Position numbers and translations under genes: made by a program. Below, piece by piece: positions 1 through 64,000 of a DNA stretch of 64,000 bases (within the stretch, counting starts at the first letter, position 1; every line of letters starts with the position of its first letter). The DNA lies in the NCBI GenBank assembly GCA_018648865.1, contig JABGQH010000011.1, positions 24,842 through 88,841 on the forward strand. Reading direction: 5' to 3'. The notes beneath the pieces are model-generated. The model made no database searches, was not told the DNA's origin, and saw only the letters and a list, made by a program, of their open reading frames with translations. The DNA comes from Candidatus Peregrinibacteria bacterium (GTDB lineage: Bacteria; Patescibacteriota; Gracilibacteria; Peribacterales; Peribacteraceae).

Positions 1-2
1 GT

Positions 3-140
3 GGAAGTGTGTGTGTTTCATTTACGTTTACATTGCATTCAACTAATAGAGACGTATTAGAGCCTCCACCTGCGCTATACAACAAAGAGGAAGAATCAAA
101 GGTCTTCGATGAAATAATGGAATCAGTTAAGTTTGATTAG
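3..140 (+). CDS. 3' end of an unidentified CDS that starts upstream of the window
   Basis: Frame 3 is open from the window edge to TAG at 138-140 (..EPPPALYNKEEESKVFDEIMESVKFD*). No recognisable motif. Confidence 0.25.
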   Translation, partial: GSVCVSFTFTLHSTNRDVLEPPPALYNKEEESKVFDEIMESVKFD

Positions 141-150
141 AAATACTGAA

Positions 151-1368
151 CTAAACTAAAGCCTCTAACGCAGGTAGCTTTTGCCCAGAAATGAATTCTA
201 GCATTGCACCTCCACCTGTACTTACCCATGTGTAAGAATCAATTGGAAGCGAGTATCTAACATGTAGATCTATTGTGTCGCCACCTCCAATTATTGTCTT
301 AACTCCATTTTCTGTAGCTTTAGATACTGCTGCTGCGACTGCTTTTGAACCACCAGAGAATGGTTCTTGCTCATACATCCCCATAGGGCCGTTCCAAATT
401 ACAGTCCCAGACTTTGCAATAATCTCTGCGTAGCTTTCTGCTGTTAGCTCCCCTATATCAAATACACACATATCGTCTGGTATGGAATTTGATGGAACAT
501 TATTTACATCAGCTCCACTAGGGTCGCTAGCAACAATCGAATCAACTGGAACATGGATTAAAGCACTTCCCTCTTTCATGCTTAACGAGAGGATTTCTTC
601 TGATTTCTTTACCCACTCTTCTTCGTACCTAGATGATCCAAGACAATTTCCTTTAGCGCCTATGAATGTATTTGCGATTAGTCCACCTAGCAGAATATCG
701 TTACCACAATCTAGAAAATGCTGAATAACAGGGACCTTGGTTTCCATTTTGGCACCACTGATAATTAGTGTTACTGGCTTGCTTGGATTATCTGTAGCTT
801 CGGATAAATGCCTGATCTCTTGCTCTAAATGTAAACCAATAAAACTTGGCAGATGCTTTGGAATACCTGTCATACTTGCATGATCTCTGTGACAATTAGT
901 AAACGCATCATTTACATATACATCCCCTAGCTCTGCAATTTCTTTTGCAAGCTCGTCCCTTTGCTCTGGATCTTTGCTTTTCTCTGCCTTTTCAAACCTC
1001 AAGTTCTCTAAAAGGAGAACATCACCTGCAACTAGTTCTGCTGCCATACTTTTTGCCTCCTCTCCTCTGCAGTAATCGCAGAATTTTACGTCTATTCCAA
1101 TTAATTTAGAAAGCACAGGAGCAATAGGTTTTTGTGAATATTCCATATTCCTCTCTCCTTTTGGCCTACCCTGATGCGCCAAGATTATTAATGAGGCACC
1201 AGAATCTAATATGAACTTAATTGTAGGTAGAAGTGCTTCTACCCTAGAGGTATCTACGACTTCTCCATTATTCATTGGTAGGTCGAATCCTGCTCTAAGC
1301 AAAACTGTTTTATCTTTTAAGTCAGCGTTGCTGAGCACTGGATATGGTAGTGATTTTTGATCTGTCAT
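151..1368 (-). CDS. pgk: phosphoglycerate kinase
   Basis: 405-aa ORF with typical PGK N-terminus (KTVLLRAGFDLP..., IILAHQGRPKG) and C-terminal GGGDT motif. Confidence 0.95.
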   Translation of the reverse strand: MTDQKSLPYPVLSNADLKDKTVLLRAGFDLPMNNGEVVDTSRVEALLPTIKFILDSGASLIILAHQGRPKGERNMEYSQKPIAPVLSKLIGIDVKFCDYCRGEEAKSMAAELVAGDVLLLENLRFEKAEKSKDPEQRDELAKEIAELGDVYVNDAFTNCHRDHASMTGIPKHLPSFIGLHLEQEIRHLSEATDNPSKPVTLIISGAKMETKVPVIQHFLDCGNDILLGGLIANTFIGAKGNCLGSSRYEEEWVKKSEEILSLSMKEGSALIHVPVDSIVASDPSGADVNNVPSNSIPDDMCVFDIGELTAESYAEIIAKSGTVIWNGPMGMYEQEPFSGGSKAVAAAVSKATENGVKTIIGGGDTIDLHVRYSLPIDSYTWVSTGGGAMLEFISGQKLPALEALV

Positions 1369-1375
1369 AGTGACT

Positions 1376-1759
1376 CTATTGTAATGTTAAAAAATATTCA
1401 TACAAGATCTGAGGAGAAATATCTTTCACAAACCTACCTGTAAGTACTCCGTTTTTGTTAGAAATAATATTAGCTCCTTCCTCCTTAACTGAATCATCAA
1501 TCGAATCTAGAAATGGGATTACCTCTTTCTGCAAAGATCCACCTACTATGTATCCCCTTCTGTCGAAATGAAACATTTCACTTAACCGTTCATGAATATT
1601 TTCTTTTGTTGTTGGGTAGTTATCCAAAAACGCATCAATCTTATTATTCATAAAATATTTGTTCCAATTAGACTGTAAAGCAGATCTATCTGGGATTGAG
1701 CCAAGTATCCCAAATAACTCACGATCCGGTAATAGCCTTGGCTTTGTCATAAGATACAA
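1376..1759 (-). CDS. stand-alone shikimate dehydrogenase (AroE) N-terminal-domain-like protein
   Basis: 127 aa. The pattern FGILGS..RSALQ...GYIVGGSLQKE...EGANII..GVLTGRF follows the AroE substrate-binding domain layout. There is no NADP-binding half, and NTD is replaced by GRF. Confidence 0.35.
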   Translation of the reverse strand: MYLMTKPRLLPDRELFGILGSIPDRSALQSNWNKYFMNNKIDAFLDNYPTTKENIHERLSEMFHFDRRGYIVGGSLQKEVIPFLDSIDDSVKEEGANIISNKNGVLTGRFVKDISPQILYEYFLTLQ

Positions 1760-1811
1760 AGAGAGATAGTAAATAGAACTCTGTACTGTATTCTATTAAA
1801 GATTTAATCCT

Positions 1812-2864
1812 ATGTCTTCAATTCTACCTATCTTCGTTGGCGCATTGCTTGTTAGTGCAGTTACACATGCAGCGGCTATTAAGGTGTTTCCAAATCTCGG
1901 TTTATTAGACAAGCCAGATAGATATGGACTAAACAGAAATCCAATCCCTTATCCAACTGGGCTAATTTGTATTTTACTATTCCTAGTAGCTTTCATCTGC
2001 ATTCAGCCAATTCTGAATGAATCATTTTCTATGCAACACATAGGATTAGCAGCTGCAATACTGATACTTGGCATATCCTCTTTTATAGATGATAAAGTGC
2101 AAATTCCTCCATTAATTAGAATTGGAGTACAAATCGCATGTGCATTAATAATTTTTGGAACAGGTACCAGAATATTTACACTTACAAATCCCCTTTCCTC
2201 CTTTACTGGAATAGCAGATCTACAACTAGATACTTGGACAATAGTATGGCCAGCGCTAAGTAATCCATCTGTAATCGGCGCAATATTTACAGTCGTTTGG
2301 ATTGGGCTAACTATTAATGCCCTTAATTGGTTCGATGGCATCACAGGACAAGTATCTACAATTTCCATAATTGGATTTGTAACAATTGGATTCTTAAGCT
2401 TATCAAGTAGAGTTGATCAACCAGAGCTCGCGCTAATTTGTTTCTTGCTTGCAGGCATTGCAATTGGAAGTTTGATATTTGAAATCCCACCAGCAAAAAT
2501 ACTTATGGGAGACACAGGTGCAATGTTTTTTGGATTTATGCTTGGGGTAGTAACAATCTATGCTGGTGGAAAAGTCGCAACTGCATTCCTAGTTCTAGGA
2601 ATTCCTATCCTAGATTTTATAATTGTAATAGGCAGAAGAGTTCTTAAAAGGAAACCAGTATTAAAAGGGAATCAAATAAATGAACATCTTCATCACAGAC
2701 TACTTACAAAAGGATGGTCACCTAGATCAATAATAATTCTTACAGCGATAATTGGTACTTTGTTTGGAACCTCTGCACTATTTTTAACAACATTTGGAAA
2801 ACTAGTTTCAGCCCTACTTCTACTGGTTTTAATGACAGGGCTGTCGATCTACTCTAGAGAATAA
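1812..2864 (+). CDS. glycosyltransferase family 4 polyprenyl-phosphate sugar-1-phosphate transferase (WecA/TagO/MraY family)
   Basis: 350-aa polytopic membrane protein with FIDDKVQIPP and NALNWFDGITGQ motifs typical of the MraY/WecA superfamily. Confidence 0.85.
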   Translation: MSSILPIFVGALLVSAVTHAAAIKVFPNLGLLDKPDRYGLNRNPIPYPTGLICILLFLVAFICIQPILNESFSMQHIGLAAAILILGISSFIDDKVQIPPLIRIGVQIACALIIFGTGTRIFTLTNPLSSFTGIADLQLDTWTIVWPALSNPSVIGAIFTVVWIGLTINALNWFDGITGQVSTISIIGFVTIGFLSLSSRVDQPELALICFLLAGIAIGSLIFEIPPAKILMGDTGAMFFGFMLGVVTIYAGGKVATAFLVLGIPILDFIIVIGRRVLKRKPVLKGNQINEHLHHRLLTKGWSPRSIIILTAIIGTLFGTSALFLTTFGKLVSALLLLVLMTGLSIYSRE

Positions 2865-2873
2865 TGATTTAGG

Positions 2874-2999
2874 TTGGAGGGGCATGCGCACCACTGGGGG
2901 TGAAGGGGCAAGCGGGAGGGTTTGGTGCGCAGGCGTTTTGGCTCCACCTTTTTCGCCGGAAAAAGGTGGTGAAGAAAGGAAAAACCAATAATGGTTATA
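2874..2999. repeat. GC-rich structured intergenic repeat, module A, copy 1
   Basis: 126 bp, identical except 1 nt to 62361-62486. Contains an 8-bp stem (2886-2893 with 2923-2930) enclosing a four-G-tract motif (2896-2920), plus a perfect 11-bp hairpin (2944-2969). Confidence 0.9.
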
Positions 3000-3008
3000 G
3001 ATCATAAA

Positions 3009-3044
3009 CCCCCTCTCCCTAACCCTCCCCCGTCTGGGGAGGGG
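3009..3044. repeat. C-rich hairpin repeat, module C, copy 1
   Basis: ccccctctccctaa followed by hairpin CCCTCCCC/GGGGAGGG. Copies at 7679-7713 and 62501-62522. Confidence 0.8.
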
Positions 3045-3124
3045 ATGTTTTGTATATGTTTTGTTTTTAAAAACTCAAAGCTCAAAGCTTAAGTCTTAAA
3101 ACTTCTCTTAATTCTTAATACTTA

Positions 3125-4654
3125 TTACTTATTCTCCCAAACCATTGGTTTACTTTGCTCAATAAACGGACGAGCTTGAATTACAACTGTACGTCTTCCT
3201 CTTGGTAACATATGAATTGTTGCTTCACCGTTTTCAAAATCTATTTGAGAAACAATAGAAGGACGGAATTCTGCTTCTCCATAAGCAGTTCTCATATACA
3301 AATCGTCTTCTAGGATTGGATTCCTAATAGTATTTCCTTCTATATCCAGTAGTTCTATTACAACCTTTTCCCAACCTCTACCTGCAAAAGATCCATCATG
3401 ACGAATACGAAGACTATGTACTTTTGTAGGGTTAAATCCAGATGAAAGATCTATAGATACAACCTCCTCTGAATATACGATTGGTGATGCAACATTTTCT
3501 CTGCGCACTACAAATCGTTCTCTCTTCATTCTGGCTATCATTCTTTCCTCTGTTGCACTCTTGATATTGAGTGTAGGTGAAAGCTTAGGAACAATAGAGC
3601 TAACAGAAGATGAAGATACTGTTACAGGTTCAGATGACGCACTAGACGAAGACTGGCTATGGTAAGCAACTGTTTGACCAGATGATTTCATTCGAGCGAG
3701 TCGTCTTTCATCAACAGATGAAAGCATACGATCTACTGGATCAGCTTCTTCCTCTACTACAATAACCTGATCCACAGCATCATAATTTGCCTGAACATAT
3801 TTCATTGGATTAATTGTATACATATATCCATTGCTTCTATTCAAGCCAGCATTTACTGCTTCTGCAGTTGTGTATCCAGCTGCAGCTTGCTGCTCTGTAG
3901 TAAATGGCCAATAAGGGTGCCAAGGAGCATCCTCTGTATCAATTTGGAAATGCAAATGAGGACCAGAAACAAAACCAGTTTGGCCAGAAGTACCTATCTG
4001 TTCACCTTTTCCAACAATCATTCCGACTGTAACCCCAATAGAATCCAAATGAGCATAAGAAGAATACAAAGTAGTTAAACTCTTTGGATCATCTGGGTCT
4101 GGAACACCTGGGTGACGAACAATAATCACGTTACCAAAACCACCACCTCTTTTAATCTGATCTACAATACCATTTGCGATAGACACAATAGGTGTCCCAA
4201 CTGGAACACGGATATCTACACCTGGGTGACTACCAGAACCTTCTGAGTCTCCAGTATATGTTCCCATGTACGCAACTGAATATGTAGCAGAAGAAATGGT
4301 AGAATTATATGTAGGCAAAGACACAAGCAAGTCACGTGGGACTTGCCTATACGAGTGATCGTTTCCTGTTCCACCGTACTGATTCCAAGCTCTATAGTTT
4401 GGAACAAGTTGAATTGGTGATACCGTACCTGTGTAAATAATCTCTTCTTTTCCTAGGACAGAAGCCCAGAACAAGTACCATCCATGTTGTCCAACCATGT
4501 TCCCCATTACAAATGCAAATATGGAAAAACTAGCAATCCAGAATGAACTCTTTTGGCTTAAAAAGAACATAGGATGTGGTTCCCTCTTATTGTCTAAACT
4601 ACGGATACTAAATCCATGTTTCTTCCTGTGGACAATTTTGGTTAATCTTTTCAT
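3125..4654 (-). CDS. M23 family (LytM-like) metallopeptidase with N-terminal membrane anchor
   Basis: 509 aa with HPGVDIRVPVGTPI and GPHLHFQI motifs of peptidase M23. A Ser-rich linker and a C-terminal beta-rich domain follow. Confidence 0.9.
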   Translation of the reverse strand: MKRLTKIVHRKKHGFSIRSLDNKREPHPMFFLSQKSSFWIASFSIFAFVMGNMVGQHGWYLFWASVLGKEEIIYTGTVSPIQLVPNYRAWNQYGGTGNDHSYRQVPRDLLVSLPTYNSTISSATYSVAYMGTYTGDSEGSGSHPGVDIRVPVGTPIVSIANGIVDQIKRGGGFGNVIIVRHPGVPDPDDPKSLTTLYSSYAHLDSIGVTVGMIVGKGEQIGTSGQTGFVSGPHLHFQIDTEDAPWHPYWPFTTEQQAAAGYTTAEAVNAGLNRSNGYMYTINPMKYVQANYDAVDQVIVVEEEADPVDRMLSSVDERRLARMKSSGQTVAYHSQSSSSASSEPVTVSSSSVSSIVPKLSPTLNIKSATEERMIARMKRERFVVRRENVASPIVYSEEVVSIDLSSGFNPTKVHSLRIRHDGSFAGRGWEKVVIELLDIEGNTIRNPILEDDLYMRTAYGEAEFRPSIVSQIDFENGEATIHMLPRGRRTVVIQARPFIEQSKPMVWENK

Positions 4655-4703
4655 TTATATTTGTTTTATGTGTATATTATAACACTTTTCACTATTTTTA
4701 TCA

Positions 4704-5705
4704 ATGGTCGATACATGCAATATATGGCTACCAAACCCCAAGAAAACAGAGTTCTGTGGGCAATCCTTGGCATCTAGCCTATATGGGCCTGTTGATATCT
4801 TGCTAAAAGGAGAGCTAGGAGCTGGCAAAACAACATTCGCAAATGGTTTTTCGACAGGAGTTGGGATAGCAGAGCACCTGCCAAGCCCTACTTTTGCGCT
4901 AGAACACAGGTATTCCACCGCTAATAACTATCCTTTTATCCATATAGATTTATATAGATTAAATGACGATCAAACAGATGAGTTCTTGGAGCAATGTGAA
5001 GAGAAAGAAGCAATTAGATGTATTGAATGGTCAGAGAAATTAAGTAATCCTCCAAAAGATGCCATTCACATAACAATTCTAGATAATCCAGATAACGAAG
5101 GTAGAAACCTAGAAGCAGTGTTCGAAGATATGCCACTCCCCTGCGCAGAAGAGATTGAGGATTGGAGGAAGGAAATGGAATTGCCAGAACGTATATGCGC
5201 ACATTGTGATGCTGTAGCCAATTTCGCATTAGAACTCTCTAATAAGTTAATAGAAAAAGGGCATATAATTAGATCTAAAACACTGTACAAAGCAGGTGTA
5301 CTACACGATTTACTTAGATTTGTAGATTTTAGTGAAGCAAATGGGCCTAAATACAACAAAAAACAACACCTAGAACCAGATATATGGAAAGAGGTAAGAG
5401 CTAAATATGAAGGAAAAGGACACGAGGAAGCATGTGCCATGTTTCTAACAGAGCAAGGATACGGAAAGTTAGCTGAAATTATTAAAGTCCATGGGCTTAA
5501 ATTACCACCAGAAAACCGCAGAACTATTGAGCAAAAACTGCTCTATTACGCAGACAAAAGAGTAATCAACGACAAAGTAGTTACACTAGAAGAACGTTTT
5601 AAAGATTTTAATAAAAGATACAAAGACGGAAAATGGGGCAAGTCTGGAAAGATTTGGTTTGATCAAGCAAAGGAGTTAGAGGAAGAGTTAGGAATCATCA
5701 TCTAA
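4704..5705 (+). CDS. tsaE: tRNA t6A37 ATPase TsaE fused to a C-terminal HD-domain hydrolase
   Basis: N-terminal half has GELGAGKTTFANGF, SPTFAL and HIDLYRL (TsaE/YjeE). C-terminal ~190 aa has H...HD...H...D spacing (AHCDAV, VLHDLLR, GHEEA, YYADKR). Confidence 0.8.
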   Translation: MVDTCNIWLPNPKKTEFCGQSLASSLYGPVDILLKGELGAGKTTFANGFSTGVGIAEHLPSPTFALEHRYSTANNYPFIHIDLYRLNDDQTDEFLEQCEEKEAIRCIEWSEKLSNPPKDAIHITILDNPDNEGRNLEAVFEDMPLPCAEEIEDWRKEMELPERICAHCDAVANFALELSNKLIEKGHIIRSKTLYKAGVLHDLLRFVDFSEANGPKYNKKQHLEPDIWKEVRAKYEGKGHEEACAMFLTEQGYGKLAEIIKVHGLKLPPENRRTIEQKLLYYADKRVINDKVVTLEERFKDFNKRYKDGKWGKSGKIWFDQAKELEEELGIII

Positions 5706-5715
5706 GTGATAGTTC

Positions 5716-5868
5716 ATTTTTTGCCTTAATACAAAAAACGAACCAAAAAAAATCAAGGCAATCGCAGACTCGTTCGTCCATTCTTCGCTCCGCTTTGCGG
5801 AGCTTCGCCTCGGCAAGCGAAACTGCTTCACTGCCCTGCTCCTTACTCAAACAAATGCGATTGCCACT
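5716..5868 (+). repeat. structured intergenic repeat, module B, copy 1
   Basis: Shares taatacaaaaaacgaaccaaaaaa.atcaaggcaa..cagactcgttcgtc and ctcaaacaa.tgcg.ttgccac arms with copies at 7385-7625 (minus) and 62626-62810. Arms 5757-5766 and 5856-5865 are perfectly complementary. Confidence 0.8.
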
Positions 5869-5919
5869 CCATACTAATTCCACATACATAATTCTTAATA
5901 CCTAATACTTAATACTTAC

Positions 5920-6507
5920 CTAGACATTCCAAGGTAACAACTCTTCCATAAGAATCTGTTGAATCATGGCATAGCTAACAGACATTGCCTGTCCAGCGAT
6001 TGCTAACATAAAGAATGAGATTGTAATGAAAGTGAAACACAAAAGATCCAATGCACTCCACTTTTCATTTAAACGTGGATGAACGCGATCTAAATACAAA
6101 TGGATATGAGAAACAATCTTTAAGAAGTGATGAAGGATTTTTACTTTTGGAATAAGCAAAGCGACAACTCTAATAATAGAAATCTCTGCACGCATTATTC
6201 CACTTACACTTGCGATCCCTACATTGTGATGTAAATAGACAGAAAACACTAAACCAACCATTAACAGAGTTATATCTACAAGACTTTCCCTAACAGCTGC
6301 TTTGATTGTAATTTTCCAACAAAAACCATAGCAGTCTCTGTATTTAACAATATCTAATGCAATATGAGTTATAACCAGAATTCCAAATGCGCCCAGATTA
6401 AACATGGCAGCCATTAACAATGTAAGCACCAAATACCCAGCGTGAAAAGCTGGTAAATCATCATGATTATGCGCAAATGCTTGTAGAGCTGTAACAGGAG
6501 TACTCAT
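5920..6507 (-). CDS. hypothetical polytopic membrane protein
   Basis: 195-aa ORF with several hydrophobic helices. No recognised motif. Confidence 0.6.
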   Translation of the reverse strand: MSTPVTALQAFAHNHDDLPAFHAGYLVLTLLMAAMFNLGAFGILVITHIALDIVKYRDCYGFCWKITIKAAVRESLVDITLLMVGLVFSVYLHHNVGIASVSGIMRAEISIIRVVALLIPKVKILHHFLKIVSHIHLYLDRVHPRLNEKWSALDLLCFTFITISFFMLAIAGQAMSVSYAMIQQILMEELLPWNV

Positions 6508-6603
6508 GTTTTTTATATATATTGTTATGTGTATTATAACATATTTTATGTATATGGTCTACCTATCAACTTTCAAATGACCATAACGTAACGTTCTGAT
6601 ATA

Positions 6604-7014
6604 ATGGGATACATGACTGATGACAATTTTATTAAAACAATTAAGGGGCAATCCGATATGACAGAAGAGGATCAAAAGAGTGCCGGTGCACCAATTGCTG
6701 GATCTGTGGAAGAGGAACATATGAACTTTGCAGGATTGCTGATTTCTCTTATTGATGAGGGGAAGATTAACCCACTAGATACTCAAACATTTTTGAATCA
6801 CGATATTTACAATGCACTAGACGAAGAGTGGCAAGATAAAACAGATATGGTAATGGCAAATATTGCAGGGCAGATCAGATTAATTGATGCCTTTTTGAAA
6901 GATCCAAACAATCCAAAGGAGTCACCACAATTACAAACAATGATTGAGCAGCTATGGCAGATGAAGCAAACAATAGAAGCAAAAGGTAAAGAGTTCGATG
7001 TATTTATTTTTTAA
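6604..7014 (+). CDS. hypothetical acidic protein
   Basis: 136-aa ORF with protein-like composition. No motif recognised. Confidence 0.5.
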   Translation: MGYMTDDNFIKTIKGQSDMTEEDQKSAGAPIAGSVEEEHMNFAGLLISLIDEGKINPLDTQTFLNHDIYNALDEEWQDKTDMVMANIAGQIRLIDAFLKDPNNPKESPQLQTMIEQLWQMKQTIEAKGKEFDVFIF

Positions 7015-7022
7015 TTAATTTA

Positions 7023-7367
7023 ATGATAAATAGTCACGCGCTACCAAAGGGTCCAAAGAAATCGTCTGAGATACTAGGGCCAATGTCTTTTGAAGACCTT
7101 CAAGTAGAACTAGAAAAGGACGTAATAGAAGGAGCAGGAGAAACCGTTCAAGTTAGACTCTCTATGATTGATGAAATTAGAGATAGATTGCATATAGATT
7201 CAAAAAGTCTACAACCAAAGCCAGCTCCATTTACAGAGATCTCTAGGAGATATTGGCAGTCACATGATGAAAATAGTTCTAGTGATGCAGAAAAACTAGC
7301 AACATTTACACTAGGAATGGAAATGTTAAGTGCAGATGAGGAAGCTGAATTGGAAGTAGGGTTTTGA
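7023..7367 (+). CDS. hypothetical protein
   Basis: 114-aa ORF starting 8 nt after the previous gene, so probably an operon partner. Confidence 0.5.
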   Translation: MINSHALPKGPKKSSEILGPMSFEDLQVELEKDVIEGAGETVQVRLSMIDEIRDRLHIDSKSLQPKPAPFTEISRRYWQSHDENSSSDAEKLATFTLGMEMLSADEEAELEVGF

Positions 7368-7384
7368 ACAGTAAATCAGTTTAC

Positions 7385-7625
7385 CAAGGCGAAGTGAAAC
7401 GAAGACTGGTGAAACAGTGGCAAGCGCATTTGTTTGAGTAAGGAGCATTGCATAGCTTCGAGTGTGGCACGAACAGATGGCGAGCAGATTTTTGAGCGCA
7501 GTGAAAAAATATGACTCGTCTCTGTGAGTCAAATATATATCGAGCAAGTATGCGACGAACGAGTCTGCGCTTGCCTTGATTTTTTTTGGTTCGTTTTTTG
7601 TATCAAGACAAAAAAAGAACATGAA
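7385..7625 (-). repeat. structured intergenic repeat, module B, copy 2 (inverted orientation)
   Basis: Reverse complement matches copies 1 and 3. Arms 7419-7428 and 7566-7575 are perfectly complementary. Confidence 0.8.
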
Positions 7626-7678
7626 ATGAAATAGTTTTAGAGGAAATAAATGATGTCCTTTGTTTTTCATGGTGATCA

Positions 7679-7713
7679 CCCCCTCTCCCTAACCCTCTCC
7701 CGCCTGGAGAGGG
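7679..7713. repeat. C-rich hairpin repeat, module C, copy 2
   Basis: Hairpin CCCTCTCC/GGAGAGGG differs from copy 1 by a compensatory C>T and G>A pair. Confidence 0.8.
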
Positions 7714-7718
7714 AATAC

Positions 7719-7755
7719 GAAATCTAATCTTCACTATGTAATATAATGTATTACA
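7719..7755. repeat. repeat module D, copy 1
   Basis: gaaatctaatcttcactatgtaatataatgtattaca, near-identical to 62529-62565. Confidence 0.8.
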
Positions 7756-7841
7756 TCAAAGTAGCTTTGTGTGACAATGTATTACAAATACATAAGCTTG
7801 TATTACAACGTATTACATTTGTGTGACAATGTATTACAAAT
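7737..7841. promoter_or_regulatory. phased array of GTATTACA octamers (candidate protein-binding, iteron-like array)
   Basis: Octamer starts at 7748, 7779, 7800, 7810 and 7831, giving spacings of 31, 21, 10 and 21 bp. An inverted half-site lies at 7737. The 24-bp unit tttgtgtgacaatgtattacaaat is repeated at 7766 and 7818. Confidence 0.45.
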
Positions 7842-8850
7842 CAATCCAGTTGATACGTGTATCCCCTTTCCACCATGTCTTCTGTCTTTTGGAGTATTGC
7901 CTAGTTTTCGCGGCAATCTTTTCTGTTAGTTTTTCTAGCGAGATTGGGTCTTCTGCCTTCAAATAAGCCATTATTTCTTTGTATCCATGGCTTTTCATTC
8001 CTGGGTCTAACTCTGTATAACCTAAATCCATTAGAGACTTAACTTCATCTATCCATCCGGATTCAATCATTAATTTTGCACGGCTATTTATTCTATCCAC
8101 TAAATCTGTTCTTTCCCTCCTGACTCCAAATATTAGGATATCTAGTTCTGTCTCTGTTTTATTAGATCCAAGTTCATATTTGTATTCTAAGTCAGATGGA
8201 TTTGATAGTTTTAGAATCTCTAAAGCTCTAACTAATCTTGGCTTATTGTTCTTGTGTAATTTGCTAGCTCTTATTGGGTCTTGATTTAGTAATCTATTAA
8301 ATAGAGTTTCACCATTATCAAGATCATATTCCTTCATCAGCTTATCCCTAAGCTCCTGATCGGTCTCTGGAGCCATACTTAATTCATCTATTATCGAACT
8401 TATATAAAGCATGGATCCACCAACCAAAATTGGAACACCGCCCTTTTTATGTATGGAATCAATAATTTCTTTTGCCTCTGTTTGATACCAACCACTAGTT
8501 GATTCCTGATCCGGCTTGAGCACATCTAACATATGATGCGGAATTTCCTGCATTTGCGTTTCGGTTATCTTGGCAGTACCGATATCCATATGCCGATATA
8601 GCTGTCTAGAGTCTGCATTTACTACCTCTGCTCCTTTTATAGATTTAGCGAGAGTTATAGAGAAATCTGTTTTACCACACGCAGTAGAGCCTAAAACCAC
8701 TATTAATGGTTTTTTAGAGTTACCTAGATGTTCATCTAGAATTGATCCCCAATCAGGATGTGTAGTAGACATAACATGTACATTCTGCCACATTACAAGA
8801 ACATTGCCCACTGACGAAAAACAGCAAAATTTGGTAGTATATACGTACAA
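7834..8850 (-). CDS. miaA: tRNA dimethylallyltransferase
   Basis: P-loop GSTACGKT and typical MiaA body. The true start is more likely the internal Met at 8772 (MSTTHPDW...), which leaves a 112-bp divergent promoter region with clpP. Confidence 0.9.
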   Translation of the reverse strand: MYVYTTKFCCFSSVGNVLVMWQNVHVMSTTHPDWGSILDEHLGNSKKPLIVVLGSTACGKTDFSITLAKSIKGAEVVNADSRQLYRHMDIGTAKITETQMQEIPHHMLDVLKPDQESTSGWYQTEAKEIIDSIHKKGGVPILVGGSMLYISSIIDELSMAPETDQELRDKLMKEYDLDNGETLFNRLLNQDPIRASKLHKNNKPRLVRALEILKLSNPSDLEYKYELGSNKTETELDILIFGVRRERTDLVDRINSRAKLMIESGWIDEVKSLMDLGYTELDPGMKSHGYKEIMAYLKAEDPISLEKLTEKIAAKTRQYSKRQKTWWKGDTRINWIDL

Positions 8851-8884
8851 ATAAATATATTTAATCCGTTATCCTTAATTCAAT

Positions 8885-9535
8885 ATGCATCCAATTATCC
8901 AATCAGTAGCCAAGAACATAAGCAGTGGAGCTTTAACTCCGCAGAATATGTTAATTCCTACAGTTATAGAAAAAACTCAATTTGGAGAACGTGTTTATGA
9001 TATTTACTCTAGATTACTAGAAGAAAGAATCATTTTCCTAGGTACTGCAATTAACGATGAAGTAGCAAATAGTGTAATCGCTCAATTACTGTTCTTGGAA
9101 AAGGAAGATCCAAACAAGGACATAATCATGTACGTTAACTCCCCCGGAGGACAAGTTACTTCCACCATGGCAATGTACGACACAATGCAATACGTACAGC
9201 CAGATATCTCTACAGCCTGTCTAGGTATGGCAGCCAGTGGAGGTGCCATTATTTTAATGGCTGGGGCAAAAGGAAAACGTTTTGCTCTAACACATTCAGA
9301 AATTATGATTCATCAACCACTTGGTGGAGCAGAAGGACAAGCAACAGATATTGCTATCCATGCAGATCACATTATTCAAACCAAGAACTTACTAAATGAA
9401 CTAATCGCCAAACATACTGGTAAAGACTTAGATCAAGTTAAAACAGATACAGAGCGAGACAAGTTCTTGCGTTCAGAAGAAGCTCTAGCGTATGGATTGA
9501 TTGATGAAATTGTTACAAAGCCACCTAAGAAGTAA
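8885..9535 (+). CDS. clpP: ATP-dependent Clp protease proteolytic subunit
   Basis: 216 aa with GMAASGGA (Ser), MIHQP (His) and the overall ClpP pattern. Confidence 0.95.
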
Positions 9536-9619
9536 GCGGGTTATGAGTTATGAGTTTTGTCGAAAGCCTAAAAGTCAAATGTCAAAAGTCTTTTGACGTT
9601 AAACCTTTGACCTTAGACT

Positions 9620-9660
9620 GTTAACCGGCGGTTTAAAACGCCGGTTAACTTTTAGTTTTA
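9620..9660 (+). terminator. rho-independent terminator after clpP
   Basis: Perfect 11-bp stem GTTAACCGGCG/CGCCGGTTAAC with an 8-nt loop, followed by ttttagtttt. Confidence 0.7.
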
Positions 9661-9686
9661 AAAAAAATGTGGATTTCATCTCTTTA

Positions 9687-10157
9687 TTACTTACTACATT
9701 TTCCATCTGCACATTTTTCTTTGCTGAAGCAAGATGAAACTCTAACAGCAAAGTATCCAACAATCATCCATAGGAAGATTTCCATAATTACAGGTCTAAC
9801 AGCTGCAAGTAATTCTGTAGTAGAAAGTAATGGCTTAACTAGTAATCCGATAGACATAGAACCAAGAGCTATTCCAGCTAGTAATGCTCCAACTTCCATG
9901 AATAAACCGATTGCTATTAGTGCGCCACCAACGATCATGAGTGCAGGTATAATGTAAGCACAAACGAATCCGAGGGGCTCCAAGAATCCCATGTCTCCCA
10001 TAGCCATAGCTTTGAAACCAGTGAAACTAGAGTAGAAAATAAGCCCTACAAGTAGAAGGGAAACACCAAAAGTGACTCTAAGACAAAGCCCATAAGCAGC
10101 TTTGGCAGTTAGTTTGCAACACATAAAAAAAAGGGTAATGAAATATTCACTCACCAT
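9687..10157 (-). CDS. hypothetical small membrane protein
   Basis: 156-aa hydrophobic ORF. The overlapping plus-strand ORF 9667-9957 looks like its antisense shadow. Confidence 0.5.
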   Translation of the reverse strand: MVSEYFITLFFMCCKLTAKAAYGLCLRVTFGVSLLLVGLIFYSSFTGFKAMAMGDMGFLEPLGFVCAYIIPALMIVGGALIAIGLFMEVGALLAGIALGSMSIGLLVKPLLSTTELLAAVRPVIMEIFLWMIVGYFAVRVSSCFSKEKCADGKCSK

Positions 10158-10247
10158 ATTATCTGTTTCCTATAAACGAACAAGCTATTACAAATACTCA
10201 CATGTATTCTGTCCAATCTAAAAAGGAAGAGTTATTATCTAAATACA

Positions 10248-11312
10248 ATGTTTACCCTAAAGGAAAAAACCGAAAAGGCACGCCTAGGAACACTAAAAAC
10301 GCAACATGGAGAAATCCAAACTCCGTTTTTTATGCCAGTTGGTACAGCAGGAGCCATGAAAGGCCTAACCCATGATCAGATACTAGATCTAGGTGCGCAA
10401 ATCCTGTTATGCAATACATATCACCTACATCTACAACCAAGTGAGAAGACAGTAAAAAAAGCAGGTGGCCTGCATGAATTTGTAAATTGGGACAAGCCAA
10501 TCCTTACAGACTCCGGTGGATACCAAGTATTCTCTTTTGGACAAAGTGGCAGAATGAAAATTAAAAAAAATGGAGTGGAGTTCCAAAATCACTTAAATGG
10601 AGACAAGCTTTTTATAGGACCAAAAGAATCAATCCAAATTCAACATGATCTAGGCAGTGACATAATCATGGTCTTTGACCACTGCCCTCCATCCACTGCA
10701 TCTAGACCAGAAATCGAAAAAGCAGTAGAAACAACCTTAAGGTGGGCGAAGGAATGTAAAAAGGTTCACGATAAGTTATGTAAAAAGACAGGCAAGTCCT
10801 CTCTCTTGTTTGGAATAGTCCAAGGAGGCCTAGAACTAGACCTGAGGGAAAAATGCTTACAAGAACTAGTCTCTATAGGTTTTGACGGCTACGCCCTTGG
10901 TGGGCTAGCTGTAGGAGAATCTGAAACTGAACTATTTAGAATAGTTAAAGCAATCGCACCACTAATGCCAGAAGACAAACCTCGTTACTTAATGGGTGTT
11001 GGAATGCCGAATCAATTAAAGAAATGCGTAGGCTACGGAATAGACATGTTCGATTGCGTTTACCCAATGCGCGTTGCTCGGCATGGTTCGATATTATTAA
11101 GCGATGGAACAACAATTAGAATTCAGAATAATAAATTCAAAGAAGCCCACGAACCAATAGATCAAAATTCTAAATCCGAATTTGGCAGAAACCACTCCCG
11201 TAGTTACTTGCATCACCTGTTTAAAGCAAAAGAACGCTTAGCAGATACGATTGCAGCATCCCAGAACCTTAGTGTTATTTTGGAGGTAATGAGGGAGTTG
11301 AGGGAAGAGTAG
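10248..11312 (+). CDS. tgt: tRNA-guanine transglycosylase, with zinc-site ligands substituted
   Basis: Has TPFFMPVGT, TDSGGYQVFS and GVGMPNQL..GIDMFDCVYP. The C-terminal RNHSRSYLHHL aligns to the canonical [17 protein letters not shown] region, but the Cys positions read S, S and G. Confidence 0.9.
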   Translation: MFTLKEKTEKARLGTLKTQHGEIQTPFFMPVGTAGAMKGLTHDQILDLGAQILLCNTYHLHLQPSEKTVKKAGGLHEFVNWDKPILTDSGGYQVFSFGQSGRMKIKKNGVEFQNHLNGDKLFIGPKESIQIQHDLGSDIIMVFDHCPPSTASRPEIEKAVETTLRWAKECKKVHDKLCKKTGKSSLLFGIVQGGLELDLREKCLQELVSIGFDGYALGGLAVGESETELFRIVKAIAPLMPEDKPRYLMGVGMPNQLKKCVGYGIDMFDCVYPMRVARHGSILLSDGTTIRIQNNKFKEAHEPIDQNSKSEFGRNHSRSYLHHLFKAKERLADTIAASQNLSVILEVMRELREE

Positions 11313-11319
11313 AAGAAAT

Positions 11320-11679
11320 TTAAGAATTTTCATTTGCTTCCTCAATCTTTTTAGCGGCAATCTTTTGCTTTTGTATGTATTCTTTTTCTTTAATACATCT
11401 CTCTTCATACAAACTTTGATATAAGGCGAATGCAGATGGTTCCAAGCTCCAAACAGCATTAGCAACATCTACTGGAGATGTGAACCCACCTGATTTTCCA
11501 TTTACCATAATTAGTTTAAGTCCTTCTCTAAGACCCAAAGCATTTTGCATCCATATTTTGACTTGAGCTTTTTGACGCTGTTTTGCGTTTCTACCAATAA
11601 AATACTGCCAAATTGATATACCAACAAATATTAATGAAATTACTGAAGAAATTATTGACCACCAAAATGTAAATGTATT
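11320..11679 (-). CDS. hypothetical single-pass membrane protein
   Basis: The ORF track gives 11320-11799. The start at Met41 (11679) avoids overlap with the divergent KAP NTPase gene. An N-terminal TM helix is followed by a soluble domain. Confidence 0.45.
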   Translation of the reverse strand, partial: NTFTFWWSIISSVISLIFVGISIWQYFIGRNAKQRQKAQVKIWMQNALGLREGLKLIMVNGKSGGFTSPVDVANAVWSLEPSAFALYQSLYEERCIKEKEYIQKQKIAAKKIEEANENS

Positions 11680-11783
11680 CATATGCAAAATAGTAGCACT
11701 TTCAAAGCAAATAGAAAGTTGTTGATTAATAGTTATACATGATAAATACCTGCAAGAAGTTGATTTATTTGATAAAATAAATA

Positions 11784-13019
11784 TTGATGACACATTCATT
11801 AATTAAAGATGAAGAATTGCTTAGGGAAACTTCACAGATACCAGACCTTTTTGATTTAAGTCAAAATATTAAGTGTGTAGAATCTTTGATTGAAAATATC
11901 ACTAAATCATCGACATTAGGGTTTATTGGTAAATTTGGCATCGGGAAAAGCACACTATTACATCAAATACAGAAAGCCGATGATCAATATTTATGGGTAA
12001 ATTTCGATGCATGGAAATATCCGAATAAGGAGGACTTATGGGAAGGTTTGATTCTAGATTTTGCTGAGCAACTTGGGGAAAGAAAGAAAATAAAAAATAA
12101 AATTGATGCAACAGGCAAAAAGAAGAAAGCTCTTGATATTGTAGGAATAATCTCAATGGGATTATCGGGGCTTAGCATCTTTGATAAATTTGTAGAACTA
12201 TTTAAATCATCACCGGCAACAAGAACCTATGAAATGCAAAATATCTTTAAGGGACTAATTGAATCACAGGAAAAAGATATTATATTTATACTTGAAGATA
12301 TTGATAGGTCTGGAGATGGTGGAATTTATTTTTTAGAAACACTACGACAATTTATACACAGCTTGGACTCAAAAAAATTGATAATTGCAATTGTTCCTAT
12401 TGGAAGTATTAATTATGAAAAAAATAATAGCAGCTATTTGAAATGCCTAGATTATGTTGAAAGACTTTCAATAAGTCACAATTCATTTGAAAAGTTTGTA
12501 AATGAAATTTTTAAAGATGAATTATTTGTAGAAAATATATTAGATGAGAGTAAAAGAATAATATTCACAGCTAGTAAAATGAAAACACAAACAGCTTCAT
12601 TTCTAAGAGCCTTATATAAAAGCGAATACAATATAAATATTAGATTGATGAAACAAATTATTAGAAAAGCTGATAAAACTTATCTAGCTCAAATAAAAGA
12701 TGGCCATAAGCCGGATTGGAGAGTTACATTGTGTATAGAGGCAACAAAGAATTCTTTTGCGAAAAAAGGAGATCAGTTTTTTGAAAGAATAAAAAATTCA
12801 AATTCAATACTAGAAAGTAGTATATTTGCAAAGTTTATATCAACAATGATAGAAGACCGTGAATCTATGTACAGCAGTAATGATGATCTAATACAATACA
12901 GAAAGGATATAATCATCGTGCATCAAAATGGTATCAGCTTTCCAGAGTATCCTTATAGATGTGAAATCGATTTTGAAAAAAATGGATATGCAATAAATAG
13001 CTTTTATCTTGAATACTGA
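11784..13019 (+). CDS. KAP family P-loop NTPase
   Basis: Walker A GKFGIGKST, followed by the KAP signature FDAWKYP..EDLWEGLI. A hydrophobic insert is present, and Walker B is IIFILEDIDR. Confidence 0.8.
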   Translation: MMTHSLIKDEELLRETSQIPDLFDLSQNIKCVESLIENITKSSTLGFIGKFGIGKSTLLHQIQKADDQYLWVNFDAWKYPNKEDLWEGLILDFAEQLGERKKIKNKIDATGKKKKALDIVGIISMGLSGLSIFDKFVELFKSSPATRTYEMQNIFKGLIESQEKDIIFILEDIDRSGDGGIYFLETLRQFIHSLDSKKLIIAIVPIGSINYEKNNSSYLKCLDYVERLSISHNSFEKFVNEIFKDELFVENILDESKRIIFTASKMKTQTASFLRALYKSEYNINIRLMKQIIRKADKTYLAQIKDGHKPDWRVTLCIEATKNSFAKKGDQFFERIKNSNSILESSIFAKFISTMIEDRESMYSSNDDLIQYRKDIIIVHQNGISFPEYPYRCEIDFEKNGYAINSFYLEY

Positions 13020-13056
13020 AAACCCCTAACAATATTAATAGTGTAGGCAAAGAGAA

Positions 13057-13124
13057 CATAGAAACCAAAACATAAAAGGAGTAGAATTATATGCATGGAA
13101 AAAGTCTGGTTCATATCGCATGTA
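13057..13124 (+). repeat. 68-bp direct repeat, copy 1 (flanks the beta-helix gene)
   Basis: About 90 percent identical to 15971-16038. Carries AAGGAG plus a conserved short-ORF start, MEKVW(F/L)(I/M)SHV. Confidence 0.85.
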
Positions 13125-13365
13125 CAATTACTGACTCAAAAGGCTATTGATGATGAATGGATGTTCGTTATGGAAACGATGATGTAATAACAATACTTGA
13201 TCTTTGCTATGTAATGTGAAAATGTAACTGGTTCCGCAGTCTGGTTGTTTTCTGAACTCTTTAATTTATCCACTTCTCTGAAAAAGTCCCCCACCACTCT
13301 ACTCACTATATCTTCTTAGTAGTAAATGGATGAAGTTTATTACAAATGGAGTAAGCATCGATTAC

Positions 13366-15624
13366 TTACTGACACGTCCATTTGAATCGTTTATCTAATC
13401 GTCGATTAATACGTTCTAGCATCTTATCGACTCCTCTAAACCATTTCATAACACGACTACAGATACGTTCTTGCTGCCAAGTTTCGTACTGCTGTTCTGG
13501 TGCTACAGCATGCGTTTGATTAGTAACACTTGGCTGTAGAGCAAATCGTTCACGAATCATATTGCCTGCCATCTCTATACGGTTGCGCATACTTTCAATA
13601 CTGCCACGATGACCGCCTCTAGTTGTTGCTGTGAAGCTAGCTAAGGTATAAATAGATGAGGCAATAGCAGATGGTGCAGAATTACCATAGCCATTATAGG
13701 CAATAGCATATCTGCCCATATATTGAGTATATTCTGTCAAACCTGTTTCGTCTAAAAATGTCAGGTCCGCTATAGCTGAGGATGAAACTAATGTGTCTGT
13801 GCTATCATAAAGTCTGAATCCTGTTTCGTCGTCTGCGTTGTCTGTAAAATTCCAGCGTATTGATGTGCTTGACTGGGCAGATGGAGTATCGATAGTTGGC
13901 GCTTGGGGAACGGGGTAAATATATGCTCCGATCTCCCAGCCTGATCCACGAAGGTCCTGGTCAGCAGTAGTTACTGAATCAGACCAAGTGGAGCCTGGAA
14001 CGAGTGCGTGGTCGTAGGAAGAGCCGAGATCCACTCCTGCGTCTATAGCAGAAGAGGTGGATTGAAGAGTGAAATTACTAGTTGCAATATTAGTAAAAAC
14101 TGGATTAGTCGTAATACTACCTGCGCCAGCAGAAGCGTTATTTAATGGAGCAGTAAATTGATTATAATAATCATTATAATCAATGTTTAACGTTGTACTT
14201 TCTGCTGATGCATTATTAATAGCATACCTTCCACCAACAAAAATATTATTTTTTATTCCCTGCGTTTCCGTTACAGAAATGTCTATAAATAGTAGGTCTG
14301 TAGTAGGTGATTCCTTATTTAAAACAACTGTATTATTATACAAGTTGAGAACTGCGTCACCAGACAACCACATAAGGTACCTACCAACAATATCGTCATT
14401 GGCCTCAATGATATTATTGTATGCGGTTATTACAGAATCGTCGATGCTATGAATTTGGAATTTAAGATTATCGTGAATATAATTATTCTTAACTATTGCC
14501 GTTGCTGATTCGTGAAATGCAACTCCATCACCATGCCCGTCAATTCCATCAATCCCGTTTTCGTATATCTCAGAATTTTCAATAATCAAATTATCTACTA
14601 CGCCGTATGTATTGATTCCATCATTTGTGTTATTGTAAATATCAACGCCTGAAATTGTAATATCTGTGAAAGTGCTACCTGCTAGCGGATGCAGGCGTAT
14701 CCCATTTGCTCCACTTGAGATATCCCCATTATCGTAATAAGAACCCCCACTAATAACTATATTTTGTTGCGTAACTCCTGGAATAGGCACAAAAGAAACT
14801 GCACTGCCAATATTATTATACATATCAACGTTTGTCAGATAAAGCCCATTAATATCTGATCTAAAATGTGCGCCAAAACTTGATGAATCGTGTATAGAAC
14901 TATTAGATATCGTTAAATTGGATATTGTTCCTGAATACAAGTGAAATGGATATCCTGCGGAACATATAAAAGAACTATTATCAATCACACCCGTAATTGT
15001 CACATCACCATCATCTATTTTAAATGCATCGCTATTTCCACCGTCGATGTTCACTCCCGACATATTCAGGGTCACTACTAAAGCTGTCAAACCAGACAAA
15101 ACTAAACCCCTACTAGCTCCAGTCAAATCGACATCCGTCATGTTTAACGTATAAGCTCCTTCCCCGTAGACCCTAGCCGCATACCCCACAGACGTACGAA
15201 CGTCTAAATTATTAAAAACTGCACCAACATCATTCGTCCTAATATCAAGAGCCATCGTAACATCAAAACTTAATATTGGTTTATCGCCAGCCCCAAAGGC
15301 ATCATATGTGTGTCCTGCCTTAGCTTCAAAATCGCCTGTGCCTGTGTGGGTTTGCCCTCTCCTGAAATAAATCGTATTAATACCAGCAGAAACACTTATT
15401 TCAATATCATCCATAGAATTGTATCCTTGAAAAGATCCAGAACCGCAGGCGAAGGTCGTCGGGTCATAATCTGCACAATCCACTATAGTATTATCAACAT
15501 AATAAGTTGCTGCACTCACGGCCTCTGGCAATACGAAAAACAAAAATCCTACACAAAATATCAAATGCGCTAATCGAAATATACATTTTTTAACTGCCAT
15601 GCAATTAATTACATTAATCATCAT
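13366..15624 (-). CDS. secreted right-handed parallel beta-helix repeat protein with a fibronectin type III-like domain
   Basis: Signal peptide ...VLPEAVSA. Repeated PbH1-like segments (IYNNTNDGINTYG, IYENGIDGIDGHGDGVAFHE, NNYIHDN). FN3-like segment SIRWNFTDNADDETGFRLYD. Confidence 0.8.
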   Translation of the reverse strand: MMINVINCMAVKKCIFRLAHLIFCVGFLFFVLPEAVSAATYYVDNTIVDCADYDPTTFACGSGSFQGYNSMDDIEISVSAGINTIYFRRGQTHTGTGDFEAKAGHTYDAFGAGDKPILSFDVTMALDIRTNDVGAVFNNLDVRTSVGYAARVYGEGAYTLNMTDVDLTGASRGLVLSGLTALVVTLNMSGVNIDGGNSDAFKIDDGDVTITGVIDNSSFICSAGYPFHLYSGTISNLTISNSSIHDSSSFGAHFRSDINGLYLTNVDMYNNIGSAVSFVPIPGVTQQNIVISGGSYYDNGDISSGANGIRLHPLAGSTFTDITISGVDIYNNTNDGINTYGVVDNLIIENSEIYENGIDGIDGHGDGVAFHESATAIVKNNYIHDNLKFQIHSIDDSVITAYNNIIEANDDIVGRYLMWLSGDAVLNLYNNTVVLNKESPTTDLLFIDISVTETQGIKNNIFVGGRYAINNASAESTTLNIDYNDYYNQFTAPLNNASAGAGSITTNPVFTNIATSNFTLQSTSSAIDAGVDLGSSYDHALVPGSTWSDSVTTADQDLRGSGWEIGAYIYPVPQAPTIDTPSAQSSTSIRWNFTDNADDETGFRLYDSTDTLVSSSAIADLTFLDETGLTEYTQYMGRYAIAYNGYGNSAPSAIASSIYTLASFTATTRGGHRGSIESMRNRIEMAGNMIRERFALQPSVTNQTHAVAPEQQYETWQQERICSRVMKWFRGVDKMLERINRRLDKRFKWTCQ

Positions 15625-15970
15625 CTACTAGATATTACTACTAGATTTCAATAAAATCTAGCAACAGAGATTCAAATAATTTCTGATATTTCAGATATAA
15701 TTGTTTCACAGCTACATAATTATTTTTTACATAGACTCATAAACAATAATGATATTTATTCAATAGAAAAGACTGTGTCTTTCTTGGATAAAGTCTCTTT
15801 TGAGTATTTGCCAATCCTTCCAACGGGCACATACATTCTTGCAGGGTTATTAGCTCAAGTACCAGTTGTTGTTGATATAGGAAAAATGAAGAAGAATTTG
15901 AGCCTTACAACAAAACAATGACTTTACTAGAAAATTGGAGAGATAAAGAAGCGAATGAGTAATAGAAGAG

Positions 15971-16038
15971 CATAGAAACCAAAACGTTTAAGGAGTAGAA
16001 TTATCTGCATGGAAAAAGTCTGGCTCATGTCTCATGTA
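15971..16038 (+). repeat. 68-bp direct repeat, copy 2
   Basis: See 13057-13124. Confidence 0.85.
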
Positions 16039-16054
16039 GATATATTCAAAATCC

Positions 16055-16267
16055 TCAACCCTCGCACCCTCCTCTAATCCTGTCACATTCTGCCAAGATT
16101 TCTTCTGCATCTGGAAGAATACCTAGTCGTTCGACACAATTGCGAATAGCGCTTGTGGCAGCACCAATATCCAAAGCATAAGAAACTTTTTCTTCTGGTG
16201 TAATATCTTTTGCTTCTAGAATTATAGCCAATGAAACGTGATTTCTTCTTTGTATGCTATTAGTCAT
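16055..16267 (-). CDS. small protein, paralog 1 of a duplicated pair
   Basis: 70 aa. Shares MTNSIQRR.H.S, DIT, LDIG and the C-terminal ECDRIR.GCE with 16763-16969. About 85 bp of upstream sequence is also duplicated. Confidence 0.6.
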   Translation of the reverse strand: MTNSIQRRNHVSLAIILEAKDITPEEKVSYALDIGAATSAIRNCVERLGILPDAEEILAECDRIRGGCEG

Positions 16268-16360
16268 AATAAGTGGAATATATAATTGTTATCACTTAAA
16301 GCAAGGATTGTATTAAGTAATTTAAAAAAGCCCTCACGACACTAGATGCAACAACTCAAA

Positions 16361-16648
16361 TTACGACTCATTTTCTTCTAAAACCTCTTTGATTAACTCT
16401 CTAACGGATTTGCCCTTTCCTACCTCCTTTAACATTTCGTCTGTTATTCCATAAAACGCTCTAGAATATTTTGGGCATTCTATAAACTCAGGACCAAACT
16501 TAAGACCTACCCTAGAACTTAAAGAAGATATTCCAATACACGGTTCATTGCCACTAGGAAGATCTTTATAGTCTGCTGCGCATTTTGATCTGCATCCATC
16601 TTTAGCAATAATTAATGGACAAGCCTTTGGTTCTGGAAATTCATTCAT
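16361..16648 (-). CDS. hypothetical Cys-containing small protein
   Basis: 95-aa ORF with five Cys in the first 60 residues, located between the two paralogs. Confidence 0.5.
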   Translation of the reverse strand: MNEFPEPKACPLIIAKDGCRSKCAADYKDLPSGNEPCIGISSLSSRVGLKFGPEFIECPKYSRAFYGITDEMLKEVGKGKSVRELIKEVLEENES

Positions 16649-16762
16649 CGATGATAATATATACTATATTATATTTATGTCAATATATTAGATCAGCAAG
16701 ATAAGCGTCTTCTGAACTGAATAAGACTTATCAAGTAATATTTAGATAGACAAAAACCAAAC

Positions 16763-16969
16763 CTACTCACACCCTTCTCTAATCCTGTCACATTCTTCGA
16801 AGACTCCTGTTGCATCTAGAACAACTAGTTTACCAATATGATCGCAGATGCAATATATGCCATCACCAATATCTAAAACATTAGAATCCTTTTGCCCTGC
16901 TGTAATATCTGTAGCCTGTAAAGTATCTGCCGATGAAATGTGATCTCTTCTTTGTATGCTATTAGTCAT
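16763..16969 (-). CDS. small protein, paralog 2 of a duplicated pair
   Basis: 68 aa. See 16055-16267. Confidence 0.6.
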   Translation of the reverse strand: MTNSIQRRDHISSADTLQATDITAGQKDSNVLDIGDGIYCICDHIGKLVVLDATGVFEECDRIREGCE

Positions 16970-17060
16970 AATAAGTGGAATATATAATTATTATCTTATA
17001 AAGCAAGAATTGCTTTAGGGAATTAAAAAAGCCCTCACGATGTGAATCGTAAAACAATGA

Positions 17061-18266
17061 TCAATTACTCTTTTGCGATGAAAGAAGTTTTTTACCAAGG
17101 AGTAAGTTGACTAGTAGGATAAATACACCCATCCCAATGAGGGCATGTGAAACAGAAAATATTGCAAGTATCTGTTTGCCAACTGTTGTATAAAGCGCAA
17201 AAACAGAAAAGACTACTGATCGAGTCGTAGCAATAGCGTGTCCTGAGGTCTCTTCAACAAGTACGTGGTTCCAAGCCGGTTGCCACAAGCCTTCACCGAT
17301 ATTGAATAAGAAATACAGCAAAATGAGTGATACCCACCAGTCCAAGAAAATACCTGCAGCTATAAGCAATATACCTTGTATTATAGTTCCAATAAGCCAA
17401 CTGGCACGGTAGCCTATACGTTCACCAAGAACATAAGCGTATTTTGCAGAGAGCATTGTGCCGATTGCTGCAAGAGCTATTATGACACCTGAAAACCAAT
17501 CAGGCATACCACCATCGGACATAACAGGAAGCACAATAAGAGGAAAGAAGGCAACGTGATTAGCAAGCGACCGATATACTAAGATTAAACGTAACCGACT
17601 ATTATGTAAGACATTGTTAAATGCCTCCTTTGCTGTGTTTATATTTTCCTTAAATAAAGCAGCAGCAGATTGTTTTCTGCTTTTTAGAGACTGAACATCA
17701 CGTAGTTTATAGACAAGAACGACTAGTGAAGCTGCAAAAATTACATCAATAACAGCAAGTAATCGAAAACCGATATCACCAAACTGAAATAGGATTGCAG
17801 AAGTAACGAGTGGTGTACAAAGTAGAGCAAGCTGTTCATAAAACATAAAACTACCAATCACTTTTCCAAACTCGTCAGACCGCTTTAGTATTGCAAGATT
17901 TTCAGCAAGAAAAGCCTGCCCCGTCCCACTCCAAAAGCTCCAATAGAGCGCACTAAACAGAGATGCAACAATGAACCCCCAAAAATTTGGGAATAGTAAA
18001 ATTGTTACTGCTCCAAGTAAATTACATACCACTGATCGTTGTAGAGAGTATTTACGTCCTATTGTATCAGCAAGAACAGATGTTGGTATTTCAAGAAGCC
18101 AAATAGCAAAAGTAGCAACGTTGGAAATAATGACTATTTCCCAAAGACTAAGTCCAGTATGTGTGTAAAAAAGGGTTATTATAGGCACAAGGAATGTTGC
18201 GCCTGACAAAAAATTTACCCATGATTGGATATGTAAGTTACGCTGCGCAAGTTCTTGTTTGTTCAT
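17061..18266 (-). CDS. MFS transporter
   Basis: About 12 TM helices and an MFS-like loop motif (ADTIGRKY). The start was moved to the internal Met (MNKQELAQ...) to avoid overlapping the upstream gene; the ORF track extends to 18308. Confidence 0.8.
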   Translation of the reverse strand: MNKQELAQRNLHIQSWVNFLSGATFLVPIITLFYTHTGLSLWEIVIISNVATFAIWLLEIPTSVLADTIGRKYSLQRSVVCNLLGAVTILLFPNFWGFIVASLFSALYWSFWSGTGQAFLAENLAILKRSDEFGKVIGSFMFYEQLALLCTPLVTSAILFQFGDIGFRLLAVIDVIFAASLVVLVYKLRDVQSLKSRKQSAAALFKENINTAKEAFNNVLHNSRLRLILVYRSLANHVAFFPLIVLPVMSDGGMPDWFSGVIIALAAIGTMLSAKYAYVLGERIGYRASWLIGTIIQGILLIAAGIFLDWWVSLILLYFLFNIGEGLWQPAWNHVLVEETSGHAIATTRSVVFSVFALYTTVGKQILAIFSVSHALIGMGVFILLVNLLLGKKLLSSQKSN

Positions 18267-18291
18267 AGTCCTACTGTAGCAGAATATGTAT

Positions 18292-18660
18292 CTATATAAG
18301 CTTTTCACCTAATCCATCAGCACCTCCTATTTCTTCTAGTTTCTTTTTCACACGTTGATAACCCTCTTGAAATGTCTGCACCCACGCTATGTAACTCATG
18401 GTATCTACAAAGGCAATATCAATACTTTCGACACCTTGTTTTACTGTTGGTGTAAGTTGACTAATTGGAAGCTGTCCTTTTGGAGCACGTATCTCTCCTG
18501 TATCTATATTCGTGAATGGCTTAGCAATTTTTATCATTTCCTCAAAGAAAACTAGTAAAACCTGCAAGCGCTGTGAATTTCGTCCTGCACCTACTAGCAT
18601 ATCGTCAATGTCCTCTTTTGCAGATTCTGTAGAGCCGAATTTTTCTGGGTCTTTTGGCAT
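18292..18660 (-). CDS. hypothetical protein
   Basis: 122-aa ORF with protein-like composition. Confidence 0.5.
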   Translation of the reverse strand: MPKDPEKFGSTESAKEDIDDMLVGAGRNSQRLQVLLVFFEEMIKIAKPFTNIDTGEIRAPKGQLPISQLTPTVKQGVESIDIAFVDTMSYIAWVQTFQEGYQRVKKKLEEIGGADGLGEKLI

Positions 18661-18759
18661 AGCTGAAATTGTTTCCTTTTTATTTATTATAGCCGAAATG
18701 AATCATTTTGACTAGAATGTACTGCGAGGTGTATCAAGAACCAAAGTGTTTAGATTAAT

Positions 18760-19356
18760 TTAATTCCTCTTACTTCCATTTATTACATACAAGCTAGCAA
18801 GTTTGGGATCTGAACTTGTAAAAGTTTTACTGTCTTTTATTCCTAAGAAATATTCTGCACTGGATTCAAAGTACTTAGATATTTCATTATAAATAGAGCT
18901 GTTATCAAAATGCTTTGTTTTTCGCATATAAGAATCTGGATCTTTTATGTTTTCGTTGTAGAACTCAGATTCAGGATTTAAAAGCATAACTAAAATTAGT
19001 CCTCTATCTTTTAAAACTCTAGATGCTTCTGAAATTGCTTTTTTGTAATCAGTTATAAACTGAAGCGATGCAACAAAAATTACAGCATCAAATTTAGAAT
19101 CTTCTATATCCATATCTTCTGCAGATCCTATTATTGTCCTTAAATCATCTGGAGATCCTGCTATTGCTTCTTTTGAAACATCTAGCCCTGTTACTAGGAA
19201 TCCTGCTTCCATCAATTTCTTTTCTATAATTGCAGGACCACAACCAACACTTAAAACATTTTTGTTATCGCCTAATTTATTCACAATATATTCAAATTCC
19301 TGATTAAACACATCAGTCCAAAAATAAGATTGGCATGTTTTTAGGTAATCACTCAT
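18760..19356 (-). CDS. class I SAM-dependent methyltransferase
   Basis: Motif I VLSVGCGPA, followed by an acidic residue at the end of beta-2 (GLDVS). Confidence 0.8.
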   Translation of the reverse strand: MSDYLKTCQSYFWTDVFNQEFEYIVNKLGDNKNVLSVGCGPAIIEKKLMEAGFLVTGLDVSKEAIAGSPDDLRTIIGSAEDMDIEDSKFDAVIFVASLQFITDYKKAISEASRVLKDRGLILVMLLNPESEFYNENIKDPDSYMRKTKHFDNSSIYNEISKYFESSAEYFLGIKDSKTFTSSDPKLASLYVINGSKRN

Positions 19357-19370
19357 AAATTTAATAGGAA

Positions 19371-19976
19371 TTAATTGTTCACAAACATTATTGCACAGCC
19401 ACTTTCAAAAGTAATTTCTATTTGATCAGATACAGCCTTGTTTCTAACACTAATTATATCCCCTAGTTCTAGGGAGGTATGATCAAGTTCGAATAGTAAT
19501 CCTTTAGATTTTATATTTTCTATTTTGGGAAAAGGCAAAATTGAAATTGTCTTGTTCAATACATTGTTTAAAGAAGTATTTCCTTTCATAAAAAAGAAAT
19601 ATTGTTCTGGCTCAATAAATACGATATTAACTTTGTCTTTGTATTTTTTTGCCACAGAAAGGTTGCCCATAAAATGATCCAATTGCCCTCCAGTTGCTCC
19701 ATATACATCAATTTCCTCGAACTTATCTAGCAAATGTTCTAAAGCTTTTTCAAAATCTGTGTAGTTTTGGTCAGATACTTTAACTAATTCAACATCAACT
19801 AAATTAGTATTTTCTAACGAATCTAAATCCCCTATTACAGCAACGATATTGGGGAATAGTTTTTTAATTTTAATAAATGCACCATCCGCACAATAAATAG
19901 GTGATGAGAGGTTAATATTCTTTAGCCATTCTAAATCTAAATCTCCATTTAGGAATAAATTTGCTTTTTCTTGCAT
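19371..19976 (-). CDS. thiamine diphosphokinase
   Basis: IGDLDSL, YTDFEKAL and GATGGQLDHFMGNL match the TPK catalytic-domain pattern. Confidence 0.8.
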   Translation of the reverse strand: MQEKANLFLNGDLDLEWLKNINLSSPIYCADGAFIKIKKLFPNIVAVIGDLDSLENTNLVDVELVKVSDQNYTDFEKALEHLLDKFEEIDVYGATGGQLDHFMGNLSVAKKYKDKVNIVFIEPEQYFFFMKGNTSLNNVLNKTISILPFPKIENIKSKGLLFELDHTSLELGDIISVRNKAVSDQIEITFESGCAIMFVNN

Positions 19977-20217
19977 AGCACCAATAGGGTCGCATGCAGA
20001 TTAGAAATGTGCAATAAATTTAATCTTCTCTAATTCAACTAACCATCTCGGCGTAGTTCGCTGAGCGAACGAAGATGATTGGCTGGGGCGGTGGATGATT
20101 TTAGAAATATATCGATTTTCGAATTGCCCGGCTTCGTCTGCGGACTACGCCGTGGCATCCTTTCAACTGCTATAAAAAAGCCAATCTCGGCGTAGCTCTC
20201 ACAGGAGCGTAGACGGA

Positions 20218-20292
20218 TGGCTGGGGAGGAGGGATTCGAACCCCCGAATGCATGGACCAAAACCATGTGCCTTACCACTTGGCGACTCCCCA
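20218..20292 (-). tRNA. tRNA-Gln (anticodon UUG), CCA encoded
   Basis: Hand-folded cloverleaf: acceptor UGGGGAG/CUCCCCA, anticodon loop UUUUGGU, T-arm GGGGG-UUCGAAU-CCCUC, discriminator G. Confidence 0.9.
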
Positions 20293-20487
20293 ATGCGACC
20301 GAGACATTAACATATCTATCTTACTTAAGTATACGTAAATTCTATTAAACCTTATATATAAAATTCAGAAAGTATTTTTACGAATTAAACTGATAAATAA
20401 ATACATCTTGTTGCGCTTTTCCTTGCGCACACGTTTACAGCTGTATACACTCTTTCAGCTTACTAAATATAGATAGCACCTAATTTT

Positions 20488-20883
20488 ATGTTCGTAATCG
20501 TAGACATCGCAGGGTTTCAAGAAAAGGTTTCCGAAGGAGATACTCTTCAAGTGCCTACATTAAGCGCAAAAGACGGTGAAACTGTTAAATTCGATAATGT
20601 GTTACTAGTTGCAAAAAGCGATACAGATATAACAGTTGGAACACCAAGTATTGCAGGTGCTAGCGTAACAGCAAAAGTTGTTACCCATGGTAAAGCAGAC
20701 AAAATTAGAGTGTTTAAGATGAAAAGAAGGAAAAGATACAGAAAAGTACAAGGTCACAGACAAGGTTATACAAATATCGAAATCACAAAAATCACTACTG
20801 GTGGTTCAGCTGCTCCTAAAAAGACAGCTACAAAAGCAGCTCCAGCTGTAAAAAAGGAAGAAAAAGTAGCAGAAGAGAAATAG
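20488..20883 (+). CDS. rplU: 50S ribosomal protein L21 with Lys/Ala-rich C-terminal tail
   Basis: MFVIVDIAGFQEKV...KIRVFKMKRRKRYRKVQGHRQ is canonical L21. It has about 25 extra C-terminal residues. Confidence 0.95.
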   Translation: MFVIVDIAGFQEKVSEGDTLQVPTLSAKDGETVKFDNVLLVAKSDTDITVGTPSIAGASVTAKVVTHGKADKIRVFKMKRRKRYRKVQGHRQGYTNIEITKITTGGSAAPKKTATKAAPAVKKEEKVAEEK

Positions 20884-20885
20884 TA

Positions 20886-21353
20886 TTAAGATTTATAACT
20901 AAAACGAGGATTTCCAGGAACCTCTCCTCTTTCTATACGAGAATGCATAATAAACCACTGACTTGTAGATGAAAGACTCATTAATTCTTGTGGTGTCCAA
21001 TCCTCTGGATTTTTTAATAATGCTTCAAATTTGATCTTACAATGATTAACTGCGTCACAAACAGCATCTAGTGCAGCTAGACCATAGTCCTTTCCTAATG
21101 ATTCCTCTCTTTCTAGCTGCTGCAAAACAGTATCTTCTGGGGTTACAATTGGTGGATCTTGCAACGGACCAAAATCATATACATTAATTAATCTTTGCCT
21201 TAACTTTCTTGCAAGCACTATTAATGGAGCAGAAATAGCAGATGGTCCAATGGACCTAATATCTGAAATAGTTATAAGCTCACAATCAGCTCTCCAATAA
21301 AAAGTATTTGCATTTAGATCACCTGCTGCCGAAAGGACTTCGTCTCTATTCAC
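20886..21353 (-). CDS. hypothetical protein (last gene of the acidic-protein/nuclease operon)
   Basis: 155-aa ORF. Confidence 0.5.
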   Translation of the reverse strand: MNRDEVLSAAGDLNANTFYWRADCELITISDIRSIGPSAISAPLIVLARKLRQRLINVYDFGPLQDPPIVTPEDTVLQQLEREESLGKDYGLAALDAVCDAVNHCKIKFEALLKNPEDWTPQELMSLSSTSQWFIMHSRIERGEVPGNPRFSYKS

Positions 21354-21406
21354 AAATATATCAAAGCAGACATATATAAGTAATAGAAGTTTAAATTCAA
21401 ATTAAA

Positions 21407-21697
21407 TTATTTCTTCTTCCTCTTTTCCTTAAGGATTTTTTTCGCTTCCCTTCTTACTCTTCTTTCAATTTTTAAATGATCCTTTGCGAGTCTACGCATT
21501 TCTTTATCATTTCTATCTATACCAAATAGATCTACATAATCAAATATTGGATTTCCAAAAGCATCAATCTCAAAATCAATCTCAGGATCAAGTCCCATTA
21601 AATCATCTATCTCCTTTGGAGTTAATCCACAAATATCTGCCTGATCCTCATTTGGATCAGAACTAGTATCAGACGTGGTTTGTTTTAAGGTTTTCAT
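21407..21697 (-). CDS. hypothetical protein with acidic N-terminal half and basic C-terminal tail
   Basis: 96-aa ORF. Confidence 0.5.
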   Translation of the reverse strand: MKTLKQTTSDTSSDPNEDQADICGLTPKEIDDLMGLDPEIDFEIDAFGNPIFDYVDLFGIDRNDKEMRRLAKDHLKIERRVRREAKKILKEKRKKK

Positions 21698-21718
21698 TTT
21701 TTTTATCTATAAATTATC

Positions 21719-22069
21719 CTATTCATCAAGAATATCTCTTGTACGTCTTCTAGAACCCTTTCTTACTTTTGTAATTCTAAGAGTAAGATTCCGAAGCTCT
21801 TCCTCATCAAGATCTACACCTTTTAAATATGAATCTATTTCCTGATCAGTTAGATCACCATCATCGGAAACAACATTCATAACTGAAACATCTAGATTAC
21901 CTCTGAAAAAAGCATCGATCTGTCTTTGCGAAAGACCAGCAGCCAAAAGATCTTCTCTACTTATGCTTGCCTCTTCGATATGAGCATTAGCTCTTTCTCT
22001 TCTTACTGGATTACCTTGGAATAAATTTCTCATATTATAATATGTGTAACTACTATTACTAATTCTCAT
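21719..22069 (-). CDS. hypothetical protein
   Basis: 116-aa ORF that overlaps the upstream gene end by 11 nt. An alternative start is at Met13. Confidence 0.5.
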   Translation of the reverse strand: MRISNSSYTYYNMRNLFQGNPVRRERANAHIEEASISREDLLAAGLSQRQIDAFFRGNLDVSVMNVVSDDGDLTDQEIDSYLKGVDLDEEELRNLTLRITKVRKGSRRRTRDILDE

Positions 22070-22343
22070 CCAAACAATTCTGCATCAATGCTGCAGAATC
22101 AGAGGCAACTAAATCTATATCATCAGTAACATCAGTAGACACCTCAATTGAATCTAAAATAGGATCTAAATCCTGAATATCTTCTACTATATGTCCATCT
22201 TCTAATGGTCCATTATCATGTTCCTGATCAATTATTGCCTCATAAATATCATCATCCGAAAGAGATGGAGTGCGAACGCTTGGATCGTAACCAGTTCTAG
22301 GAGGCATTCCTCCTCCATGTGGATGTAATTTTGATTTAGTCAT
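22059..22343 (-). CDS. hypothetical highly acidic protein
   Basis: 94 aa, with roughly one residue in four D or E. Confidence 0.55.
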   Translation of the reverse strand: MTKSKLHPHGGGMPPRTGYDPSVRTPSLSDDDIYEAIIDQEHDNGPLEDGHIVEDIQDLDPILDSIEVSTDVTDDIDLVASDSAALMQNCLDEN

Positions 22344-22380
22344 AATATGAAAGTTTGTAGTAAATAAGACTACTGATTGC

Positions 22381-22605
22381 CTATTTTTTATTAATCAGTT
22401 TGTTGTAGCTATGCCTTAATGGATCTAATAATCTTGCAAATAACGGATCCTCTTTCAAATCATCTAGATTCTCTACTTCAAAAGAATCATCATCGTCTAG
22501 CAATGGATCCCCCTGGCTTCTTAAGTCCGCAATTTCCTGATCTGTAGCACCTTCGTCCCTCATGCTTACTTCACTAACTTGAGTTCCAATTTCTGAGTCT
22601 TTCAT
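22381..22605 (-). CDS. hypothetical highly acidic protein
   Basis: 74 aa, with roughly one residue in four D or E, including a DDDD run. Confidence 0.55.
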   Translation of the reverse strand: MKDSEIGTQVSEVSMRDEGATDQEIADLRSQGDPLLDDDDSFEVENLDDLKEDPLFARLLDPLRHSYNKLINKK

Positions 22606-22640
22606 AGTAATATTATAGGATGTAAATAAAGATATGTCAA

Positions 22641-23180
22641 TTATTGTTTACACATTTCCCAAAGTCCTTTATTCCCCTCTTTTGCTAAATCCTCCAATTG
22701 CTCATAAATTTCTGCACGGGGGTGAGTAAACCATTCATAATTCTCTACCAAACCTTCCTGAATTAAGAGTGCTCCGATATCCTCTCCAGAAAGCTCTAAA
22801 TACATTAATAATCGCCCATATTTATCTCTTTTATCATCTGATCCACGTTCAAGAGAGACATATTCATTCAAAACTAATTCAGATAAACGATCAGTTGCCT
22901 CATTAAAGTAACACTCCTCTTTTTCTGGTGCGTCTATTCCTACTATTCTAACGTGTTCCTCTGTAAATGAATTAGGCTTAACAACAACTGTATCGCCATC
23001 TATAACCCTAGAAACAGGGCCAACAAGAGCTACGGTAACAGGTTGTTGATCAGCAGTTTCATCTATTTTAATTGGAACAGAGTTGTCATTATCTCTTGAA
23101 TAAATCAGAGCTCCATTCACTAATAAAACGAATACGAAAATGCCGAATATGATGAATATTTTAAACTTGTTCATTAGCAA
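22641..23180 (-). CDS. membrane-anchored or secreted thermonuclease (staphylococcal nuclease, SNase family)
   Basis: N-terminal TM or signal helix, then VIDGDTVVV, VRIVGIDAPE and YGRLLMYL motifs. Confidence 0.85.
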   Translation of the reverse strand: MLMNKFKIFIIFGIFVFVLLVNGALIYSRDNDNSVPIKIDETADQQPVTVALVGPVSRVIDGDTVVVKPNSFTEEHVRIVGIDAPEKEECYFNEATDRLSELVLNEYVSLERGSDDKRDKYGRLLMYLELSGEDIGALLIQEGLVENYEWFTHPRAEIYEQLEDLAKEGNKGLWEMCKQ

Positions 23181-23430
23181 AGGCTGGTAAATCTAGAGGT
23201 AATTGATCTTCACAATATGCAATAAATGGGTCCTCTGGTGCGTATTCTTTTTTTCTAAGAAGCTCTCTATATGCATTGCCCCATTCAATATTCATACCAA
23301 TAAGAATTTCTATTTGATCTGGATTTTTAACAACACCCGCCTGATAAAGCCTGAGTAAATCAAGATCTACTGGGCGTTTAGATAAATCTATAATACCTCC
23401 GTCAAATAGCTTTGGAACATTAAGAAGCAT
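23161..23430 (-). CDS. hypothetical protein (first gene of the operon; overlaps the nuclease start by 20 nt)
   Basis: 89-aa ORF. Confidence 0.5.
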   Translation of the reverse strand: MLLNVPKLFDGGIIDLSKRPVDLDLLRLYQAGVVKNPDQIEILIGMNIEWGNAYRELLRKKEYAPEDPFIAYCEDQLPLDLPAFANEQV

Positions 23431-23693
23431 TACTATTGTTAGTAATTATTTACAGCACCGTTATACGCCTAATATCTTGTATTGCAAGTTTTGATATCGA
23501 TCACTCAAAATTTGACTTAGGCAGTAAACCCGCTATTGTAACCACGTTATGCAAATAAGTCTTCGTAAGCTAATGATGATGAAGAAGACAACCTCCCAAA
23601 TCGGGAAGGGCAACTGCTAACGCGTAAATAGATAAATTAGCAATAGTCCCGACCCGCGGGGCTTTTTTTGTATATATTTTCCAAATTACTACC

Positions 23694-24134
23694 ATGTCTA
23701 TATCTACAGAATCAAATATAGATGTTATCGAATGCAATATGCCAATTAGCGCAGAGCAAAGGGAAAAACTCACTGCAGAGATAAAATGGCTACAAGGAAA
23801 TGTGCGGCAGAAAATCGCATGGTTCACAACTCCCCCGAACTGGCTGATTAATAAAGAGACAGGGGAAGAAAGACTCTGCCTATACTCATTTGATTCATTC
23901 TGCCCATTACAAGACGCAGATGACTTAAGGATATTTGAACATATTGATTTAGGGCTAAATATAATCATAAAACTTATCAAAACGAACCAAGGAGGAGTTA
24001 GAGAAGCAATTTGCAAGCTAATTGAATATGTTGAAAACAATATTGGCGATGAGGCAAAATCATGCCGAGTAAATGTGTATCAAATACTTTGTTGGTATAA
24101 CGGATTCGCTGCAATTCACAAAAATGGACTTTAA
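23694..24134 (+). CDS. hypothetical protein upstream of the adhesin genes
   Basis: 146-aa ORF with normal composition. The overlapping minus ORF 23570-24040 is Ser/Ile/Phe-rich and looks like antisense noise. Confidence 0.45.
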   Translation: MSISTESNIDVIECNMPISAEQREKLTAEIKWLQGNVRQKIAWFTTPPNWLINKETGEERLCLYSFDSFCPLQDADDLRIFEHIDLGLNIIIKLIKTNQGGVREAICKLIEYVENNIGDEAKSCRVNVYQILCWYNGFAAIHKNGL

Positions 24135-24188
24135 TAATATGTAGTTATTAAAAACATATTTTTAACATTTGACAAAAGGCAGAATACC

Positions 24189-27100
24189 ATGCAGAATATT
24201 CTCCTTATTTTCCAAAGTAGTCCAATGCTACCTAAATCTCTTTGTTCCACAAAGTTCGCTCTTATATTCGCAGCAGCTCTGGTAACTGTTAGTGTGCCAT
24301 TTGCAGTATTCGGTCAACAGTTCAGCCCAAATGTAGATTTGAGTGTCCAGATTCAAGGTCCTAGTGGATCTAGTGTTAATGCTGGTAGTACAATTTCTTA
24401 TACATATACAGCAAATAATAGTGGTCCAGACTCAGCAATGGATGTAACTGTCACGGGTAATATTCCAAACGGACTTAGTTATAATTCAGCACAAACAAGC
24501 AATGATTGTGTTTTAAACGGACAGCAAATTCACTGTCATACACTTTCTATGCAATCAAATAGTACGAAACAATACACTGTTTCATTTGATGTTACTGCTA
24601 GCCCATCATTTTGTAATCAAACGATATCTAACGCTGTAAGTATTTCTACATCCAGTACAGAGACTAATCCTACAAACAATCAAAGTAATACTACTTACCA
24701 CACTGTGCACTGCGCACCAGTAGAAGCAGATATGGAGATTACAAAAGTTGCATCCCCTACTGTTTTAATAAGCGGAATTGTTTATTATGAATTAACTGTA
24801 AAAAATAAAGGACCAGCAAATGCTACAAATATTGTTGTAACAGATACAGTGCCAACTGGACTTGCATTCGACTCAGGAAACAGTGATTCAAGCTGTTTTT
24901 TGCAAGGCAACAGTGTTAAATGTACTGCAAATAGCTTGAATAATAACTCTATAAAAGTATTTAACATTGCCTTTACCATTAGTGACCAAGAATCATGTGG
25001 AGAAGTAATATTAAATAGAGCATCTGTAGAAGCAGATCAAAACGATCCTGTTTCTAATAACAACACTAGCAATTTTGTTTACACAACAATCTTGTGTGAA
25101 AAGGCAGATCTATCCATCACTAAGAGTGGACCAAGTACAGTAGATGCAGGTGGAACAATCTTGTACACATTAACCGCAACCAATAACGGACCAGCAGAGG
25201 GAGAAAGTATTACAGTATCTGATCCTGTACCAAATGGACTTACCTTTAATGCTGCGCAAAGCAGCTCTAATTGCGTATTAAACAGCTATGATTCTGTAGT
25301 TCACTGTAATAGTTTTAGTTTAAACGCGTTGCAAAGCAAAACTATAAACATTGCATTTGATGTTCCAGAAAATGGTTTCTGTAGCTCTACTATTTACAAT
25401 AGTGGAACTGTTTCTGGTCAGTCTACTGACCTAAACCCAAGCAATAATCAAAGTAATACTGTTAGTACAGTTGTTGAATGTGAAGGTGAGCCAGAACTAT
25501 CTATTTCTAAAACAGACGGCAGAACAACAGTAAACGCAGGGGAAAGCCTAACCTACGAAATAACAGTAACTAATCACTCAAACATAGAAGCTACAGGTGT
25601 AGATATATTAGATACGTTGCCAAGCAATGTAGTTCTTATGAAAATTGATGGAAACCTAGTATCACCTACTGGAACAACAGTTACATGGGATAATCAAACT
25701 ATCCCTGCAAACCAATCAAAGATATACACCATTACTGTTGGAGTAGATTCAAATACTCCTGACCAAACTGTTCTAACAAATACGGTTCAAATAACAAATG
25801 GACCAACTGCTATAGATACAACAACCGTACTAAATGGGAATAGCGAAATGGGATGTATAGAAATTGTGAAAGAGACATTTAATACAGAGGGGAATCTGAT
25901 TTCACCTGTTGCACAATTTACTTTTCTACTTAATGGAGGAGCTCAAACAACAGTAAATAATAGTAATGGAGAAGCAATGTTTCTAAATGTACCTGCTGGA
26001 CTACACACAGTTACAGAGATTGTACCAAACAACTGGGAACAGTTGTCTGTTACTCCAACAAATGGAGAAGTAGTTGTGAGTGTTGGAAACAATTGTTCTG
26101 CTGTTTATTTCAAAAATAAACAAGTAATTGACGTCGACCCTACATTCTCTATTTCTAAAACAGATAATAGAACTACAGCAGAAATTGGAGACGTACTCTC
26201 TTATCAAATTTCAGTTACAAATACATCAAATGTGACTGCTACAGGAGTAACTATAGAAGACACTCTACCATTAGAATTAACGCTAGAAACAACAAGTGGT
26301 AATGCTAATTTGAATGGTCAAATAATTACTTGGACTGATCTATCTTTCAGTACAGGAGAAACAAAAATATTCACAATTACTGCATCTGTAAAATCCAATA
26401 TTAATGATGGAGTAGTAATTCTAAACCAAGCAAGAGTAGTGGATGGACCATCTACTACTGATACCACAACTGTGGTATCAGAAGGAGAAGCAGATCTAAG
26501 TATTTCTAAAACAGATAATAGATCTACAGTAGAAAATGGAGAGACTCTAAACTACATAATTACTATTACTAATAACTCATCTATAGATGCAAATAGCGTA
26601 GAAATAAAAGACACTCTACCGAATGACACAACTTACGTTAGTTCATCTAATGGAGGATCAGCGAATGGGCACATAATCACATGGGACCAGGTTTCAATTT
26701 CTGCCAATTCATCTGTTCAACTAAGTGTTAATGCAAGTGTTAATAGCAATACAAGCAATGGAACTATACTACTTAACACTGTTCAAATTGTTGGTGGAAA
26801 CAGTGCAACAGATTCAACAACTGTAACCAGCAACACAACAAACGATGTAACAATAGATATCACAGATCAAACTGATCCAGTTAGGCCAAGTGATGTGTTC
26901 TGTTACTCAATACGTGTAACTAACTTAAATAGCAATCCAGTAGTAGATGCTACTGTAACTCAAACATTAGATTCTCAGACCTCTTATACTTCATCTACAG
27001 ATGGAGGAAGCCATAGCAGTGGGTTGATTACATGGGATAATGTAGATATTTCTGGAACAGGCACAAAAACACTAAACTCTTGTGTCCGTGTAGACAGCAA

Positions 27101-28112
27101 TGCGGATGATGATGATATCCTGAATTCTAATGCATACATCCTAAGCAAATCAGACAGTGAAACAACTAGAGTTGATGATGACGATGATGACGAAGGAGAA
27201 TGTAGAATTGTATCTATAGAAGATGATCCAGATCCAGTTGAGCCAGGAGAAATATTTGAATACACCATTAAAATCAGAAATGAATCTAATGATGATGAGG
27301 AATACACGATTACAGCTTTCTTAGACAGTGATACTACTTATCTATCATCTAGCCACGGCGGAGACGATGTAAGCAGACGAGAGATCGAATGGGACGACTT
27401 TGATATAGATAGTGATGATACAGAAACAGTTAGAATTACTGTAAGAATGGATAACGATATAGAGGAAGATGAAACAGTAAGAATCCGAGTAACCTGTGAA
27501 GATGACAATGAAACCGAAACTACCAGAGTAGAAGGAGGAGGAACAAGCGACGGAGACGCTCATCTAAGAGTGGATAAATCAGCAAATAGAGACGAAGCAA
27601 AACCAGGTGACACCGTTTTCTACACAATCACAGTTAGAAACGATAGTGACGAAGCAGCTAGAAACGTTACAGTAAGTGATAGATTCACTGCTGGGTCCAT
27701 ATCTATAGAAGATAATGGCAATGGAAGTAGCGTAGGAAATGGAATTAACTGGAGGATACCAATCCTAAATGTAAATGACTCTAGAACGTTCACATATAAA
27801 GTAAAAGTAGGAAGAGACATGAAACACGGCCAATTAATCATAAATACTGTAAGGGTTAGCAGCAGCGACTTAGACAGAGATGCAACTGATACAGAAGAAG
27901 TACGAGTAATTACAGATCTACCTCAAACTGGAATATCTGGATTCTTCTCTTCTTGGAAAAAAGCAAATTCATTCTTAAAGCCATCTTCGCATAGAATTAC
28001 TACTCCTGTAGCGCAATCAGGCACTAATGGAGCAGCTGGAATCAGCTTAACAAGCCTAATGTCTATTGGACTATTGATTGGAGGTATAGCTGGAAAGAAG
28101 ATATTTCTGTAG
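24189..28112 (+). CDS. LPQTG-anchored surface protein with DUF11-type repeats and a Cna-B-like domain
   Basis: 1307 aa with a signal peptide and multiple DUF11-like modules (..ITKSGP...Y.LT..NNGP...V.D..P.GL). A prealbumin or Cna-B-like segment is present (GCIEIVKETFNTEG...). The C-terminus has an acidic region, LPQTG at 27918-27932, then a hydrophobic helix and KKIFL. Confidence 0.9.
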   Translation: MQNILLIFQSSPMLPKSLCSTKFALIFAAALVTVSVPFAVFGQQFSPNVDLSVQIQGPSGSSVNAGSTISYTYTANNSGPDSAMDVTVTGNIPNGLSYNSAQTSNDCVLNGQQIHCHTLSMQSNSTKQYTVSFDVTASPSFCNQTISNAVSISTSSTETNPTNNQSNTTYHTVHCAPVEADMEITKVASPTVLISGIVYYELTVKNKGPANATNIVVTDTVPTGLAFDSGNSDSSCFLQGNSVKCTANSLNNNSIKVFNIAFTISDQESCGEVILNRASVEADQNDPVSNNNTSNFVYTTILCEKADLSITKSGPSTVDAGGTILYTLTATNNGPAEGESITVSDPVPNGLTFNAAQSSSNCVLNSYDSVVHCNSFSLNALQSKTINIAFDVPENGFCSSTIYNSGTVSGQSTDLNPSNNQSNTVSTVVECEGEPELSISKTDGRTTVNAGESLTYEITVTNHSNIEATGVDILDTLPSNVVLMKIDGNLVSPTGTTVTWDNQTIPANQSKIYTITVGVDSNTPDQTVLTNTVQITNGPTAIDTTTVLNGNSEMGCIEIVKETFNTEGNLISPVAQFTFLLNGGAQTTVNNSNGEAMFLNVPAGLHTVTEIVPNNWEQLSVTPTNGEVVVSVGNNCSAVYFKNKQVIDVDPTFSISKTDNRTTAEIGDVLSYQISVTNTSNVTATGVTIEDTLPLELTLETTSGNANLNGQIITWTDLSFSTGETKIFTITASVKSNINDGVVILNQARVVDGPSTTDTTTVVSEGEADLSISKTDNRSTVENGETLNYIITITNNSSIDANSVEIKDTLPNDTTYVSSSNGGSANGHIITWDQVSISANSSVQLSVNASVNSNTSNGTILLNTVQIVGGNSATDSTTVTSNTTNDVTIDITDQTDPVRPSDVFCYSIRVTNLNSNPVVDATVTQTLDSQTSYTSSTDGGSHSSGLITWDNVDISGTGTKTLNSCVRVDSNADDDDILNSNAYILSKSDSETTRVDDDDDDEGECRIVSIEDDPDPVEPGEIFEYTIKIRNESNDDEEYTITAFLDSDTTYLSSSHGGDDVSRREIEWDDFDIDSDDTETVRITVRMDNDIEEDETVRIRVTCEDDNETETTRVEGGGTSDGDAHLRVDKSANRDEAKPGDTVFYTITVRNDSDEAARNVTVSDRFTAGSISIEDNGNGSSVGNGINWRIPILNVNDSRTFTYKVKVGRDMKHGQLIINTVRVSSSDLDRDATDTEEVRVITDLPQTGISGFFSSWKKANSFLKPSSHRITTPVAQSGTNGAAGISLTSLMSIGLLIGGIAGKKIFL
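27918..28112 (+). other. sortase-type sorting signal with long spacer (protein 1)
   Basis: LPQTG is followed by about 33 mostly polar residues, then the hydrophobic segment and a basic tail. Confidence 0.6.
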
Positions 28113-28239
28113 AAGTCAGCAAAATCGAAATCACTGAAATGATATGTGCTAATAAGTATTCTTAAATGAATCAAACAATTTAGTTGACTTTTAGTCCAAG
28201 TAATTTCAATATCGTACACTTTCATACCACTCTCCCATC

Positions 28240-31200
28240 ATGTTCATATATAAGAAGAAACTCGTAGCAATCGCAGCATTATCCATGCTAATCACACAAA
28301 GTGGTGTTTCTGCGCTGTTACCGACCGTAGAAAACATCGTTATTCCAACTGCTAATGCATGTGGAAATCATGGCGATAAACAATGTTCAGATGGAATTGA
28401 TAATGATGGAGACGGTTATTCTGATTATAAACCAGGAGGACCAACTAAAACCAAAGATGTAACTGTGAATACTAAACATAGTTGGTATGTAGGAGAAATG
28501 AGTGTCTCATTTGATGATATAGTGACTGTGAGTGATATTTCAGGTCAGTTTACATATTGGAAAAACCAACAACATTGGTATCAATGTGACGCTGGAGATG
28601 ATGGAAGCTATACACTTCATCACCCAGGAACAGCAAATGTGCATGGAGTGTTCTTTAATAAATATGGAATCAAAATTAGTGAACATTATATAAAGGATCT
28701 ACAGCAAGGGATAGAAACTCCTTATGGAGCAGTAAAAATTAAATTCTTCTTCCCGGACACTATCCATTACGATAACAGTGGGTCATGCGATTTTACCGTA
28801 GAAGTAGATAAGGCTGACAATGGAGACCCAGATTGCACAGATGAACACGATGATGATGAAAGTGGATTTGCAGGTAATAACGAATGCTCAGACGGAGTAG
28901 ATAATGACAATGACGGAGCAGTAGATTACCCTGAAGATTTTAGTTGTGATGGGCCAGATGATGACGATGAATCAAACCCTGAATCTGAGTGTCAGGATGG
29001 CATTGATAATGATAACGATGGGTTAGAAGACGAAGACGACCCAGGATGCTCTAATGCACAAGATGATAACGAAGGAGACGGAACAGCAGAATACCAAGAC
29101 GGGATAGATAACGACGGAGACGGAGCTACAGACTATCCTGATGACATTAGTTGTACATCACCAACAGATAATGATGAATCAGTTCCAAGAGCAGAATGTG
29201 AAGATGGAATTGATAACGACAATGACGGATTTGTAGACTGGGACGGAGTTAATTGCAGTGCTAGTTGTACTCAAGGAAGAATATACGATACAAATGCAGG
29301 AGACCCAAAGGCACGAAATCTTAGTGAAACTAAAATAGTTGATATTACATGTGACGGAAAAATAAATGCATACTTCACAGACGATAATGCTTTTGTTCGT
29401 GTAATAAAACCAAGCGGAAGCAAACAGATGCTTATTGCATGTGATAACGAAGCTATTGATCATTGTGCAGGCACAAGTTGCTGTGCATCATGGATTCCTC
29501 AATGGGGAGCAATGGTTTGTTCTAGGGACAATACAGAACTAGCCCAAATATTTTCTCATTACGGGCAAGGAGGCGTAAAAGGATGCCCTGGAAATGATAT
29601 TAAAAATCACAAGATTCAAGTATACGCAGGAGACAAAATCGAAGTATATTATGCTTCTTTTGCAGCAGGTAACGGATGGGTAAATTTCACTCCTACATCT
29701 ACGTGTACAAATGGAGACCCAGACCCAGGATGTGATGGACCAAATGATGATGACGAAGAAGAATATGTTTGCTCAGATGGAATAGATAATGATGGAGACG
29801 GATTAACCGATTTTCCTGATGATCCAGGTTGTGATGACGAAGAAGACACAACCGAAACAGATAGATATGGACCAGAGTGTGATAACGGAGAAGACGACGA
29901 TAATGATGGGCAAACAGATTATCCTGAGGACACAAACTGCACAGACCCAACAGATGATGACGAAGACGAAGCAGAATGTGAGGATGGAATTGATAATGAT
30001 AATGACGGTGCAACTGATTTCCCAGATGATTTCGGATGTGACTCCCCTACAGATGATGATGAAGGGAATCCTCTAGCCGCATGTCATGATGGAAATGACA
30101 ACGACAATGATGGACTTACAGATATGAACGACCCTGGATGTAGCAGCCCTCAAGATAACGATGAGAGTGATGCAACAACGCAGTGCCAAGATGGAATAGA
30201 TAATGACAACGATGGAGCAACTGATTTCCCAGATGATTTCGGATGTGACTCGCCTACAGATGATGACGAAAGTGATCCTCTAGCTCAGTGTCAGGATGGA
30301 ATAGATAATGACAATGATGGACTTACAGATATGAACGATCCTGGATGTTCTAGCCCACAAGACAATGACGAAAGTGATGGGACTAGTGAATGTCAGGATG
30401 GAGATGATAATGATGGAGATGGATTTGTAGACTTCCCAGATGATCCTAGTTGTACATCTGAACAGGATGATGATGAATCACCATTTGATGCAGTTAGCGA
30501 CTTAAGAATAGGTCTAAATGGCCCTACATCTGTGTTTAGAACACAGCAAATTACTTACGAAGCAGTTGCAACAAACGACGGACCATCTAAAGCAGACAAT
30601 GTTACTGTTTCGTTCCCTATCCCAAATGGAATGTTCTTTGATAGTGGAGCATCACATGGATCATGTGTGCAGAATGGAGTAAACGTTCTATGTAACAGTT
30701 TTTCTTTACTGAAAAATGAAAGCAAAACTATAAATATAGTTTTCACAGTAACTAACCAAACACAATGCTCATCTACAGCATCTGCTCAGACAAGTGTTGC
30801 TACATCTTCTACAGATCCAAACCCTAGCAATAACACAAGTAACACAGTTCAAACTCAAATCGAGTGTTCTGAGTGTCAGGATGGAATTGATAACGATAAC
30901 GATGGAGCAACTGATTTCCCTGATGACTTTAGTTGCAGCTCAATAATCGATGACGATGAAAGTGATCCTCTAGCCGCATGTCAGGATGGAAATGACAATG
31001 ACAATGATGGATTAACAGATATGAACGATCCTGGATGTTCTAGCCCTCAAGACAACGATGAGAGTGATGGGACTAGTGAATGTCAGGATGGGATAGATAA
31101 TGATGGAGATATCGTAATAGATATGAACGATCCTGGATGTAGCTCACCTCAAGATGATGACGAGAGTGATGCAACAACAGAGTGCCAAGATAATATTGAT

Positions 31201-34200
31201 AATGACAATGATGGGGCATCAGACTATCCAAATGATTTTGGATGTGATTCTCTAATTGATAATGATGAAAGTGATCCTCTAGCCGCATGTCAGGATGGAA
31301 ATGATAATGACAATGATGGATTAACAGATATGAACGATCCTGGATGTTCTAGTCCTCAAGATAATGATGAAAGTGATGGGACTAGTGAATGTCAGGATGG
31401 AATAGATAATGATGGAGATATCGTAATTGACATGAACGATCCTGGATGTAGCTCACCTCAAGATGACGACGAGAGCGATGCAACAACAGAGTGCCAAGAT
31501 AATATTGATAATGACAACGATGGAGCATCTGATTATCCAAATGATTTTGGATGTGATTCTCTAATTGATAATGATGAAAGTGATCCTCTAGCCGCATGTC
31601 AGGATGGAAATGATAATGACAATGATGGATTAACAGATATGAACGATCCTGGATGTTCTAGTCCTCAAGATAATGATGAAAGTGATGGGACAAGCCAGTG
31701 TCAGGATGGAATTGATAACGATCAAGACGGTTTAACAGATATGAACGATCCTGGATGTTCTAGCCCACAAGATGACGACGAGAGTGATGGAACTAGTGAA
31801 TGTCAGGATGGAATAGATAATGACAATGATGGGGCATCAGACTATCCAAATGATTTTGGATGTGATTCTCCTCAAGATAATGATGAAAGTGATCCTCTAG
31901 CTCAATGTCAGGATGGAAATGACAATGACAATGATGGATTAACAGATATGAACGATCCTGGATGTTCTAGCCCTCAAGACAACGATGAGAGTGATGGGAC
32001 TAGTGAATGTCAGGATGGGATAGATAATGATGGAGATATCGTAATAGATATGAACGATCCTGGATGTAGCTCACCTCAAGATGATGACGAGAGTGATGCA
32101 ACAACAGAGTGCCAAGATAATATTGATAATGACAATGATGGGGCATCAGACTATCCAAATGATTTTGGATGTGATTCTCTAATTGATAATGATGAAAGTG
32201 ATCCTCTAGCCGCATGTCAGGATGGAAATGATAATGACAATGATGGATTAACAGATATGAACGATCCTGGATGTTCTAGCCCTCAAGACAACGATGAGAG
32301 TGATGGGACTAGTGAATGTCAGGATGGGATAGATAATGACCAAGATGGTGCTACAGACTATCCAAATGATTTCAGTTGTGATTCTCCTCAGGATGATGAT
32401 GAAACAGGACCAAAATCAGGATGCCAAGACGGTATTGATAATGACAATGATGGATTTATTGATATGAACGATCCTGGCTGTACAGATCCTCAGGATAATG
32501 ATGAAACAAATGTGTTTAAATGCTCAGATGGAATAGATAATGACAATGATGGAGCTACCGATTTCCCAGATGACTTTAGTTGTTCATCTTTATACGATGA
32601 CGATGAAACAAATCCAAAATCTGAATGTCAGGATGGAATTGATAATGATGGAGACAACGTTATAGATAGCAATGATCCAGGATGTAGCTCTAATCAAGAT
32701 AATTTCGAAGGAGATGCTACAACCGAGTGTCAAGACGGCATAGATAACGACCAAGACGGCGCTACAGACTATCCAAATGACTTTAGTTGTAGTTCACCAA
32801 TAGATGATGATGAAACAGGGCCAAAATCAGGATGCCAAGATGGAATAGATAATGACAATGATGGATTAACAGATATGAACGATCCAGGTTGTACAGATCC
32901 TCAAGATGATGATGAGAGTGATGCAACAAGCCAATGCCAAGATGGAATTGATAATGACAATGATGGAGCAACTGATTATCCATATGACTTTAGTTGTGAT
33001 TCACCTCAAGACGATAACGAAAATGATCCACTATCCGGATGCCAAGATGGAATTGATAATGACAATGATGGATTAACAGATATGAACGATCCAGGTTGTA
33101 CAGATCCTCAAGACAATGACGAATACAATCTAGTTCAACATGATCTATTTATTACAAAGAGTGGACCAGTAAGCGTACAACAAGGAAATACAGTTCTATA
33201 TACGCTTACAGCTACTAATTTAGGTCCACAAACAGCTACTAATGTTCATATTATTGATGAAATCCCAACAGGATTAACATTAGATGCTGTAAACAGTTCA
33301 CCAAACTGTGTAGTAATTGGAAGTAATGTAATCTGTAATAATTTCTCGTTACAAGACAACGAAAGCAGAACAGTAAATATTGCATTCCAAGTAGGGGTTG
33401 GTGCAGCCTGTGGTAGCAGTATAAAGAATGTAGGAATAGTAAATACATCAGCAACAGATCCAAACCCATCTAACAATCGAATGGAAGTATTTACAGATGT
33501 TACATGTCAACAGACATATCAATGTAGTGATGGAATAGATAATGATGGCGATGGAGTAATTGATTATCCAAGTGATCCTGATTGCACCTCACCAACAGAT
33601 GACGATGAAAGCCCAAGTGTACAACCATCTCTTTCAATTCAGAAGACAGATGGTAGAACAACTGCAGCACCAGGAGATGTGCTTACATACACCATAACAA
33701 TACAGAATAATTCTTCTGTAGATGCATATGGAGTTGATGTTAGTGACAACCTTCCACCAGAAGTTGAATTTATTTCAGCAACTTACTCACCAGTGCTTAG
33801 TACACTATCTAGTGGAAATATGATTCTACTGTGGTCTGGAATAAACGTACCAGCACACCAAAGTACAATCCTTACAGTTACTGCAAGAGTACGAAATAAT
33901 GTTCAAAATGGAGCGCATATTGTAAATGCCGCAAGGGTTAACAACGGAATTAATACTTATGATTCAACAACTGTAGAGATAGCTCCACAAACAGGATGTG
34001 TTGAAGTGTATGTAAATGCACTCAACTCACAAAACAATCCTGTATCCCCTACTCCTGCATTTGGATTCAAGCTAGAAAATGGAGACAGCTTAACTAATGA
34101 TTCAGGCGGATACGCACGATTTGGTAATGTAAGCGTTGGATCTCACACAGTGTCATATATTCCAACACTAGGATGGCAGCAAAATAATGTGTCTCCTACT

Positions 34201-36000
34201 AATGGAATTGTATTCGTACAATCTAATAGCGCATGTGCACAAGCTACATTCACAATAAAAGAAGACTTTGGAGTTCAGCAGCCTAGTTTCTCTGTTTCTA
34301 AAACAGATAATGCTGGAACAATTCAACCAGGACAAACTCTTACATATTCAATCGAAGTAACAAACACATCTAGTGTACCAGCAACATCTGTAAGAATTGT
34401 TGACCAACTACCTGCAGAACTAACATTTATATCTGCAGCAAATAACGGAACATATATAAATGGAGAAGTACTTTGGGAGAACATAACTCTTCAACCAAAT
34501 CAAAGTATTACCCTACAGGTAACAACGCAGGTAAAACCTAATGTGTCACCAGGAACAGTAATTCTAAATATTGCACAAGTTATAGGTAATCCTAACTTTG
34601 TACTTGTAATGGCAGGCGTAGGCAGCAATTTTGCAGCTGACGCAGCACCAATGAGATACGAAGCTCCAGTTCTAGTAAGTGCTCAAGACACAACAACTGT
34701 TAGAACTCCAGATATCCTAGTAGAAGATGAACCTAGACCATCTAGCGATTCAACGATTACATTAAGAGACTCTGTTGACCCAGTTGAATTAGGAGAATCC
34801 TTCACATACACAATTGCAATAACAAATATGAGTGATTCTGCAATTAACGGAGAAACAGTAGATCAAGAAATAGATCCAAACCTACTAGTTAGCTCTGTAT
34901 CTGATAGTGGTAGAGCTGGGAAAGGAACAATAAAATGGGAAAATATTTCAATCCCTGCAAACACAACTAGAACACTATCGGCTACTGTTAGTGTAGAACC
35001 TACAGCACAACAAAATTCAACTCTACTTAGTTCTGTAACTATGAACGAACTAAGTGACACAGAAAGCACTGTAATAAATAACTCAAATACATCTTCATGC
35101 CAAACTGAAGATGTAACCATTACAAGTGTTTCAGATACATCTGACCCAGTCGCACCAGGACAAGAGGTCCAATACTTCATAACATTAGAAAACTCATGTT
35201 CAGAAACAACTACACAAATGGTAACTGCATGGTTAGATGGAAAAAGTACATTTGTTTCTGCTTCAGATAATGGTTCATCCGAAGGATCAATTGTTAAATG
35301 GAATAATTTAAATATTCAACCAGGCACAACGCAATTACGTGTAACTGCAAAAGTTAGCGAAAGCGTTACATCTGGACAACTTCAATTTAGCGCAAAGATT
35401 CTAGGTAGCGAAAGGTCAGAAACAACTCGTATTGAACAGAGTGGAAATATTGCAAACGAAGTAAAATTACAAGTTCAACAAAGTGCAAATACCCAAGAAG
35501 CACAACCAGGAAATTCAATTAAATATATTGTTACTGTTACCAATCCATCTAATGACGCAGCAAACAATGTGATTGTAGAAAATAGGATTTCCGCAGGAAC
35601 TGTAAGTATTACAGATACTAATGGAGGAACAAATATTGGAAACGGTATTAAGTGGACTATACCTACATTACAACCATTAGAATCAAAATCATTCAGCTAC
35701 ACAGTACGTATAGATAATTCCATGAGGCACGGACAAACTGTGAGGAACACAGTAACTGCAATAAGTGACAATAGCGGAGTACATGCAGTAGACACGGAAG
35801 AAGTAAGAATACTTACCGTTCTACCTCAAACAGGAATAACAAGCTATAAGTCTCTAAGTGCAACACTCTCACCAAGCATGAAGAATCAAAAAGTGACTGC
35901 TGCATCTATCGCAGGTACAACAGTATTCATACTTTGGACATCATTGATTTCTATTGGTATGACAGCAGGAGGAGTAGTAGGAAGAAGGTTCTGGCTATAA
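28240..36000 (+). CDS. giant LPQTG-anchored surface protein with about 35 Cys-bracketed DNDNDG repeats plus DUF11 and Cna-B-like domains
   Basis: 2586-aa uninterrupted ORF with a signal peptide. The repeating module is C.DG.DND.DG..D....C.....D.DE. DUF11 modules are interspersed. The C-terminal region is paralogous to the 24189 protein. LPQTG lies at 35821-35835, followed by a TM helix and RRFWL. Confidence 0.9.
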   Translation: MFIYKKKLVAIAALSMLITQSGVSALLPTVENIVIPTANACGNHGDKQCSDGIDNDGDGYSDYKPGGPTKTKDVTVNTKHSWYVGEMSVSFDDIVTVSDISGQFTYWKNQQHWYQCDAGDDGSYTLHHPGTANVHGVFFNKYGIKISEHYIKDLQQGIETPYGAVKIKFFFPDTIHYDNSGSCDFTVEVDKADNGDPDCTDEHDDDESGFAGNNECSDGVDNDNDGAVDYPEDFSCDGPDDDDESNPESECQDGIDNDNDGLEDEDDPGCSNAQDDNEGDGTAEYQDGIDNDGDGATDYPDDISCTSPTDNDESVPRAECEDGIDNDNDGFVDWDGVNCSASCTQGRIYDTNAGDPKARNLSETKIVDITCDGKINAYFTDDNAFVRVIKPSGSKQMLIACDNEAIDHCAGTSCCASWIPQWGAMVCSRDNTELAQIFSHYGQGGVKGCPGNDIKNHKIQVYAGDKIEVYYASFAAGNGWVNFTPTSTCTNGDPDPGCDGPNDDDEEEYVCSDGIDNDGDGLTDFPDDPGCDDEEDTTETDRYGPECDNGEDDDNDGQTDYPEDTNCTDPTDDDEDEAECEDGIDNDNDGATDFPDDFGCDSPTDDDEGNPLAACHDGNDNDNDGLTDMNDPGCSSPQDNDESDATTQCQDGIDNDNDGATDFPDDFGCDSPTDDDESDPLAQCQDGIDNDNDGLTDMNDPGCSSPQDNDESDGTSECQDGDDNDGDGFVDFPDDPSCTSEQDDDESPFDAVSDLRIGLNGPTSVFRTQQITYEAVATNDGPSKADNVTVSFPIPNGMFFDSGASHGSCVQNGVNVLCNSFSLLKNESKTINIVFTVTNQTQCSSTASAQTSVATSSTDPNPSNNTSNTVQTQIECSECQDGIDNDNDGATDFPDDFSCSSIIDDDESDPLAACQDGNDNDNDGLTDMNDPGCSSPQDNDESDGTSECQDGIDNDGDIVIDMNDPGCSSPQDDDESDATTECQDNIDNDNDGASDYPNDFGCDSLIDNDESDPLAACQDGNDNDNDGLTDMNDPGCSSPQDNDESDGTSECQDGIDNDGDIVIDMNDPGCSSPQDDDESDATTECQDNIDNDNDGASDYPNDFGCDSLIDNDESDPLAACQDGNDNDNDGLTDMNDPGCSSPQDNDESDGTSQCQDGIDNDQDGLTDMNDPGCSSPQDDDESDGTSECQDGIDNDNDGASDYPNDFGCDSPQDNDESDPLAQCQDGNDNDNDGLTDMNDPGCSSPQDNDESDGTSECQDGIDNDGDIVIDMNDPGCSSPQDDDESDATTECQDNIDNDNDGASDYPNDFGCDSLIDNDESDPLAACQDGNDNDNDGLTDMNDPGCSSPQDNDESDGTSECQDGIDNDQDGATDYPNDFSCDSPQDDDETGPKSGCQDGIDNDNDGFIDMNDPGCTDPQDNDETNVFKCSDGIDNDNDGATDFPDDFSCSSLYDDDETNPKSECQDGIDNDGDNVIDSNDPGCSSNQDNFEGDATTECQDGIDNDQDGATDYPNDFSCSSPIDDDETGPKSGCQDGIDNDNDGLTDMNDPGCTDPQDDDESDATSQCQDGIDNDNDGATDYPYDFSCDSPQDDNENDPLSGCQDGIDNDNDGLTDMNDPGCTDPQDNDEYNLVQHDLFITKSGPVSVQQGNTVLYTLTATNLGPQTATNVHIIDEIPTGLTLDAVNSSPNCVVIGSNVICNNFSLQDNESRTVNIAFQVGVGAACGSSIKNVGIVNTSATDPNPSNNRMEVFTDVTCQQTYQCSDGIDNDGDGVIDYPSDPDCTSPTDDDESPSVQPSLSIQKTDGRTTAAPGDVLTYTITIQNNSSVDAYGVDVSDNLPPEVEFISATYSPVLSTLSSGNMILLWSGINVPAHQSTILTVTARVRNNVQNGAHIVNAARVNNGINTYDSTTVEIAPQTGCVEVYVNALNSQNNPVSPTPAFGFKLENGDSLTNDSGGYARFGNVSVGSHTVSYIPTLGWQQNNVSPTNGIVFVQSNSACAQATFTIKEDFGVQQPSFSVSKTDNAGTIQPGQTLTYSIEVTNTSSVPATSVRIVDQLPAELTFISAANNGTYINGEVLWENITLQPNQSITLQVTTQVKPNVSPGTVILNIAQVIGNPNFVLVMAGVGSNFAADAAPMRYEAPVLVSAQDTTTVRTPDILVEDEPRPSSDSTITLRDSVDPVELGESFTYTIAITNMSDSAINGETVDQEIDPNLLVSSVSDSGRAGKGTIKWENISIPANTTRTLSATVSVEPTAQQNSTLLSSVTMNELSDTESTVINNSNTSSCQTEDVTITSVSDTSDPVAPGQEVQYFITLENSCSETTTQMVTAWLDGKSTFVSASDNGSSEGSIVKWNNLNIQPGTTQLRVTAKVSESVTSGQLQFSAKILGSERSETTRIEQSGNIANEVKLQVQQSANTQEAQPGNSIKYIVTVTNPSNDAANNVIVENRISAGTVSITDTNGGTNIGNGIKWTIPTLQPLESKSFSYTVRIDNSMRHGQTVRNTVTAISDNSGVHAVDTEEVRILTVLPQTGITSYKSLSATLSPSMKNQKVTAASIAGTTVFILWTSLISIGMTAGGVVGRRFWL
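30961..32196 (+). repeat. four tandem 309-bp near-identical super-repeats inside the giant gene, plus a partial fifth to about 32330
   Basis: Unit starts at 30961, 31270, 31579, 31888 and 32197. Units 1 and 4 differ at only a few positions. Each unit encodes three DNDNDG modules (103 aa). Confidence 0.9.
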
Positions 36001-36540
36001 AGATAAATTTTCTTTAACCAGATCAATAATCTGATTCTCAGAAGCGCTTAAAACCTTCTCATCCTCTAAACTAGGAATACTTAGCACCCACGCGGCGAGA
36101 TCCTCGCCGTGTGTTGGTGTACCTATACCAATTTTTATCCTCTTAAAGCCATCACCAAAAACTTCATGAATTGATCTTAATCCATTATGTGTGCCAGGTC
36201 CTCCAGATTTTCTGTATCTAACTTCTCCAAGGGGTAAATCTATATCATCACAAATAACAATTAATTTTGTAGCAGGATCCAATTTGTAATAATCAATAAT
36301 TTTATGAACTGAGTTAGCAGACAGATTCATATAAGTATTAGGCCTAATTAACATAACTGAATCCGTTCCTATTTTAGCCTCGACTATCGCTCCTAAAAAT
36401 TTCTGAGACTCCTTCCACTCATTATCCGAAGCAAATTCATCTGCCAATAATTGCAAGGCTCTAAATCCAACATTGTGCCTAGTCCTCTCATATTGAGCTC
36501 CAGGATTTCCTAGTCCGACGATTATATAATCAGGTTTCAT
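35995..36540 (-). CDS. pth: peptidyl-tRNA hydrolase
   Basis: IIVGLGNPGAQYERTRHNVGF and the overall Pth pattern. Confidence 0.95.
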   Translation of the reverse strand: MKPDYIIVGLGNPGAQYERTRHNVGFRALQLLADEFASDNEWKESQKFLGAIVEAKIGTDSVMLIRPNTYMNLSANSVHKIIDYYKLDPATKLIVICDDIDLPLGEVRYRKSGGPGTHNGLRSIHEVFGDGFKRIKIGIGTPTHGEDLAAWVLSIPSLEDEKVLSASENQIIDLVKENLSL

Positions 36541-36547
36541 ATTTTAT

Positions 36548-36931
36548 TTATAGTAGTTGTTCAATTCCATTCCAAAAAGCATTCATAGCATTTGCTGAAT
36601 CTCTTCCAGAAACAGTAATACCAGTTTCATGTGCTATACGATTTCTAAGCTTATGAGCTTTCCATAAGGCTTCTTCATTGGGAAAACGTGATCCAGACTT
36701 TTTTAGCTTTTCTGCCATAGTTCCTTTGTACCCAGCAGATTCTAAAGCTTTACAAAAAATTATTTCTGCCTGCATTACACGCATTGCTGGGTCATTTAAA
36801 TGCTTCAATGCAGCCCATAGAGCACGAATTCTCTTACTATCTCTTTTATTTAATTTGCGTGAAGATAGTTTCCACCATACATAAATTACAAATGCAGCTG
36901 CAATGCCAGCAAGAGAAAAAATAGGTACCAT
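36548..36931 (-). CDS. hypothetical N-terminally anchored protein
   Basis: 127 aa with one TM helix followed by a helical soluble domain. Confidence 0.5.
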   Translation of the reverse strand: MVPIFSLAGIAAAFVIYVWWKLSSRKLNKRDSKRIRALWAALKHLNDPAMRVMQAEIIFCKALESAGYKGTMAEKLKKSGSRFPNEEALWKAHKLRNRIAHETGITVSGRDSANAMNAFWNGIEQLL

Positions 36932-37557
36932 TATTCATCGTTAGAGGAATCATCAAAATCTTCTAATTGAATTTCTCTAGCAATAATTGTAGAAAGCAAT
37001 TCTTGAACATGTTTAGAATCCTTTAAATTATTTGTATTCATGTAATCTTCCATATATTTCATAATTTTTTGCTCTATCTCTCTAGGCTTTGGAACACTAT
37101 CTAGAGAAATTGCATTCCCTGTTGAAATTTTTTCTGCACTTAATGTTCCGAAACTAAAAACTGTATTCAAAACACCTTGGATCTCATAACTTACACCTTG
37201 AATATCACTATATAGAACACGAGTAGATGTTCTATGAAACCATCCATGCCAAGCAACATCAATAATCCCATCAGTAGTAATCACCCATGCATCTAAATAG
37301 TAATCAAAGAAATTTCTTAATAGCCATACGAGGGAAACAACCGCCCAAATAGAAACTATATAATATATAACTGTATACAAAGGAAATAACGTTATTAGAT
37401 ATATACAGAACAAAAACGACAATATTGGAACAATTAAAAACTTAACACCAATGAACCAATGTTTATGTACAACCAAATTTAATTCTTCATCATCATGTAA
37501 ATGCCTAGAGAAGAACCAACGATTAAGATCAAACTGCATGACAAAATAATAGCACAA
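36931..37557 (-). CDS. membrane protein with bacterial PH (YdbS/YdbT-like) domain
   Basis: Two TM helices followed by a beta-rich domain, in the arrangement typical of bPH_2 proteins. This is a pattern match only. Confidence 0.5.
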   Translation of the reverse strand: MCYYFVMQFDLNRWFFSRHLHDDEELNLVVHKHWFIGVKFLIVPILSFLFCIYLITLFPLYTVIYYIVSIWAVVSLVWLLRNFFDYYLDAWVITTDGIIDVAWHGWFHRTSTRVLYSDIQGVSYEIQGVLNTVFSFGTLSAEKISTGNAISLDSVPKPREIEQKIMKYMEDYMNTNNLKDSKHVQELLSTIIAREIQLEDFDDSSNDE

Positions 37558-37636
37558 TTTATAAAAATAGAAGAAATGGCTATTTAAAGAAGAATTTGAG
37601 CTGTTAGATTTATAAATTATAGATATACTGGAATAG

Positions 37637-38266
37637 ATGACTAAAAAACAACATGGTCTGCTATTTCACATCGGAGATGTAGTACTAAACATAATTCTTA
37701 TAGTTGCTGTTGTAGTAGCTATACGAACATTCCTTGTGTCCCCTTTTCAAGTAGATGGAAATTCTATGGCAGATACATTAGAGGATGGGCAATACATAAT
37801 CATAAACAAACTTGCTTACATTGTAGGCAAACCAAAAAGAGGAGACATAGCTGTATTTAATCCTCCAGGAGAAAATAGAAAATACTACGTGAAGAGAGTG
37901 ATTGGTTTACCAGGAGATAAAATTAGTATTCGCGATGGTTATATTTATTTAATAAAAAGTGGAGAAGAAGAGGAATCTAAACTAAGAGAAATCTATTTGA
38001 ATGAAGCTAATGATGGCCACACTTACAGGCACCCACCACAACAAGAAAACAAATCCGAGATTGTTTTCTCTGTACCAGAAGATAAATATCTTTTACTAGG
38101 AGATAATAGAAAAGGAAGCCTAGATAGTAGAAGTTTTGGAATATTGGATAAAAACAAATCCTATGTAGGTGAGGATGAAATTAAAGGTCGTGTTTGGTTT
38201 GTTGCATTGCCACTCTCCAAAATCAATGTGATTGATTGCCCTGGATATGAATTCTGTAAAGAATAA
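37637..38266 (+). CDS. lepB: signal peptidase I
   Basis: GNSMADTL (catalytic Ser), YVKRVIGLPGD (Lys) and GDNRKGSLDSR boxes. Confidence 0.9.
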   Translation: MTKKQHGLLFHIGDVVLNIILIVAVVVAIRTFLVSPFQVDGNSMADTLEDGQYIIINKLAYIVGKPKRGDIAVFNPPGENRKYYVKRVIGLPGDKISIRDGYIYLIKSGEEEESKLREIYLNEANDGHTYRHPPQQENKSEIVFSVPEDKYLLLGDNRKGSLDSRSFGILDKNKSYVGEDEIKGRVWFVALPLSKINVIDCPGYEFCKE

Positions 38267-38367
38267 TGGTTTTTCGCAATAAAAAAGCTTAAATTCCTAT
38301 TGCAACCTGTCAAAGCTCAAGTAGAATACTTGTGTGTCTCCTCGGAGGCTTTTTTCAAAACAATTAA

Positions 38368-38556
38368 ATGAAGATTATCCGCACTTACATCACCGAAGCA
38401 ATAGAAGAATTGCACCATGTTCGTTGGCCAACACGTCAGCAAGCCATAAAGCTATCTATTATAGTAATAGGATTTGTAGCCGTTACTACTATCGCATTTG
38501 GTTCAGTAGACTATCTATTGGCTCAATTCATGCAACTACTACTTTCTTTCGCTTAA
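38368..38556 (+). CDS. secE: preprotein translocase subunit SecE
   Basis: 62 aa with EL..V.WPTRQQ followed by a single TM helix, immediately upstream of nusG. Confidence 0.85.
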   Translation: MKIIRTYITEAIEELHHVRWPTRQQAIKLSIIVIGFVAVTTIAFGSVDYLLAQFMQLLLSFA

Positions 38557-38564
38557 ATTAATAT

Positions 38565-39110
38565 ATGGGTAAACAAGATCCAAACGCAGGCAGAAATTGG
38601 TATGTTGTTCATACATATTCAGGATACGAAGATGCTGTATGTGAATCCCTAAAGCAACGTATTGAATCGCTTGGAATGCAAGACAACATCTTTGATGTTC
38701 AAGTCCCTAAAGAAAAACAATTAACATTTAAAAAAGGAGAACCAATAGAAGAAGAGAAAAAGCTATTCCCAGGCTATGTACTAGTAGATATGAATGTAAC
38801 TGACGACAGTTGGTATTTGGTAAGGAATACACCAAACGTAACTGGATTTGTAGGATCTGGAAATATTCCTGTACCAGTTTCACCTGATGAGTACGGAGTA
38901 ATAGAAAGAAGAGTAGGAGAACAAGAAGCTAAGTTTAAGAGTGATTTCCAAATTGGAGACTTGGTAGTAATCGTAGATGGACCATTTAAAAACTATGAAG
39001 GTGCAGTTAATTCAGTTGATGTTAACAAAGGTAAAATCACTGTGATGGTTCTAATCTTTGATAGAGAAACGCCTGTAGAACTAGACTTTACTCAAGCTCA
39101 AAAGAAATAG
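38565..39110 (+). CDS. nusG: transcription termination/antitermination protein NusG
   Basis: WYVVHTYSGYE, FPGYVLV and a KOW motif (GDLVVIVDGPFKNYEG). Confidence 0.95.
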   Translation: MGKQDPNAGRNWYVVHTYSGYEDAVCESLKQRIESLGMQDNIFDVQVPKEKQLTFKKGEPIEEEKKLFPGYVLVDMNVTDDSWYLVRNTPNVTGFVGSGNIPVPVSPDEYGVIERRVGEQEAKFKSDFQIGDLVVIVDGPFKNYEGAVNSVDVNKGKITVMVLIFDRETPVELDFTQAQKK

Positions 39111-39131
39111 TCTTTTCCTATTTATTCTTTT

Positions 39132-39398
39132 ATGTCTGCCATTCGAATAATGATCGAAGGCAAGGTTCAAGGAGTATTTTTTCGCACATCTACATTACAA
39201 AAGGCAAGAGAGTTAGAACTGCTTGGGTGGATTAAAAATACAAATAATGGATGTGTGGAAATTCATGCAGAAGGAAAAGAATGTGCATTAGAAGATCTAA
39301 TTAAGTGGTGTAAGAAAGGCCCAGAGGATGCAGAAGTTAAGCGCGTACTTTCAAATAGTGTTCCAGAGGAATACTTCAAATCCTTTGAGATTATATAA
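39132..39398 (+). CDS. acyP: acylphosphatase
   Basis: 88 aa with the GKVQGVFFR signature. Confidence 0.85.
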   Translation: MSAIRIMIEGKVQGVFFRTSTLQKARELELLGWIKNTNNGCVEIHAEGKECALEDLIKWCKKGPEDAEVKRVLSNSVPEEYFKSFEII

Positions 39399-39399
39399 A

Positions 39400-40719
39400 T
39401 TATGCTCTCCTTCTCATTTTAATTTGCCAAGGGAGCAATACAGATAACCCAACTAATTGAACTATCTGGCCTATTGTAAATCCTATTGCAATTGCATATA
39501 CACCATAAGAGGAAGCAAAATACCAAGCGAAAGTAATCGCAACTGCTCCATTAATAACACTAAATATAGCAGGTAGGGCCGTCTGCTTTAATGAATAGAA
39601 TGATCTTAACAATAAATGGTTAACGCTCTCAAATGGGATGCTAATAGCATAGAAGAGCAAACAAATTGAAAATACAGATAAGACATGAGAAATGTTAACA
39701 AGCCTTGCAGCAATTGGAGCAAGTGCATATAAAGCAATAGATCCTGGGATTGTAATAGCCAGCATCATTAGTATCCCCTTTCTTAAATACACCATAAAAC
39801 GATTCCATTCATTGGCTGCAGCAGATTGACTCAACAATGAAAAAGCAGATTGAGCCAGAGCTATTCCTGCAATACCAACAACTACAGACTGAAAGTTTCT
39901 AGCATAAGCATTAATTGTTACAGACCCAGAACCCAAACCAGATGCGACCCTATCAAAAATTAATAACTCTACTTGCAAAGCGCCAAGTGCTAAAACCCTT
40001 GGCAACATCAGTAGTAGCATCTCATTTATATCTGGATGCCAGATAGAAATAGAAGGTTTAAATCCAGATCTAACAACCGCAAACAAGCGAAAAATAACAT
40101 ATAAGACTGCTCCTATTAGAGATCCAATTATTGGACCATATGCTCCTATATATGGCGTAAGGAACAAAGTTCCACATATTGTACCAAGTGTATAAAGGAT
40201 AGGAGTTATTCCATATAACCAATATCGCTGTACTGTGATTAAGTACTGCCCAAAGGCATTACCAAAAACAAAGAGGAAATTAGTTAAAAGTGCGATCCTA
40301 CCAAAGGCAATATATAGATCTAATGATTCACCAGTAAATTGCGTAAGCAAAGGAGCTATATGATTAAAGAATATTGCTGTTAATAAAGCGACAAACCCAA
40401 AGAGCAATGCAGCAACAGAAACAACACTGCTAAGAAGATCAGACATATTCTTGCCGTCTTTATTTGACCAATATTTAGAAAGTAATGGAACTAGAGCTAC
40501 AGAAAATCCTGCTGATATACACATTTGAAATAGCAAATCACTTGGCCTGAAAGCTGCTATATATACGTCTACAACGTCTAAACCAGGGAAAGTAGAAGCT
40601 AAAACTCTATCTCTGATTAGCCCTGCAAAAGAAGATCCGAATTGAAGTACAGCAAGCACAGCAGCCCCACCCAGAATACGATTCTGTGAAAACTGGCCGA
40701 ACAGGTCTTTTGCTCTCAT
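39400..40719 (-). CDS. murJ: lipid II flippase MurJ/MviN family
   Basis: 439-aa polytopic protein. The N-terminus FAGLIRDRVLASTFPG..DVYIAAFR matches the MurJ signature. Confidence 0.8.
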   Translation of the reverse strand: MRAKDLFGQFSQNRILGGAAVLAVLQFGSSFAGLIRDRVLASTFPGLDVVDVYIAAFRPSDLLFQMCISAGFSVALVPLLSKYWSNKDGKNMSDLLSSVVSVAALLFGFVALLTAIFFNHIAPLLTQFTGESLDLYIAFGRIALLTNFLFVFGNAFGQYLITVQRYWLYGITPILYTLGTICGTLFLTPYIGAYGPIIGSLIGAVLYVIFRLFAVVRSGFKPSISIWHPDINEMLLLMLPRVLALGALQVELLIFDRVASGLGSGSVTINAYARNFQSVVVGIAGIALAQSAFSLLSQSAAANEWNRFMVYLRKGILMMLAITIPGSIALYALAPIAARLVNISHVLSVFSICLLFYAISIPFESVNHLLLRSFYSLKQTALPAIFSVINGAVAITFAWYFASSYGVYAIAIGFTIGQIVQLVGLSVLLPWQIKMRRRA

Positions 40720-40839
40720 AAATTAAGTAATTGGAATATACAGTTATTTTCATTATAGTGCCAAAATTCAAGAATTTGATTAAAAATGGCTATTTAACTA
40801 GAAAATATTCAAAATAAATGTAGATTATTAAGACAACCA

Positions 40840-40951
40840 TGTTCTCTCTCATAGAGAGGCGTGATAAGCAAGCTCCTGTCACTCTGGACAGGGCACGCTA
40901 CATAGGGGCAAAGAATTATCAAATCATACTATTCTCTGCCCCACCTTTTTT
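40840..40951 (+). promoter_or_regulatory. structured 5' leader with intrinsic terminator upstream of purL (candidate riboswitch or attenuator, class unknown)
   Basis: GC-rich nested helices (GCGTG..CACGC enclosing CCTGTC..GACAGG) are followed by the terminator at 40905-40951. The element lies between divergent murJ and purL starts. Confidence 0.4.
40905..40951 (+). terminator. intrinsic terminator hairpin in the purL leader
   Basis: 12-bp stem GGGGCAAAGAAT/ATTCTCTGCCCC with one mismatch and a 14-nt loop, followed by acc-TTTTTT. Confidence 0.6.
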
Positions 40952-40981
40952 ATAAAAAAATTTTCACAGGCAGCTTTAGTA

Positions 40982-43495
40982 GTGCATAATCTATTCATGC
41001 CCGACACGAGCTCAGAAAACAATGCAGAAAAATACATTCCAAAAACACTTCCTATTTCTAGCTCAACAGATCAAAAGATTCAGGATCTGTTAAAAGAATT
41101 CAGTATTAGCCTGACAGTAGATGAAGCAAAGAAAGTAGCTAACTTACTAAATCATGATCCTACCGTAATAGAAGCTGTAATTTGGGGGATACAAGGATCT
41201 GAGCACTGCAGTTATAAATCTAGCAAACAATACCTTAGACAGTTCCCTACCACTGGAAAACACATAATATTGGGACCAGTAGAAGATAGTGGAATCGTAG
41301 CTATAACAGATGGACCAGTTGGGGAAAGATGGGGGTTTGTTGTGACACATGAATCACATAATCATCCTTCTCAAATTGTTCCTTATGAAGGAGCAGCAAC
41401 AGGTGTAGGAGGAACCGTTCGTGATGTTATTTGTATGGGTGCCAGAGTGATAGGATGCATGGATATGCTTAGGCTAGGAGATCTAAAAACAGATGAGAGT
41501 AAAACAATTGCAAAAGAAGTAGTAAGAGGTATAGGTGGTTACGGCAACCCTCTAGGGATTCCAAATTTAGGAGGAGATACAGTCTTTGATTCTAGCTACA
41601 ACAGCAACTGTTTAGTAAACGCTATTGCTCTTGGGATTATTAAAGAAGATGAAATCATCCATAGTTATGTTCCAGAGGAAGCAGCCGAAATAGGATACGA
41701 CATAATACTTGTAGGTAAGCCAACCGATCGTAGTGGATTTGGAGGAGCATCATTTGCCAGTGCATCTATGGAAGAAGATGAACAAAAACAGAACACAGGC
41801 GCTGTTCAAGAGCCAAATCCATTTTTAGAACGTCATTTGCTAGCATCTTGTTACGCGCTATTTGATTGGCTAGTAGCAGAAGGAAAACTGCATAAAATTA
41901 GCTGCAAGGACCTAGGTGCAGGCGGAGTTGTATGCGCAAGTGTTGAGCAAGTTGCAGACAAGGGATTTGGAGCAGATGTGTATTTAGATAATGTGCATGT
42001 AGCGTTAGACGGTCTTCCTCCAGAAGTGATTGGGTGTGCAGAAACTCAAGAAAGATTATGTTTCACATGCCACCCAGATCTTACAGAACGTATAGTTGCG
42101 CATTTTAACGAAGATTGGGATCTGCCAAATATTGCAGAGAATGCAAGAGCAAGTGTTATTGGTAAGGTAACAAAAGAAAACATTTACCGTCTGTACTACA
42201 AAGGAGCAATTGTTTGTGAGGCAAAAGCTTTAGATATTACATGCGGACTTTCATATGAACGCCCAGTTGCACCTAAACAATCTGAATTTACAGAACCAGA
42301 GATAGTAGAAAATTCGTCATTTAATATTACTATTGATTCAAAGCAATTCAGCTTGAAAGAACTGTGTTCGCTTATGCTGAAAGATAAAAACGCTACAAGT
42401 AAGGCAGATGTGTATCGACATTTCGACAAAAATGTTATTGGTAATAGTATTTTAGAACCAGGAGAAGCAGATGCTAGCGTTATCGCACCACTACAGAATC
42501 TAAAAAGTTACATGCATCAACAGGAGCACCCAGGATGGGAGCTTTCTGAAAGTGATAAATGGAAAGGTGTTGCAGTTTCAGCTGATGGGAATGGAAGATA
42601 TGGGAGGATCTCTCCATATTGGCAAGGTGTTAATGCAACAGTAGAAGCAATGCTAAATGTTGCTGCAGTAGGCTCTACACCTAGAGCTTTAACAGATTGT
42701 TTAAATTACGGTAATCCAGAGATACCAGAACAAATGTGGGAACTAGCCGAGGGAACAAAAGGAATAGCAGATACAGCTAAAAATGTAGAACTAGATGGAG
42801 AGCCAGTTGCGATCATTTCTGGGAATGTGAGTTTATATAATAGTAAGCCAGATGGATCGTCTATTGATCCAACTGCCATAGTTAGCTGTATTGGGATACT
42901 CTCTGATGCGAGAAAGGCAGTATCTATGCAATTAAAGAAAGCTGACTCACATATATTTATTATAGGAGAGAGAAAAGATGAGCTAGGAGGATCACTTATG
43001 TATCAGATGCTAGAAGAACAAACTAATTCAAAAAGAAATAGCTTAATCGGCAAAAACATACCAAAGCCAGACTTTAAATACGTTGCAAAATTGATAGAAG
43101 TAATTACAAAAGCAATTTCTAAAGAAATAATATTATCTAGCCATGACATAAGTGACGGAGGATTATTATTATCACTTATTGAAATGACTTTCCCACAAAG
43201 AAAATTGGGAGGGAACATCGGATTACAAATTAATTTAGATAAATTAAATAGTGAACTACCAACGTGGAAATTACTATTCAGCGAAACATCTGGTTTTGTT
43301 GTAGAGGTTGATTCAAGCAATTGCGAAGAATTGAATCAAATAGCAAAAGAGAATGGAGTATTTATAGAAGAGATAGGAAGAACATCAAAAGATAATGACT
43401 TCTCCATTTCATATAATGGAGAATCAATCATTTCTGAAAATATAAAGGAATTACATACTACATGGGCAAATGGGCTGAGAAATTGCTGGAAATAG
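40982..43495 (+). CDS. purL: phosphoribosylformylglycinamidine synthase subunit PurL
   Basis: GIQGSEHCSYKSS, THESHNHPS and paired AIR-synthase-like domains. The ORF-track start is GTG; an alternative ATG lies at 40997. Confidence 0.9.
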   Translation: MHNLFMPDTSSENNAEKYIPKTLPISSSTDQKIQDLLKEFSISLTVDEAKKVANLLNHDPTVIEAVIWGIQGSEHCSYKSSKQYLRQFPTTGKHIILGPVEDSGIVAITDGPVGERWGFVVTHESHNHPSQIVPYEGAATGVGGTVRDVICMGARVIGCMDMLRLGDLKTDESKTIAKEVVRGIGGYGNPLGIPNLGGDTVFDSSYNSNCLVNAIALGIIKEDEIIHSYVPEEAAEIGYDIILVGKPTDRSGFGGASFASASMEEDEQKQNTGAVQEPNPFLERHLLASCYALFDWLVAEGKLHKISCKDLGAGGVVCASVEQVADKGFGADVYLDNVHVALDGLPPEVIGCAETQERLCFTCHPDLTERIVAHFNEDWDLPNIAENARASVIGKVTKENIYRLYYKGAIVCEAKALDITCGLSYERPVAPKQSEFTEPEIVENSSFNITIDSKQFSLKELCSLMLKDKNATSKADVYRHFDKNVIGNSILEPGEADASVIAPLQNLKSYMHQQEHPGWELSESDKWKGVAVSADGNGRYGRISPYWQGVNATVEAMLNVAAVGSTPRALTDCLNYGNPEIPEQMWELAEGTKGIADTAKNVELDGEPVAIISGNVSLYNSKPDGSSIDPTAIVSCIGILSDARKAVSMQLKKADSHIFIIGERKDELGGSLMYQMLEEQTNSKRNSLIGKNIPKPDFKYVAKLIEVITKAISKEIILSSHDISDGGLLLSLIEMTFPQRKLGGNIGLQINLDKLNSELPTWKLLFSETSGFVVEVDSSNCEELNQIAKENGVFIEEIGRTSKDNDFSISYNGESIISENIKELHTTWANGLRNCWK

Positions 43496-43588
43496 CCTTT
43501 TTGAAGCAATAAGTTAAGTAATAGTTTTTTAGTATTTGACATACTTTCTTCTTTATGATTTAATACTCTCCTTTTTCAAATTTTTCAT

Positions 43589-44767
43589 ATGGAACTAAGT
43601 ATATTTTCCAAAATCAACAAAGTGGCAATGATTGCAGGAATCGTAGCTCTAACAGGAGCATATACAAATGTAGAAGCAGCAACACTTTCAGTTGAGCAAT
43701 CAAGCAGCATAAATCAATATGGGAAATGGACACTTACTAAGCCAAATTCATCAATATTGATGGGAGATGAAATGAGTTCTAAATTAACAAATCTTGCAGC
43801 GGGGTCTTATAAGCTACAAGTTTTGCCACCTAATTATGCTCAAACAATAATGACATTAATTAGAAATGGAGAAATTAAATACACTTCAGATGTTAGAGCG
43901 GTTCAATTTAATCTAGCGGATACCGATGAAGCAACTGTAGTTATTTCATTTGAATATGGAGGAATAATTGAAGTTACTAGTAACCCCCCAGGTGCAAAAT
44001 TTGAATTACAAAGCGGATCTCAAGGCAATCGAGTAATAGGAACAACACCAGAAACCTATACTGAAATGCCACCAATGCCATACTTTGTTGCATTTGAACG
44101 AATGGAGAATTGCCATGCGCCAAAGACTCAGCGCAGAACAGTAGAAGCCAATGGGACAGCAAAGTTCCATGCAGAATACAATTGCGATACTAAAGAAGAA
44201 GAAATAGAAGAAGAAGTTATTGATGAATCTGAGGATGACAATGAAGCGATAGAGATAGCCTCTGGCAATAGAGCAAATATTAAAATTTGGAATGAGTTTC
44301 ACCAAACTGAATCCTTACCAGGAAATACTGTATTTGTTACAGTTGGGATAAGAAATGTAAGTAAAAAGACAGTAAACAATGTAAAAGTAACTGAAAGCTT
44401 TAATCCAGATCATATATCTGTTCCAGTAAATGGCCTAAAAGGTGGAAAAACAGACAATCGAATGATTGTTTGGAATATTCCACAAATATTTGCAGGACAA
44501 TCTTGGAGCAAAACATTCCCCGTAGTCATTAATAAAAATTTATCTACAGGAGACAAAATCCAAATGATTTCACATGTTTCAGGGAACGAAGTTTGGCCAC
44601 CAGAATTAGAATTAATGAGCGAATCCATAGAAATGGGAATCGCGTCTATGCCAAAAACTGGAGGAGTAATGAGCAAGAATATTTCTTTGCTTATAGGGAT
44701 TGCTTCACTATTACTGACTTTAACAATACGCCGAAAATCACTCGTAGAATCTACAGTGCAAAAATAA
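43589..44767 (+). CDS. surface protein: paralogous N-domain + PEGA + DUF11-like + MPKTG sorting signal
   Basis: Signal peptide and PEGA-like segment (IIEVTSNPPGAKFEL...GTTPETY). MPKTG at 44648-44662 is followed by a TM helix and RRK. Confidence 0.75.
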   Translation: MELSIFSKINKVAMIAGIVALTGAYTNVEAATLSVEQSSSINQYGKWTLTKPNSSILMGDEMSSKLTNLAAGSYKLQVLPPNYAQTIMTLIRNGEIKYTSDVRAVQFNLADTDEATVVISFEYGGIIEVTSNPPGAKFELQSGSQGNRVIGTTPETYTEMPPMPYFVAFERMENCHAPKTQRRTVEANGTAKFHAEYNCDTKEEEIEEEVIDESEDDNEAIEIASGNRANIKIWNEFHQTESLPGNTVFVTVGIRNVSKKTVNNVKVTESFNPDHISVPVNGLKGGKTDNRMIVWNIPQIFAGQSWSKTFPVVINKNLSTGDKIQMISHVSGNEVWPPELELMSESIEMGIASMPKTGGVMSKNISLLIGIASLLLTLTIRRKSLVESTVQK

Positions 44768-44793
44768 TTAGTACGGGGAAGGGTTCCGTTCTG

Positions 44794-44818
44794 GCAGCGT
44801 GTATTACACGCTGCTTTT
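44794..44818 (+). terminator. rho-independent terminator
   Basis: 8-bp stem GCAGCGTG/CACGCTGC with loop tatta, followed by TTTT. Confidence 0.6.
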
Positions 44819-44858
44819 GCGGTATACTGTCACGGCTTTTTATATCCCCTATTAATTT

Positions 44859-46085
44859 ATGAAAAACTTTTCAATATTTATTTCTACTTGTGCATTACTT
44901 TGCATACTACCTATTTCTTTATCTGCACAAGAATCAACTACTGTACTTAAAATTGATCAGCGAAGTCCAAATGGGATTATTGGAGAATGGACCCTAATCA
45001 AGCCAGGGAATAAAAGAGCAACTCTTACAAAATTATCACAAACATTTAACGAAGTAGAAGAGGGGCTATATACACTTATGGTTACACCACCAAGTGGGGC
45101 AACTACAATTATAGAAAAATATTTAGAAGAAGATTTGATTGAACAGGTTGATCACCCACAATTATCTTTTGAAATAGAAGCAGGTGTCCATACTAATATT
45201 ATAATTTCTTATACATTCGTTAGAGTTGGTATTGTTTCTGTCAACAGTGAACCCGCTGGCCTAAAATATTCTTTAGAAGGGCCAAATGGATATGAAAGTA
45301 CTGGGACAACACCAGAATCATATCAAGAAATGCCAGTAGGCATGTATTCTGCCACATTTGAACCTATTACAGATTGTGCCGAACCAAAACCAATATCTGA
45401 TATTCTAGAAAAAGATAGTAGAATTAATTTCTCTATTACTTTGGCGTGCGAAGGATTGGAAGATCTAGCAGTTACACAAATTCAAAATACATCATTTAAA
45501 TATGTTCAATCAGTAATTGATGGAAACAAAGTTGTATTTTTTGATGTACCAATTTCTGAGTGGTATGCCCCATATATACAAACAGTAATTAAATCTGGAG
45601 TAATGTCTGGATACAAAGATGAAAATGGTAATTTGAGTGGCAGTTTTGGGCCTGGTAATAATGTGACAATGGCAGAATTACTAAAAGTAGCACATGAGCT
45701 TTCAGATATAGATGAAAATGCAGTAAGTGGAAGAGCAAATAATATACTCTCTAAAAGTACATGGTTCGAAAGATATATGAATTCAGCTGAAACATTAAAT
45801 TGGCTTGCTTACCAAGATCACAGATTAGACCCAGGGAAAAATGCAACAAGATCTGAAGTAATTGTGACTCTTCTTCAAGCACTTCAAGTTCCTAGACAAT
45901 GGTCAACAGGAGAAGCGTTTACAGATATAGAAAGATCAACTCTATATTCTTCTTCTGTAGAAACAGCCGCTCTAGACGGACTTGTTAACGGGTATGAAGA
46001 TGGTAGTTTCCGACCAAATGACTCTATAAATAGGGCAGAAATGGCCAAAATTATCTCTCAGGCAATTCTTCTATATAAGAACTAA
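44859..46085 (+). CDS. surface protein: paralogous N-domain + PEGA + three SLH domains
   Basis: Signal peptide and PEGA-like segment (IVSVNSEPAGLKYSL...GTTPESY). C-terminal SLH repeats are present (FFDVP..W...I......G.M.GY, FTDI......V..A...GLVNGYEDGSFRPN..INRAEMAKII). Confidence 0.8.
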   Translation: MKNFSIFISTCALLCILPISLSAQESTTVLKIDQRSPNGIIGEWTLIKPGNKRATLTKLSQTFNEVEEGLYTLMVTPPSGATTIIEKYLEEDLIEQVDHPQLSFEIEAGVHTNIIISYTFVRVGIVSVNSEPAGLKYSLEGPNGYESTGTTPESYQEMPVGMYSATFEPITDCAEPKPISDILEKDSRINFSITLACEGLEDLAVTQIQNTSFKYVQSVIDGNKVVFFDVPISEWYAPYIQTVIKSGVMSGYKDENGNLSGSFGPGNNVTMAELLKVAHELSDIDENAVSGRANNILSKSTWFERYMNSAETLNWLAYQDHRLDPGKNATRSEVIVTLLQALQVPRQWSTGEAFTDIERSTLYSSSVETAALDGLVNGYEDGSFRPNDSINRAEMAKIISQAILLYKN

Positions 46086-46094
46086 TTGTTCAAT

Positions 46095-47396
46095 TTATGA
46101 TCTCTCTTTCACAAGTCTGCTAGCTAGATTAGTAATTGTTCCTGCTCCTAAACATAAAAGCACATCTCCCTCTTTCAAGAAGTCTTTATTTAGATGCTCA
46201 TAAGCTGAATCTAAATCCCCTACTACCTCACATATTGTATTTGAGGTTTTACAAATATCTGATGCAAAATCATTTATATCAACAACATCGCGTTCAATAT
46301 CTTTCCTTGCTTCATATACACTAGAAAGCAATACAATATCTGCATTCTTAAAAGAAGAAATAAATTCATCATAAAAATGTAGTGTTCTTTCATGAGTATG
46401 AGGCTGAAATACACATACTATTCTATTATCAGGATATGACCCCTTTAAGGCATCTAGAGTTGCTTTAACCTCCTTTGGATGATGACCATAATCGTCTATT
46501 ACTGGTATTGATCCATTTATTAGGCCTTTTTGCTCCATCCGCCTCCAACAACCAGAATAACCACTTAATGACGAAGTGTACTCTGTAGTATTTATAGAAA
46601 GATGATCCGAAAGAGCTAATACAAGTTGACCATTCTCTTGCATATGTCTGCCAGGAGTAGATAGGTCAATTAATGGGTAAGCATCTGCATCTATAATTTT
46701 TCTATCTATGCCTTCTACAAGCTTCTTGCATTGAAGATCTTCCATATGGGTAATAACAATTCCATCTTCTGGTAAAGATTTTAAAAAGATATTAAAAGCT
46801 TCGCGGTATTCATCAATATCTGAAAAAGCATCAAAATGATCCCCATCCACATTAGTCATCAATATTATATCAGGGGACAAATTATGGAATGACCTCCTGT
46901 ATTCACAGGCTTCTAGTAAAAATATATTACTATCACCATGTCTCCAGTTTTTTCCATCAAACTCTTTTAATTTAGTACCAACTACTACGGTTGGATCTAT
47001 GCCACACTCCGTTAAGACTTTTGAAGCCATAGCAACCGTAGAAGATTTCCCATGTGTACCACACACAGCTATAACGAATGAGTCTTTCGATAAATCCCCC
47101 AAAGCATTAGCATAAGATTTCTGAGGGATATCAAACTTTGTAGCAGCCATTCGTTCAAGGGCGTCTTTTGGAATAGCCTCAGAATAAACAAAGAGATCAA
47201 TATCTTCAGAGATATTCGATCCATCTTGATTAAGATTGACTGTAATCCCCTGAGACCTAAGATCATTTAATAATTCACTATCTGATCTGTCACTTCCCAA
47301 AATTTCATGACCAGCAGCATTTTGCAAAGATGCATATGCACTTAAGCCAATACCACCTATTCCGGAGCAATATATTTTCATGTAAATATTGTACAT
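46095..47396 (-). CDS. murC: UDP-N-acetylmuramate--L-alanine ligase
   Basis: GIGGIGLSAYA and CGTHGKSST P-loop motifs, with Mur ligase domain order. The start may be the Met at 47381. Confidence 0.9.
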   Translation of the reverse strand: MYNIYMKIYCSGIGGIGLSAYASLQNAAGHEILGSDRSDSELLNDLRSQGITVNLNQDGSNISEDIDLFVYSEAIPKDALERMAATKFDIPQKSYANALGDLSKDSFVIAVCGTHGKSSTVAMASKVLTECGIDPTVVVGTKLKEFDGKNWRHGDSNIFLLEACEYRRSFHNLSPDIILMTNVDGDHFDAFSDIDEYREAFNIFLKSLPEDGIVITHMEDLQCKKLVEGIDRKIIDADAYPLIDLSTPGRHMQENGQLVLALSDHLSINTTEYTSSLSGYSGCWRRMEQKGLINGSIPVIDDYGHHPKEVKATLDALKGSYPDNRIVCVFQPHTHERTLHFYDEFISSFKNADIVLLSSVYEARKDIERDVVDINDFASDICKTSNTICEVVGDLDSAYEHLNKDFLKEGDVLLCLGAGTITNLASRLVKERS

Positions 47397-47462
47397 GTGA
47401 ATTATTTTTTTATAATTAAAACTAGAACTATTTAATATAAATATTCTGTTACAATTACTAAT

Positions 47463-47912
47463 GTGTCATATAGAAAACTTGAACCATTATCTAGGCAAGT
47501 AACAATCATTATAGGACTTGGAGTTGTTAGCTTTATGGCATTTGGTCTAGCTGTTTCCTTTTATAGAAATACTCTTTTTGAACAAACTCTAAATAATATA
47601 GAAGATCAAAATGATCAATTATTAGGAGATATAGAACAAGGATATAGAGACCTAGAATATTTCACTTCTACTCAATACAAAGACAAATATGCAAAAGAGA
47701 ATTTAAATCTAATTAACCAAGGAGAGAAAACTCTTCTAATAGCTAAAGAGAATTTAGAAGTAGAGATAGGAATGTTAGATAGAAACGGAATACTAGATGA
47801 GCAAAGGGAGGCAAAATATTTTGAATTACTAAGGCAAATGCCAATAATTGAACATTGGAAATTGTATCTATTCTACAAAGAAAAAATCGAAGGACTTAAG
47901 CAGTCATTGTAA
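47463..47912 (+). CDS. FtsB/DivIC-like septum formation initiator
   Basis: Single TM helix plus a coiled coil, and a motif YKDKYAKENLNLINQGEK resembling the conserved DivIC/FtsB C-terminal box. Confidence 0.5.
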   Translation: MSYRKLEPLSRQVTIIIGLGVVSFMAFGLAVSFYRNTLFEQTLNNIEDQNDQLLGDIEQGYRDLEYFTSTQYKDKYAKENLNLINQGEKTLLIAKENLEVEIGMLDRNGILDEQREAKYFELLRQMPIIEHWKLYLFYKEKIEGLKQSL

Positions 47913-47993
47913 GTATTAGGCAAGATATTAACTCCGATATATAAAATAAGCTGCAGTTACAAGCGAATACAAACTAGGTTCTGTGAGCTTTAA

Positions 47994-48071
<78 letters not shown>

Positions 48072-48129
48072 CGTAGCGAAAGCATTGTAGTGAATCAGAG
48101 AAGAAAAACAAGAAATACGAGTAAAAACC

Positions 48130-48157
48130 TTGCTTTACGAGCTAATATCCTTACAAT
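48130..48157 (+). promoter_or_regulatory. candidate sigma70-type promoter giving a near-leaderless rpmA mRNA
   Basis: TTGCTT, 16 nt, TACAAT. The -10 element ends 9 nt before the rpmA ATG, with no Shine-Dalgarno between them. Confidence 0.35.
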
Positions 48158-48166
48158 TTCTCTACT

Positions 48167-48442
48167 ATGGCACATAAGAAAGCAGGTGGATCAACAAGCA
48201 ACGGCAGAGATAGCAATGCGAAACGCAGAGGAGTTAAACGCTTTGGCGGACAAACCGTATCTGCAGGAGAGGTATTAGTACGACAAAAAGGATTCAAATT
48301 CAGACCAGGAGACAACACTCACCTTGGTACTGACTGGACAATTCATTCTAATATTGATGGAAAAGTAAGCTTTTCACAAAAGAGAATGCTTAAATTTGAT
48401 GGTAAAAGAGAGAAAAGCACTTTTATACACGTAACTGCTTAA
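48167..48442 (+). CDS. rpmA: 50S ribosomal protein L27
   Basis: [24 protein letters not shown]... is canonical L27. Confidence 0.95.
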
Positions 48443-48467
48443 GTCTATCTATATATAGATAGATCTT

Positions 48468-48770
48468 ATGGATATTTCTCATATATGTTTTTTATGGTAT
48501 AATATATATGTGAAATCCAAAAATAACTGCAGATCTATAGTAAATACTATTAGTAATGCCTATAAAGACCACGTTGAGCATGGACATCCAATTATTACAT
48601 CAATAGTAGTAGCTACTGGGATCGTAGCGTTTTGGCGAGGTTTATGGGGCATTTTGGATATATATCTGTATCCGAGTAACAAAACTGCTAGCTATCTATT
48701 ATCTATAGGGCTAGGAGTGTTACTACTAATCCTGCATGATGGATGGAGACGGATAAAGGAGCTTGAATAA
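48468..48770 (+). CDS. hypothetical small membrane protein
   Basis: 100-aa ORF with two predicted TM helices. The start is uncertain. Confidence 0.4.
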   Translation: MDISHICFLWYNIYVKSKNNCRSIVNTISNAYKDHVEHGHPIITSIVVATGIVAFWRGLWGILDIYLYPSNKTASYLLSIGLGVLLLILHDGWRRIKELE

Positions 48771-48776
48771 TATTCA

Positions 48777-49523
48777 TTGAATCAATTGATTAGTTACTTC
48801 ACTGATCGAGTATTTCGCTGCTACAATTTACTTATGTCTGAACTAGGAGGAATGGAAGGCTTTTCACCTGAAGATGGAATAGCAGGTGCACCAGAAGAAT
48901 TAAGCGAGGAAGCAAAAGAAAGATTTGCTGCAAGTGCAGCAGCTATTAAACAAATTCGAAAAGAAGAAAAGCAAAGCAAAAAGAGAGACGACAAAGTCGC
49001 ACAAATTATTATTAATTTTTTGAGTGATGATAAATATGCACATGTATTTGTATTAATTTCACGTCTAGTTGCGCGAAATTGTCCAAGCATTTTTGTGCTA
49101 GCAATTCTTTCGCTAATCCATCAGGAATCGAAACAAGAAATACAATCATATATTGATGGAGCAATAAATAAATCTGTTTTGGAGTCTTTTGATAACAGCT
49201 TACAATTAATGAAGTCTCAACAATTAGACCAAAAGATGCATCAAGATTTATTTGAGTGGATAACTTGTATGCAAATGACACTGGCAGTTAAGCCAGATGA
49301 AATACTAGTAAAACTTATGATAGATGATAAAAATATAGATGGGTCCGTATTACAGTTAACTACATTCATTCTTCAAAACTATTTCCTAGATCAGAAGAAG
49401 AATCTTGAATTTAAGAAAGCACAGCCGCTTACAGCAAGTATATTGCAATCTGTATTTGAACCATTTATGAATCAAGCAAGAAAAACACTACTAAAAAACA
49501 AGAAAGAGAAGAATGAAGAATAG
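48777..49523 (+). CDS. hypothetical protein
   Basis: 248-aa ORF with a TTG start in the track. An alternative Met lies at 48834. Confidence 0.5.
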   Translation: MNQLISYFTDRVFRCYNLLMSELGGMEGFSPEDGIAGAPEELSEEAKERFAASAAAIKQIRKEEKQSKKRDDKVAQIIINFLSDDKYAHVFVLISRLVARNCPSIFVLAILSLIHQESKQEIQSYIDGAINKSVLESFDNSLQLMKSQQLDQKMHQDLFEWITCMQMTLAVKPDEILVKLMIDDKNIDGSVLQLTTFILQNYFLDQKKNLEFKKAQPLTASILQSVFEPFMNQARKTLLKNKKEKNEE

Positions 49524-49526
49524 AAC

Positions 49527-51338
49527 CTAGCGCTTTAGAACACTCAAAAATGCATCTTGGGTAAGAGTCACCTTTCCCATTTGCTTTAATCTTTTCTTAC
49601 CTTTCTTTTGTTTTTGCAATTGTTTTCTTTTTCTAGAAACATCTCCTCCATATAGGCCACTCGTTACATCTTTTCTAAATGCAGAAAGTGTTTCACGAGC
49701 AACGACTTTTGAATTTATAGCAGCCTGAATAGGAATTTGATATTGAGCTTTTGGCAAGACTTCCTTCAATTTCTTGCAAATGATACTACCAACTGAATTT
49801 GCCTCTGATCTATGAACAATAGAACTTAGTGCACCAGCTGACTCACCAAGTAGCAGAATATCTAATTTAACCAGATCGCCTGTCTTATACCCCATAGGCT
49901 CATAACTCATAGATGCATATCCTGCAGTCGTAGATTTTAGTCTATCAAAGAAATCCAAGACAATACTCTGTAGAGGCATCTCAAAATGCAACAGTATCCT
50001 ATCCATTTCTAGATACTCCATAGAAGTCTGCACACCTCTGCGATCTTGTGTGAGGGTCATTACAGCCCCTACATCTTGATTCCTACAAAGAATTTCCATT
50101 TTGACCCATGGCTCTCTAGTTTCACAAATATGAGTAGGGTCAGGGAAATCAGCGGGGTTACTAATAAGAGCCACATCTTTTTCATCATCTTTTAATAAAC
50201 TTGTTCTAATAATTTCTCCTGCATTCTTTACTTGAAGTTTAACTTCATACAAAACACTAGGAGCAGTAATTACCAAATTACAGTCATGCTCCCTTTCAAG
50301 TCGCTCCTGAACAATATCCATATGCAACAAGCCTAAGAATCCAACACGAAATCCATTTCCAAGAGCAACGTTCCTTTCTGGTTCAACATTCAAAGCTGCA
50401 TCATTTAAAGATAGCTTTTCTAATGATTCTCTCAAAAGTGGATAATCGTCAGCCTCAGAAGGATACAGCCCTGCAAAAACCATTGGCTGTACAACCTTAT
50501 AACCAGGTAATGGTTTGGAATCAGGATTAGAACTAATTGTATCCCCTGTTCTAACTTCTGTAACTTCTTTACCGCCTGTCACTACATAACCGATTTCTCC
50601 ACAAGAGAGTGATGAATCCGAAACATATTTAGGAGAAAAATGTCCAAGATCAAGAACATCAAATTGGGCACCAGTTTTTAAACAGTTAATTTTTTGCCCC
50701 TTCTTAAGTGTTCCATCAACCATACGGACGTAAGCAACTGTACCTCTGTATTTGTCCATAACTGCGTCAAAGATTAACGCTCTTGTACCACTACTATTAA
50801 TATTTTCAGGTGGCTTAACCCTATCTATTACAGCCTCAAGAACTTCTTTTACTCCGCTACCATCCTTCGCAGAAATTTTAAGTATATCCTCCTTTTTACA
50901 TCCAACTAGATTAACAACTTCTTCACTAACCCGCTCTGGATCTGCTGCTGGTAAATCAATCTTATTTAATACAGGAATAATCGTTAGGTCATGCTCCATC
51001 GCCATATAAAGAACAGCGATAGTCTGAGCTTGAATACCTTGAGCTGCATCTACTAGCAAAATTGCACCTTCACATGCAGCTAAACTTCTACTTACTTCGT
51101 ACCTGAAATCTGTATGACCAGGAGTATCAATTAGATTTAATTGGACATCATTAAATCGCATCCTAACTGGCTGCAATTTAATTGTAATTCCCCTCTCTCT
51201 TTCTAGCTCCATAGAATCCAGTAGCTGTGCTTTCATCTCTCGCTTTTGCAATGTACCTGTTTGCTCAATCATACGATCAGCCAAAGTAGATTTGCCGTGA
51301 TCAATATGTGCGATGATGCAAAAATTACGAATGTCCAT
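49527..51338 (-). CDS. lepA: translation elongation factor 4
   Basis: NFCIIAHIDHGKSTLADR, DTPGHTDF and NKIDL G-motifs, plus the LepA-specific C-terminal domain. Confidence 0.95.
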   Translation of the reverse strand: MDIRNFCIIAHIDHGKSTLADRMIEQTGTLQKREMKAQLLDSMELERERGITIKLQPVRMRFNDVQLNLIDTPGHTDFRYEVSRSLAACEGAILLVDAAQGIQAQTIAVLYMAMEHDLTIIPVLNKIDLPAADPERVSEEVVNLVGCKKEDILKISAKDGSGVKEVLEAVIDRVKPPENINSSGTRALIFDAVMDKYRGTVAYVRMVDGTLKKGQKINCLKTGAQFDVLDLGHFSPKYVSDSSLSCGEIGYVVTGGKEVTEVRTGDTISSNPDSKPLPGYKVVQPMVFAGLYPSEADDYPLLRESLEKLSLNDAALNVEPERNVALGNGFRVGFLGLLHMDIVQERLEREHDCNLVITAPSVLYEVKLQVKNAGEIIRTSLLKDDEKDVALISNPADFPDPTHICETREPWVKMEILCRNQDVGAVMTLTQDRRGVQTSMEYLEMDRILLHFEMPLQSIVLDFFDRLKSTTAGYASMSYEPMGYKTGDLVKLDILLLGESAGALSSIVHRSEANSVGSIICKKLKEVLPKAQYQIPIQAAINSKVVARETLSAFRKDVTSGLYGGDVSRKRKQLQKQKKGKKRLKQMGKVTLTQDAFLSVLKR

Positions 51339-51537
51339 AAATAAGAATTAGAATGTAAACCTGTGCGACTCGTCCGCCGAAGACTCCGAACGAAGTGAGG
51401 AGCGAAGGTGGATGATGCAAAAATTACGAATGTCCATAAATAAGAATTAGAATGTAAACCTGTGCGACTCGTCCGCCGAAGACTCCGAACGAAGTGAGGA
51501 GCGAAGGTGGATGATGCAAAAATTACGAATATCCATA
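51312..51537. repeat. 99-bp tandem duplication carrying the lepA start (two exact copies plus a 27-bp partial third)
   Basis: Units at 51312-51410 and 51411-51509 are identical. The partial third copy starts at 51510. Confidence 0.9.
51348..51536 (-). promoter_or_regulatory. two decoy uORFs upstream of lepA created by the duplication
   Basis: Minus-strand ATGs at 51536 and 51437 each open MDIRNFCIIHLRSSLRSESSADESHRFTF*. The second stops 9 nt before the lepA ATG. Confidence 0.5.
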
Positions 51538-51616
51538 CAAAAACAGATTACATAGAATTAATAGAAAATGCGATCAAATAGACGAAAGAGTCTAATTTAT
51601 AAAAGAATTTGAGTAA

Positions 51617-52597
51617 TTATTTAGAGAATTTTGAAAGCGCTTCGCCTAAGCTAGATTCAGCTTCATTAACTAATTCATTTAAATATTGCCTGCGATTATT
51701 TAATGGAATTTCTCTTAGTAGATTAGCTAAAGATTGAATCTTATCATTATTTTCCTGAGGAACAGAAAGTAATTCTCTACCCAAGGCAATTGCTGCAATT
51801 GCACCATGGTATCTCTGAGTTATAACAAAGGAACCCTTTTGAATATTATTAACTAAATCAATGAGAGTTGGTGTTGGTATTATCTTTGATGGGATTTTAA
51901 TTGAACTCTGTAAATCATTACATAATTTCATTTCATCAACATTTTTTGGCTGCATAGAAAGAATAATTACCTCACTCCATCTATTAGAATCTAAGAGTAA
52001 ATCTAATGATTTTTTAAACTCAGTATTAGAGTTTCTCCTAGGGATTACAATAAGTACGTTATTTGATGTCAGATCAAATTCCTTTTTCTCTATGAGGGAA
52101 ATTACAGGATCAAAAGACTGAATCACCTTCTTATCTAATCCCCAAGAATTAATTCTTTCATACGAATCAGGATCTCTAACAGAAATATATGTCGAGTGGT
52201 TTACAACCCATCTTGCTAAAAACTCCCCTCTTTTTGTTTTAAAAGGACCTATACCCTGAAAAGCAAGAATTATTGGTTTACGGAATATCCAAGCCCAAAA
52301 TGCCTGTATCCACCAGATTAAACATGCCTTACTAGATTCAACATCAGTAAATAAAGACCCACCCCCAAAAACTATTCCATCTGATTTAATCAGAGCAAAT
52401 ATTGTACGAATCCAAGAGAACTTAAAAAAAGATCTAAAGCCAGATGGAAATCTAGAATATTCACTGCATCTTTTTGGCGCTGATGATAAAAGAATCCAAT
52501 TTACAGATGGATATTGCTTATAAAAATAAGACATAAGAGCCTCATCACCCAAATTTTCTTCGCCATAATTTCCAACAAGCAAAAAACGCATATCCAC
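51617..52597 (-). CDS. polysaccharide pyruvyl transferase (CsaB-like)
   Basis: N-terminal LLVGNYGEENLGDEAL and C-terminal QRYHGAIAAIALG motifs typical of the pyruvyl transferase family. Confidence 0.7.
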   Translation of the reverse strand: MDMRFLLVGNYGEENLGDEALMSYFYKQYPSVNWILLSSAPKRCSEYSRFPSGFRSFFKFSWIRTIFALIKSDGIVFGGGSLFTDVESSKACLIWWIQAFWAWIFRKPIILAFQGIGPFKTKRGEFLARWVVNHSTYISVRDPDSYERINSWGLDKKVIQSFDPVISLIEKKEFDLTSNNVLIVIPRRNSNTEFKKSLDLLLDSNRWSEVIILSMQPKNVDEMKLCNDLQSSIKIPSKIIPTPTLIDLVNNIQKGSFVITQRYHGAIAAIALGRELLSVPQENNDKIQSLANLLREIPLNNRRQYLNELVNEAESSLGEALSKFSK

Positions 52598-52637
52598 ACT
52601 ATACAGACAAATAATAAATCATCATCCTGTTTAGAGG

Positions 52638-53246
52638 TTACTCACTTTTCTCTTCTGATTCTTCCTCTTTAGCAGGTTCCTCTTTTGCTTCTTCTACTGG
52701 AGCCTCTTCAACCTTTTTCTCGGCTGCTGGCTCTTCTACTGTAGTTTCAGCAGGTTGTTCTTCCTTTTTTGGAGTCTCTTCAGAAGTTTCTACTTTTTCT
52801 TCTACAGCTTCTTCTATTACCTCCTCTATTACATCCTGCTCTGTATCTACCTTGTCTTCTTCTTTTTCTACTGCAACAGCAAATTCATCTGCAGTAGTAA
52901 AGCGCTCACTCAAACGTGCTGCCTTACCACGGCGACCACGTAAGAAGAAAAGCTTTGCTCTGCGTACTTTAGCAACCTTCTTAATCTCAATTTTCTCAAT
53001 TTTTGGTGAATGCAGTGGAAAGATCTTTTCTACTCCAATGCCAGATGCAATTCTACGAACAGTAAATGTAGAATCTGTAGGAGTCATTCCCTTGTGTACA
53101 GAAATAACTAATCCTTCAAATATCTGAACCCTCTCTTTATTACCTTCCTGGATACGTTCATGTACACGAACTGTATATCCTGGGCGGATTTCTGCCCTAG
53201 GCTTTACAAATTGAGCCGACTGATCACGTAATAATTGAGATGTCAT
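52638..53246 (-). CDS. rplS: 50S ribosomal protein L19 with about 85-aa acidic C-terminal extension
   Basis: A canonical L19 core ([26 protein letters not shown]) is followed by an E/K/A/V-rich tail. Confidence 0.9.
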
Positions 53247-53333
53247 AGCTGCGAAAGATTATAGACCTAAGCGCCCTTTGTAAAGAAAATACACGCGGAT
53301 TATGCACTGATTAAATAATTTAATAATTTTAGT

Positions 53334-53924
53334 TTATTTCTCCTTTGCTTCGTTGATTTCCTTAGCAATTACATTATGTACAATCAAATGACGAGGATCT
53401 GAAATAATATCTCTTATAAACCTATCTTGTAGACTCAGGCGGTATAAGAAGTCCGCACGAGAGAATATTGAATACTTCATATTCTTTAAGCTTGAATCCT
53501 GTAAAAGTAGTGCTTCTAGCATCTCCTTCTTTATATCCCCTACGACAAGCAGGTCTACTTTGCATTCTGTCCCAACAAAAGAACCAGCAAGTAAAATCAG
53601 ATCTATATCTGACAATTTGCGCAAACTGCTAACAATTGGGCTTTCTGATTGAATTTCTTTAGCAAATATACCTCTTAGTTCCGTATATAACGCAAAATCT
53701 GGATCTACACGATAATATTTCTTCCTATTTCTGTGTCTTGCTCTAACTAAACCAATACGACGAAGGTTTTCTAATTCTCTTCGAACAGAGTTAATTTGTT
53801 CATGTAACAAACGAGTAAGTTCACGAATGTAAAATTCCTCCTCTGGGTGTAATAGAAAAGTGGAGAGTAATTTCACTCTCGTTTGGGATGAGAACAATGC
53901 TTTAAGAATCGGAGATATCGCCAT
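53334..53924 (-). CDS. winged-helix (ArsR-like) transcriptional regulator with extra C-terminal domain
   Basis: N-terminal FYIRELTRLLHEQINSVRRELENLRRIGLV is a typical wHTH recognition region. Confidence 0.55.
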   Translation of the reverse strand: MAISPILKALFSSQTRVKLLSTFLLHPEEEFYIRELTRLLHEQINSVRRELENLRRIGLVRARHRNRKKYYRVDPDFALYTELRGIFAKEIQSESPIVSSLRKLSDIDLILLAGSFVGTECKVDLLVVGDIKKEMLEALLLQDSSLKNMKYSIFSRADFLYRLSLQDRFIRDIISDPRHLIVHNVIAKEINEAKEK

Positions 53925-54229
53925 ATATGATAGGAGCTAATTTATTCTTGTGCACAAACTGTACTCATGAGTATATAGATAGCGCAAGAAAAGTGCTCAG
54001 TATATTGTATATTTTTTTTATTCAAGTATTCGGCTTAAAATAAGCACTTAGCTTGAATTCCATCATTATTGGCACATATTGTGAACAATTTTTATACTCA
54101 CATAGGAACACAAAATGTGTTCTAAAGACATATATTCTTTACAATCTGAATATTCAACACAAACAAAGCTTAATCATTACAAATGAGTCAAGTATTGTTA
54201 AAAAGGCTAAAATTTGCTATACTTATCTG

Positions 54230-55972
54230 ATGTCTATAAAAACAAAATCCATTTATGCAATAGGAGCTCTAGTATTTTTAATAGCTGTTATTGCTACAAA
54301 AGAAACTTCTATTCTTTCTATCCCTGTTGCTCATGCAGAATCTCCATTTGATTTAATTGAGGAGATACAAGGAAAAGGAGCTTTGATTATTGAAGTGTTG
54401 GTTGCCGCAACATTTATTATTTATCCAATAATCACAGTATTGTTGGATCCTCAATTTTTTATAGATATCCTAAGAGAAGATGATATATTGACAATATGGC
54501 AATTATCAAGAGATATTATGAATGTAATATTTGCATTCATGTTAATAGGTGGAGCTATGGCAACTGTAGTAATGGCAAATCAAGAGTATTTAAAAAAATA
54601 TGCGCTAAAATTCTTATTAGGAATTATATTAGTTAATTTCTCTTGGTTCTTTCCTAGGGTGATATTGGATGTGAGTAATGTTGTAACAGCTAATATTTAT
54701 CAGCTACCAAGTATTGTAGGAACAACATGTGAATATAGGGAAAAAGATGGAACAATGAGTGATTGCAAATTTCCATCAAAGTTTTTATATTTCCCTACTG
54801 ACGACCAATTAAATGATATAAGAACACATACACCCAGTAGCATATATAACAATTATCAATGTATATCTGACAATATATGTTATTTACCTCAATCTCTTGT
54901 AAATGACACAAATATTCCTAGTGGAATACTGGCAGGGCTAGCAATGAATCACGCTAGAATCCCCGAAATGAATAAGGTTATGAATAGCTTACCTACAGAA
55001 TGGGAAAGAATGGATGCAAATATGATTCAACAATTAATTTCTCAAATTATTAGATTGGGGCTGCAATTTATATTAGTAATGTTTATTGCATTAATACTAA
55101 TTGGGATGGCTGTTGCATTGCTTGTACGGATACCAATACTTTGGATAACAATGGCATTTATGCCACTTATGTTTATAAGTTTTGTTTTAGGGGATCTACT
55201 GCCTACAGACTTTAATACTATGCAATTGATATTTAAGAAATTTGTGCATGCAGCATTTTTGCCGGCAGTACTTGCAGTACCATTATCAGTTGGGTTCATA
55301 CTTATTAATGGGCTAGCAAACTCCACTGCTCCAGATTCAGCAATAATGCTTTCAGATAGCCTAGGGCCAATTCTACCAGGGGTAAACGACTTATGGGAAT
55401 TCTTATGGGTTCTAGTAACCATCGTGGTTATGTGGAAAGGATTCAAGGCAGCGCTTAAGGTTGATTCTATATTCGAACAGGCAACATCTGGTATTACAGG
55501 TATTGGTGACAACATAGGAAAACTTGCTATGAATGCACCATTAAGTATACCTATTATTCCAATGGGTAAAGATGCCAATGGTAAAGATATAAATATATCA
55601 TTAGGCGCCGCTAAAACTAAACTGAATGCGCTCCAATACGCTGCAGGCTCTGGTAGGCTTGTAGAAGAGGTTAGAGGCGGCTTAGGTGGTGGCAGTGGAA
55701 CAACAAACAATATAAATCATGTAGTTGTTAATACAGCTGTTAACACAGCAGTAAGCAGCGCAATTACAGCATCAAATGGTAACGTACTTTCAGAAACAGA
55801 TTTGAATGCAATAGTAATTGCAATGCGAAATGCTAACAGAAACAATCCTGAAAATATAAATGACACAATGATGTCCGATAGAATATACGATCTTTTGCTG
55901 GCTCAAAACGTAAATGCAAGTCAAATTGAAAGAGATAACATAAATGCAGCATTAGCAAGTAATCCAAATTAA
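54230..55972 (+). CDS. hypothetical polytopic membrane protein
   Basis: Start set at the Met preceding the first TM helix (MSIKTKSIYAIGALVF...); the track ORF starts at 54053. There are about 7-8 TM helices and a Gly/Asn-rich C-terminal tail. Confidence 0.6.
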   Translation: MSIKTKSIYAIGALVFLIAVIATKETSILSIPVAHAESPFDLIEEIQGKGALIIEVLVAATFIIYPIITVLLDPQFFIDILREDDILTIWQLSRDIMNVIFAFMLIGGAMATVVMANQEYLKKYALKFLLGIILVNFSWFFPRVILDVSNVVTANIYQLPSIVGTTCEYREKDGTMSDCKFPSKFLYFPTDDQLNDIRTHTPSSIYNNYQCISDNICYLPQSLVNDTNIPSGILAGLAMNHARIPEMNKVMNSLPTEWERMDANMIQQLISQIIRLGLQFILVMFIALILIGMAVALLVRIPILWITMAFMPLMFISFVLGDLLPTDFNTMQLIFKKFVHAAFLPAVLAVPLSVGFILINGLANSTAPDSAIMLSDSLGPILPGVNDLWEFLWVLVTIVVMWKGFKAALKVDSIFEQATSGITGIGDNIGKLAMNAPLSIPIIPMGKDANGKDINISLGAAKTKLNALQYAAGSGRLVEEVRGGLGGGSGTTNNINHVVVNTAVNTAVSSAITASNGNVLSETDLNAIVIAMRNANRNNPENINDTMMSDRIYDLLLAQNVNASQIERDNINAALASNPN

Positions 55973-55984
55973 TAAATATAACAA

Positions 55985-57385
55985 ATGGGACTTTTTACAA
56001 GTGCACAAGAAAGATCTAGAGATGCGGCAAGAGAAAGAACTGCTGAAGAAGTTGGTAGAATAAATAGTAATGAATTTTCATTAATATTCTCTGGTCAAGA
56101 AGTACCAAGAACAGATCAAGAGCTTACTCAAATGAGAGAAAATGAAAGAGGGCTTTGTAGATTGCAAACAAATGCAAGATTGATTCAACAAATGAACAAT
56201 ATGCCTGGATCAGAGATCCAAGGCAGAAATAGCACAAGGAGGTTTATGACAGATGTAAACAGAAGCTGGGAACGTTTTTATAGTATGGATCAAAGAGAAA
56301 AATCTCTTTTGGAAGCCAGATTAATAATGCAAAGACTAAATAATCTAATGCAACCTGAAAGAATAGAAAGCCTAAGAAATGCATTTTCTAATGCGAATAA
56401 TGACCAAACTCAAGAAGAAACACGCCTAAGTACAATGGAGGGAATCCTTTACAATTCAGATAACAAAGGATCTGCAATAGATTTACCTCTTTCTAGTAAT
56501 CCAGAAACATTTGATGAACAGCTTAGCGAACATAGATATTTATTTAGAGAAACTGGAACAGGAGTGATTAGAGTTAGGATGGATTTGATAGAAAAAGATT
56601 GGGAGAAATTTGAAAATGAACCACCACTATTTACAGAAGCTGATAAAGTTTTTCGTAGTTTCTTAGAAGAAATGAGACAAGTAGATCTAATATCATTTGC
56701 AAGAACAATTGCAATCCCAGATGTAATACATAGTACAGAAAGCGGAACTGTAAGTGAGGCGAAGGGAGCTGTAAGAGCATTAACAATGCTAACATTTGCA
56801 GGGCTTGGAACAGCTTCTGTATTAATGGAAAAAGGAGGAGTTCCAATAATAGGACTAAGTTATCTTGGACTTGCTGGAATTATATATAATCCAACAATTC
56901 TTACAGATGGACCGGTTGAAAAAATAAAAGATGAACTTGGCTTTATAGTTAGTACAGGAAACCAAAATGATCTATGGAGCGAATGTATGAATGGAACATA
57001 TTCACAAGAGCTAGCAGGCTCTAATGGATTCTCGGCATTTGAGCAGTTACTGGATTCTGATTTTCAAAGAGTTAACTCACAAAGAATAAACAACAGAATA
57101 ACCAATGAAGAATACTATGAAGAATTAGAAGAACTAGGAATGAGATCTAGTTTGGTATCTACAATTAGAGACATGGAAACTAGAAGACCTGATCTTTTCA
57201 GGTATTTAATTAGTAATACTTCAAGAGTTAGAGGATCTGATTCAAAAGAAACTCTTATGAATTATGCAAGAGAAAGAATGTCATCAAGCACAATTGTAGA
57301 TATGTACGCAAATAACAGTCCTCAAACTGCACCAAGACCAAATTTAGGTGGGATTGGTGAAGCAAGACTAGGACTAAATAGCTAA
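55985..57385 (+). CDS. hypothetical protein with central hydrophobic hairpin
   Basis: 466-aa ORF starting 12 nt after the previous gene. Confidence 0.55.
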   Translation: MGLFTSAQERSRDAARERTAEEVGRINSNEFSLIFSGQEVPRTDQELTQMRENERGLCRLQTNARLIQQMNNMPGSEIQGRNSTRRFMTDVNRSWERFYSMDQREKSLLEARLIMQRLNNLMQPERIESLRNAFSNANNDQTQEETRLSTMEGILYNSDNKGSAIDLPLSSNPETFDEQLSEHRYLFRETGTGVIRVRMDLIEKDWEKFENEPPLFTEADKVFRSFLEEMRQVDLISFARTIAIPDVIHSTESGTVSEAKGAVRALTMLTFAGLGTASVLMEKGGVPIIGLSYLGLAGIIYNPTILTDGPVEKIKDELGFIVSTGNQNDLWSECMNGTYSQELAGSNGFSAFEQLLDSDFQRVNSQRINNRITNEEYYEELEELGMRSSLVSTIRDMETRRPDLFRYLISNTSRVRGSDSKETLMNYARERMSSSTIVDMYANNSPQTAPRPNLGGIGEARLGLNS

Positions 57386-57405
57386 TTAAAGTTTAGAGAT
57401 ATACA

Positions 57406-59688
57406 TTACTTCTTCTTTAGCTCTTTTAAGAAAACCTCAAGTACATCACCAGGTTCTACTAGAATTGATGTATCAACTCGCATACCACACTCAGTGCCTT
57501 CTTTGGCTTCTTTGATATCTTTATCTACCTTTCGAAGAGATATTATTTTTCCTGTCCCAACCTCTTCCTTTTTGTCTCCTCGTAATAATCTAAACGGCAA
57601 CCTCTTCATAGATCCACTTTTTACCTTTCCACCAACAATCTGTTCTGACCTCTTTGTGAGGAATACTTCTTTTACATCTAATTGCCCAACAATTTGCTCT
57701 TCTTCCTCTGGCTCCACTAGTCCTTTTACAAGTCCTTCTACGTCATCTAGCAGCGCATACACAATATCGTACATTCTCACCTCTACTCCTTCTCTTTCTG
57801 CTGTTCTAGAAACAGTAGAAGGCACATCTGTATGGAAAGCAATTACAATTCCATCACTCGCAGAAGCCATCATTACATCTGTTTCTGATACTGAGCCAAT
57901 ACCTGCATGAATTACTTTTACTGCAACTCCATCTGTAGATAATTTAGCCATAGAATCTTGCAAGGCCTCCAATGATCCATGTGCATCTGCCTTTAGAACT
58001 ACTCTAAGTTGTTTTAATTTACCCTCAGAAAGCCTAGTAACTAGGTCTGCAAAGCTTCTTTTCTTTCTGCTTTCTTCTATATCCTTTAATTTATTAAGTA
58101 GTCCCCTTGCCTCTTTTTCATTTGAAACAACCTGCAATATGTCTCCAATTTGTGGGACTTCATCAAATCCAGATACTCTAGACGGTGCAGAAAGATTTAC
58201 TGTGTCTATTCGTTTACCATTGGCGTCCTCCATTAACCTAACCTTTCCTAAAGTTGTACCACAAACAAAAGCATCACCTTTCTTTAATGTACCTGCATTA
58301 ACAATTACTGTAGCAATAGGTCCAAGTGAACTATCTAAATTACTTTCGATAACAGTAGCTACTGCGTGCCTGTCCGGATTACCTTTCAACTCCTCTAACT
58401 CAGCTAGCAAAGATATATGATCTAATAATTCATCTATTCCCTGCTTGGTTTTTGCACTACAAAGTACAACTGGAGTTTTGCCTCCCCAATCTTCTGGTTG
58501 TAATCCATTAGCAGACAGATCCCCTTTCACTTTTTCTATATCAGCATTAGGCAAATCAATTTTATTTATAGCCACTAGAATTGGAACCTTGGCTTCTTTT
58601 GCATGATTAATAGCCTCTACAGTTGTTGGCATTACACCGTCTTCTGCAGAAACTACAATAATTACTATATCTGTTATATGAGCACCTCTAGCACGCATTG
58701 CTGTAAATGCTTCGTGCCCTGGCGTATCTAAAAATGTAATCTTCTTAGTTTCCTTGGAACCAGTTGGAGCAAATTCAACTTGGTAAGCCCCAATATGCTG
58801 AGTAATACCACCAGCCTCACCTGCAACTACATTTGTATTTCTAATTGCATCTAGTATTGCTGTTTTTCCATGATCTACATGACCCATTACTACAACAATC
58901 GCAGGCCTCTCAATTAAATTTTCATTATCATCATCTTTTAAAATCTCTTCTAGATCTCTACTCATCAAATTTTCTGCAGATGCTTCCCCTTCTTCTTTTT
59001 GCACATTTACACCTAGCTCTGCTGCTGCAATTGCGGCTGTGTCAAAATCTATAGCTTGAGTGATGTTTGCCATAACACCATTCTTCATTAGTGTTTGAAT
59101 GACTTGAGGAACTTGTACTCCAGCCTTTTCTGCAAACTCTTTTATCGTTACCTGTTCAGGGAGTAGTACAACTCCCTTTTTCTTCTTGATCTGCTGCTGA
59201 TGAACTGTAGCTTCTTTTCTTTCCTTCATTTGATCCATAGCTGCCTCCTCTTTTTTTAATGCATCTTTTTCTTCTTGAGTTGGATCATCACCCATTTGAA
59301 CTTTTTGCTGCTTAATAGCCTCTTTGGAAACATCATCCAAAGTTAGCTTTCTTAGTACATCTAAATTCTCTTTTGATTCCCTTTCTTTATCAGAGATTAA
59401 ATCTTTACCAGATTTTTTTGCTGGCTCTACTTCCTCCTGATCTTCTTCTACCTCTTCAGAAGATTCATCTTTTTGCTCTTCATCTTCATCTAAATCAAAA
59501 GAAAATCCCAAAGCATCCATATCTATTTCCAAATTGTGTTTTCTAGCGACAAAACGAAGTACACCTTGTGCTAAATTATCTGGAATCTCTCTATCTGTTG
59601 GTTTTATACCAAAATCTACAGATTCAAGTTCTTTCCTGAGCTGTTGCCCTGTCATACCCAATGCTTTTGCGACTTGGACGAGACGCAT
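57406..59688 (-). CDS. infB: translation initiation factor IF-2
   Basis: GHVDHGKT, DTPGHEAF and NKID G-motifs, with an acidic N-terminal region. Confidence 0.95.
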   Translation of the reverse strand: MRLVQVAKALGMTGQQLRKELESVDFGIKPTDREIPDNLAQGVLRFVARKHNLEIDMDALGFSFDLDEDEEQKDESSEEVEEDQEEVEPAKKSGKDLISDKERESKENLDVLRKLTLDDVSKEAIKQQKVQMGDDPTQEEKDALKKEEAAMDQMKERKEATVHQQQIKKKKGVVLLPEQVTIKEFAEKAGVQVPQVIQTLMKNGVMANITQAIDFDTAAIAAAELGVNVQKEEGEASAENLMSRDLEEILKDDDNENLIERPAIVVVMGHVDHGKTAILDAIRNTNVVAGEAGGITQHIGAYQVEFAPTGSKETKKITFLDTPGHEAFTAMRARGAHITDIVIIVVSAEDGVMPTTVEAINHAKEAKVPILVAINKIDLPNADIEKVKGDLSANGLQPEDWGGKTPVVLCSAKTKQGIDELLDHISLLAELEELKGNPDRHAVATVIESNLDSSLGPIATVIVNAGTLKKGDAFVCGTTLGKVRLMEDANGKRIDTVNLSAPSRVSGFDEVPQIGDILQVVSNEKEARGLLNKLKDIEESRKKRSFADLVTRLSEGKLKQLRVVLKADAHGSLEALQDSMAKLSTDGVAVKVIHAGIGSVSETDVMMASASDGIVIAFHTDVPSTVSRTAEREGVEVRMYDIVYALLDDVEGLVKGLVEPEEEEQIVGQLDVKEVFLTKRSEQIVGGKVKSGSMKRLPFRLLRGDKKEEVGTGKIISLRKVDKDIKEAKEGTECGMRVDTSILVEPGDVLEVFLKELKKK

Positions 59689-59790
59689 GAAAAATAGTAG
59701 AACAAAATTGAACGCGAACAGTGTAACGTAAAATTACGCAGAAGAAACGGGAAATCTAGGTTTTTGAATCAAAATAGAATTTATTAAAAT

Positions 59791-61206
59791 CTATTCACCG
59801 GCTGATATTTCTTTTACAACATCTGTTCCACTAGTTGAATCTTTATTTTCTTTATTCTCGTTAATTCCCTTAACTATGTCGATATCTTTATTAATTTGAT
59901 CATTCTTTAAGGGTTTAGGTACTTCTATTGATTTAACTTCTGTCTTCTCAATCTTCTTTTTATTTATATCTGGAGTTGGATCTTTTTTCTCTTCTTTTAA
60001 TTCAGGAGTTTCTTCCGCAGCCATGCTTATATCTGATCCCTCATCATCTAATTGTTTTTTCATACCCACCTTCATTTTTGCAACGCAGTCCAAAACTGCT
60101 AAAGAGAAATTATCAAATTCCTTTATACGAAAACCTGCAGCTCTAGGGTGACCTCCACCATTAAATAGTTCACCAGCTAGTTTACTTATATCAATCTTCG
60201 CACTAGATCTAACGCTTGCCTTTAGCCCTCCCTCCTCTAATTCTGTAAATAATACATACACATCTGCATCTGGAATTGTAGAAATTAACTCATCTAATAT
60301 TCCATGAGTCTCTTTGCTAGTTGCATTCATTTCTGCCAAATCATCCTTACTTATTGTGGACCATACAATCCCCGCATTTGGATCAATCTGAATTCCATTT
60401 AATGCACGTCCCCATATCTTTAGAGTGCTGAGTGGCTTAGTTTTATAGATATTTTGTATGATTTCTTGCTGCCTTGCACCTTTCTCTAGTAACTCTGCTG
60501 CGATCTCTAATGACCTAGGTGTTGTATTAGGATTCTGGAAACTCCTAGTATCTGTAATTAACCCCGTTAAAAGCAGTGTTGCTACGTCTGGAGTAACTAG
60601 ACGCATCCAATCTGGTACTTGATTAAACCAGTTATATAAAACCTCTGTTGCACTAGCAGATGTAGGATCTATCAACTGGATCTGACCATAATTTGAATTA
60701 CTTATGTGATGATCAATGTTCAAAATAGGAATCTCTGAAAATACATCAATGTTCTCTGTGTATATTGAACCAAGAAGTGAGAGATCTGCCGTATCTACAG
60801 TAATGATCAAATCGAAAGGCTTTTCCCCTTCACCAAGTGAGATATCACTAGGTTTAATAACGCCAGACGCGGGTACAACAATAATATTTACACGATTGTC
60901 CTCTACGGTATATCGGAGCTTATCTACCTCTACACCATCACTTAAATTAACAGTAATAACAAACTGGCTCTTGCCACCAATTTCATGTGTCATTTGTTCA
61001 AAACCTGGCAAAAATTCCAAACATTCAGGCTTGGTATCTGGGCATATTACAGTCACATCTTTACCCAATTCATGTAATACATGATAGCAAGCAAGTGCAC
61101 TACTTAAGCCATCTGGGTCTACATTAGCATGAGGAATAACCAGTATTCGCTGATTCTCTTGAATCGCTTTTGTAGCTGCCGCAATGCTTTGATTAGATAG
61201 TGACAT
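59791..61206 (-). CDS. DHH/DHHA1 phosphoesterase (NrnA-like) with Lys/Glu-rich C-terminal extension
   Basis: DPDGLSS, IDHHISN and GGGHPRAAG motifs. The start was set at Met33 (MSLSNQS...); the track ORF extends to 61302. Confidence 0.8.
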   Translation of the reverse strand: MSLSNQSIAAATKAIQENQRILVIPHANVDPDGLSSALACYHVLHELGKDVTVICPDTKPECLEFLPGFEQMTHEIGGKSQFVITVNLSDGVEVDKLRYTVEDNRVNIIVVPASGVIKPSDISLGEGEKPFDLIITVDTADLSLLGSIYTENIDVFSEIPILNIDHHISNSNYGQIQLIDPTSASATEVLYNWFNQVPDWMRLVTPDVATLLLTGLITDTRSFQNPNTTPRSLEIAAELLEKGARQQEIIQNIYKTKPLSTLKIWGRALNGIQIDPNAGIVWSTISKDDLAEMNATSKETHGILDELISTIPDADVYVLFTELEEGGLKASVRSSAKIDISKLAGELFNGGGHPRAAGFRIKEFDNFSLAVLDCVAKMKVGMKKQLDDEGSDISMAAEETPELKEEKKDPTPDINKKKIEKTEVKSIEVPKPLKNDQINKDIDIVKGINENKENKDSTSGTDVVKEISAGE

Positions 61207-61394
61207 GAATATATTATTATAACATATTTCTCTACTTTTATCAATCCCCTTAGGCCTATCAATAAACAGAGGAAAAATTAAAAGAAGAGCCGATTTTGGC
61301 ACGTATTTTTACTATTGGCAATGAATTTCTAGTAATTTAAACCATTATTACAATCACTTGAACATAAGATTAGAAAGTGACAAACTCTAAACAT

Positions 61395-61568
61395 CTTCAC
61401 AAGTTGTGAGGACGCGAGCTTCGGCTCGAATTACTATAATCTGTGGCTAATCGAAAGGTTACCAAGCCATGCGATCCTCAAGTCGTTACAGCGTCCGTTT
61501 CAATCAGTAAAGCGACTTCCTCCAAAAAGACCCTCATTGTCACGATTGCAATGGGGGTCAACTTTTTA
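61395..61568 (+). ncRNA. candidate structured small RNA (class not identified)
   Basis: UUCG-capped hairpin (gagc-ttcg-gctc), GAAA-capped hairpin (taatc-gaaa-ggtta), long-range GGACGC/GCGTCC pairing, and a terminal 11-bp hairpin plus T-run. No ORF. Confidence 0.3.
61529..61568. terminator. bidirectional-looking terminator hairpin
   Basis: 11-bp stem GACCCTCATTG/CAATGGGGGTC. A T5 run follows directly on the minus strand, and a T5 run follows after a 3-nt spacer on the plus strand. Confidence 0.45.
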
Positions 61569-61704
61569 TAAATTAAAATATTATTTCATATGACAAATTA
61601 CAACCCTACCAGTACTTTTAATATAAGATATTTAACTTTAGGACCCACTAAAACCTTTTAACCTTTCAACTAAAAGGTTAAAAGGTCTAAATCTAATATT
61701 CATT

Positions 61705-61740
61705 AAAAAAAAGGGGGGATGCACATAAGTGCTTCCCTCC
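61705..61740 (-). terminator. strong hairpin followed by T8 on the minus strand
   Basis: Minus-strand read is GGAGGGAAGCAC-TTAT-GTGCATCCCCCC followed by TTTTTTTT. On the plus strand the same helix contains a G-U pair instead of an A-C mismatch. Confidence 0.45.
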
Positions 61741-61964
61741 AGTTGTTTACAAGGAGAAAAAAACACGAGCGTTGAATGACCAATAGAGCTAGAGCACTAG
61801 AGGCGATTGCAACCTAGTCGCCTAATAGACAACTACCTCTTAGCGGTAAGGACTCGTCGCATCGTAGTGGAGTCGATCTTCGACTCATTCAGAAACAAAT
61901 TCGCAAGCATATAAAAGTTCTCCTGAACAATGGTAATGGTTCCGGATGGAACCAATGAACAATT

Positions 61965-62043
61965 GGCTTACACACACGTGCAAACCTATAAATAAAAGGT
62001 TATAACTAACCTTTTTGTTATGCAATTATTTTTTACTTTGTGA
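61965..62043 (+). repeat. 79-bp direct repeat, module E, copy 1
   Basis: Similar to 62281-62359, 316 bp downstream. Contains hairpin AAGGTTA-taac-TAACCTT plus a T-run, then tgcaattattttttactttgtga. Confidence 0.8.
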
Positions 62044-62280
62044 TATTAAAAAGATGGTGAGAAGCGCGTTAGCACTTCCCACCGGGTAGGAGATTTCTCC
62101 TCCCGTCGCACGCTTCTATGTGCTAGTGGAGGTCTGGCCGAACGTGATCGCGGAAATCGATTTTTGATTTCGGTCGTGCGATGTAACAGCGGAGAACGAG
62201 TGGCGATTTTTTTTCTTCGAAACGCTCATAAGACAGTACTCCTTGAATAATGTTTTCTACCACGAAGTGTGGAAGAAATC

Positions 62281-62359
62281 GGCTTACACTTGCGTGTTAG
62301 CAGATAAATATAAGGTTATAACTAACCTTTTTTTAATGCAATTATTTTTTACTTTGTGA
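62281..62359 (+). repeat. 79-bp direct repeat, module E, copy 2
   Basis: See 61965-62043. The hairpin at 62312-62329 is followed by T5. Confidence 0.8.
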
Positions 62360-62360
62360 A

Positions 62361-62486
62361 TTGGAGGGGCATGCGCACCACTGGGGGTGAAGGGGCAAGC
62401 GGGAGGGTTTGGTGCGCAGGCGTTTTGGCTCCACCTTTTTCGCCGGAAAAAGGTGGTGAAGAAAGGAGAAACCAATAATGGTTATA
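62361..62486. repeat. GC-rich structured repeat, module A, copy 2
   Basis: 125 of 126 nt identical to 2874-2999. Confidence 0.9.
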
Positions 62487-62500
62487 CTTTTTTATGATTA

Positions 62501-62522
62501 CCCCCTCTCCCTAAGGGAGAGG
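62501..62522. repeat. C-rich hairpin repeat, module C, copy 3
   Basis: ccccctctccctaagggagagg, with hairpin CTCTCCC-taa-GGGAGAG. Confidence 0.7.
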
Positions 62523-62528
62523 AGAGAT

Positions 62529-62565
62529 GAAATCTAATCTTCACTTTGTAATACAATGTATTACA
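62529..62565. repeat. repeat module D, copy 2, with a perfect TGTAATACA-a-TGTATTACA palindrome
   Basis: The palindrome lies at 62547-62565. A further GTATTACA sits 21 bp downstream at 62579. Confidence 0.8.
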
Positions 62566-62625
62566 AATAATTACTTTTGTATTACATTGTCACACAAGCT
62601 AAAAAACAAATTCATTACATGTTCA

Positions 62626-62810
62626 TTTTTTGTCTTAATACAAAAAACGAACCAAAAAAGATCAAGGCAAGCACAGACTCGTTCGTCGCATACTTGCTAG
62701 ACATAAGCTTGACTCACAGAGACAAGTCATCTGTTCGTATATCACTAGAAACTATGCCTTGCTCCTCACTCAAACAAGTGCGCTTGCCATTTTGTCTTTC
62801 ACTTAAAGCT
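62626..62810 (+). repeat. structured intergenic repeat, module B, copy 3
   Basis: Arms 62666-62675 and 62778-62788 are complementary with one mismatch. Confidence 0.8.
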
Positions 62811-62820
62811 TAAAACTATC

Positions 62821-64000
62821 TCAATATCTAGCATTTCCTCCTAACTCTTCTTCTATTCTAAGTAGTTCGTTGTACTTACAAACACGATCTGTTCTGCTTA
62901 ATGATCCTGTTTTGATTTGCCCTGTACGAAGCCCAACAGCTAAATGAGCTATGAATGCATCTTCTGTTTCTCCACTTCTGTGGCTTACAACTGGTTGCCA
63001 TCCATTGTCTTGAGTCATTTTAATAGCATCTACAGTCTCTGTTACTGAACCAATCTGGTTTAGCTTAATTAGAACTGAGTTAACTGCTTTTTTATCCTGT
63101 GCTTGTTTAATCCGTTCTACATTTGTCACGAGTAGATCGTCTCCAACTAATTGAACGTTATCACCCATTTTCGTCATCATTTCTGTAAACCCATCCCAGT
63201 CATCTTCGTTGTGACTATCTTCTATAATTACTAGAGGATATTTATTAACTAATTCTGAATAGTATTCAGTTAACTCAGACGAGCTAAGTTTCTTGCCATC
63301 TACATCATACTTTCCATCTACAAAGAACTCAGAAGCTGCCGCATCTATTGCTATAGAAATTTTTCCTGTGTATCCAGCTTTGTCTATAGCCTTCATTAGG
63401 AAATCAAATGCTTCATCTGCGTTTTTAACCTGTGGAGCAAATCCACCCTCGTCCCCTACTGATGTTGTGTATCCAGCTTCTTTTAGCAGCTTCTTTAGGG
63501 TATGAAAAGTTTCTGCTCCTGCTCGCAAAGCATCTGTGAAATTATCGAAACCAGTAGGAATAATCATACATTCCTGAAAACTAAGTCCACTATCTGCATG
63601 CTTGCCACCATTAATTACATTCATCATTGGTGTAGGTAATAACGCTGCATCCTCTACGCCGAATTGAGAAGCTAATGATTTAAATAACGAGACTCCCTCA
63701 GCTTTTGCTCTAGCACGACAAACTGCCATAGATACTCCGAGTATGGCGTTTGCTCCTAGGACTGTTTTGTTCTTTGTCCCGTCTAAATCTAACATCAATT
63801 TATCGACTGCTCTGTGATCTTTTATTTCTACTCCATCCAATGCAGGTGCGATAACGTCATTAACGTTAGAAACAGCCTTTGTAACCGACTTTCCACAATA
63901 GATACTCTTATCACCATCCCTAAGCTCCAACGCCTCGTGTGAACCCGTAGAAGCACCAGAAGGCACAGCTGAACGACCAAACGATCCGTCATCTAAAGTA
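62821..64000 (-). CDS. eno: enolase (N-terminus lies beyond the window end)
   Basis: SAVPSGASTGSHEALELRDGD, SHRSGETED and the rest of the enolase pattern. The reading frame stays open to position 64000. Confidence 0.95.
   Translation of the reverse strand, partial: TLDDGSFGRSAVPSGASTGSHEALELRDGDKSIYCGKSVTKAVSNVNDVIAPALDGVEIKDHRAVDKLMLDLDGTKNKTVLGANAILGVSMAVCRARAKAEGVSLFKSLASQFGVEDAALLPTPMMNVINGGKHADSGLSFQECMIIPTGFDNFTDALRAGAETFHTLKKLLKEAGYTTSVGDEGGFAPQVKNADEAFDFLMKAIDKAGYTGKISIAIDAAASEFFVDGKYDVDGKKLSSSELTEYYSELVNKYPLVIIEDSHNEDDWDGFTEMMTKMGDNVQLVGDDLLVTNVERIKQAQDKKAVNSVLIKLNQIGSVTETVDAIKMTQDNGWQPVVSHRSGETEDAFIAHLAVGLRTGQIKTGSLSRTDRVCKYNELLRIEEELGGNARY

What the first reader, a model, noticed from the sequence alone, without database searches (positions are those of the whole stretch)
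28240..36000. Giant 2586-aa wall-anchored protein built from about 35 Cys-bracketed DNDNDG modules
**What the sequence shows.** I count about 35 copies of a 30-36-aa module, C-(Q/S/E)-D-G-(I/N)-D-N-D-(N/G/Q)-D-G-x-x-D-...-C-...-D-(D/N)-D-E. Two flavours alternate:
- ..DGATD(F/Y)P(D/N)DF(G/S)C(D/S)SP.DDDE..
- ..DGLTDMNDPGC(S/T)(S/D)PQDNDESD..

**Related families.** The D-x-D-x-D-G core resembles calcium-binding loops of thrombospondin type 3 repeats. It also resembles the bacterial Cys-rich putative metal-binding motif (C.DG.DNDCDG). Here the internal Cys is consistently Asn, and each module keeps only the two bracketing Cys.

**Architecture.** The arrays are interrupted by DUF11-type modules, a Cna-B-like domain and two unique Cys-rich beta-type domains (about 28440-28830 and 29240-29700). 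The protein ends in LPQTG.

**Interpretation.** For a small, AT-rich genome this single gene is a very large investment. It is a plausible host-attachment or metal-sequestering surface fibre.
Basis: partly seen in the sequence, partly recalled or inferred. Interest (0 to 1): 0.7.

Follow-up and report, generated by a model that had tools for sequence, protein, structure and literature searches.

The report
Calcium-loop stalk protein of a Peregrinibacterium
This is a real 2586-residue cell-surface fibre protein of an uncultured Peregrinibacteria (CPR) bacterium, with a stalk of 35 small acidic, disulfide-closed modules that probably bind calcium; the module type, the protein and its general kind were already catalogued, so it is a large but fairly ordinary example.

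Summary
ORF 28240-36000 (+) encodes 2586 aa with 35 acidic modules: 34 regex hits against 0.0025 expected by chance, plus one copy with Tyr in place of the first Cys.

The module is not new. It scores 390 bits against NCBIfam NF033662 ("acidic double-disulfide repeat"). The same two-Cys form occurs in about 1000 modules of 120 homologs from Peregrinibacteria, Bdellovibrionota, DPANN archaea and Myxococcota. The exact protein is GenBank MBT3293147.1.

The closest solved structure is the teneurin C-rich domain (7PLP; E 0.0012), which binds three Ca2+. Seven of its nine side-chain Ca2+ ligands and its Cys1-Cys3 disulfide align with conserved module positions. Pfam TSP_3 and MopE models do not hit.

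The rest of the protein comprises:
- a signal peptide;
- two tip domains nested in split modules (A is an orphan; B is a rare β-sandwich);
- seven CLIPPER/DUF11 domains;
- one SpaA/CnaB-like domain;
- LPQTG, a spacer, a transmembrane segment and a basic tail.

Best reading: a fibrillar adhesin-like surface fibre with a Ca2+-stiffened stalk. Metal sequestration is unsupported.

The exact unit number and order are assembly-sensitive. A 375-bp exact repeat is present, and 9 of the 11 partial assemblies of this gene break inside the large array.

The parts
28240..36000 (+). Whole gene, 2586 aa (274.9 kDa, net charge -456). Identical to GenBank MBT3293147.1, 'DUF11 domain-containing protein [Candidatus Peregrinibacteria bacterium]'.
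28240..28314 (+). Probable Sec signal peptide (aa 1-25): KKK, then the hydrophobic stretch LVAIAALSMLI, then VSA.
   Evidence: Read from the sequence. No predictor was run; this is an inference.
28384..28425 (+). Head half of split module 1 (C49 plus the DNDGDG loop, with no closing Cys).
28426..28818 (+). Domain A (aa 63-193), an orphan tip domain nested inside module 1.
   Evidence: No Pfam hit and no word-indexed homolog. AlphaFold2 (AF2) confidence (pLDDT) is about 30. One weak 33-aa match lies in the N-terminal tip domain of Peribacteria ORF L014.
28819..28860 (+). Closing half of split module 1 (NGDPDC199TDEHDDDE).
   Evidence: The same head / insert / DPxC..DxxE layout recurs in homologs.
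28885..29268 (+). Four modules (aa 216, 251, 285, 320). The module at 285 has Tyr in place of C1. The module at 320 leads into domain B.
29269..29703 (+). Domain B (aa 344-488), a rare conserved Cys-rich β-sandwich. It is followed by the closing segment C489..C498-DGPNDDDE (29704-29766).
   Evidence: 11 relatives among 1.84 billion representatives. pLDDT is 82-98. No significant structural relative was found (best Foldseek E 0.08).
29770..30495 (+). Array 1: seven acidic modules (aa 511-752).
   Evidence: The AF2 model of aa 645-756 has pLDDT 81.
30496..30873 (+). CLIPPER/DUF11 domain 1.
   Evidence: 64.5 bits against a cut-off of 24.6
30874..33141 (+). Array 2: 22 acidic modules (aa 879-1634).
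30944..32339 (+). Higher-order DNA repeat inside array 2: a 309-bp unit (three modules) in 4.5 copies at 90% identity. It contains a 375-bp exact repeat at an offset of 927 bp. This is the zone where other assemblies break.
33142..33519 (+). CLIPPER/DUF11 domain 2.
   Evidence: 70.6 bits
33523..33624 (+). Isolated single module (C1762..C1782) between CLIPPER domains. With exactly two Cys, it argues for an intramodule C1-C2 disulfide.
33625..33975 (+). CLIPPER/DUF11 domain 3.
   Evidence: 62.7 bits
33976..34275 (+). SpaA / prealbumin-like (CnaB-type) domain.
   Evidence: This copy gives no hit on its own. 17 of 20 aligned relatives hit Pfam SpaA. The family profile finds Cna-type adhesins and RrgA in PDB.
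34279..35820 (+). CLIPPER/DUF11 domains 4-7, tested as segments 34279-34614, 34615-35109, 35110-35469 and 35470-35820.
   Evidence: 67.3, 31.9, 31.0 and 49.9 bits. TIGR04226, the isopeptide-forming domain model, scores 46 bits in 3 stretches.
35821..35997 (+). C-terminal sorting region: LPQTG, a spacer of about 25 aa, a hydrophobic segment, then RRFWL.
   Evidence: It is conserved in Peribacteria relatives. No LPXTG-anchor HMM hit was found.
24189..28112 (+). Upstream paralogous surface gene (1307 aa): nine DUF11/CLIPPER domains, a SpaA-like domain and the same LPQTG-type tail, but no acidic modules.

Best explanation
The gene encodes a Sec-exported, C-terminally anchored fibrillar surface protein of a Peregrinibacteria (CPR/Patescibacteria) bacterium.

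**The stalk.** It is built from 35 copies of a 34-35-aa acidic module of family NF033662, seven CLIPPER/DUF11 Ig-like domains and one SpaA-like domain. About three of the CLIPPER domains probably carry an isopeptide bond.

**The module.** Each module is a loop closed by one disulfide (C1-C2). Its conserved Asp and Asn residues (D3, D6, N7, D8, D10, D14, D18, plus the invariant E29 of the tail) wrap two or three Ca2+ ions, as in the teneurin C-rich domain and thrombospondin type-3 repeats. With Ca2+ bound, the otherwise structure-less, extremely acidic chain would become a stiff, protease-resistant rod.

**The tip.** At the distal end, two globular domains (A and B) are nested inside split modules. 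They are the candidate ligand-binding heads, most plausibly for attachment to a host or partner cell.

**Length variation.** The near-identical 309-bp DNA units would let the stalk length change by recombination.

**What is shown and what is inferred.**
- Shown: the architecture, family membership, taxonomy, the conserved residue pattern and the repeat structure.
- Inferred: Ca2+ binding, disulfide pairing, sortase anchoring, adhesion and length variation.
For: **The module.**
- NF033662 scores 390 bits in 30 stretches.
- The two-Cys module is the family norm: 978 modules in 120 homologs, and C1 and C2 co-occur in 980 of 1028 modules.
- Isolated single modules carry exactly C1 and C2.

**The teneurin link.**
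- The teneurin-4 C-rich domain 7PLP is the top PDB hit: E 0.023 with one sequence, 0.18 with a self-derived profile and 0.0012 with a diverse profile. It aligns from Cys to Cys.
- Four further teneurin sequences, from five PDB entries, appear in the same list.
- The crystal structure shows three Ca2+ held by D840, D843, N844, D845, D847, D851 and D854, plus a C838-C857 disulfide. These map onto invariant or near-invariant module columns.

**Structure prediction.** The AlphaFold2 (AF2) model of three modules has confidence (pLDDT) 81 yet almost no secondary structure.

**Other domains and layout.**
- Seven CLIPPER domains each pass the Pfam cut-off.
[quoted passage not shown] TIGR04226 scores 46 bits.
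- The SpaA-like domain is supported at family level.
- Domain B sits directly behind the signal peptide in three relatives. Inserts inside split modules recur 31 times.
- LPQTG plus a transmembrane segment plus a basic tail is conserved in Peribacteria giants.

**Organism and literature.**
- Taxonomy was assigned from the purine-synthesis protein PurL and from GenBank names.
- Peribacteria are reported to encode a sortase A and large Cys-rich extracellular proteins proposed to mediate attachment.

**DNA repeat.**
Against: - No experiment exists for any NF033662 protein; a literature search on the family's name found no paper.
- The teneurin match is short (about 21 aa), with a borderline E-value.
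- Foldseek found no structural match for the module model.
- Pfam TSP_3 and MopE models do not hit.
- No known adhesive domain was detected. Domain A is an orphan and domain B has no structural relative.
- No sortase signature was found in the 64-kb window, and a motif-only scan found no sortase-like ORF in the 77 related loci.
- No LPXTG-anchor HMM hit was found.
- The 25-35-aa spacer after LPQTG is atypical.
- The two full-length assemblies have the same length, so length variation has not been observed.
Confidence: 0.6

Rival explanations
1. It is a spacer, shield or 'periscope'-type envelope protein. On this reading the fibre does not bind a specific ligand. Its variable-length, strongly negative stalk sets the distance or charge of the cell surface, or holds up other structures, and the tip domains are structural caps.
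For: - The near-identical 309-bp units and the 375-bp exact repeat are the DNA signature of length-variable stalks.
- No known adhesive domain was found.
- The adjacent paralog has a stalk only.
- Net charge is -456.
Against: - Domain B is conserved and always lies at the distal tip in relatives, which suggests a specific function.
- Tip domains differ between otherwise similar Peribacteria proteins, as expected for binding heads.
- No length variant has been seen yet.
Confidence: 0.2
2. It is a cation sink or mineral nucleator. On this reading the acidic arrays mainly sequester or buffer Ca2+ or other metals at the cell surface, or nucleate carbonate or phosphate minerals.
For: - There are 539 Asp+Glu residues, and the large array holds 244 acidic against 4 basic residues.
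- By analogy with teneurin, each module could hold 2-3 Ca2+, which gives about 70-100 ions per molecule.
Against: - The acidic residues sit at fixed, invariant positions of a disulfide-closed loop. That is typical of structural sites, not of low-affinity polyanion binding.
- The modules are embedded in an adhesin-type layout with Ig-like stalk domains and a sorting signal.
- Their capacity is stoichiometric and small relative to environmental Ca2+.
- The MopE 'Cu-binding' model does not hit.
Confidence: 0.1
3. It is an assembly artefact. On this reading the array is inflated or chimeric, and the real gene has far fewer units.
For: - The 375-bp exact repeat is longer than a typical short read.
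- 9 of 11 partial assemblies break inside array 2.
- The 16 differences between the two full-length versions all lie in one repeat unit, which fits either mis-joined repeats or gene conversion.
Against: - Most units differ from each other; 28 of the 35 module sequences are distinct.
- Two assemblies give the same 2586 aa.
- The N-terminal piece (aa 1-1065) and the C-terminal piece (aa 1102-2586) from other assemblies nearly tile the whole protein.
- Related genomes carry arrays of 20-31 modules.
- Collapse of repeats, giving too few units, is the more likely assembly error.
Confidence: 0.05

Closest known systems
NCBIfam NF033662, 'acidic double-disulfide repeat-containing protein'
   Same: The modules match this curated repeat model far above its cut-off (390 bits against 41, in 30 stretches). 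This is the family the modules belong to.
   Different: The family is computational only; a search for its name found no paper. Its name implies four Cys, whereas each 34-35-aa unit here and in 120 homologs has two. The HMM consensus could not be inspected.
Teneurin C-rich domain (human Ten4, PDB 7PLP; EMBO J 2022, PMC9058538)
   Same: It is the top solved-structure match, aligned from C1 to C2. C838-C857 corresponds to C1-C2. The Ca2+ ligands D840, D843, N844, D845, D847, D851 and D854 fall on conserved module columns. The core also resembles the Monosiga and diatom sequences listed by Tucker et al..
   Different: Teneurin has a single copy with six Cys (bonded 1-3, 2-5, 4-6) and a conotoxin-like C-terminal half. 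Here there are two Cys, an aromatic or Met residue replaces C852, a DxDE tail with an invariant Glu is added, and copies are tandem, up to 22 in a row. The E-value is borderline. No YD/Rhs repeats co-occur in the sampled prokaryotic proteins.
Thrombospondin type 3 repeats (Pfam TSP_3, PF02412; TSP-1, PDB 1UX6)
   Same: Both have a DxDxDGxxDxxD Ca2+-loop motif with flanking Cys. Teneurin Ca2+ sites I and II are reported to match type-3 repeats. Some homologs are annotated as TSP3 proteins.
   Different: No Pfam TSP_3 hit was found for this protein or for isolated modules. No thrombospondin appears among the 60 PDB profile hits listed.
MopE-type 'putative metal-binding motif' (Pfam PF11617, C.DG.DNDCDG)
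   Same: The N-terminal half of the motif is the same, and Tucker et al. aligned it with the teneurin core.
   Different: No HMM hit was found. The internal Cys is Asn, Gly or Gln here. No evidence of Cu binding was found.
CLIPPER-stalk fibrillar adhesins (for example Acinetobacter silvestris B9T28_05395, PDB 9IFR; Protein Sci 2025, PMC12617251)
   Same: Both have a signal peptide, an N-terminal head, a tandem CLIPPER/DUF11 stalk and a C-terminal anchor.
   Different: Here most of the stalk length is acidic Ca-loop modules rather than Ig domains. The head domains belong to no known adhesive family. The anchor is LPQTG-type rather than OmpA-like.
Large Cys-rich extracellular proteins of Peribacteria (Anantharaman et al. 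2016, PMC4736985)
   Same: Same phylum. These are large, secreted, Cys-rich proteins proposed to mediate attachment; a sortase A is present in those genomes, and strain variation is noted.
   Different: That paper describes them only in general terms, as weakly similar to Myxococcus Cys-rich repeats. It gives no module definition and no Ca2+-loop or teneurin comparison.

Membership tests
NCBIfam NF033662 acid_disulf_rpt | HMM score at or above the curated cut-off (41 bits) | tested here: met
   390.1 bits, E 8e-120, 30 stretches. A three-module fragment alone scores 47.3 bits.
NCBIfam NF033662 acid_disulf_rpt | Two disulfides (four Cys) per repeat, as the family name implies | not testable with these tools
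   The HMM consensus cannot be viewed. Each 34-35-aa unit has two Cys, both here and in 980 of 1028 homolog modules.
Pfam TSP_3 (PF02412), thrombospondin type 3 repeat | HMM hit | tested here: not met
   No hit at E<=0.01 on the whole protein or at E<=10 on one or three isolated modules.
Pfam TSP_3 (PF02412), thrombospondin type 3 repeat | DxDxDGxxDxxD calcium loop | tested here: met
   D6, D8, D10, D14 and D18 are invariant, and G11 nearly so, in the module alignments.
Pfam PF11617, Cu-binding_MopE motif | HMM hit and an internal Cys in DNDCDG | tested here: not met
   No hit. Module position 9 is never Cys (Cys frequency 0).
Teneurin C-rich domain | Ca2+-ligand residues of sites I and II, and the Cys1-Cys3 disulfide | tested here: met
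   The Cys-to-Cys alignment places D840, D843, N844, D845, D847, D851, D854, C838 and C857 on conserved module columns.
Teneurin C-rich domain | Six Cys bonded 1-3, 2-5, 4-6, with the consensus ExxCx(D/N)xxDx(D/E)xDxxxDCxxx(D/E)CCxxxxCxxxxxC | tested here: not met
   Only the equivalents of Cys 1 and Cys 3 are present. C852 is replaced by F, Y or M, and there is no CC or downstream Cys.
Teneurin C-rich domain | Statistically significant sequence or structure similarity | tested here: inconclusive
   E is 0.0012 with a diverse profile, 0.023 with one sequence and 0.18 with a self-derived profile. Foldseek returned no hits for the module model.
CLIPPER / DUF11 (PF01345) | HMM hit above the gathering score (24.6 bits) | tested here: met
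   284 bits in 7 stretches on the whole protein. The seven segments score 31-71 bits individually.
CLIPPER / DUF11 (PF01345) | Intramolecular Lys-Asn isopeptide bond | tested here: inconclusive
   TIGR04226, the isopeptide-forming domain model, scores 46 bits against a cut-off of 30, in 3 stretches. By eye, three of the seven domains keep the Lys of the I-x-K first strand. The bond itself cannot be tested here.
Sortase (LPXTG) substrate | LPXTG motif followed by a hydrophobic segment and a basic tail at the C-terminus | tested here: met
   LPQTG at nt 35821, then a spacer of about 25 aa, then TTVFILWTSLISIGMTAGGVVG, then RRFWL. The spacer is unusually long but is conserved in Peribacteria relatives.
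Sortase (LPXTG) substrate | Match to an LPXTG-anchor HMM | tested here: not met
   No NCBIfam hit at E<=10 on the C-terminal 73 or 78 aa.
Sortase (LPXTG) substrate | A sortase gene in the same genome | tested here: inconclusive
   No TLxTC-type sortase signature was found in the 64-kb window; ten neighbouring ORFs scanned against Pfam gave no sortase, and the remaining window ORFs were not scanned with an HMM. A motif-only scan of the 77 related loci found no convincing sortase-like ORF. The rest of the genome was not available. Sortase A is reported in Peribacteria genomes.
Fibrillar adhesin (head + repeat stalk + anchor) | A recognised adhesive head domain | tested here: not met
   Domains A and B match no Pfam family. 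Domain B has no significant structural relative.
Fibrillar adhesin (head + repeat stalk + anchor) | A tandem stalk of repeated domains in a long secreted protein | tested here: met
   35 modules, 7 CLIPPER domains and 1 SpaA-like domain.
Periscope-type length-variable surface protein | Highly identical DNA tandem repeats | tested here: met
   A 309-bp unit in 4.5 copies at 90% identity, and a 375-bp exact repeat.
Periscope-type length-variable surface protein | Repeat-number variation between strains | tested here: inconclusive
   The only two full-length versions are both 2586 aa. All others are truncated by contig ends.

The most novel reading that the evidence does not exclude
The prokaryotic acidic module (NF033662) may be the ancestral, tandem-repeat form of the animal teneurin C-rich Ca2+-binding domain. 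Tucker et al. attributed that domain to a diatom or algal donor. The module would then be a portable Ca2+-and-disulfide 'clasp' with two uses: building rigid stalks, and holding inserted globular heads in the split-module layout seen around domains A and B. It may have spread by horizontal transfer among cell-attaching lineages, namely CPR bacteria, DPANN archaea, Bdellovibrionota and Myxococcota, as a shared kit for attaching to prey or hosts.
Probability: 0.25. Interest if true: 0.55.

Novelty: new member of a known kind. Interest (0 to 1): 0.35.

Why it matters
- **Biology of CPR bacteria.** CPR bacteria are thought to live attached to other cells, and their large surface proteins are prime candidates for that contact. 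This gene gives a clean, dissectable example: a defined Ca2+-loop module, nested tip domains and isopeptide-type stalk domains.
- **A testable prediction.** The residue-by-residue match to the teneurin C-rich crystal structure turns "acidic Cys repeat of unknown function" into a concrete prediction: two or three Ca2+ ions and one C1-C2 disulfide per module.
- **Evolution.** The match raises the question of whether the teneurin domain has a prokaryotic source.
- **Practical point.** Arrays of this kind routinely break short-read assemblies, so such proteins are under-counted and mostly deposited as fragments.

Tried and rejected
- **Pfam on modules.** Scans of the whole protein and of isolated modules, up to E 10, gave no TSP_3, MopE or EF-hand hit.
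- **Foldseek on the module model.** The confident three-module model gave zero hits against PDB. I treat this as uninformative, because the model has almost no secondary structure.
- **Model coordinates.** They are not exposed, so Cys-Cys distances could not be measured. I used Cys co-occurrence and isolated modules instead.
- **Domain A.** No Pfam hit, no word-indexed homolog and a poor model. Only a 33-aa match in L014 was found.
- **Domain B.** Its fold has only weak β-sandwich look-alikes: the Kex2/furin P-domain, CUB, and the C-terminal domain of Clostridium perfringens enterotoxin (C-CPE). All have E of at least 0.08, so I did not name a fold family.
- **Single-sequence PDB searches.** The SpaA-like and CLIPPER domains found nothing relevant. 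Only the family profile worked.
- **Genome scan with an alignment.** A single sequence was used instead.
- **Sortase.** No signature was found in the window or near relatives, and no LPXTG HMM hit was found.
- **YD/Rhs repeats.** None co-occur with modules in the sampled proteins and loci, so that support for the teneurin-origin idea is absent.
- **Artefact reading.** "Assembly artefact with far fewer units" was rejected.
Full report
**1. Observation**

The ORF at 28240..36000 (+) is real, uninterrupted and 2586 aa long. The motif C.[DN][GN].D[ND]D.D occurs 34 times at spacings of 33-36 aa within the arrays. In 2000 composition-preserving shuffles the mean count was 0.0025 and the maximum 1. 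A 35th copy at aa 285 has Tyr instead of the first Cys.

The modules fall into five groups:
- one split module at aa 49;
- four at aa 216-343;
- seven at aa 511-752;
- 22 at aa 879-1634;
- one isolated module at aa 1762.

The protein is 16.2% Asp, has 94 Cys, weighs 274.9 kDa and has a net charge of -456.

The "two alternating flavours" description is only partly right. The centre of the big array is a three-module unit (A, B, and a variant B' lacking Gly11). This unit is 103 aa, or 309 bp, and is repeated 4.5 times at 90% DNA identity. It is flanked by A-B doublets of 207 bp.

**2. Reliability of the array**

The longest exact internal DNA repeat is 375 bp, at an offset of 927 bp.

The exact protein is in GenBank as MBT3293147.1, [quoted passage not shown]. 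Its 90%-identity cluster holds 14 members.
- Two are full length, both 2586 aa.
- One is a 390-aa C-terminal piece that is not marked partial.
- Eleven are marked partial.

N-terminal pieces end at aa 566, 926, about 977 and 1065. C-terminal pieces begin at aa 1102, 1208, 1227, 1229, 1302 and 1534. So assemblers usually break inside array 2.

The two full-length versions differ by 16 substitutions, all within aa 947-1008, which is one repeat unit. That pattern fits either gene conversion or mis-joined repeats.

The array is therefore real. 28 of the 35 module sequences are distinct, and partial pieces from other assemblies nearly tile the protein. However, the exact number and order of units in nt 30944-32339 need long reads.

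**3. What the module is**

Pfam sees nothing in the modules, even in isolation at E up to 10.

NCBIfam gives a decisive answer: NF033662, "acidic double-disulfide repeat-containing protein", at 390 bits against a cut-off of 41, in 30 stretches. No paper mentions the family's name.

A search with the N-terminal 510 aa found 1648 proteins, the best 120 of which were examined. In those 120:
- 978 modules have the consensus CQDGIDNDGDGLIDFPDDPGCSSADDNDE;
- the period is 32-37 aa;
- Cys occurs only at position 1 and at position 20 or 21;
- C1 and C2 co-occur in 980 of 1028 modules.

So the two-Cys form is the family norm, not a peculiarity of this gene.

Invariant columns across diverse sequences are C1, D6, D8, G11, D14, C21 and E29. 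D10 and D18 are at least 90% conserved.

**4. How the module probably works**

The best solved-structure match is the teneurin-4 C-rich domain (7PLP). Its E-value is 0.023 with one sequence, 0.18 with a profile of this protein's own modules and 0.0012 with a diverse 92-sequence profile. In every case it aligns from C1 to C2. Ten-m, two further Ten4 sequences and two Ten2 entries follow in the same list. EF-hand loops match only the DxDxDG core. No thrombospondin appears.

The 1.5 Å structure shows three Ca2+ ions coordinated by E835, D840, D843, N844, D845, D847, D851, D854 and D856. Sites I and II resemble thrombospondin type-3 repeats. There is a C838-C857 disulfide.

In the alignment, the teneurin residues map onto module positions as follows:

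| Teneurin-4 | Module |
|---|---|
| C838 | C1 |
| D840 | D3 |
| D843 | D6 |
| N844 | N7 |
| D845 | D8 |
| D847 | D10 |
| D851 | D14 |
| D854 | D18 |
| C857 | C2 |

Seven of the nine side-chain ligands and the disulfide therefore fall on conserved module columns. Teneurin C852 is replaced by Phe, Tyr or Met. The invariant Glu of the DxDE tail has no teneurin counterpart and may complete a neighbouring site; this is my inference.

Isolated single modules flanked by CLIPPER domains (aa 1762-1782 here, and one in P0122) contain exactly two Cys, which argues for the intramodule pair.

AlphaFold2 gives a confident model of three modules (confidence score, pLDDT, 81) with almost no helices or strands, as expected for ion-wrapped loops. 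Foldseek found nothing for it, which is uninformative for such a structure.

Tucker et al. had already aligned the teneurin core with diatom, Volvox and MopE motifs. The Monosiga and diatom cores (CNDGIDNDNDGLFDCEDPDC) are nearly identical to the module here.

**5. The rest of the protein**

- **N-terminus.** It looks like a Sec signal peptide, judged by eye.
- **Domain A (aa 63-193).** It is nested inside a split module: C49 and the Ca-loop come before it, and GDPDC199-TDEHDDDE after it. A motif scan flagged 31 modules whose Ca-loop lacks the nearby closing Cys (30 in homologs, plus this one). In most, an insert of 28-150 aa is followed by a closing Cys or a DPxC..DxxE tail; a few lie near a C-terminal membrane anchor instead.
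- **Domain A relatives.** It has no Pfam hit, no word-indexed homolog and a poor model. Its only hint of a relative is the N-terminal tip domain of another Peribacteria protein.
- **Domain B (aa 344-488).** It is rare, with 11 relatives among 1.84 billion representatives. It folds confidently as a β-sandwich (pLDDT 82-98) and has no significant structural relative (best E 0.08). In P0122, P0123 and P0125 it sits directly behind the signal peptide, that is, at the distal tip.
- **CLIPPER domains.** Seven segments each pass the DUF11/CLIPPER cut-off. CLIPPER is a CnaA-like domain, often isopeptide-bonded, that forms stalks of fibrillar adhesins. TIGR04226 scores above its cut-off for three stretches.
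- **SpaA-like domain (aa 1913-2012).** It gives no hit alone. It belongs to a family repeated in Peribacteria loci, of which 17 of 20 members hit Pfam SpaA. The family profile finds Cna-type adhesins and RrgA in PDB.
- **C-terminus.** It is LPQTG, a spacer of about 25 aa, a hydrophobic segment and RRFWL. The same layout occurs in the upstream paralog and in other Peribacteria giants. It hits no LPXTG-anchor HMM. No sortase signature lies in the window, and a motif scan found none near relatives. Sortase A is reported for Peribacteria.

**6. Organism and context**

The window lies on a 214.5-kb metagenome scaffold. GC content is 33-41%. All named best hits of the purine-synthesis protein PurL are Peregrinibacteria, Peribacteraceae or Patescibacteria, at 60-70% identity.

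Neighbouring genes are housekeeping: Pth, signal peptidase, NusG, MurJ and PurL. A nuclease, a β-helix protein and an MFS transporter are also nearby.

The upstream gene (24189-28112) is a 1307-aa protein with CLIPPER and SpaA-like domains, the same tail, and no acidic modules.

**7. How unusual is it?**

The 77 closest module loci in species-representative genomes are distributed as follows:

| Lineage | Loci |
|---|---|
| Peregrinibacteria lineage | 33 |
| Bdellovibrionota | 17 |
| Nano-/Woesearchaeota | 7 |
| Methanosarcinales-labelled | 4 |
| Pseudomonadota | 4 |
| Deltaproteobacteria | 4 |
| Saccharibacteria | 2 |
| Patescibacteria | 2 |
| Myxococcota | 2 |
| Altimarinota | 1 |
| Unnamed | 1 |

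This sample is biased towards the query. The best ORF per locus holds a median of 11 modules and up to 31. Peribacteria ORFs of 2300-3770 aa with 19-22 modules and an LPQTG- or FPQTG-type tail exist. This gene is therefore at the top of the known range, not outside it.

Large Cys-rich extracellular proteins and strain variation in them were already noted for Peribacteria.

**8. Verdict**

The finding is real and well described, but the module is a curated family and the protein is already deposited. The kind of protein, a large CPR surface protein or fibrillar adhesin with a CLIPPER stalk, is known.

What this analysis adds:
- the residue-level match to the teneurin C-rich Ca2+ domain;
- the intramodule disulfide inference;
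- the split-module nesting of the tip domains;
- the evidence that the array breaks assemblies.

The best explanation is a Ca2+-stiffened attachment fibre (confidence 0.6). The rivals are a non-binding spacer or periscope protein (0.2), a cation sink (0.1) and an inflated assembly (0.05).

The most novel reading not excluded is that this prokaryotic module is the source of the teneurin C-rich domain and a shared clasp for cell-attaching microbes. It has no support from YD-repeat co-occurrence and remains speculative.

Noticed in passing
window 29092-29094 (aa 285) and aa 305: One module has Tyr (one base away from Cys) in place of C1 but keeps C2 (C305), which leaves a formally unpaired Cys. 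Apart from a MopE-type DNDCDG motif in P0125 that the scan also flagged, this is the only acidic module of about 1000 with C2 but no C1. It could be a sequencing error, decay, or a free thiol for intermolecular bonding.
   Followed up: partly
window 24189-28112 (+): The adjacent 1307-aa paralog has nine DUF11/CLIPPER domains, a SpaA-like domain and the same LPQTG + spacer + TM + basic tail, but no acidic modules. It is found on 8 contigs in public data. The two genes form a tandem surface-protein pair.
   Followed up: partly
window 35821-35997; loci L027, L055, L031, L016, L036, L024, L078: Peribacteria giant proteins share an unusual sorting signal: [LFI]PQTG, then a 25-35-aa spacer before the hydrophobic segment and basic tail. 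Variants read YFPQTG or IPQTG. No LPXTG-anchor HMM recognises it.
   Followed up: partly
window 35995-36000: The last six bases of the giant gene, including its stop codon, overlap the 3' end of the convergent peptidyl-tRNA hydrolase gene (35995-36540, minus strand).
   Followed up: no
loci L011, L015, L018, L028, L032, L040, L050 and others: Module-bearing proteins in loci labelled Bdellovibrionota, Pseudomonadota or unclassified bacterium end in a different conserved C-terminal domain (...LYA..RN....R...R.YF......R.D.....A...E..G...L..LPRFATECK). Some Peribacteria ones end in ...DRWRELWDWNW. This suggests lineage-specific anchoring or export modules.
   Followed up: no
homologs P0014, P0025, P0027, P0041, P0048, P0049, P0108 (N-termini): There is a recurrent cap layout: signal peptide, half-module (C.DG.DNDGDG..DAL.EL), a domain of about 110-145 aa ending in ..TC..K[LI]P[AT], then the module array. 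This cap domain differs from domains A and B.
   Followed up: no
window 13366-15624 (-): A 752-aa protein with a right-handed β-helix region (PF13229), possibly another secreted or surface protein.
   Followed up: no
window 22641-23180 (-): A staphylococcal-nuclease homolog (PF00565), about 1 kb upstream of the surface-gene pair.
   Followed up: no
window 20221-20292 (-) and 47997-48070 (-): Two tRNA genes are the only Rfam matches in the window.
   Followed up: no
P0261 versus window aa 947-1008 (nt 31078-31263): All 16 differences between the two full-length versions fall in one B'-A repeat unit. They convert it towards the sequence of other units (for example DGDIVID to DNDGLTD). This fits gene conversion between repeats or an assembly mix-up.
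   Followed up: partly

Follow-up and report, generated by a model that had tools for sequence, protein, structure and literature searches.

We propose, with good confidence, that the long gap between nrnA and eno in this Candidatus Peregrinibacteria genome is an insertion and recombination hotspot of composite anatomy, from which the tRNA seen at the same site in relatives has gone and in which only non-coding modules are left. Within the window (the whole 64,000-nt stretch of DNA that was analysed), the gap holds, from left to right, an orphan unit that we call seg1, two tandem GC-rich units that we call cassettes 2 and 3, and a right third (62360-62820) that is built from interspersed repeats, each occurring 7 to >20 times in the genome. 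The whole account, which joins the hotspot and the composite modules to a reading of seg1 and the cassettes as small RNAs, is more tentative; we favour it, short of calling it probable.

Results

A long gene-free gap of composite anatomy

Counted from the true nrnA start, the gap spans 61207-62820 (1614 nt). With crude ORF calling it is among the 4 longest of 963 intergenic gaps, which have a median of 52 nt; 77% are shorter than 150 nt, in line with what an earlier note on this DNA had said of most gaps in the genome. That note had the block start at 61303. Its left border moves to 61207 because nrnA starts at ATG 61206, not at GTG 61302; the protein of the same-genus relative G001 and those of other relatives align from 61206. 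The promoter scan places a site with 11/12 matches and a TG extension directly before this start, and the nrnA mRNA is leaderless or nearly so. Upstream of nrnA, relatives conserve just 61208-61257 of the block. No ORF with homologs lies inside the gap, gene callers left the stretch from eno to nrnA empty, and the left 1 kb has no Pfam match. A decayed protein gene was considered and rejected: the nine longest stop-to-stop frames of 61381-62296, together with the peptide of strain L056, gave no Pfam match at E<=0.05. In this host the 16S tail reads CUUCC instead of CCUCC, an altered anti-Shine-Dalgarno (anti-SD) sequence accompanied by SD avoidance. The block contains the following features:

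61207..61245, minus: nrnA promoter, TTGATA-17-TGnTATAAT at 61244->61216, abutting ATG 61206; left edge of the block
61392..61567, plus: seg1, an orphan small-RNA-like unit of ~170 nt ending in a strong terminator
61408-61415/61471-61479, plus: seg1 closing stem, enclosing the UUCG and GAAA hairpins
61416-61427, plus: seg1 UUCG hairpin
61443-61470, plus: seg1 GAAA hairpin
61480-61518, plus: seg1 hairpin 3
61516-61523, plus: seg1 single-stranded CUUCCUCC
61529-61559 (12-bp stem) and 61563-61567 (T5), plus: seg1 intrinsic terminator, from the terminator scan
61653-61666/61673-61686, no strand: perfect 14-bp AT-rich inverted repeat, ACCTTTTAACCTTT / AAAGGTTAAAAGGT
61705..62043, minus: cassette 2, unique in the genome and best read on this strand
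61961-62043, minus: repeat E copy 1, the start of cassette 2, holding promoter-like hexamers
in repeat E copy 1, minus: cassette 2 5' hairpin, GGUUUGCAC-GUGU-GUGUAAGCC
after the 5' hairpin, minus: cassette 2 second hairpin, GGUUCC/GGAACC
61923->61920, minus: cassette 2 GGAG, followed after 9 nt by ATG 61910
ATG 61910 to stop 61835-61833, minus: cassette 2 ORF of 25 codons, with the GC-rich core after it
61740->61713 and U8 at 61712->61705, minus: cassette 2 terminator hairpin
62044..62359, minus: cassette 3, a paralog of cassette 2
62277-62359, minus: repeat E copy 2, the start of cassette 3
after repeat E copy 2, minus: cassette 3 hairpin CCAC/GUGG
62242->62239, minus: cassette 3 GGAG, followed after 9 nt by ATG 62229
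ATG 62229 to end 62116, minus: cassette 3 ORF of 37 codons
62153-62171, minus: cassette 3 internal hairpin
62083->62056, minus: cassette 3 terminator, a 12-bp hairpin followed by AUCUUUUU, from the terminator scan
62360..62522, plus (G-rich strand): module A, a shortened member of a Peribacteria-wide structured repeat of ~170 nt
62372-62380/62410-62418, plus: module A helix P1, kept, with a G-rich 5' region
62431-62456, plus: module A terminal hairpin P5, kept
62503-62522, plus: hairpin CCCTCTCCC/GGGAGAGG after module A P5
62545..62597, no strand: modules C/D, 10-nt words TTGTAATACA / TTGTATTACA / TTGTCACACA and AT-rich hairpins
62603..62812, minus: module B, a structured 3'-UTR element that immediately follows the eno stop codon (62821)
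62788->62778 with 62674->62666, minus: module B long closing helix
62659->62654, minus: module B UUGAUC-U6, after the closing helix
62652->62621, minus: module B AT hairpin, 13 bp
62804..62816, minus: heptamer-like words, TAAAGCT/TAAAAC, immediately following the eno stop codon on the 5' border of module B

The gene-free block dense in secondary structure that had been described is thus real, with fold z-scores beyond chance, and all the elements first picked out by eye are there, at or near where they had been placed. The perfect 14-bp inverted repeat (61653-61686) and the G/C-rich hairpin at 61713-61740 with its flanking A8 (61705-61712) stand unchanged. In seg1 the UUCG and GAAA hairpins and the terminator are present, the latter with a stem of 12 bp rather than 11. 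Repeat E does close both GC-rich segments, in two copies of 83 nt (86% identical) instead of 79; its reported hairpin plus T-run exists and is weak (7 bp with 2 G-C pairs), with an uncompensated break in L056. The inverted repeat has one 84% identical copy on another contig (C21:18824-18873). A 14-nt direct repeat, AAATCTAAT(A/C)TTCA (61689-61702 and 62530-62543), brackets the cassettes and module A. We do not rely on it as a target-site duplication, because chance alone would give about two such 13/14 matches in so AT-rich a stretch.

No known RNA family lies in the block

Searches of the block with cmscan against Rfam at three sensitivities returned no family match, in keeping with the failure to recognise any known class by eye. 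The tmRNA, RNase P, SRP or 6S RNA suggested for this place were not found. For tmRNA (RF00023) the only match in the block has 7.4 bits (E = 1.6), and the true tmRNA lies at C10:11808-12256 with 78.7 bits; RNase P RNA (RF00010) has no match in the block, and the true one lies at C9:266753-267149 with 129.6 bits. On the 1.1 kb of seg1 and the two GC-rich segments, neither the SRP models (RF00169, RF01854) nor the 6S model (RF00013) gave a match at E<=10, and in the whole genome the same three models detect nothing. A GGAAGCAGC site on contig C4, SRP-like at first glance, is not SRP. ARAGORN found no tRNA in the block, and the genome has neither a tRNA-Pro(GGG) nor a remnant of one; when the tRNA-Pro(GGG) of the sister species was aligned locally with the block, the score was 18, against a shuffle mean of 17.9. 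This CPR genome has no detectable SRP or 6S RNA and has lost its tRNA-Pro(GGG).

The right third consists of interspersed repeats

Module A belongs to a family whose covariance model, R1, matches 7 copies in the genome itself (best E = 7.9e-21) and 68 of 121 family genomes in 52 of 84 genera. Another copy is found a short way upstream of eno (C13:88974-89105). In the family alignment 98.8% of cells are paired and 9 pairs carry double changes, a degree of covariation that none of 500 shuffles reaches. The relatives' copies, like the block, have no Rfam match. Among 185,579 species, the 20-mer core occurs only in Peribacteria/Peregrinibacteria MAGs and two records with broader labels. The earlier suggestion of "something new" thus holds for module A, a conserved, covarying element outside Rfam; for seg1 and the cassettes there are no homologs to compare, and the proposed check on conservation gave the same split, with covariation across the family for module A and no homolog in 199 genomes for the other units.

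The copy in the window has the outer parts of the repeat, namely P1, the G-rich 5' strand CGGGGGGTGAAGGGG and the 3' module GGCGTTTTGGCTCCACC-hairpin-GGTGG; at 62360-62456 these read P1 (TGCGCACCA/TGGTGCGCA), TGGGGGTGAAGGGG and GGCGTTTTGGCTCCACCTTTTTCGCCGGAAAAAGGTGG. It lacks the inner P2 (GGCCCTG/CAGGGCC), the variable hairpin P3 and P4 (CGACCCC/GGGGTCG); here, as in the other copies in the genome, ~85 nt have been lost between AAGC and GGGAGGG. Judged by its sequence, the window's module A is a deletion derivative of the family and not a full member. A G-quadruplex was rejected: it is just the internal deletion that brings the four G-tracts next to each other, and the motif is missing from full-length members of the family. 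The genes flanking module A copies are housekeeping genes, with no linked transposase or RAYT gene, and no target-site duplication was seen at module A.

Module B has about 14-15 genomic copies, 12 of 14 of them directly 3' of a gene and oriented with it, and occurs in 13 of 200 family genomes from 4 genera. Its alifold energy is -44.8 in gene sense vs -22.6 antisense, and the 5' flanks of its copies carry TAAGCTT/TAAAGCT runs. Here module B is probably the eno terminator. The 9-mer of the C/D words occurs 94 times vs 23 expected; of these occurrences, 69 are intergenic and fall into 24 clusters, many of which lie 4-20 nt behind stop codons. Modules C/D are the only part of the block in common with the same-genus relative, and the motif is present in L037.

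The closest known counterparts of modules A, B and C/D are REP/BIME, MITE-type, Correia/NEMIS, RUP, BOX, ERIC, bcr1 (Bacillus cereus group) and IS200/IS605-derived elements, which are likewise non-coding, intergenic, 50-210 nt long, present in many copies and lineage-restricted, with compensated secondary structure and often at the 3' ends of genes. Unlike the REP/MITE types, module A is a junction of several helices (P1-P5), including a hairpin that is hypervariable, and is neither a simple palindrome nor a pair of terminal inverted repeats.

seg1 and the cassettes are orphan units best read on opposite strands

seg1 has a GC content of 47-49% vs 37% in the genomic background and folds with z = -3.7 on the plus strand vs -0.7 on the minus strand. 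The fold scores point to the plus strand, which we regard as largely resolved for seg1. Its putative 5' end would follow a weak promoter-like sequence, TTGAAC-17-CAAACT. A crude test of seg1 as an antisense partner of the cassettes gave duplex energies no better than chance, equalled by 58, 75 and 175 of 200 shuffles.

The cassettes are tandem units of ~315-340 nt each, whose ends are conserved and whose GC-rich core varies; together with seg1 their GC content ranges over 45-56%. The fold z-score of cassette 2 is -4.1 on the minus and -3.9 on the plus strand, that of cassette 3 -6.0 and -3.6, and the RNAalifold consensus reaches -40.9 kcal/mol on the minus strand vs -26.4 on the plus strand. 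The 12-bp terminator is kept through G.U steps on the minus strand only, although in cassette 2 it has about one mismatch on either strand and pairs slightly better on the plus strand (11/12 vs 10/12). The strand assignment that had been called ambiguous is now largely settled: seg1 and module A read on the plus strand, the two 300-nt units and module B on the minus strand. No convincing promoter emerged for either seg1 or the cassettes; the scan yielded just TTAAAA-18-TATATT, in repeat E copy 2, and the count of promoter-like sites equals that of shuffles. Repeat E was dismissed as an integron attC site, since no GTTRRRY core is conserved in both copies (GTTATGC vs TTAATGC).

Strain L056 supplies a third cassette. 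Its sequence is 100% identical up to 62042 and then runs into a different cassette, the identity breaking exactly at 62043/62044; it carries a diverged homolog in place of the cassette 3 core. In a three-way alignment the 5' (~95 nt) and 3' (~45 nt) ends are conserved and the core has diverged, the domain layout is common to all three, and GGAG is sequestered in a long-range helix in 3/3 folds. Because no homolog is found outside one species, the seg1 and cassette structures are drawn from one or two sequences plus thermodynamics.

The same site in relatives and strains

The same-genus relative has only ~285 bp at the site, without seg1 and the cassettes. In seven other genera the site holds tRNA-Pro(GGG) with MgtE, Vut_1, an AP-endonuclease-like gene or other ORFs, and in sister species the tRNA with HicAB or orphan ORFs. 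seg1 and the cassettes (the left 1 kb) have no homolog in 199 other family genomes (blastn vs 40, then 200 genomes), in the relatives' syntenic loci by sensitive blastn, or in phage and plasmid collections (blastn). Exact-pattern scans, with records of the same population left out, found no match in metagenome contigs to repeat E or the two-hairpin pattern of seg1, and none to seg1 or the cassettes in viral contigs. No other copy of the cassettes occurs in the genome. Contigs of every member of the NrnA 90% cluster were compared for strain variants and only L056 differs; at least 12 assemblies are 100% identical over the site, so population variation tells almost nothing. The site shows no integrase, att-type duplication of a tRNA end or mobile-element gene. 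It resembles tRNA-linked integration hotspots in that relatives carry tRNA-Pro(GGG) with different cargo per lineage, and differs from them in that the tRNA itself is gone here without trace and there is no integrase.

Discussion

Weighing alternative explanations

A housekeeping role can be judged from conservation: seg1 and the cassettes do not look like housekeeping RNAs, because an essential RNA would be conserved, also in the same-genus relative. One could still suppose that seg1, the most plausible candidate, is a very divergent SRP or 6S RNA missed by the Rfam models, given that these models find nothing anywhere in a 99.97%-complete genome and that seg1 is a stable, terminator-ended ~170-nt unit with a GNRA-capped hairpin. 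We consider this highly improbable. Even at E<=10 nothing matches, seg1 has neither a homolog in the family nor a counterpart at the locus in the same-genus relative, and it folds into three domains, which are neither the long SRP-type hairpin with domain IV loops nor the 6S rod with a central bubble; a missing SRP RNA may also lie in one of the 23 contig gaps. Considerably more credible, while still unlikely in our view, is that seg1 and the cassettes are inert relics of foreign insertions at the former tRNA-Pro site, GC-rich from their origin as phage, plasmid or integrative-element ends or as palindrome-associated elements of the IS200/IS605 type. Their restriction to one species with absence from the same-genus relative, their GC content in a 37% GC genome, a site whose hotspot character is proven by different cargo in each lineage and where the tRNA is lost, the hairpins at both cassette ends, as in IS200/IS605-derived elements, and the mismatches gained by the cassette 2 terminator all fit this origin. 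Against inertness, the paralogous cassettes have kept the same ends and diverged in their cores, and compensatory and G.U changes preserve the hairpins, which argues that structure is under selection. Each of the three units closes with a well-formed terminator, and the strand is consistent. Phages, plasmids and viral contigs offered no source, no protein remnant is found, and the cassettes and seg1 show no sign of mobility because the genome has no other copy.

The cassettes might instead be minus-strand genes for small proteins (25 and 37 aa, and 40 aa in L056), a type I toxin-antitoxin-like or other small-peptide locus in which each gene would have its own promoter, a structured leader hiding the ribosome-binding site, and a terminator, in a tandem, strain-variable arrangement. 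GGAG, exactly 9 nt and ATG recur at the homologous place in 3/3 diverged cassettes, which the RNA reading explains only partly, and this GGAG is the one buried in the long-range helix; AAGGAG can pair with the altered 16S tail CUUCCUU via one G.U pair; by our own count third positions of the L056 ORF are 70% GC, and the ORF looks RNY-like; and a sister species carries the toxin-antitoxin pair HicAB at the same site. The tandem layout also recalls the LDR and SIB/QUAD repeats of E. coli, type I toxin-antitoxin loci that encode Ldr/Rdl and Ibs/Sib, respectively. LDR/SIB loci share with the cassettes tandem intergenic units of a few hundred bases with a structured leader, a buried GGAG, a short ORF and a terminator, as well as allele content that varies between strains. 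The resemblance ends at the peptides (MSVSKKKNRHSF..., 37 aa; MLANLFLNESK..., 25 aa; MRLSDFKQAALN..., 40 aa), which are mutually unrelated, hydrophilic and without a transmembrane stretch, and so are not the conserved hydrophobic, membrane-spanning ORF of a type I toxin. No antisense RNA is evident, seg1 shows no special complementarity to the cassettes in the crude duplex test, and SD motifs are little used by this host, preceding 3% of starts vs a background of 10.6%. Between the two strains the reading frame over homologous cassette nucleotides differs; it is therefore the hairpin that is conserved, not the codons. The peptides have no match in Pfam, exhaustive HMMER searches with the 40-aa peptide found no true homolog among 1.84 billion proteins (the one match is a repetitive-protein artefact), and gene callers called nothing here in 14 assemblies. 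We rate small-protein genes as improbable, more so than relics.

A model of small RNAs and repeats at a former tRNA site

The model that we favour keeps to non-coding modules throughout. Reading leftwards from eno, the closing helix of module B with its U6 most likely ends eno transcription on the minus strand, and the word-hairpin cluster comes next. Module A is a truncated, plus-oriented copy of a lineage-wide, REP/MITE-like repeat. Each cassette most likely forms its own minus-strand transcript, which would start inside repeat E, pass through two 5' hairpins and a variable GC-rich core closed by the GGAG/CUCC long-range helix, and end at the conserved 12-bp hairpin and U-run. The cassettes would thus be paralogous small RNAs, alike at their conserved ends and exchangeable in their cores, rather than protein genes, a reading suggested because one of them is swapped as a whole unit between strains. 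seg1 runs convergent to them on the plus strand as an independent small-RNA-like unit of ~170 nt. For both seg1 and the cassettes, transcription, promoters and any regulatory role are inferred.

OmrA and OmrB of E. coli, tandem paralogous small RNAs of ~85 nt with conserved ends and divergent middles, offer a parallel. Like the cassettes, they are adjacent same-strand units with their own terminators, common ends and unrelated middles; unlike them, they are ~85 nt long rather than ~300 nt, and in the cassettes one unit is exchanged between strains and expression is predicted only. To our knowledge there is no Hfq context in CPR bacteria, and we know of no targets for the cassettes. A bolder version, to which we give little credence, is that the cassettes represent a new, exchangeable kind of non-coding RNA, for which seg1 might be a partner RNA. 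A GC-rich core of ~170 nt would be swapped between an invariant 5' module, made of the promoter and two hairpins, and an invariant 3' terminator, and strains within one population would differ in the core that they carry. If true, this would be a strain-variable RNA locus, for example of decoy, targeting or defence RNAs, in a hotspot where the sister species keeps toxin-antitoxin genes.

Whether they are small RNAs, small-peptide genes or debris, the two cassettes form an odd object. The anatomy of this gap suggests that the longest "empty" gaps of CPR genomes hold not housekeeping RNAs but dumps of strain-variable non-coding modules at a former tRNA site, a view that helps against over-reading GC-rich hairpins in annotation. 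The analysis also allows three repeat families, which form much of the intergenic DNA of this genome, to be assigned a strand and a likely role, and the family of module A is found in more than half of Peribacteraceae genera.

The gene-free stretch between nrnA and eno is made up of several non-coding modules and occupies a hotspot that differs between strains and from which a tRNA has been lost. The window is contig C13:24842-88841 of a 1.13-Mb genome (37% GC, 23 contigs), which the source labels of homologous proteins and of genomes with the same repeats assign to the Peribacteraceae (Peregrinibacteria, CPR). The block separates enolase from a gene for a DHH/DHHA1 NrnA-like protein; the two genes share the minus strand, and IF-2 is encoded further to the left. 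Crude ORF calling bore out the statement in the earlier note that most intergenic gaps are under 150 bp (77% are below 150 nt, median 52 nt), and it placed the nrnA-eno gap in the top four by length among 963. The start of nrnA is ATG 61206 and not GTG 61302, since the protein alignment with a same-genus relative (G001) begins at ATG 61206; the gap is therefore 1614 nt long. A near-consensus extended -10 promoter (TTGATA-17-TGnTATAAT, 61244->61216, minus strand) ends about 10 nt before ATG 61206, so that the nrnA mRNA appears, from the position of this motif, to be leaderless or nearly so. Every hairpin and repeat listed in the earlier note could be located in the block, although repeat E measures 83 nt (86% identical) and not 79 bp, and the stem of the seg1 terminator has 12 pairs and not 11.

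Features of the nrnA-eno block
About 61392-61567, plus strand: seg1, convergent with the cassettes
61705-62043, minus strand favoured: cassette 2, with repeat E at 61961-62043
62044-62359, minus strand favoured: cassette 3, with repeat E at 62277-62359
62360-62522, plus strand (the G-rich strand): module A, seven copies in the genome
62545-62597: modules C/D, a cluster of the 10-nt words TTGTAATACA, TTGTATTACA and TTGTCACACA, with 24 such intergenic clusters in the genome
62603-62812, minus strand: module B, starting 9 nt past the eno stop codon

The nrnA-eno site in relatives and strains

All the other genera and sister species that were compared (L038-L044, L060, L061 and L064) have tRNA-Pro(GGG) between eno and nrnA. 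Across seven other genera this tRNA is accompanied by cargo that varies among genomes: MgtE, a Vut_1 transporter, an AP-endonuclease-like gene or unknown ORFs. The closest other species, a sister species with 77% identical NrnA, carries the toxin-antitoxin pair HicB-HicA (L060 4287-4768) beside the tRNA; in a different strain of it (L061) an SLH-domain gene takes the place of HicB-HicA, and a second sister species has two orphan ORFs with tRNA-Pro and tRNA-Leu. By contrast, tRNA-Pro(GGG) is absent from the G001 locus and from the present genome, which has tRNA-Pro(UGG) only, and the block retains no detectable remnant of the GGG tRNA. ARAGORN also predicted the unusual anticodons tRNA-Ile(UAU) and tRNA-Thr(AGU) in this genome. 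The G001 spacer between nrnA and eno is about 285 bp long and has just the nrnA promoter region and the TGTATTACATTGT words in common with ours.

Among other assemblies from this population, at least 12 show 100% identity and a further one has a single-base difference. A variant strain (L056, GCA_018653245.1) with identical NrnA matches the window at 100% from nrnA up to 62042, a stretch that takes in seg1 and the first 300-nt segment; beyond it follow a diverged second segment, a repeat E copy (90% identical) and then unrelated sequence. A 14-nt direct repeat, AAATCTAAT(A/C)TTCA, flanks the cassettes and module A (61689-61702 and 62530-62543); with about two such matches expected, it is compatible with chance.

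Repeat modules A, B and C/D

Repeats A, B and C/D are genuine structured elements whose kind is accounted for. Module A represents a lineage-wide family in truncated form; the family is missing from public RNA libraries, and no Rfam family matches the element. The full form is about 170 nt long, occurs in many copies in other genera, and consists of helices P1, P2, P4 and P5 with a hypervariable hairpin, P3. In an alignment of 20 full-length copies from six genomes of different genera, 98.8% of cells were paired and nine pairs had changed on both sides; none of 500 shuffles reached the observed values, and sliding the partner strands reduced pairing to 38-45%. Fourteen G.U cells fall on the G-rich strand (plus in the window), which would thus be the RNA strand if the element acts as RNA. 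Of 121 family genomes, 68 have the element by a covariance-model search, as do 52 of 84 genera, and the count rises to at least 22 copies in a genome. Its 20-nt core was located at 54 places in a set of 185,579 species genomes; apart from two with a less specific label, every one is in a Peribacteria or Peregrinibacteria MAG. The genes next to the element are housekeeping genes, with no transposases. The window copy retains P5 and, with covarying sequence (TGCGCACCA/TGGTGCGCA), P1; P2-P4 are missing. Another copy (C13:88974-89105 of the same contig), about 130 nt past the right end of the window, is direct and 97.7% identical to that at 62356-62487; as it lies just upstream of eno, the two direct copies enclose that gene. 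The G-rich strand coincides with the negative-GC-skew strand in six of the genome's seven copies, a small number. In two other-genus genomes (G008 and G019; among loci L078-L085, L017, L020, L023 and L026), the 3' module of this family, GGCGTTTTGGCTCCACC-hairpin-GGTGG, is also found attached to very dissimilar structured parts on its 5' side and may be a functional end common to several repeat families.

Module B is inferred to be a 3'-UTR and terminator element. It has some 14-15 copies; in 12 of 14 the element immediately follows a stop codon and has the orientation of that gene, and the gene-sense alignment of the copies shows a long closing helix (GGCAAGCGCAC... / ...GUGCUUGCC), then UUGAUCUUUUUU and a 13-bp AT hairpin, with an optional 35-nt insert in some copies. 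The consensus fold reaches -44.8 kcal/mol in the gene sense versus -22.6 antisense, and 13 of 200 family genomes, spread over four genera, carry the 3' half. The 9-mer of the C/D word family occurs 94 times versus 23 expected, 69 of these inside the roughly 12% of the genome without crude ORF calls and often 4-20 nt behind stop codons.

Seg1 and the cassettes

The three remaining units, seg1 plus the cassettes, are species-specific orphans bounded by terminators. The earlier note had considered the block the likeliest site in the window for unannotated structured RNAs such as RNase P, tmRNA, SRP or 6S RNA or something new, but none of the named RNAs is there: RNase P RNA lies on contig C9 and tmRNA on C10 (C10:11808-12256; its ARAGORN-predicted tag peptide, ANNLVSKANSIAEGVMARLSPALVPVMA, is unusually long), and cmscan returned only chance hairpin matches for 60000-64000 at E<=1 and for 61300-62400 at E<=10. 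Neither SRP RNA (RF00169, RF01854) nor 6S RNA (RF00013) matched anywhere in this 99.97%-complete genome, where they are either very divergent in the lineage or inside contig gaps; a GGAAGCAGC site on contig C4 was checked and is not SRP RNA. Seg1 cannot be the missing SRP or 6S RNA, as it gives no signal for either and is not conserved even inside the family.

In seg1, hairpins capped by UUCG and GAAA are enclosed by a closing stem; a further hairpin, the single-stranded CUUCCUCC and a strong terminator complete the unit, and only a weak promoter-like site lies upstream. It folds better than shuffles on the plus strand only (z = -3.7), and the energy of its pairing with the cassettes does not surpass that of shuffles. 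The two 300-nt segments (z = -3.6 to -6.0) are, judging by alignment, tandem paralogous cassettes: on the minus strand, three cassettes (these two and the diverged L056 version) have in common a 5' end of about 95 nt (repeat E) and a 3' end of about 45 nt, formed by a 12-bp hairpin and then a U-run, around a diverged GC-rich core. All three share one fold: a pair of hairpins at the 5' end, then a core that a long-range GGAG...CUCC helix closes, and the terminator. An internal hairpin shows a compensatory change in L056 (GAAAUC/GAUUUC to GAAGUC/GACUUC).

The strand, called ambiguous in the earlier note, is minus for the cassettes according to most of the evidence, four observations being in its favour. 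The consensus fold of two cassette 3 alleles reaches -40.9 kcal/mol on minus versus -26.4 on plus; both alleles preserve the 12-bp terminator hairpin by U-A/G.U and G-C/G.U steps that would be mismatches on plus; 62083->62056 scored as a minus-strand terminator in a terminator scan; and the AT hairpin of repeat E, previously read as a plus-strand terminator, loses both G-C pairs uncompensated in L056. The cassette 2 terminator (61713-61740; U8 on minus) points the other way, with two mismatches on minus versus one on plus.

Each cassette also has GGAG, exactly 9 nt and an ATG, opening ORFs of 25, 37 and 40 codons, as small-protein genes would. However, the peptides are hydrophilic and unrelated to each other, homologous hairpin bases fall in different frames in two alleles, neither Pfam nor an exhaustive comparison with 1.84 billion proteins yielded a true match, and no gene caller called these ORFs in 14 assemblies. 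Moreover, the host avoids Shine-Dalgarno motifs (3% of 278 well-bounded ATG starts versus 10.6% at random positions), and its 16S 3' end (C9:175437) is ...ACACUUCCUU, not ...CACCUCCUU; the tail reads GGATGGAACACTTCCTTACC, so that the anti-Shine-Dalgarno CCUCC is changed to CUUCC. Given this evidence against proteins, GGAG is read, under the modelled fold, as chiefly one strand of the core-closing helix, and we would rank small RNA above small protein.

The main rival to the small-RNA reading is that seg1 and the cassettes are inert relics of foreign DNA; small-peptide genes come second among the rivals. Blastn of 61303-62360 found nothing beyond chance in 199 other family genomes, and searches of phage, plasmid, viral contigs and metagenome contigs gave no match to these units. 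On the structural models, the most likely reading of seg1 and the two cassettes is that they are small RNAs.
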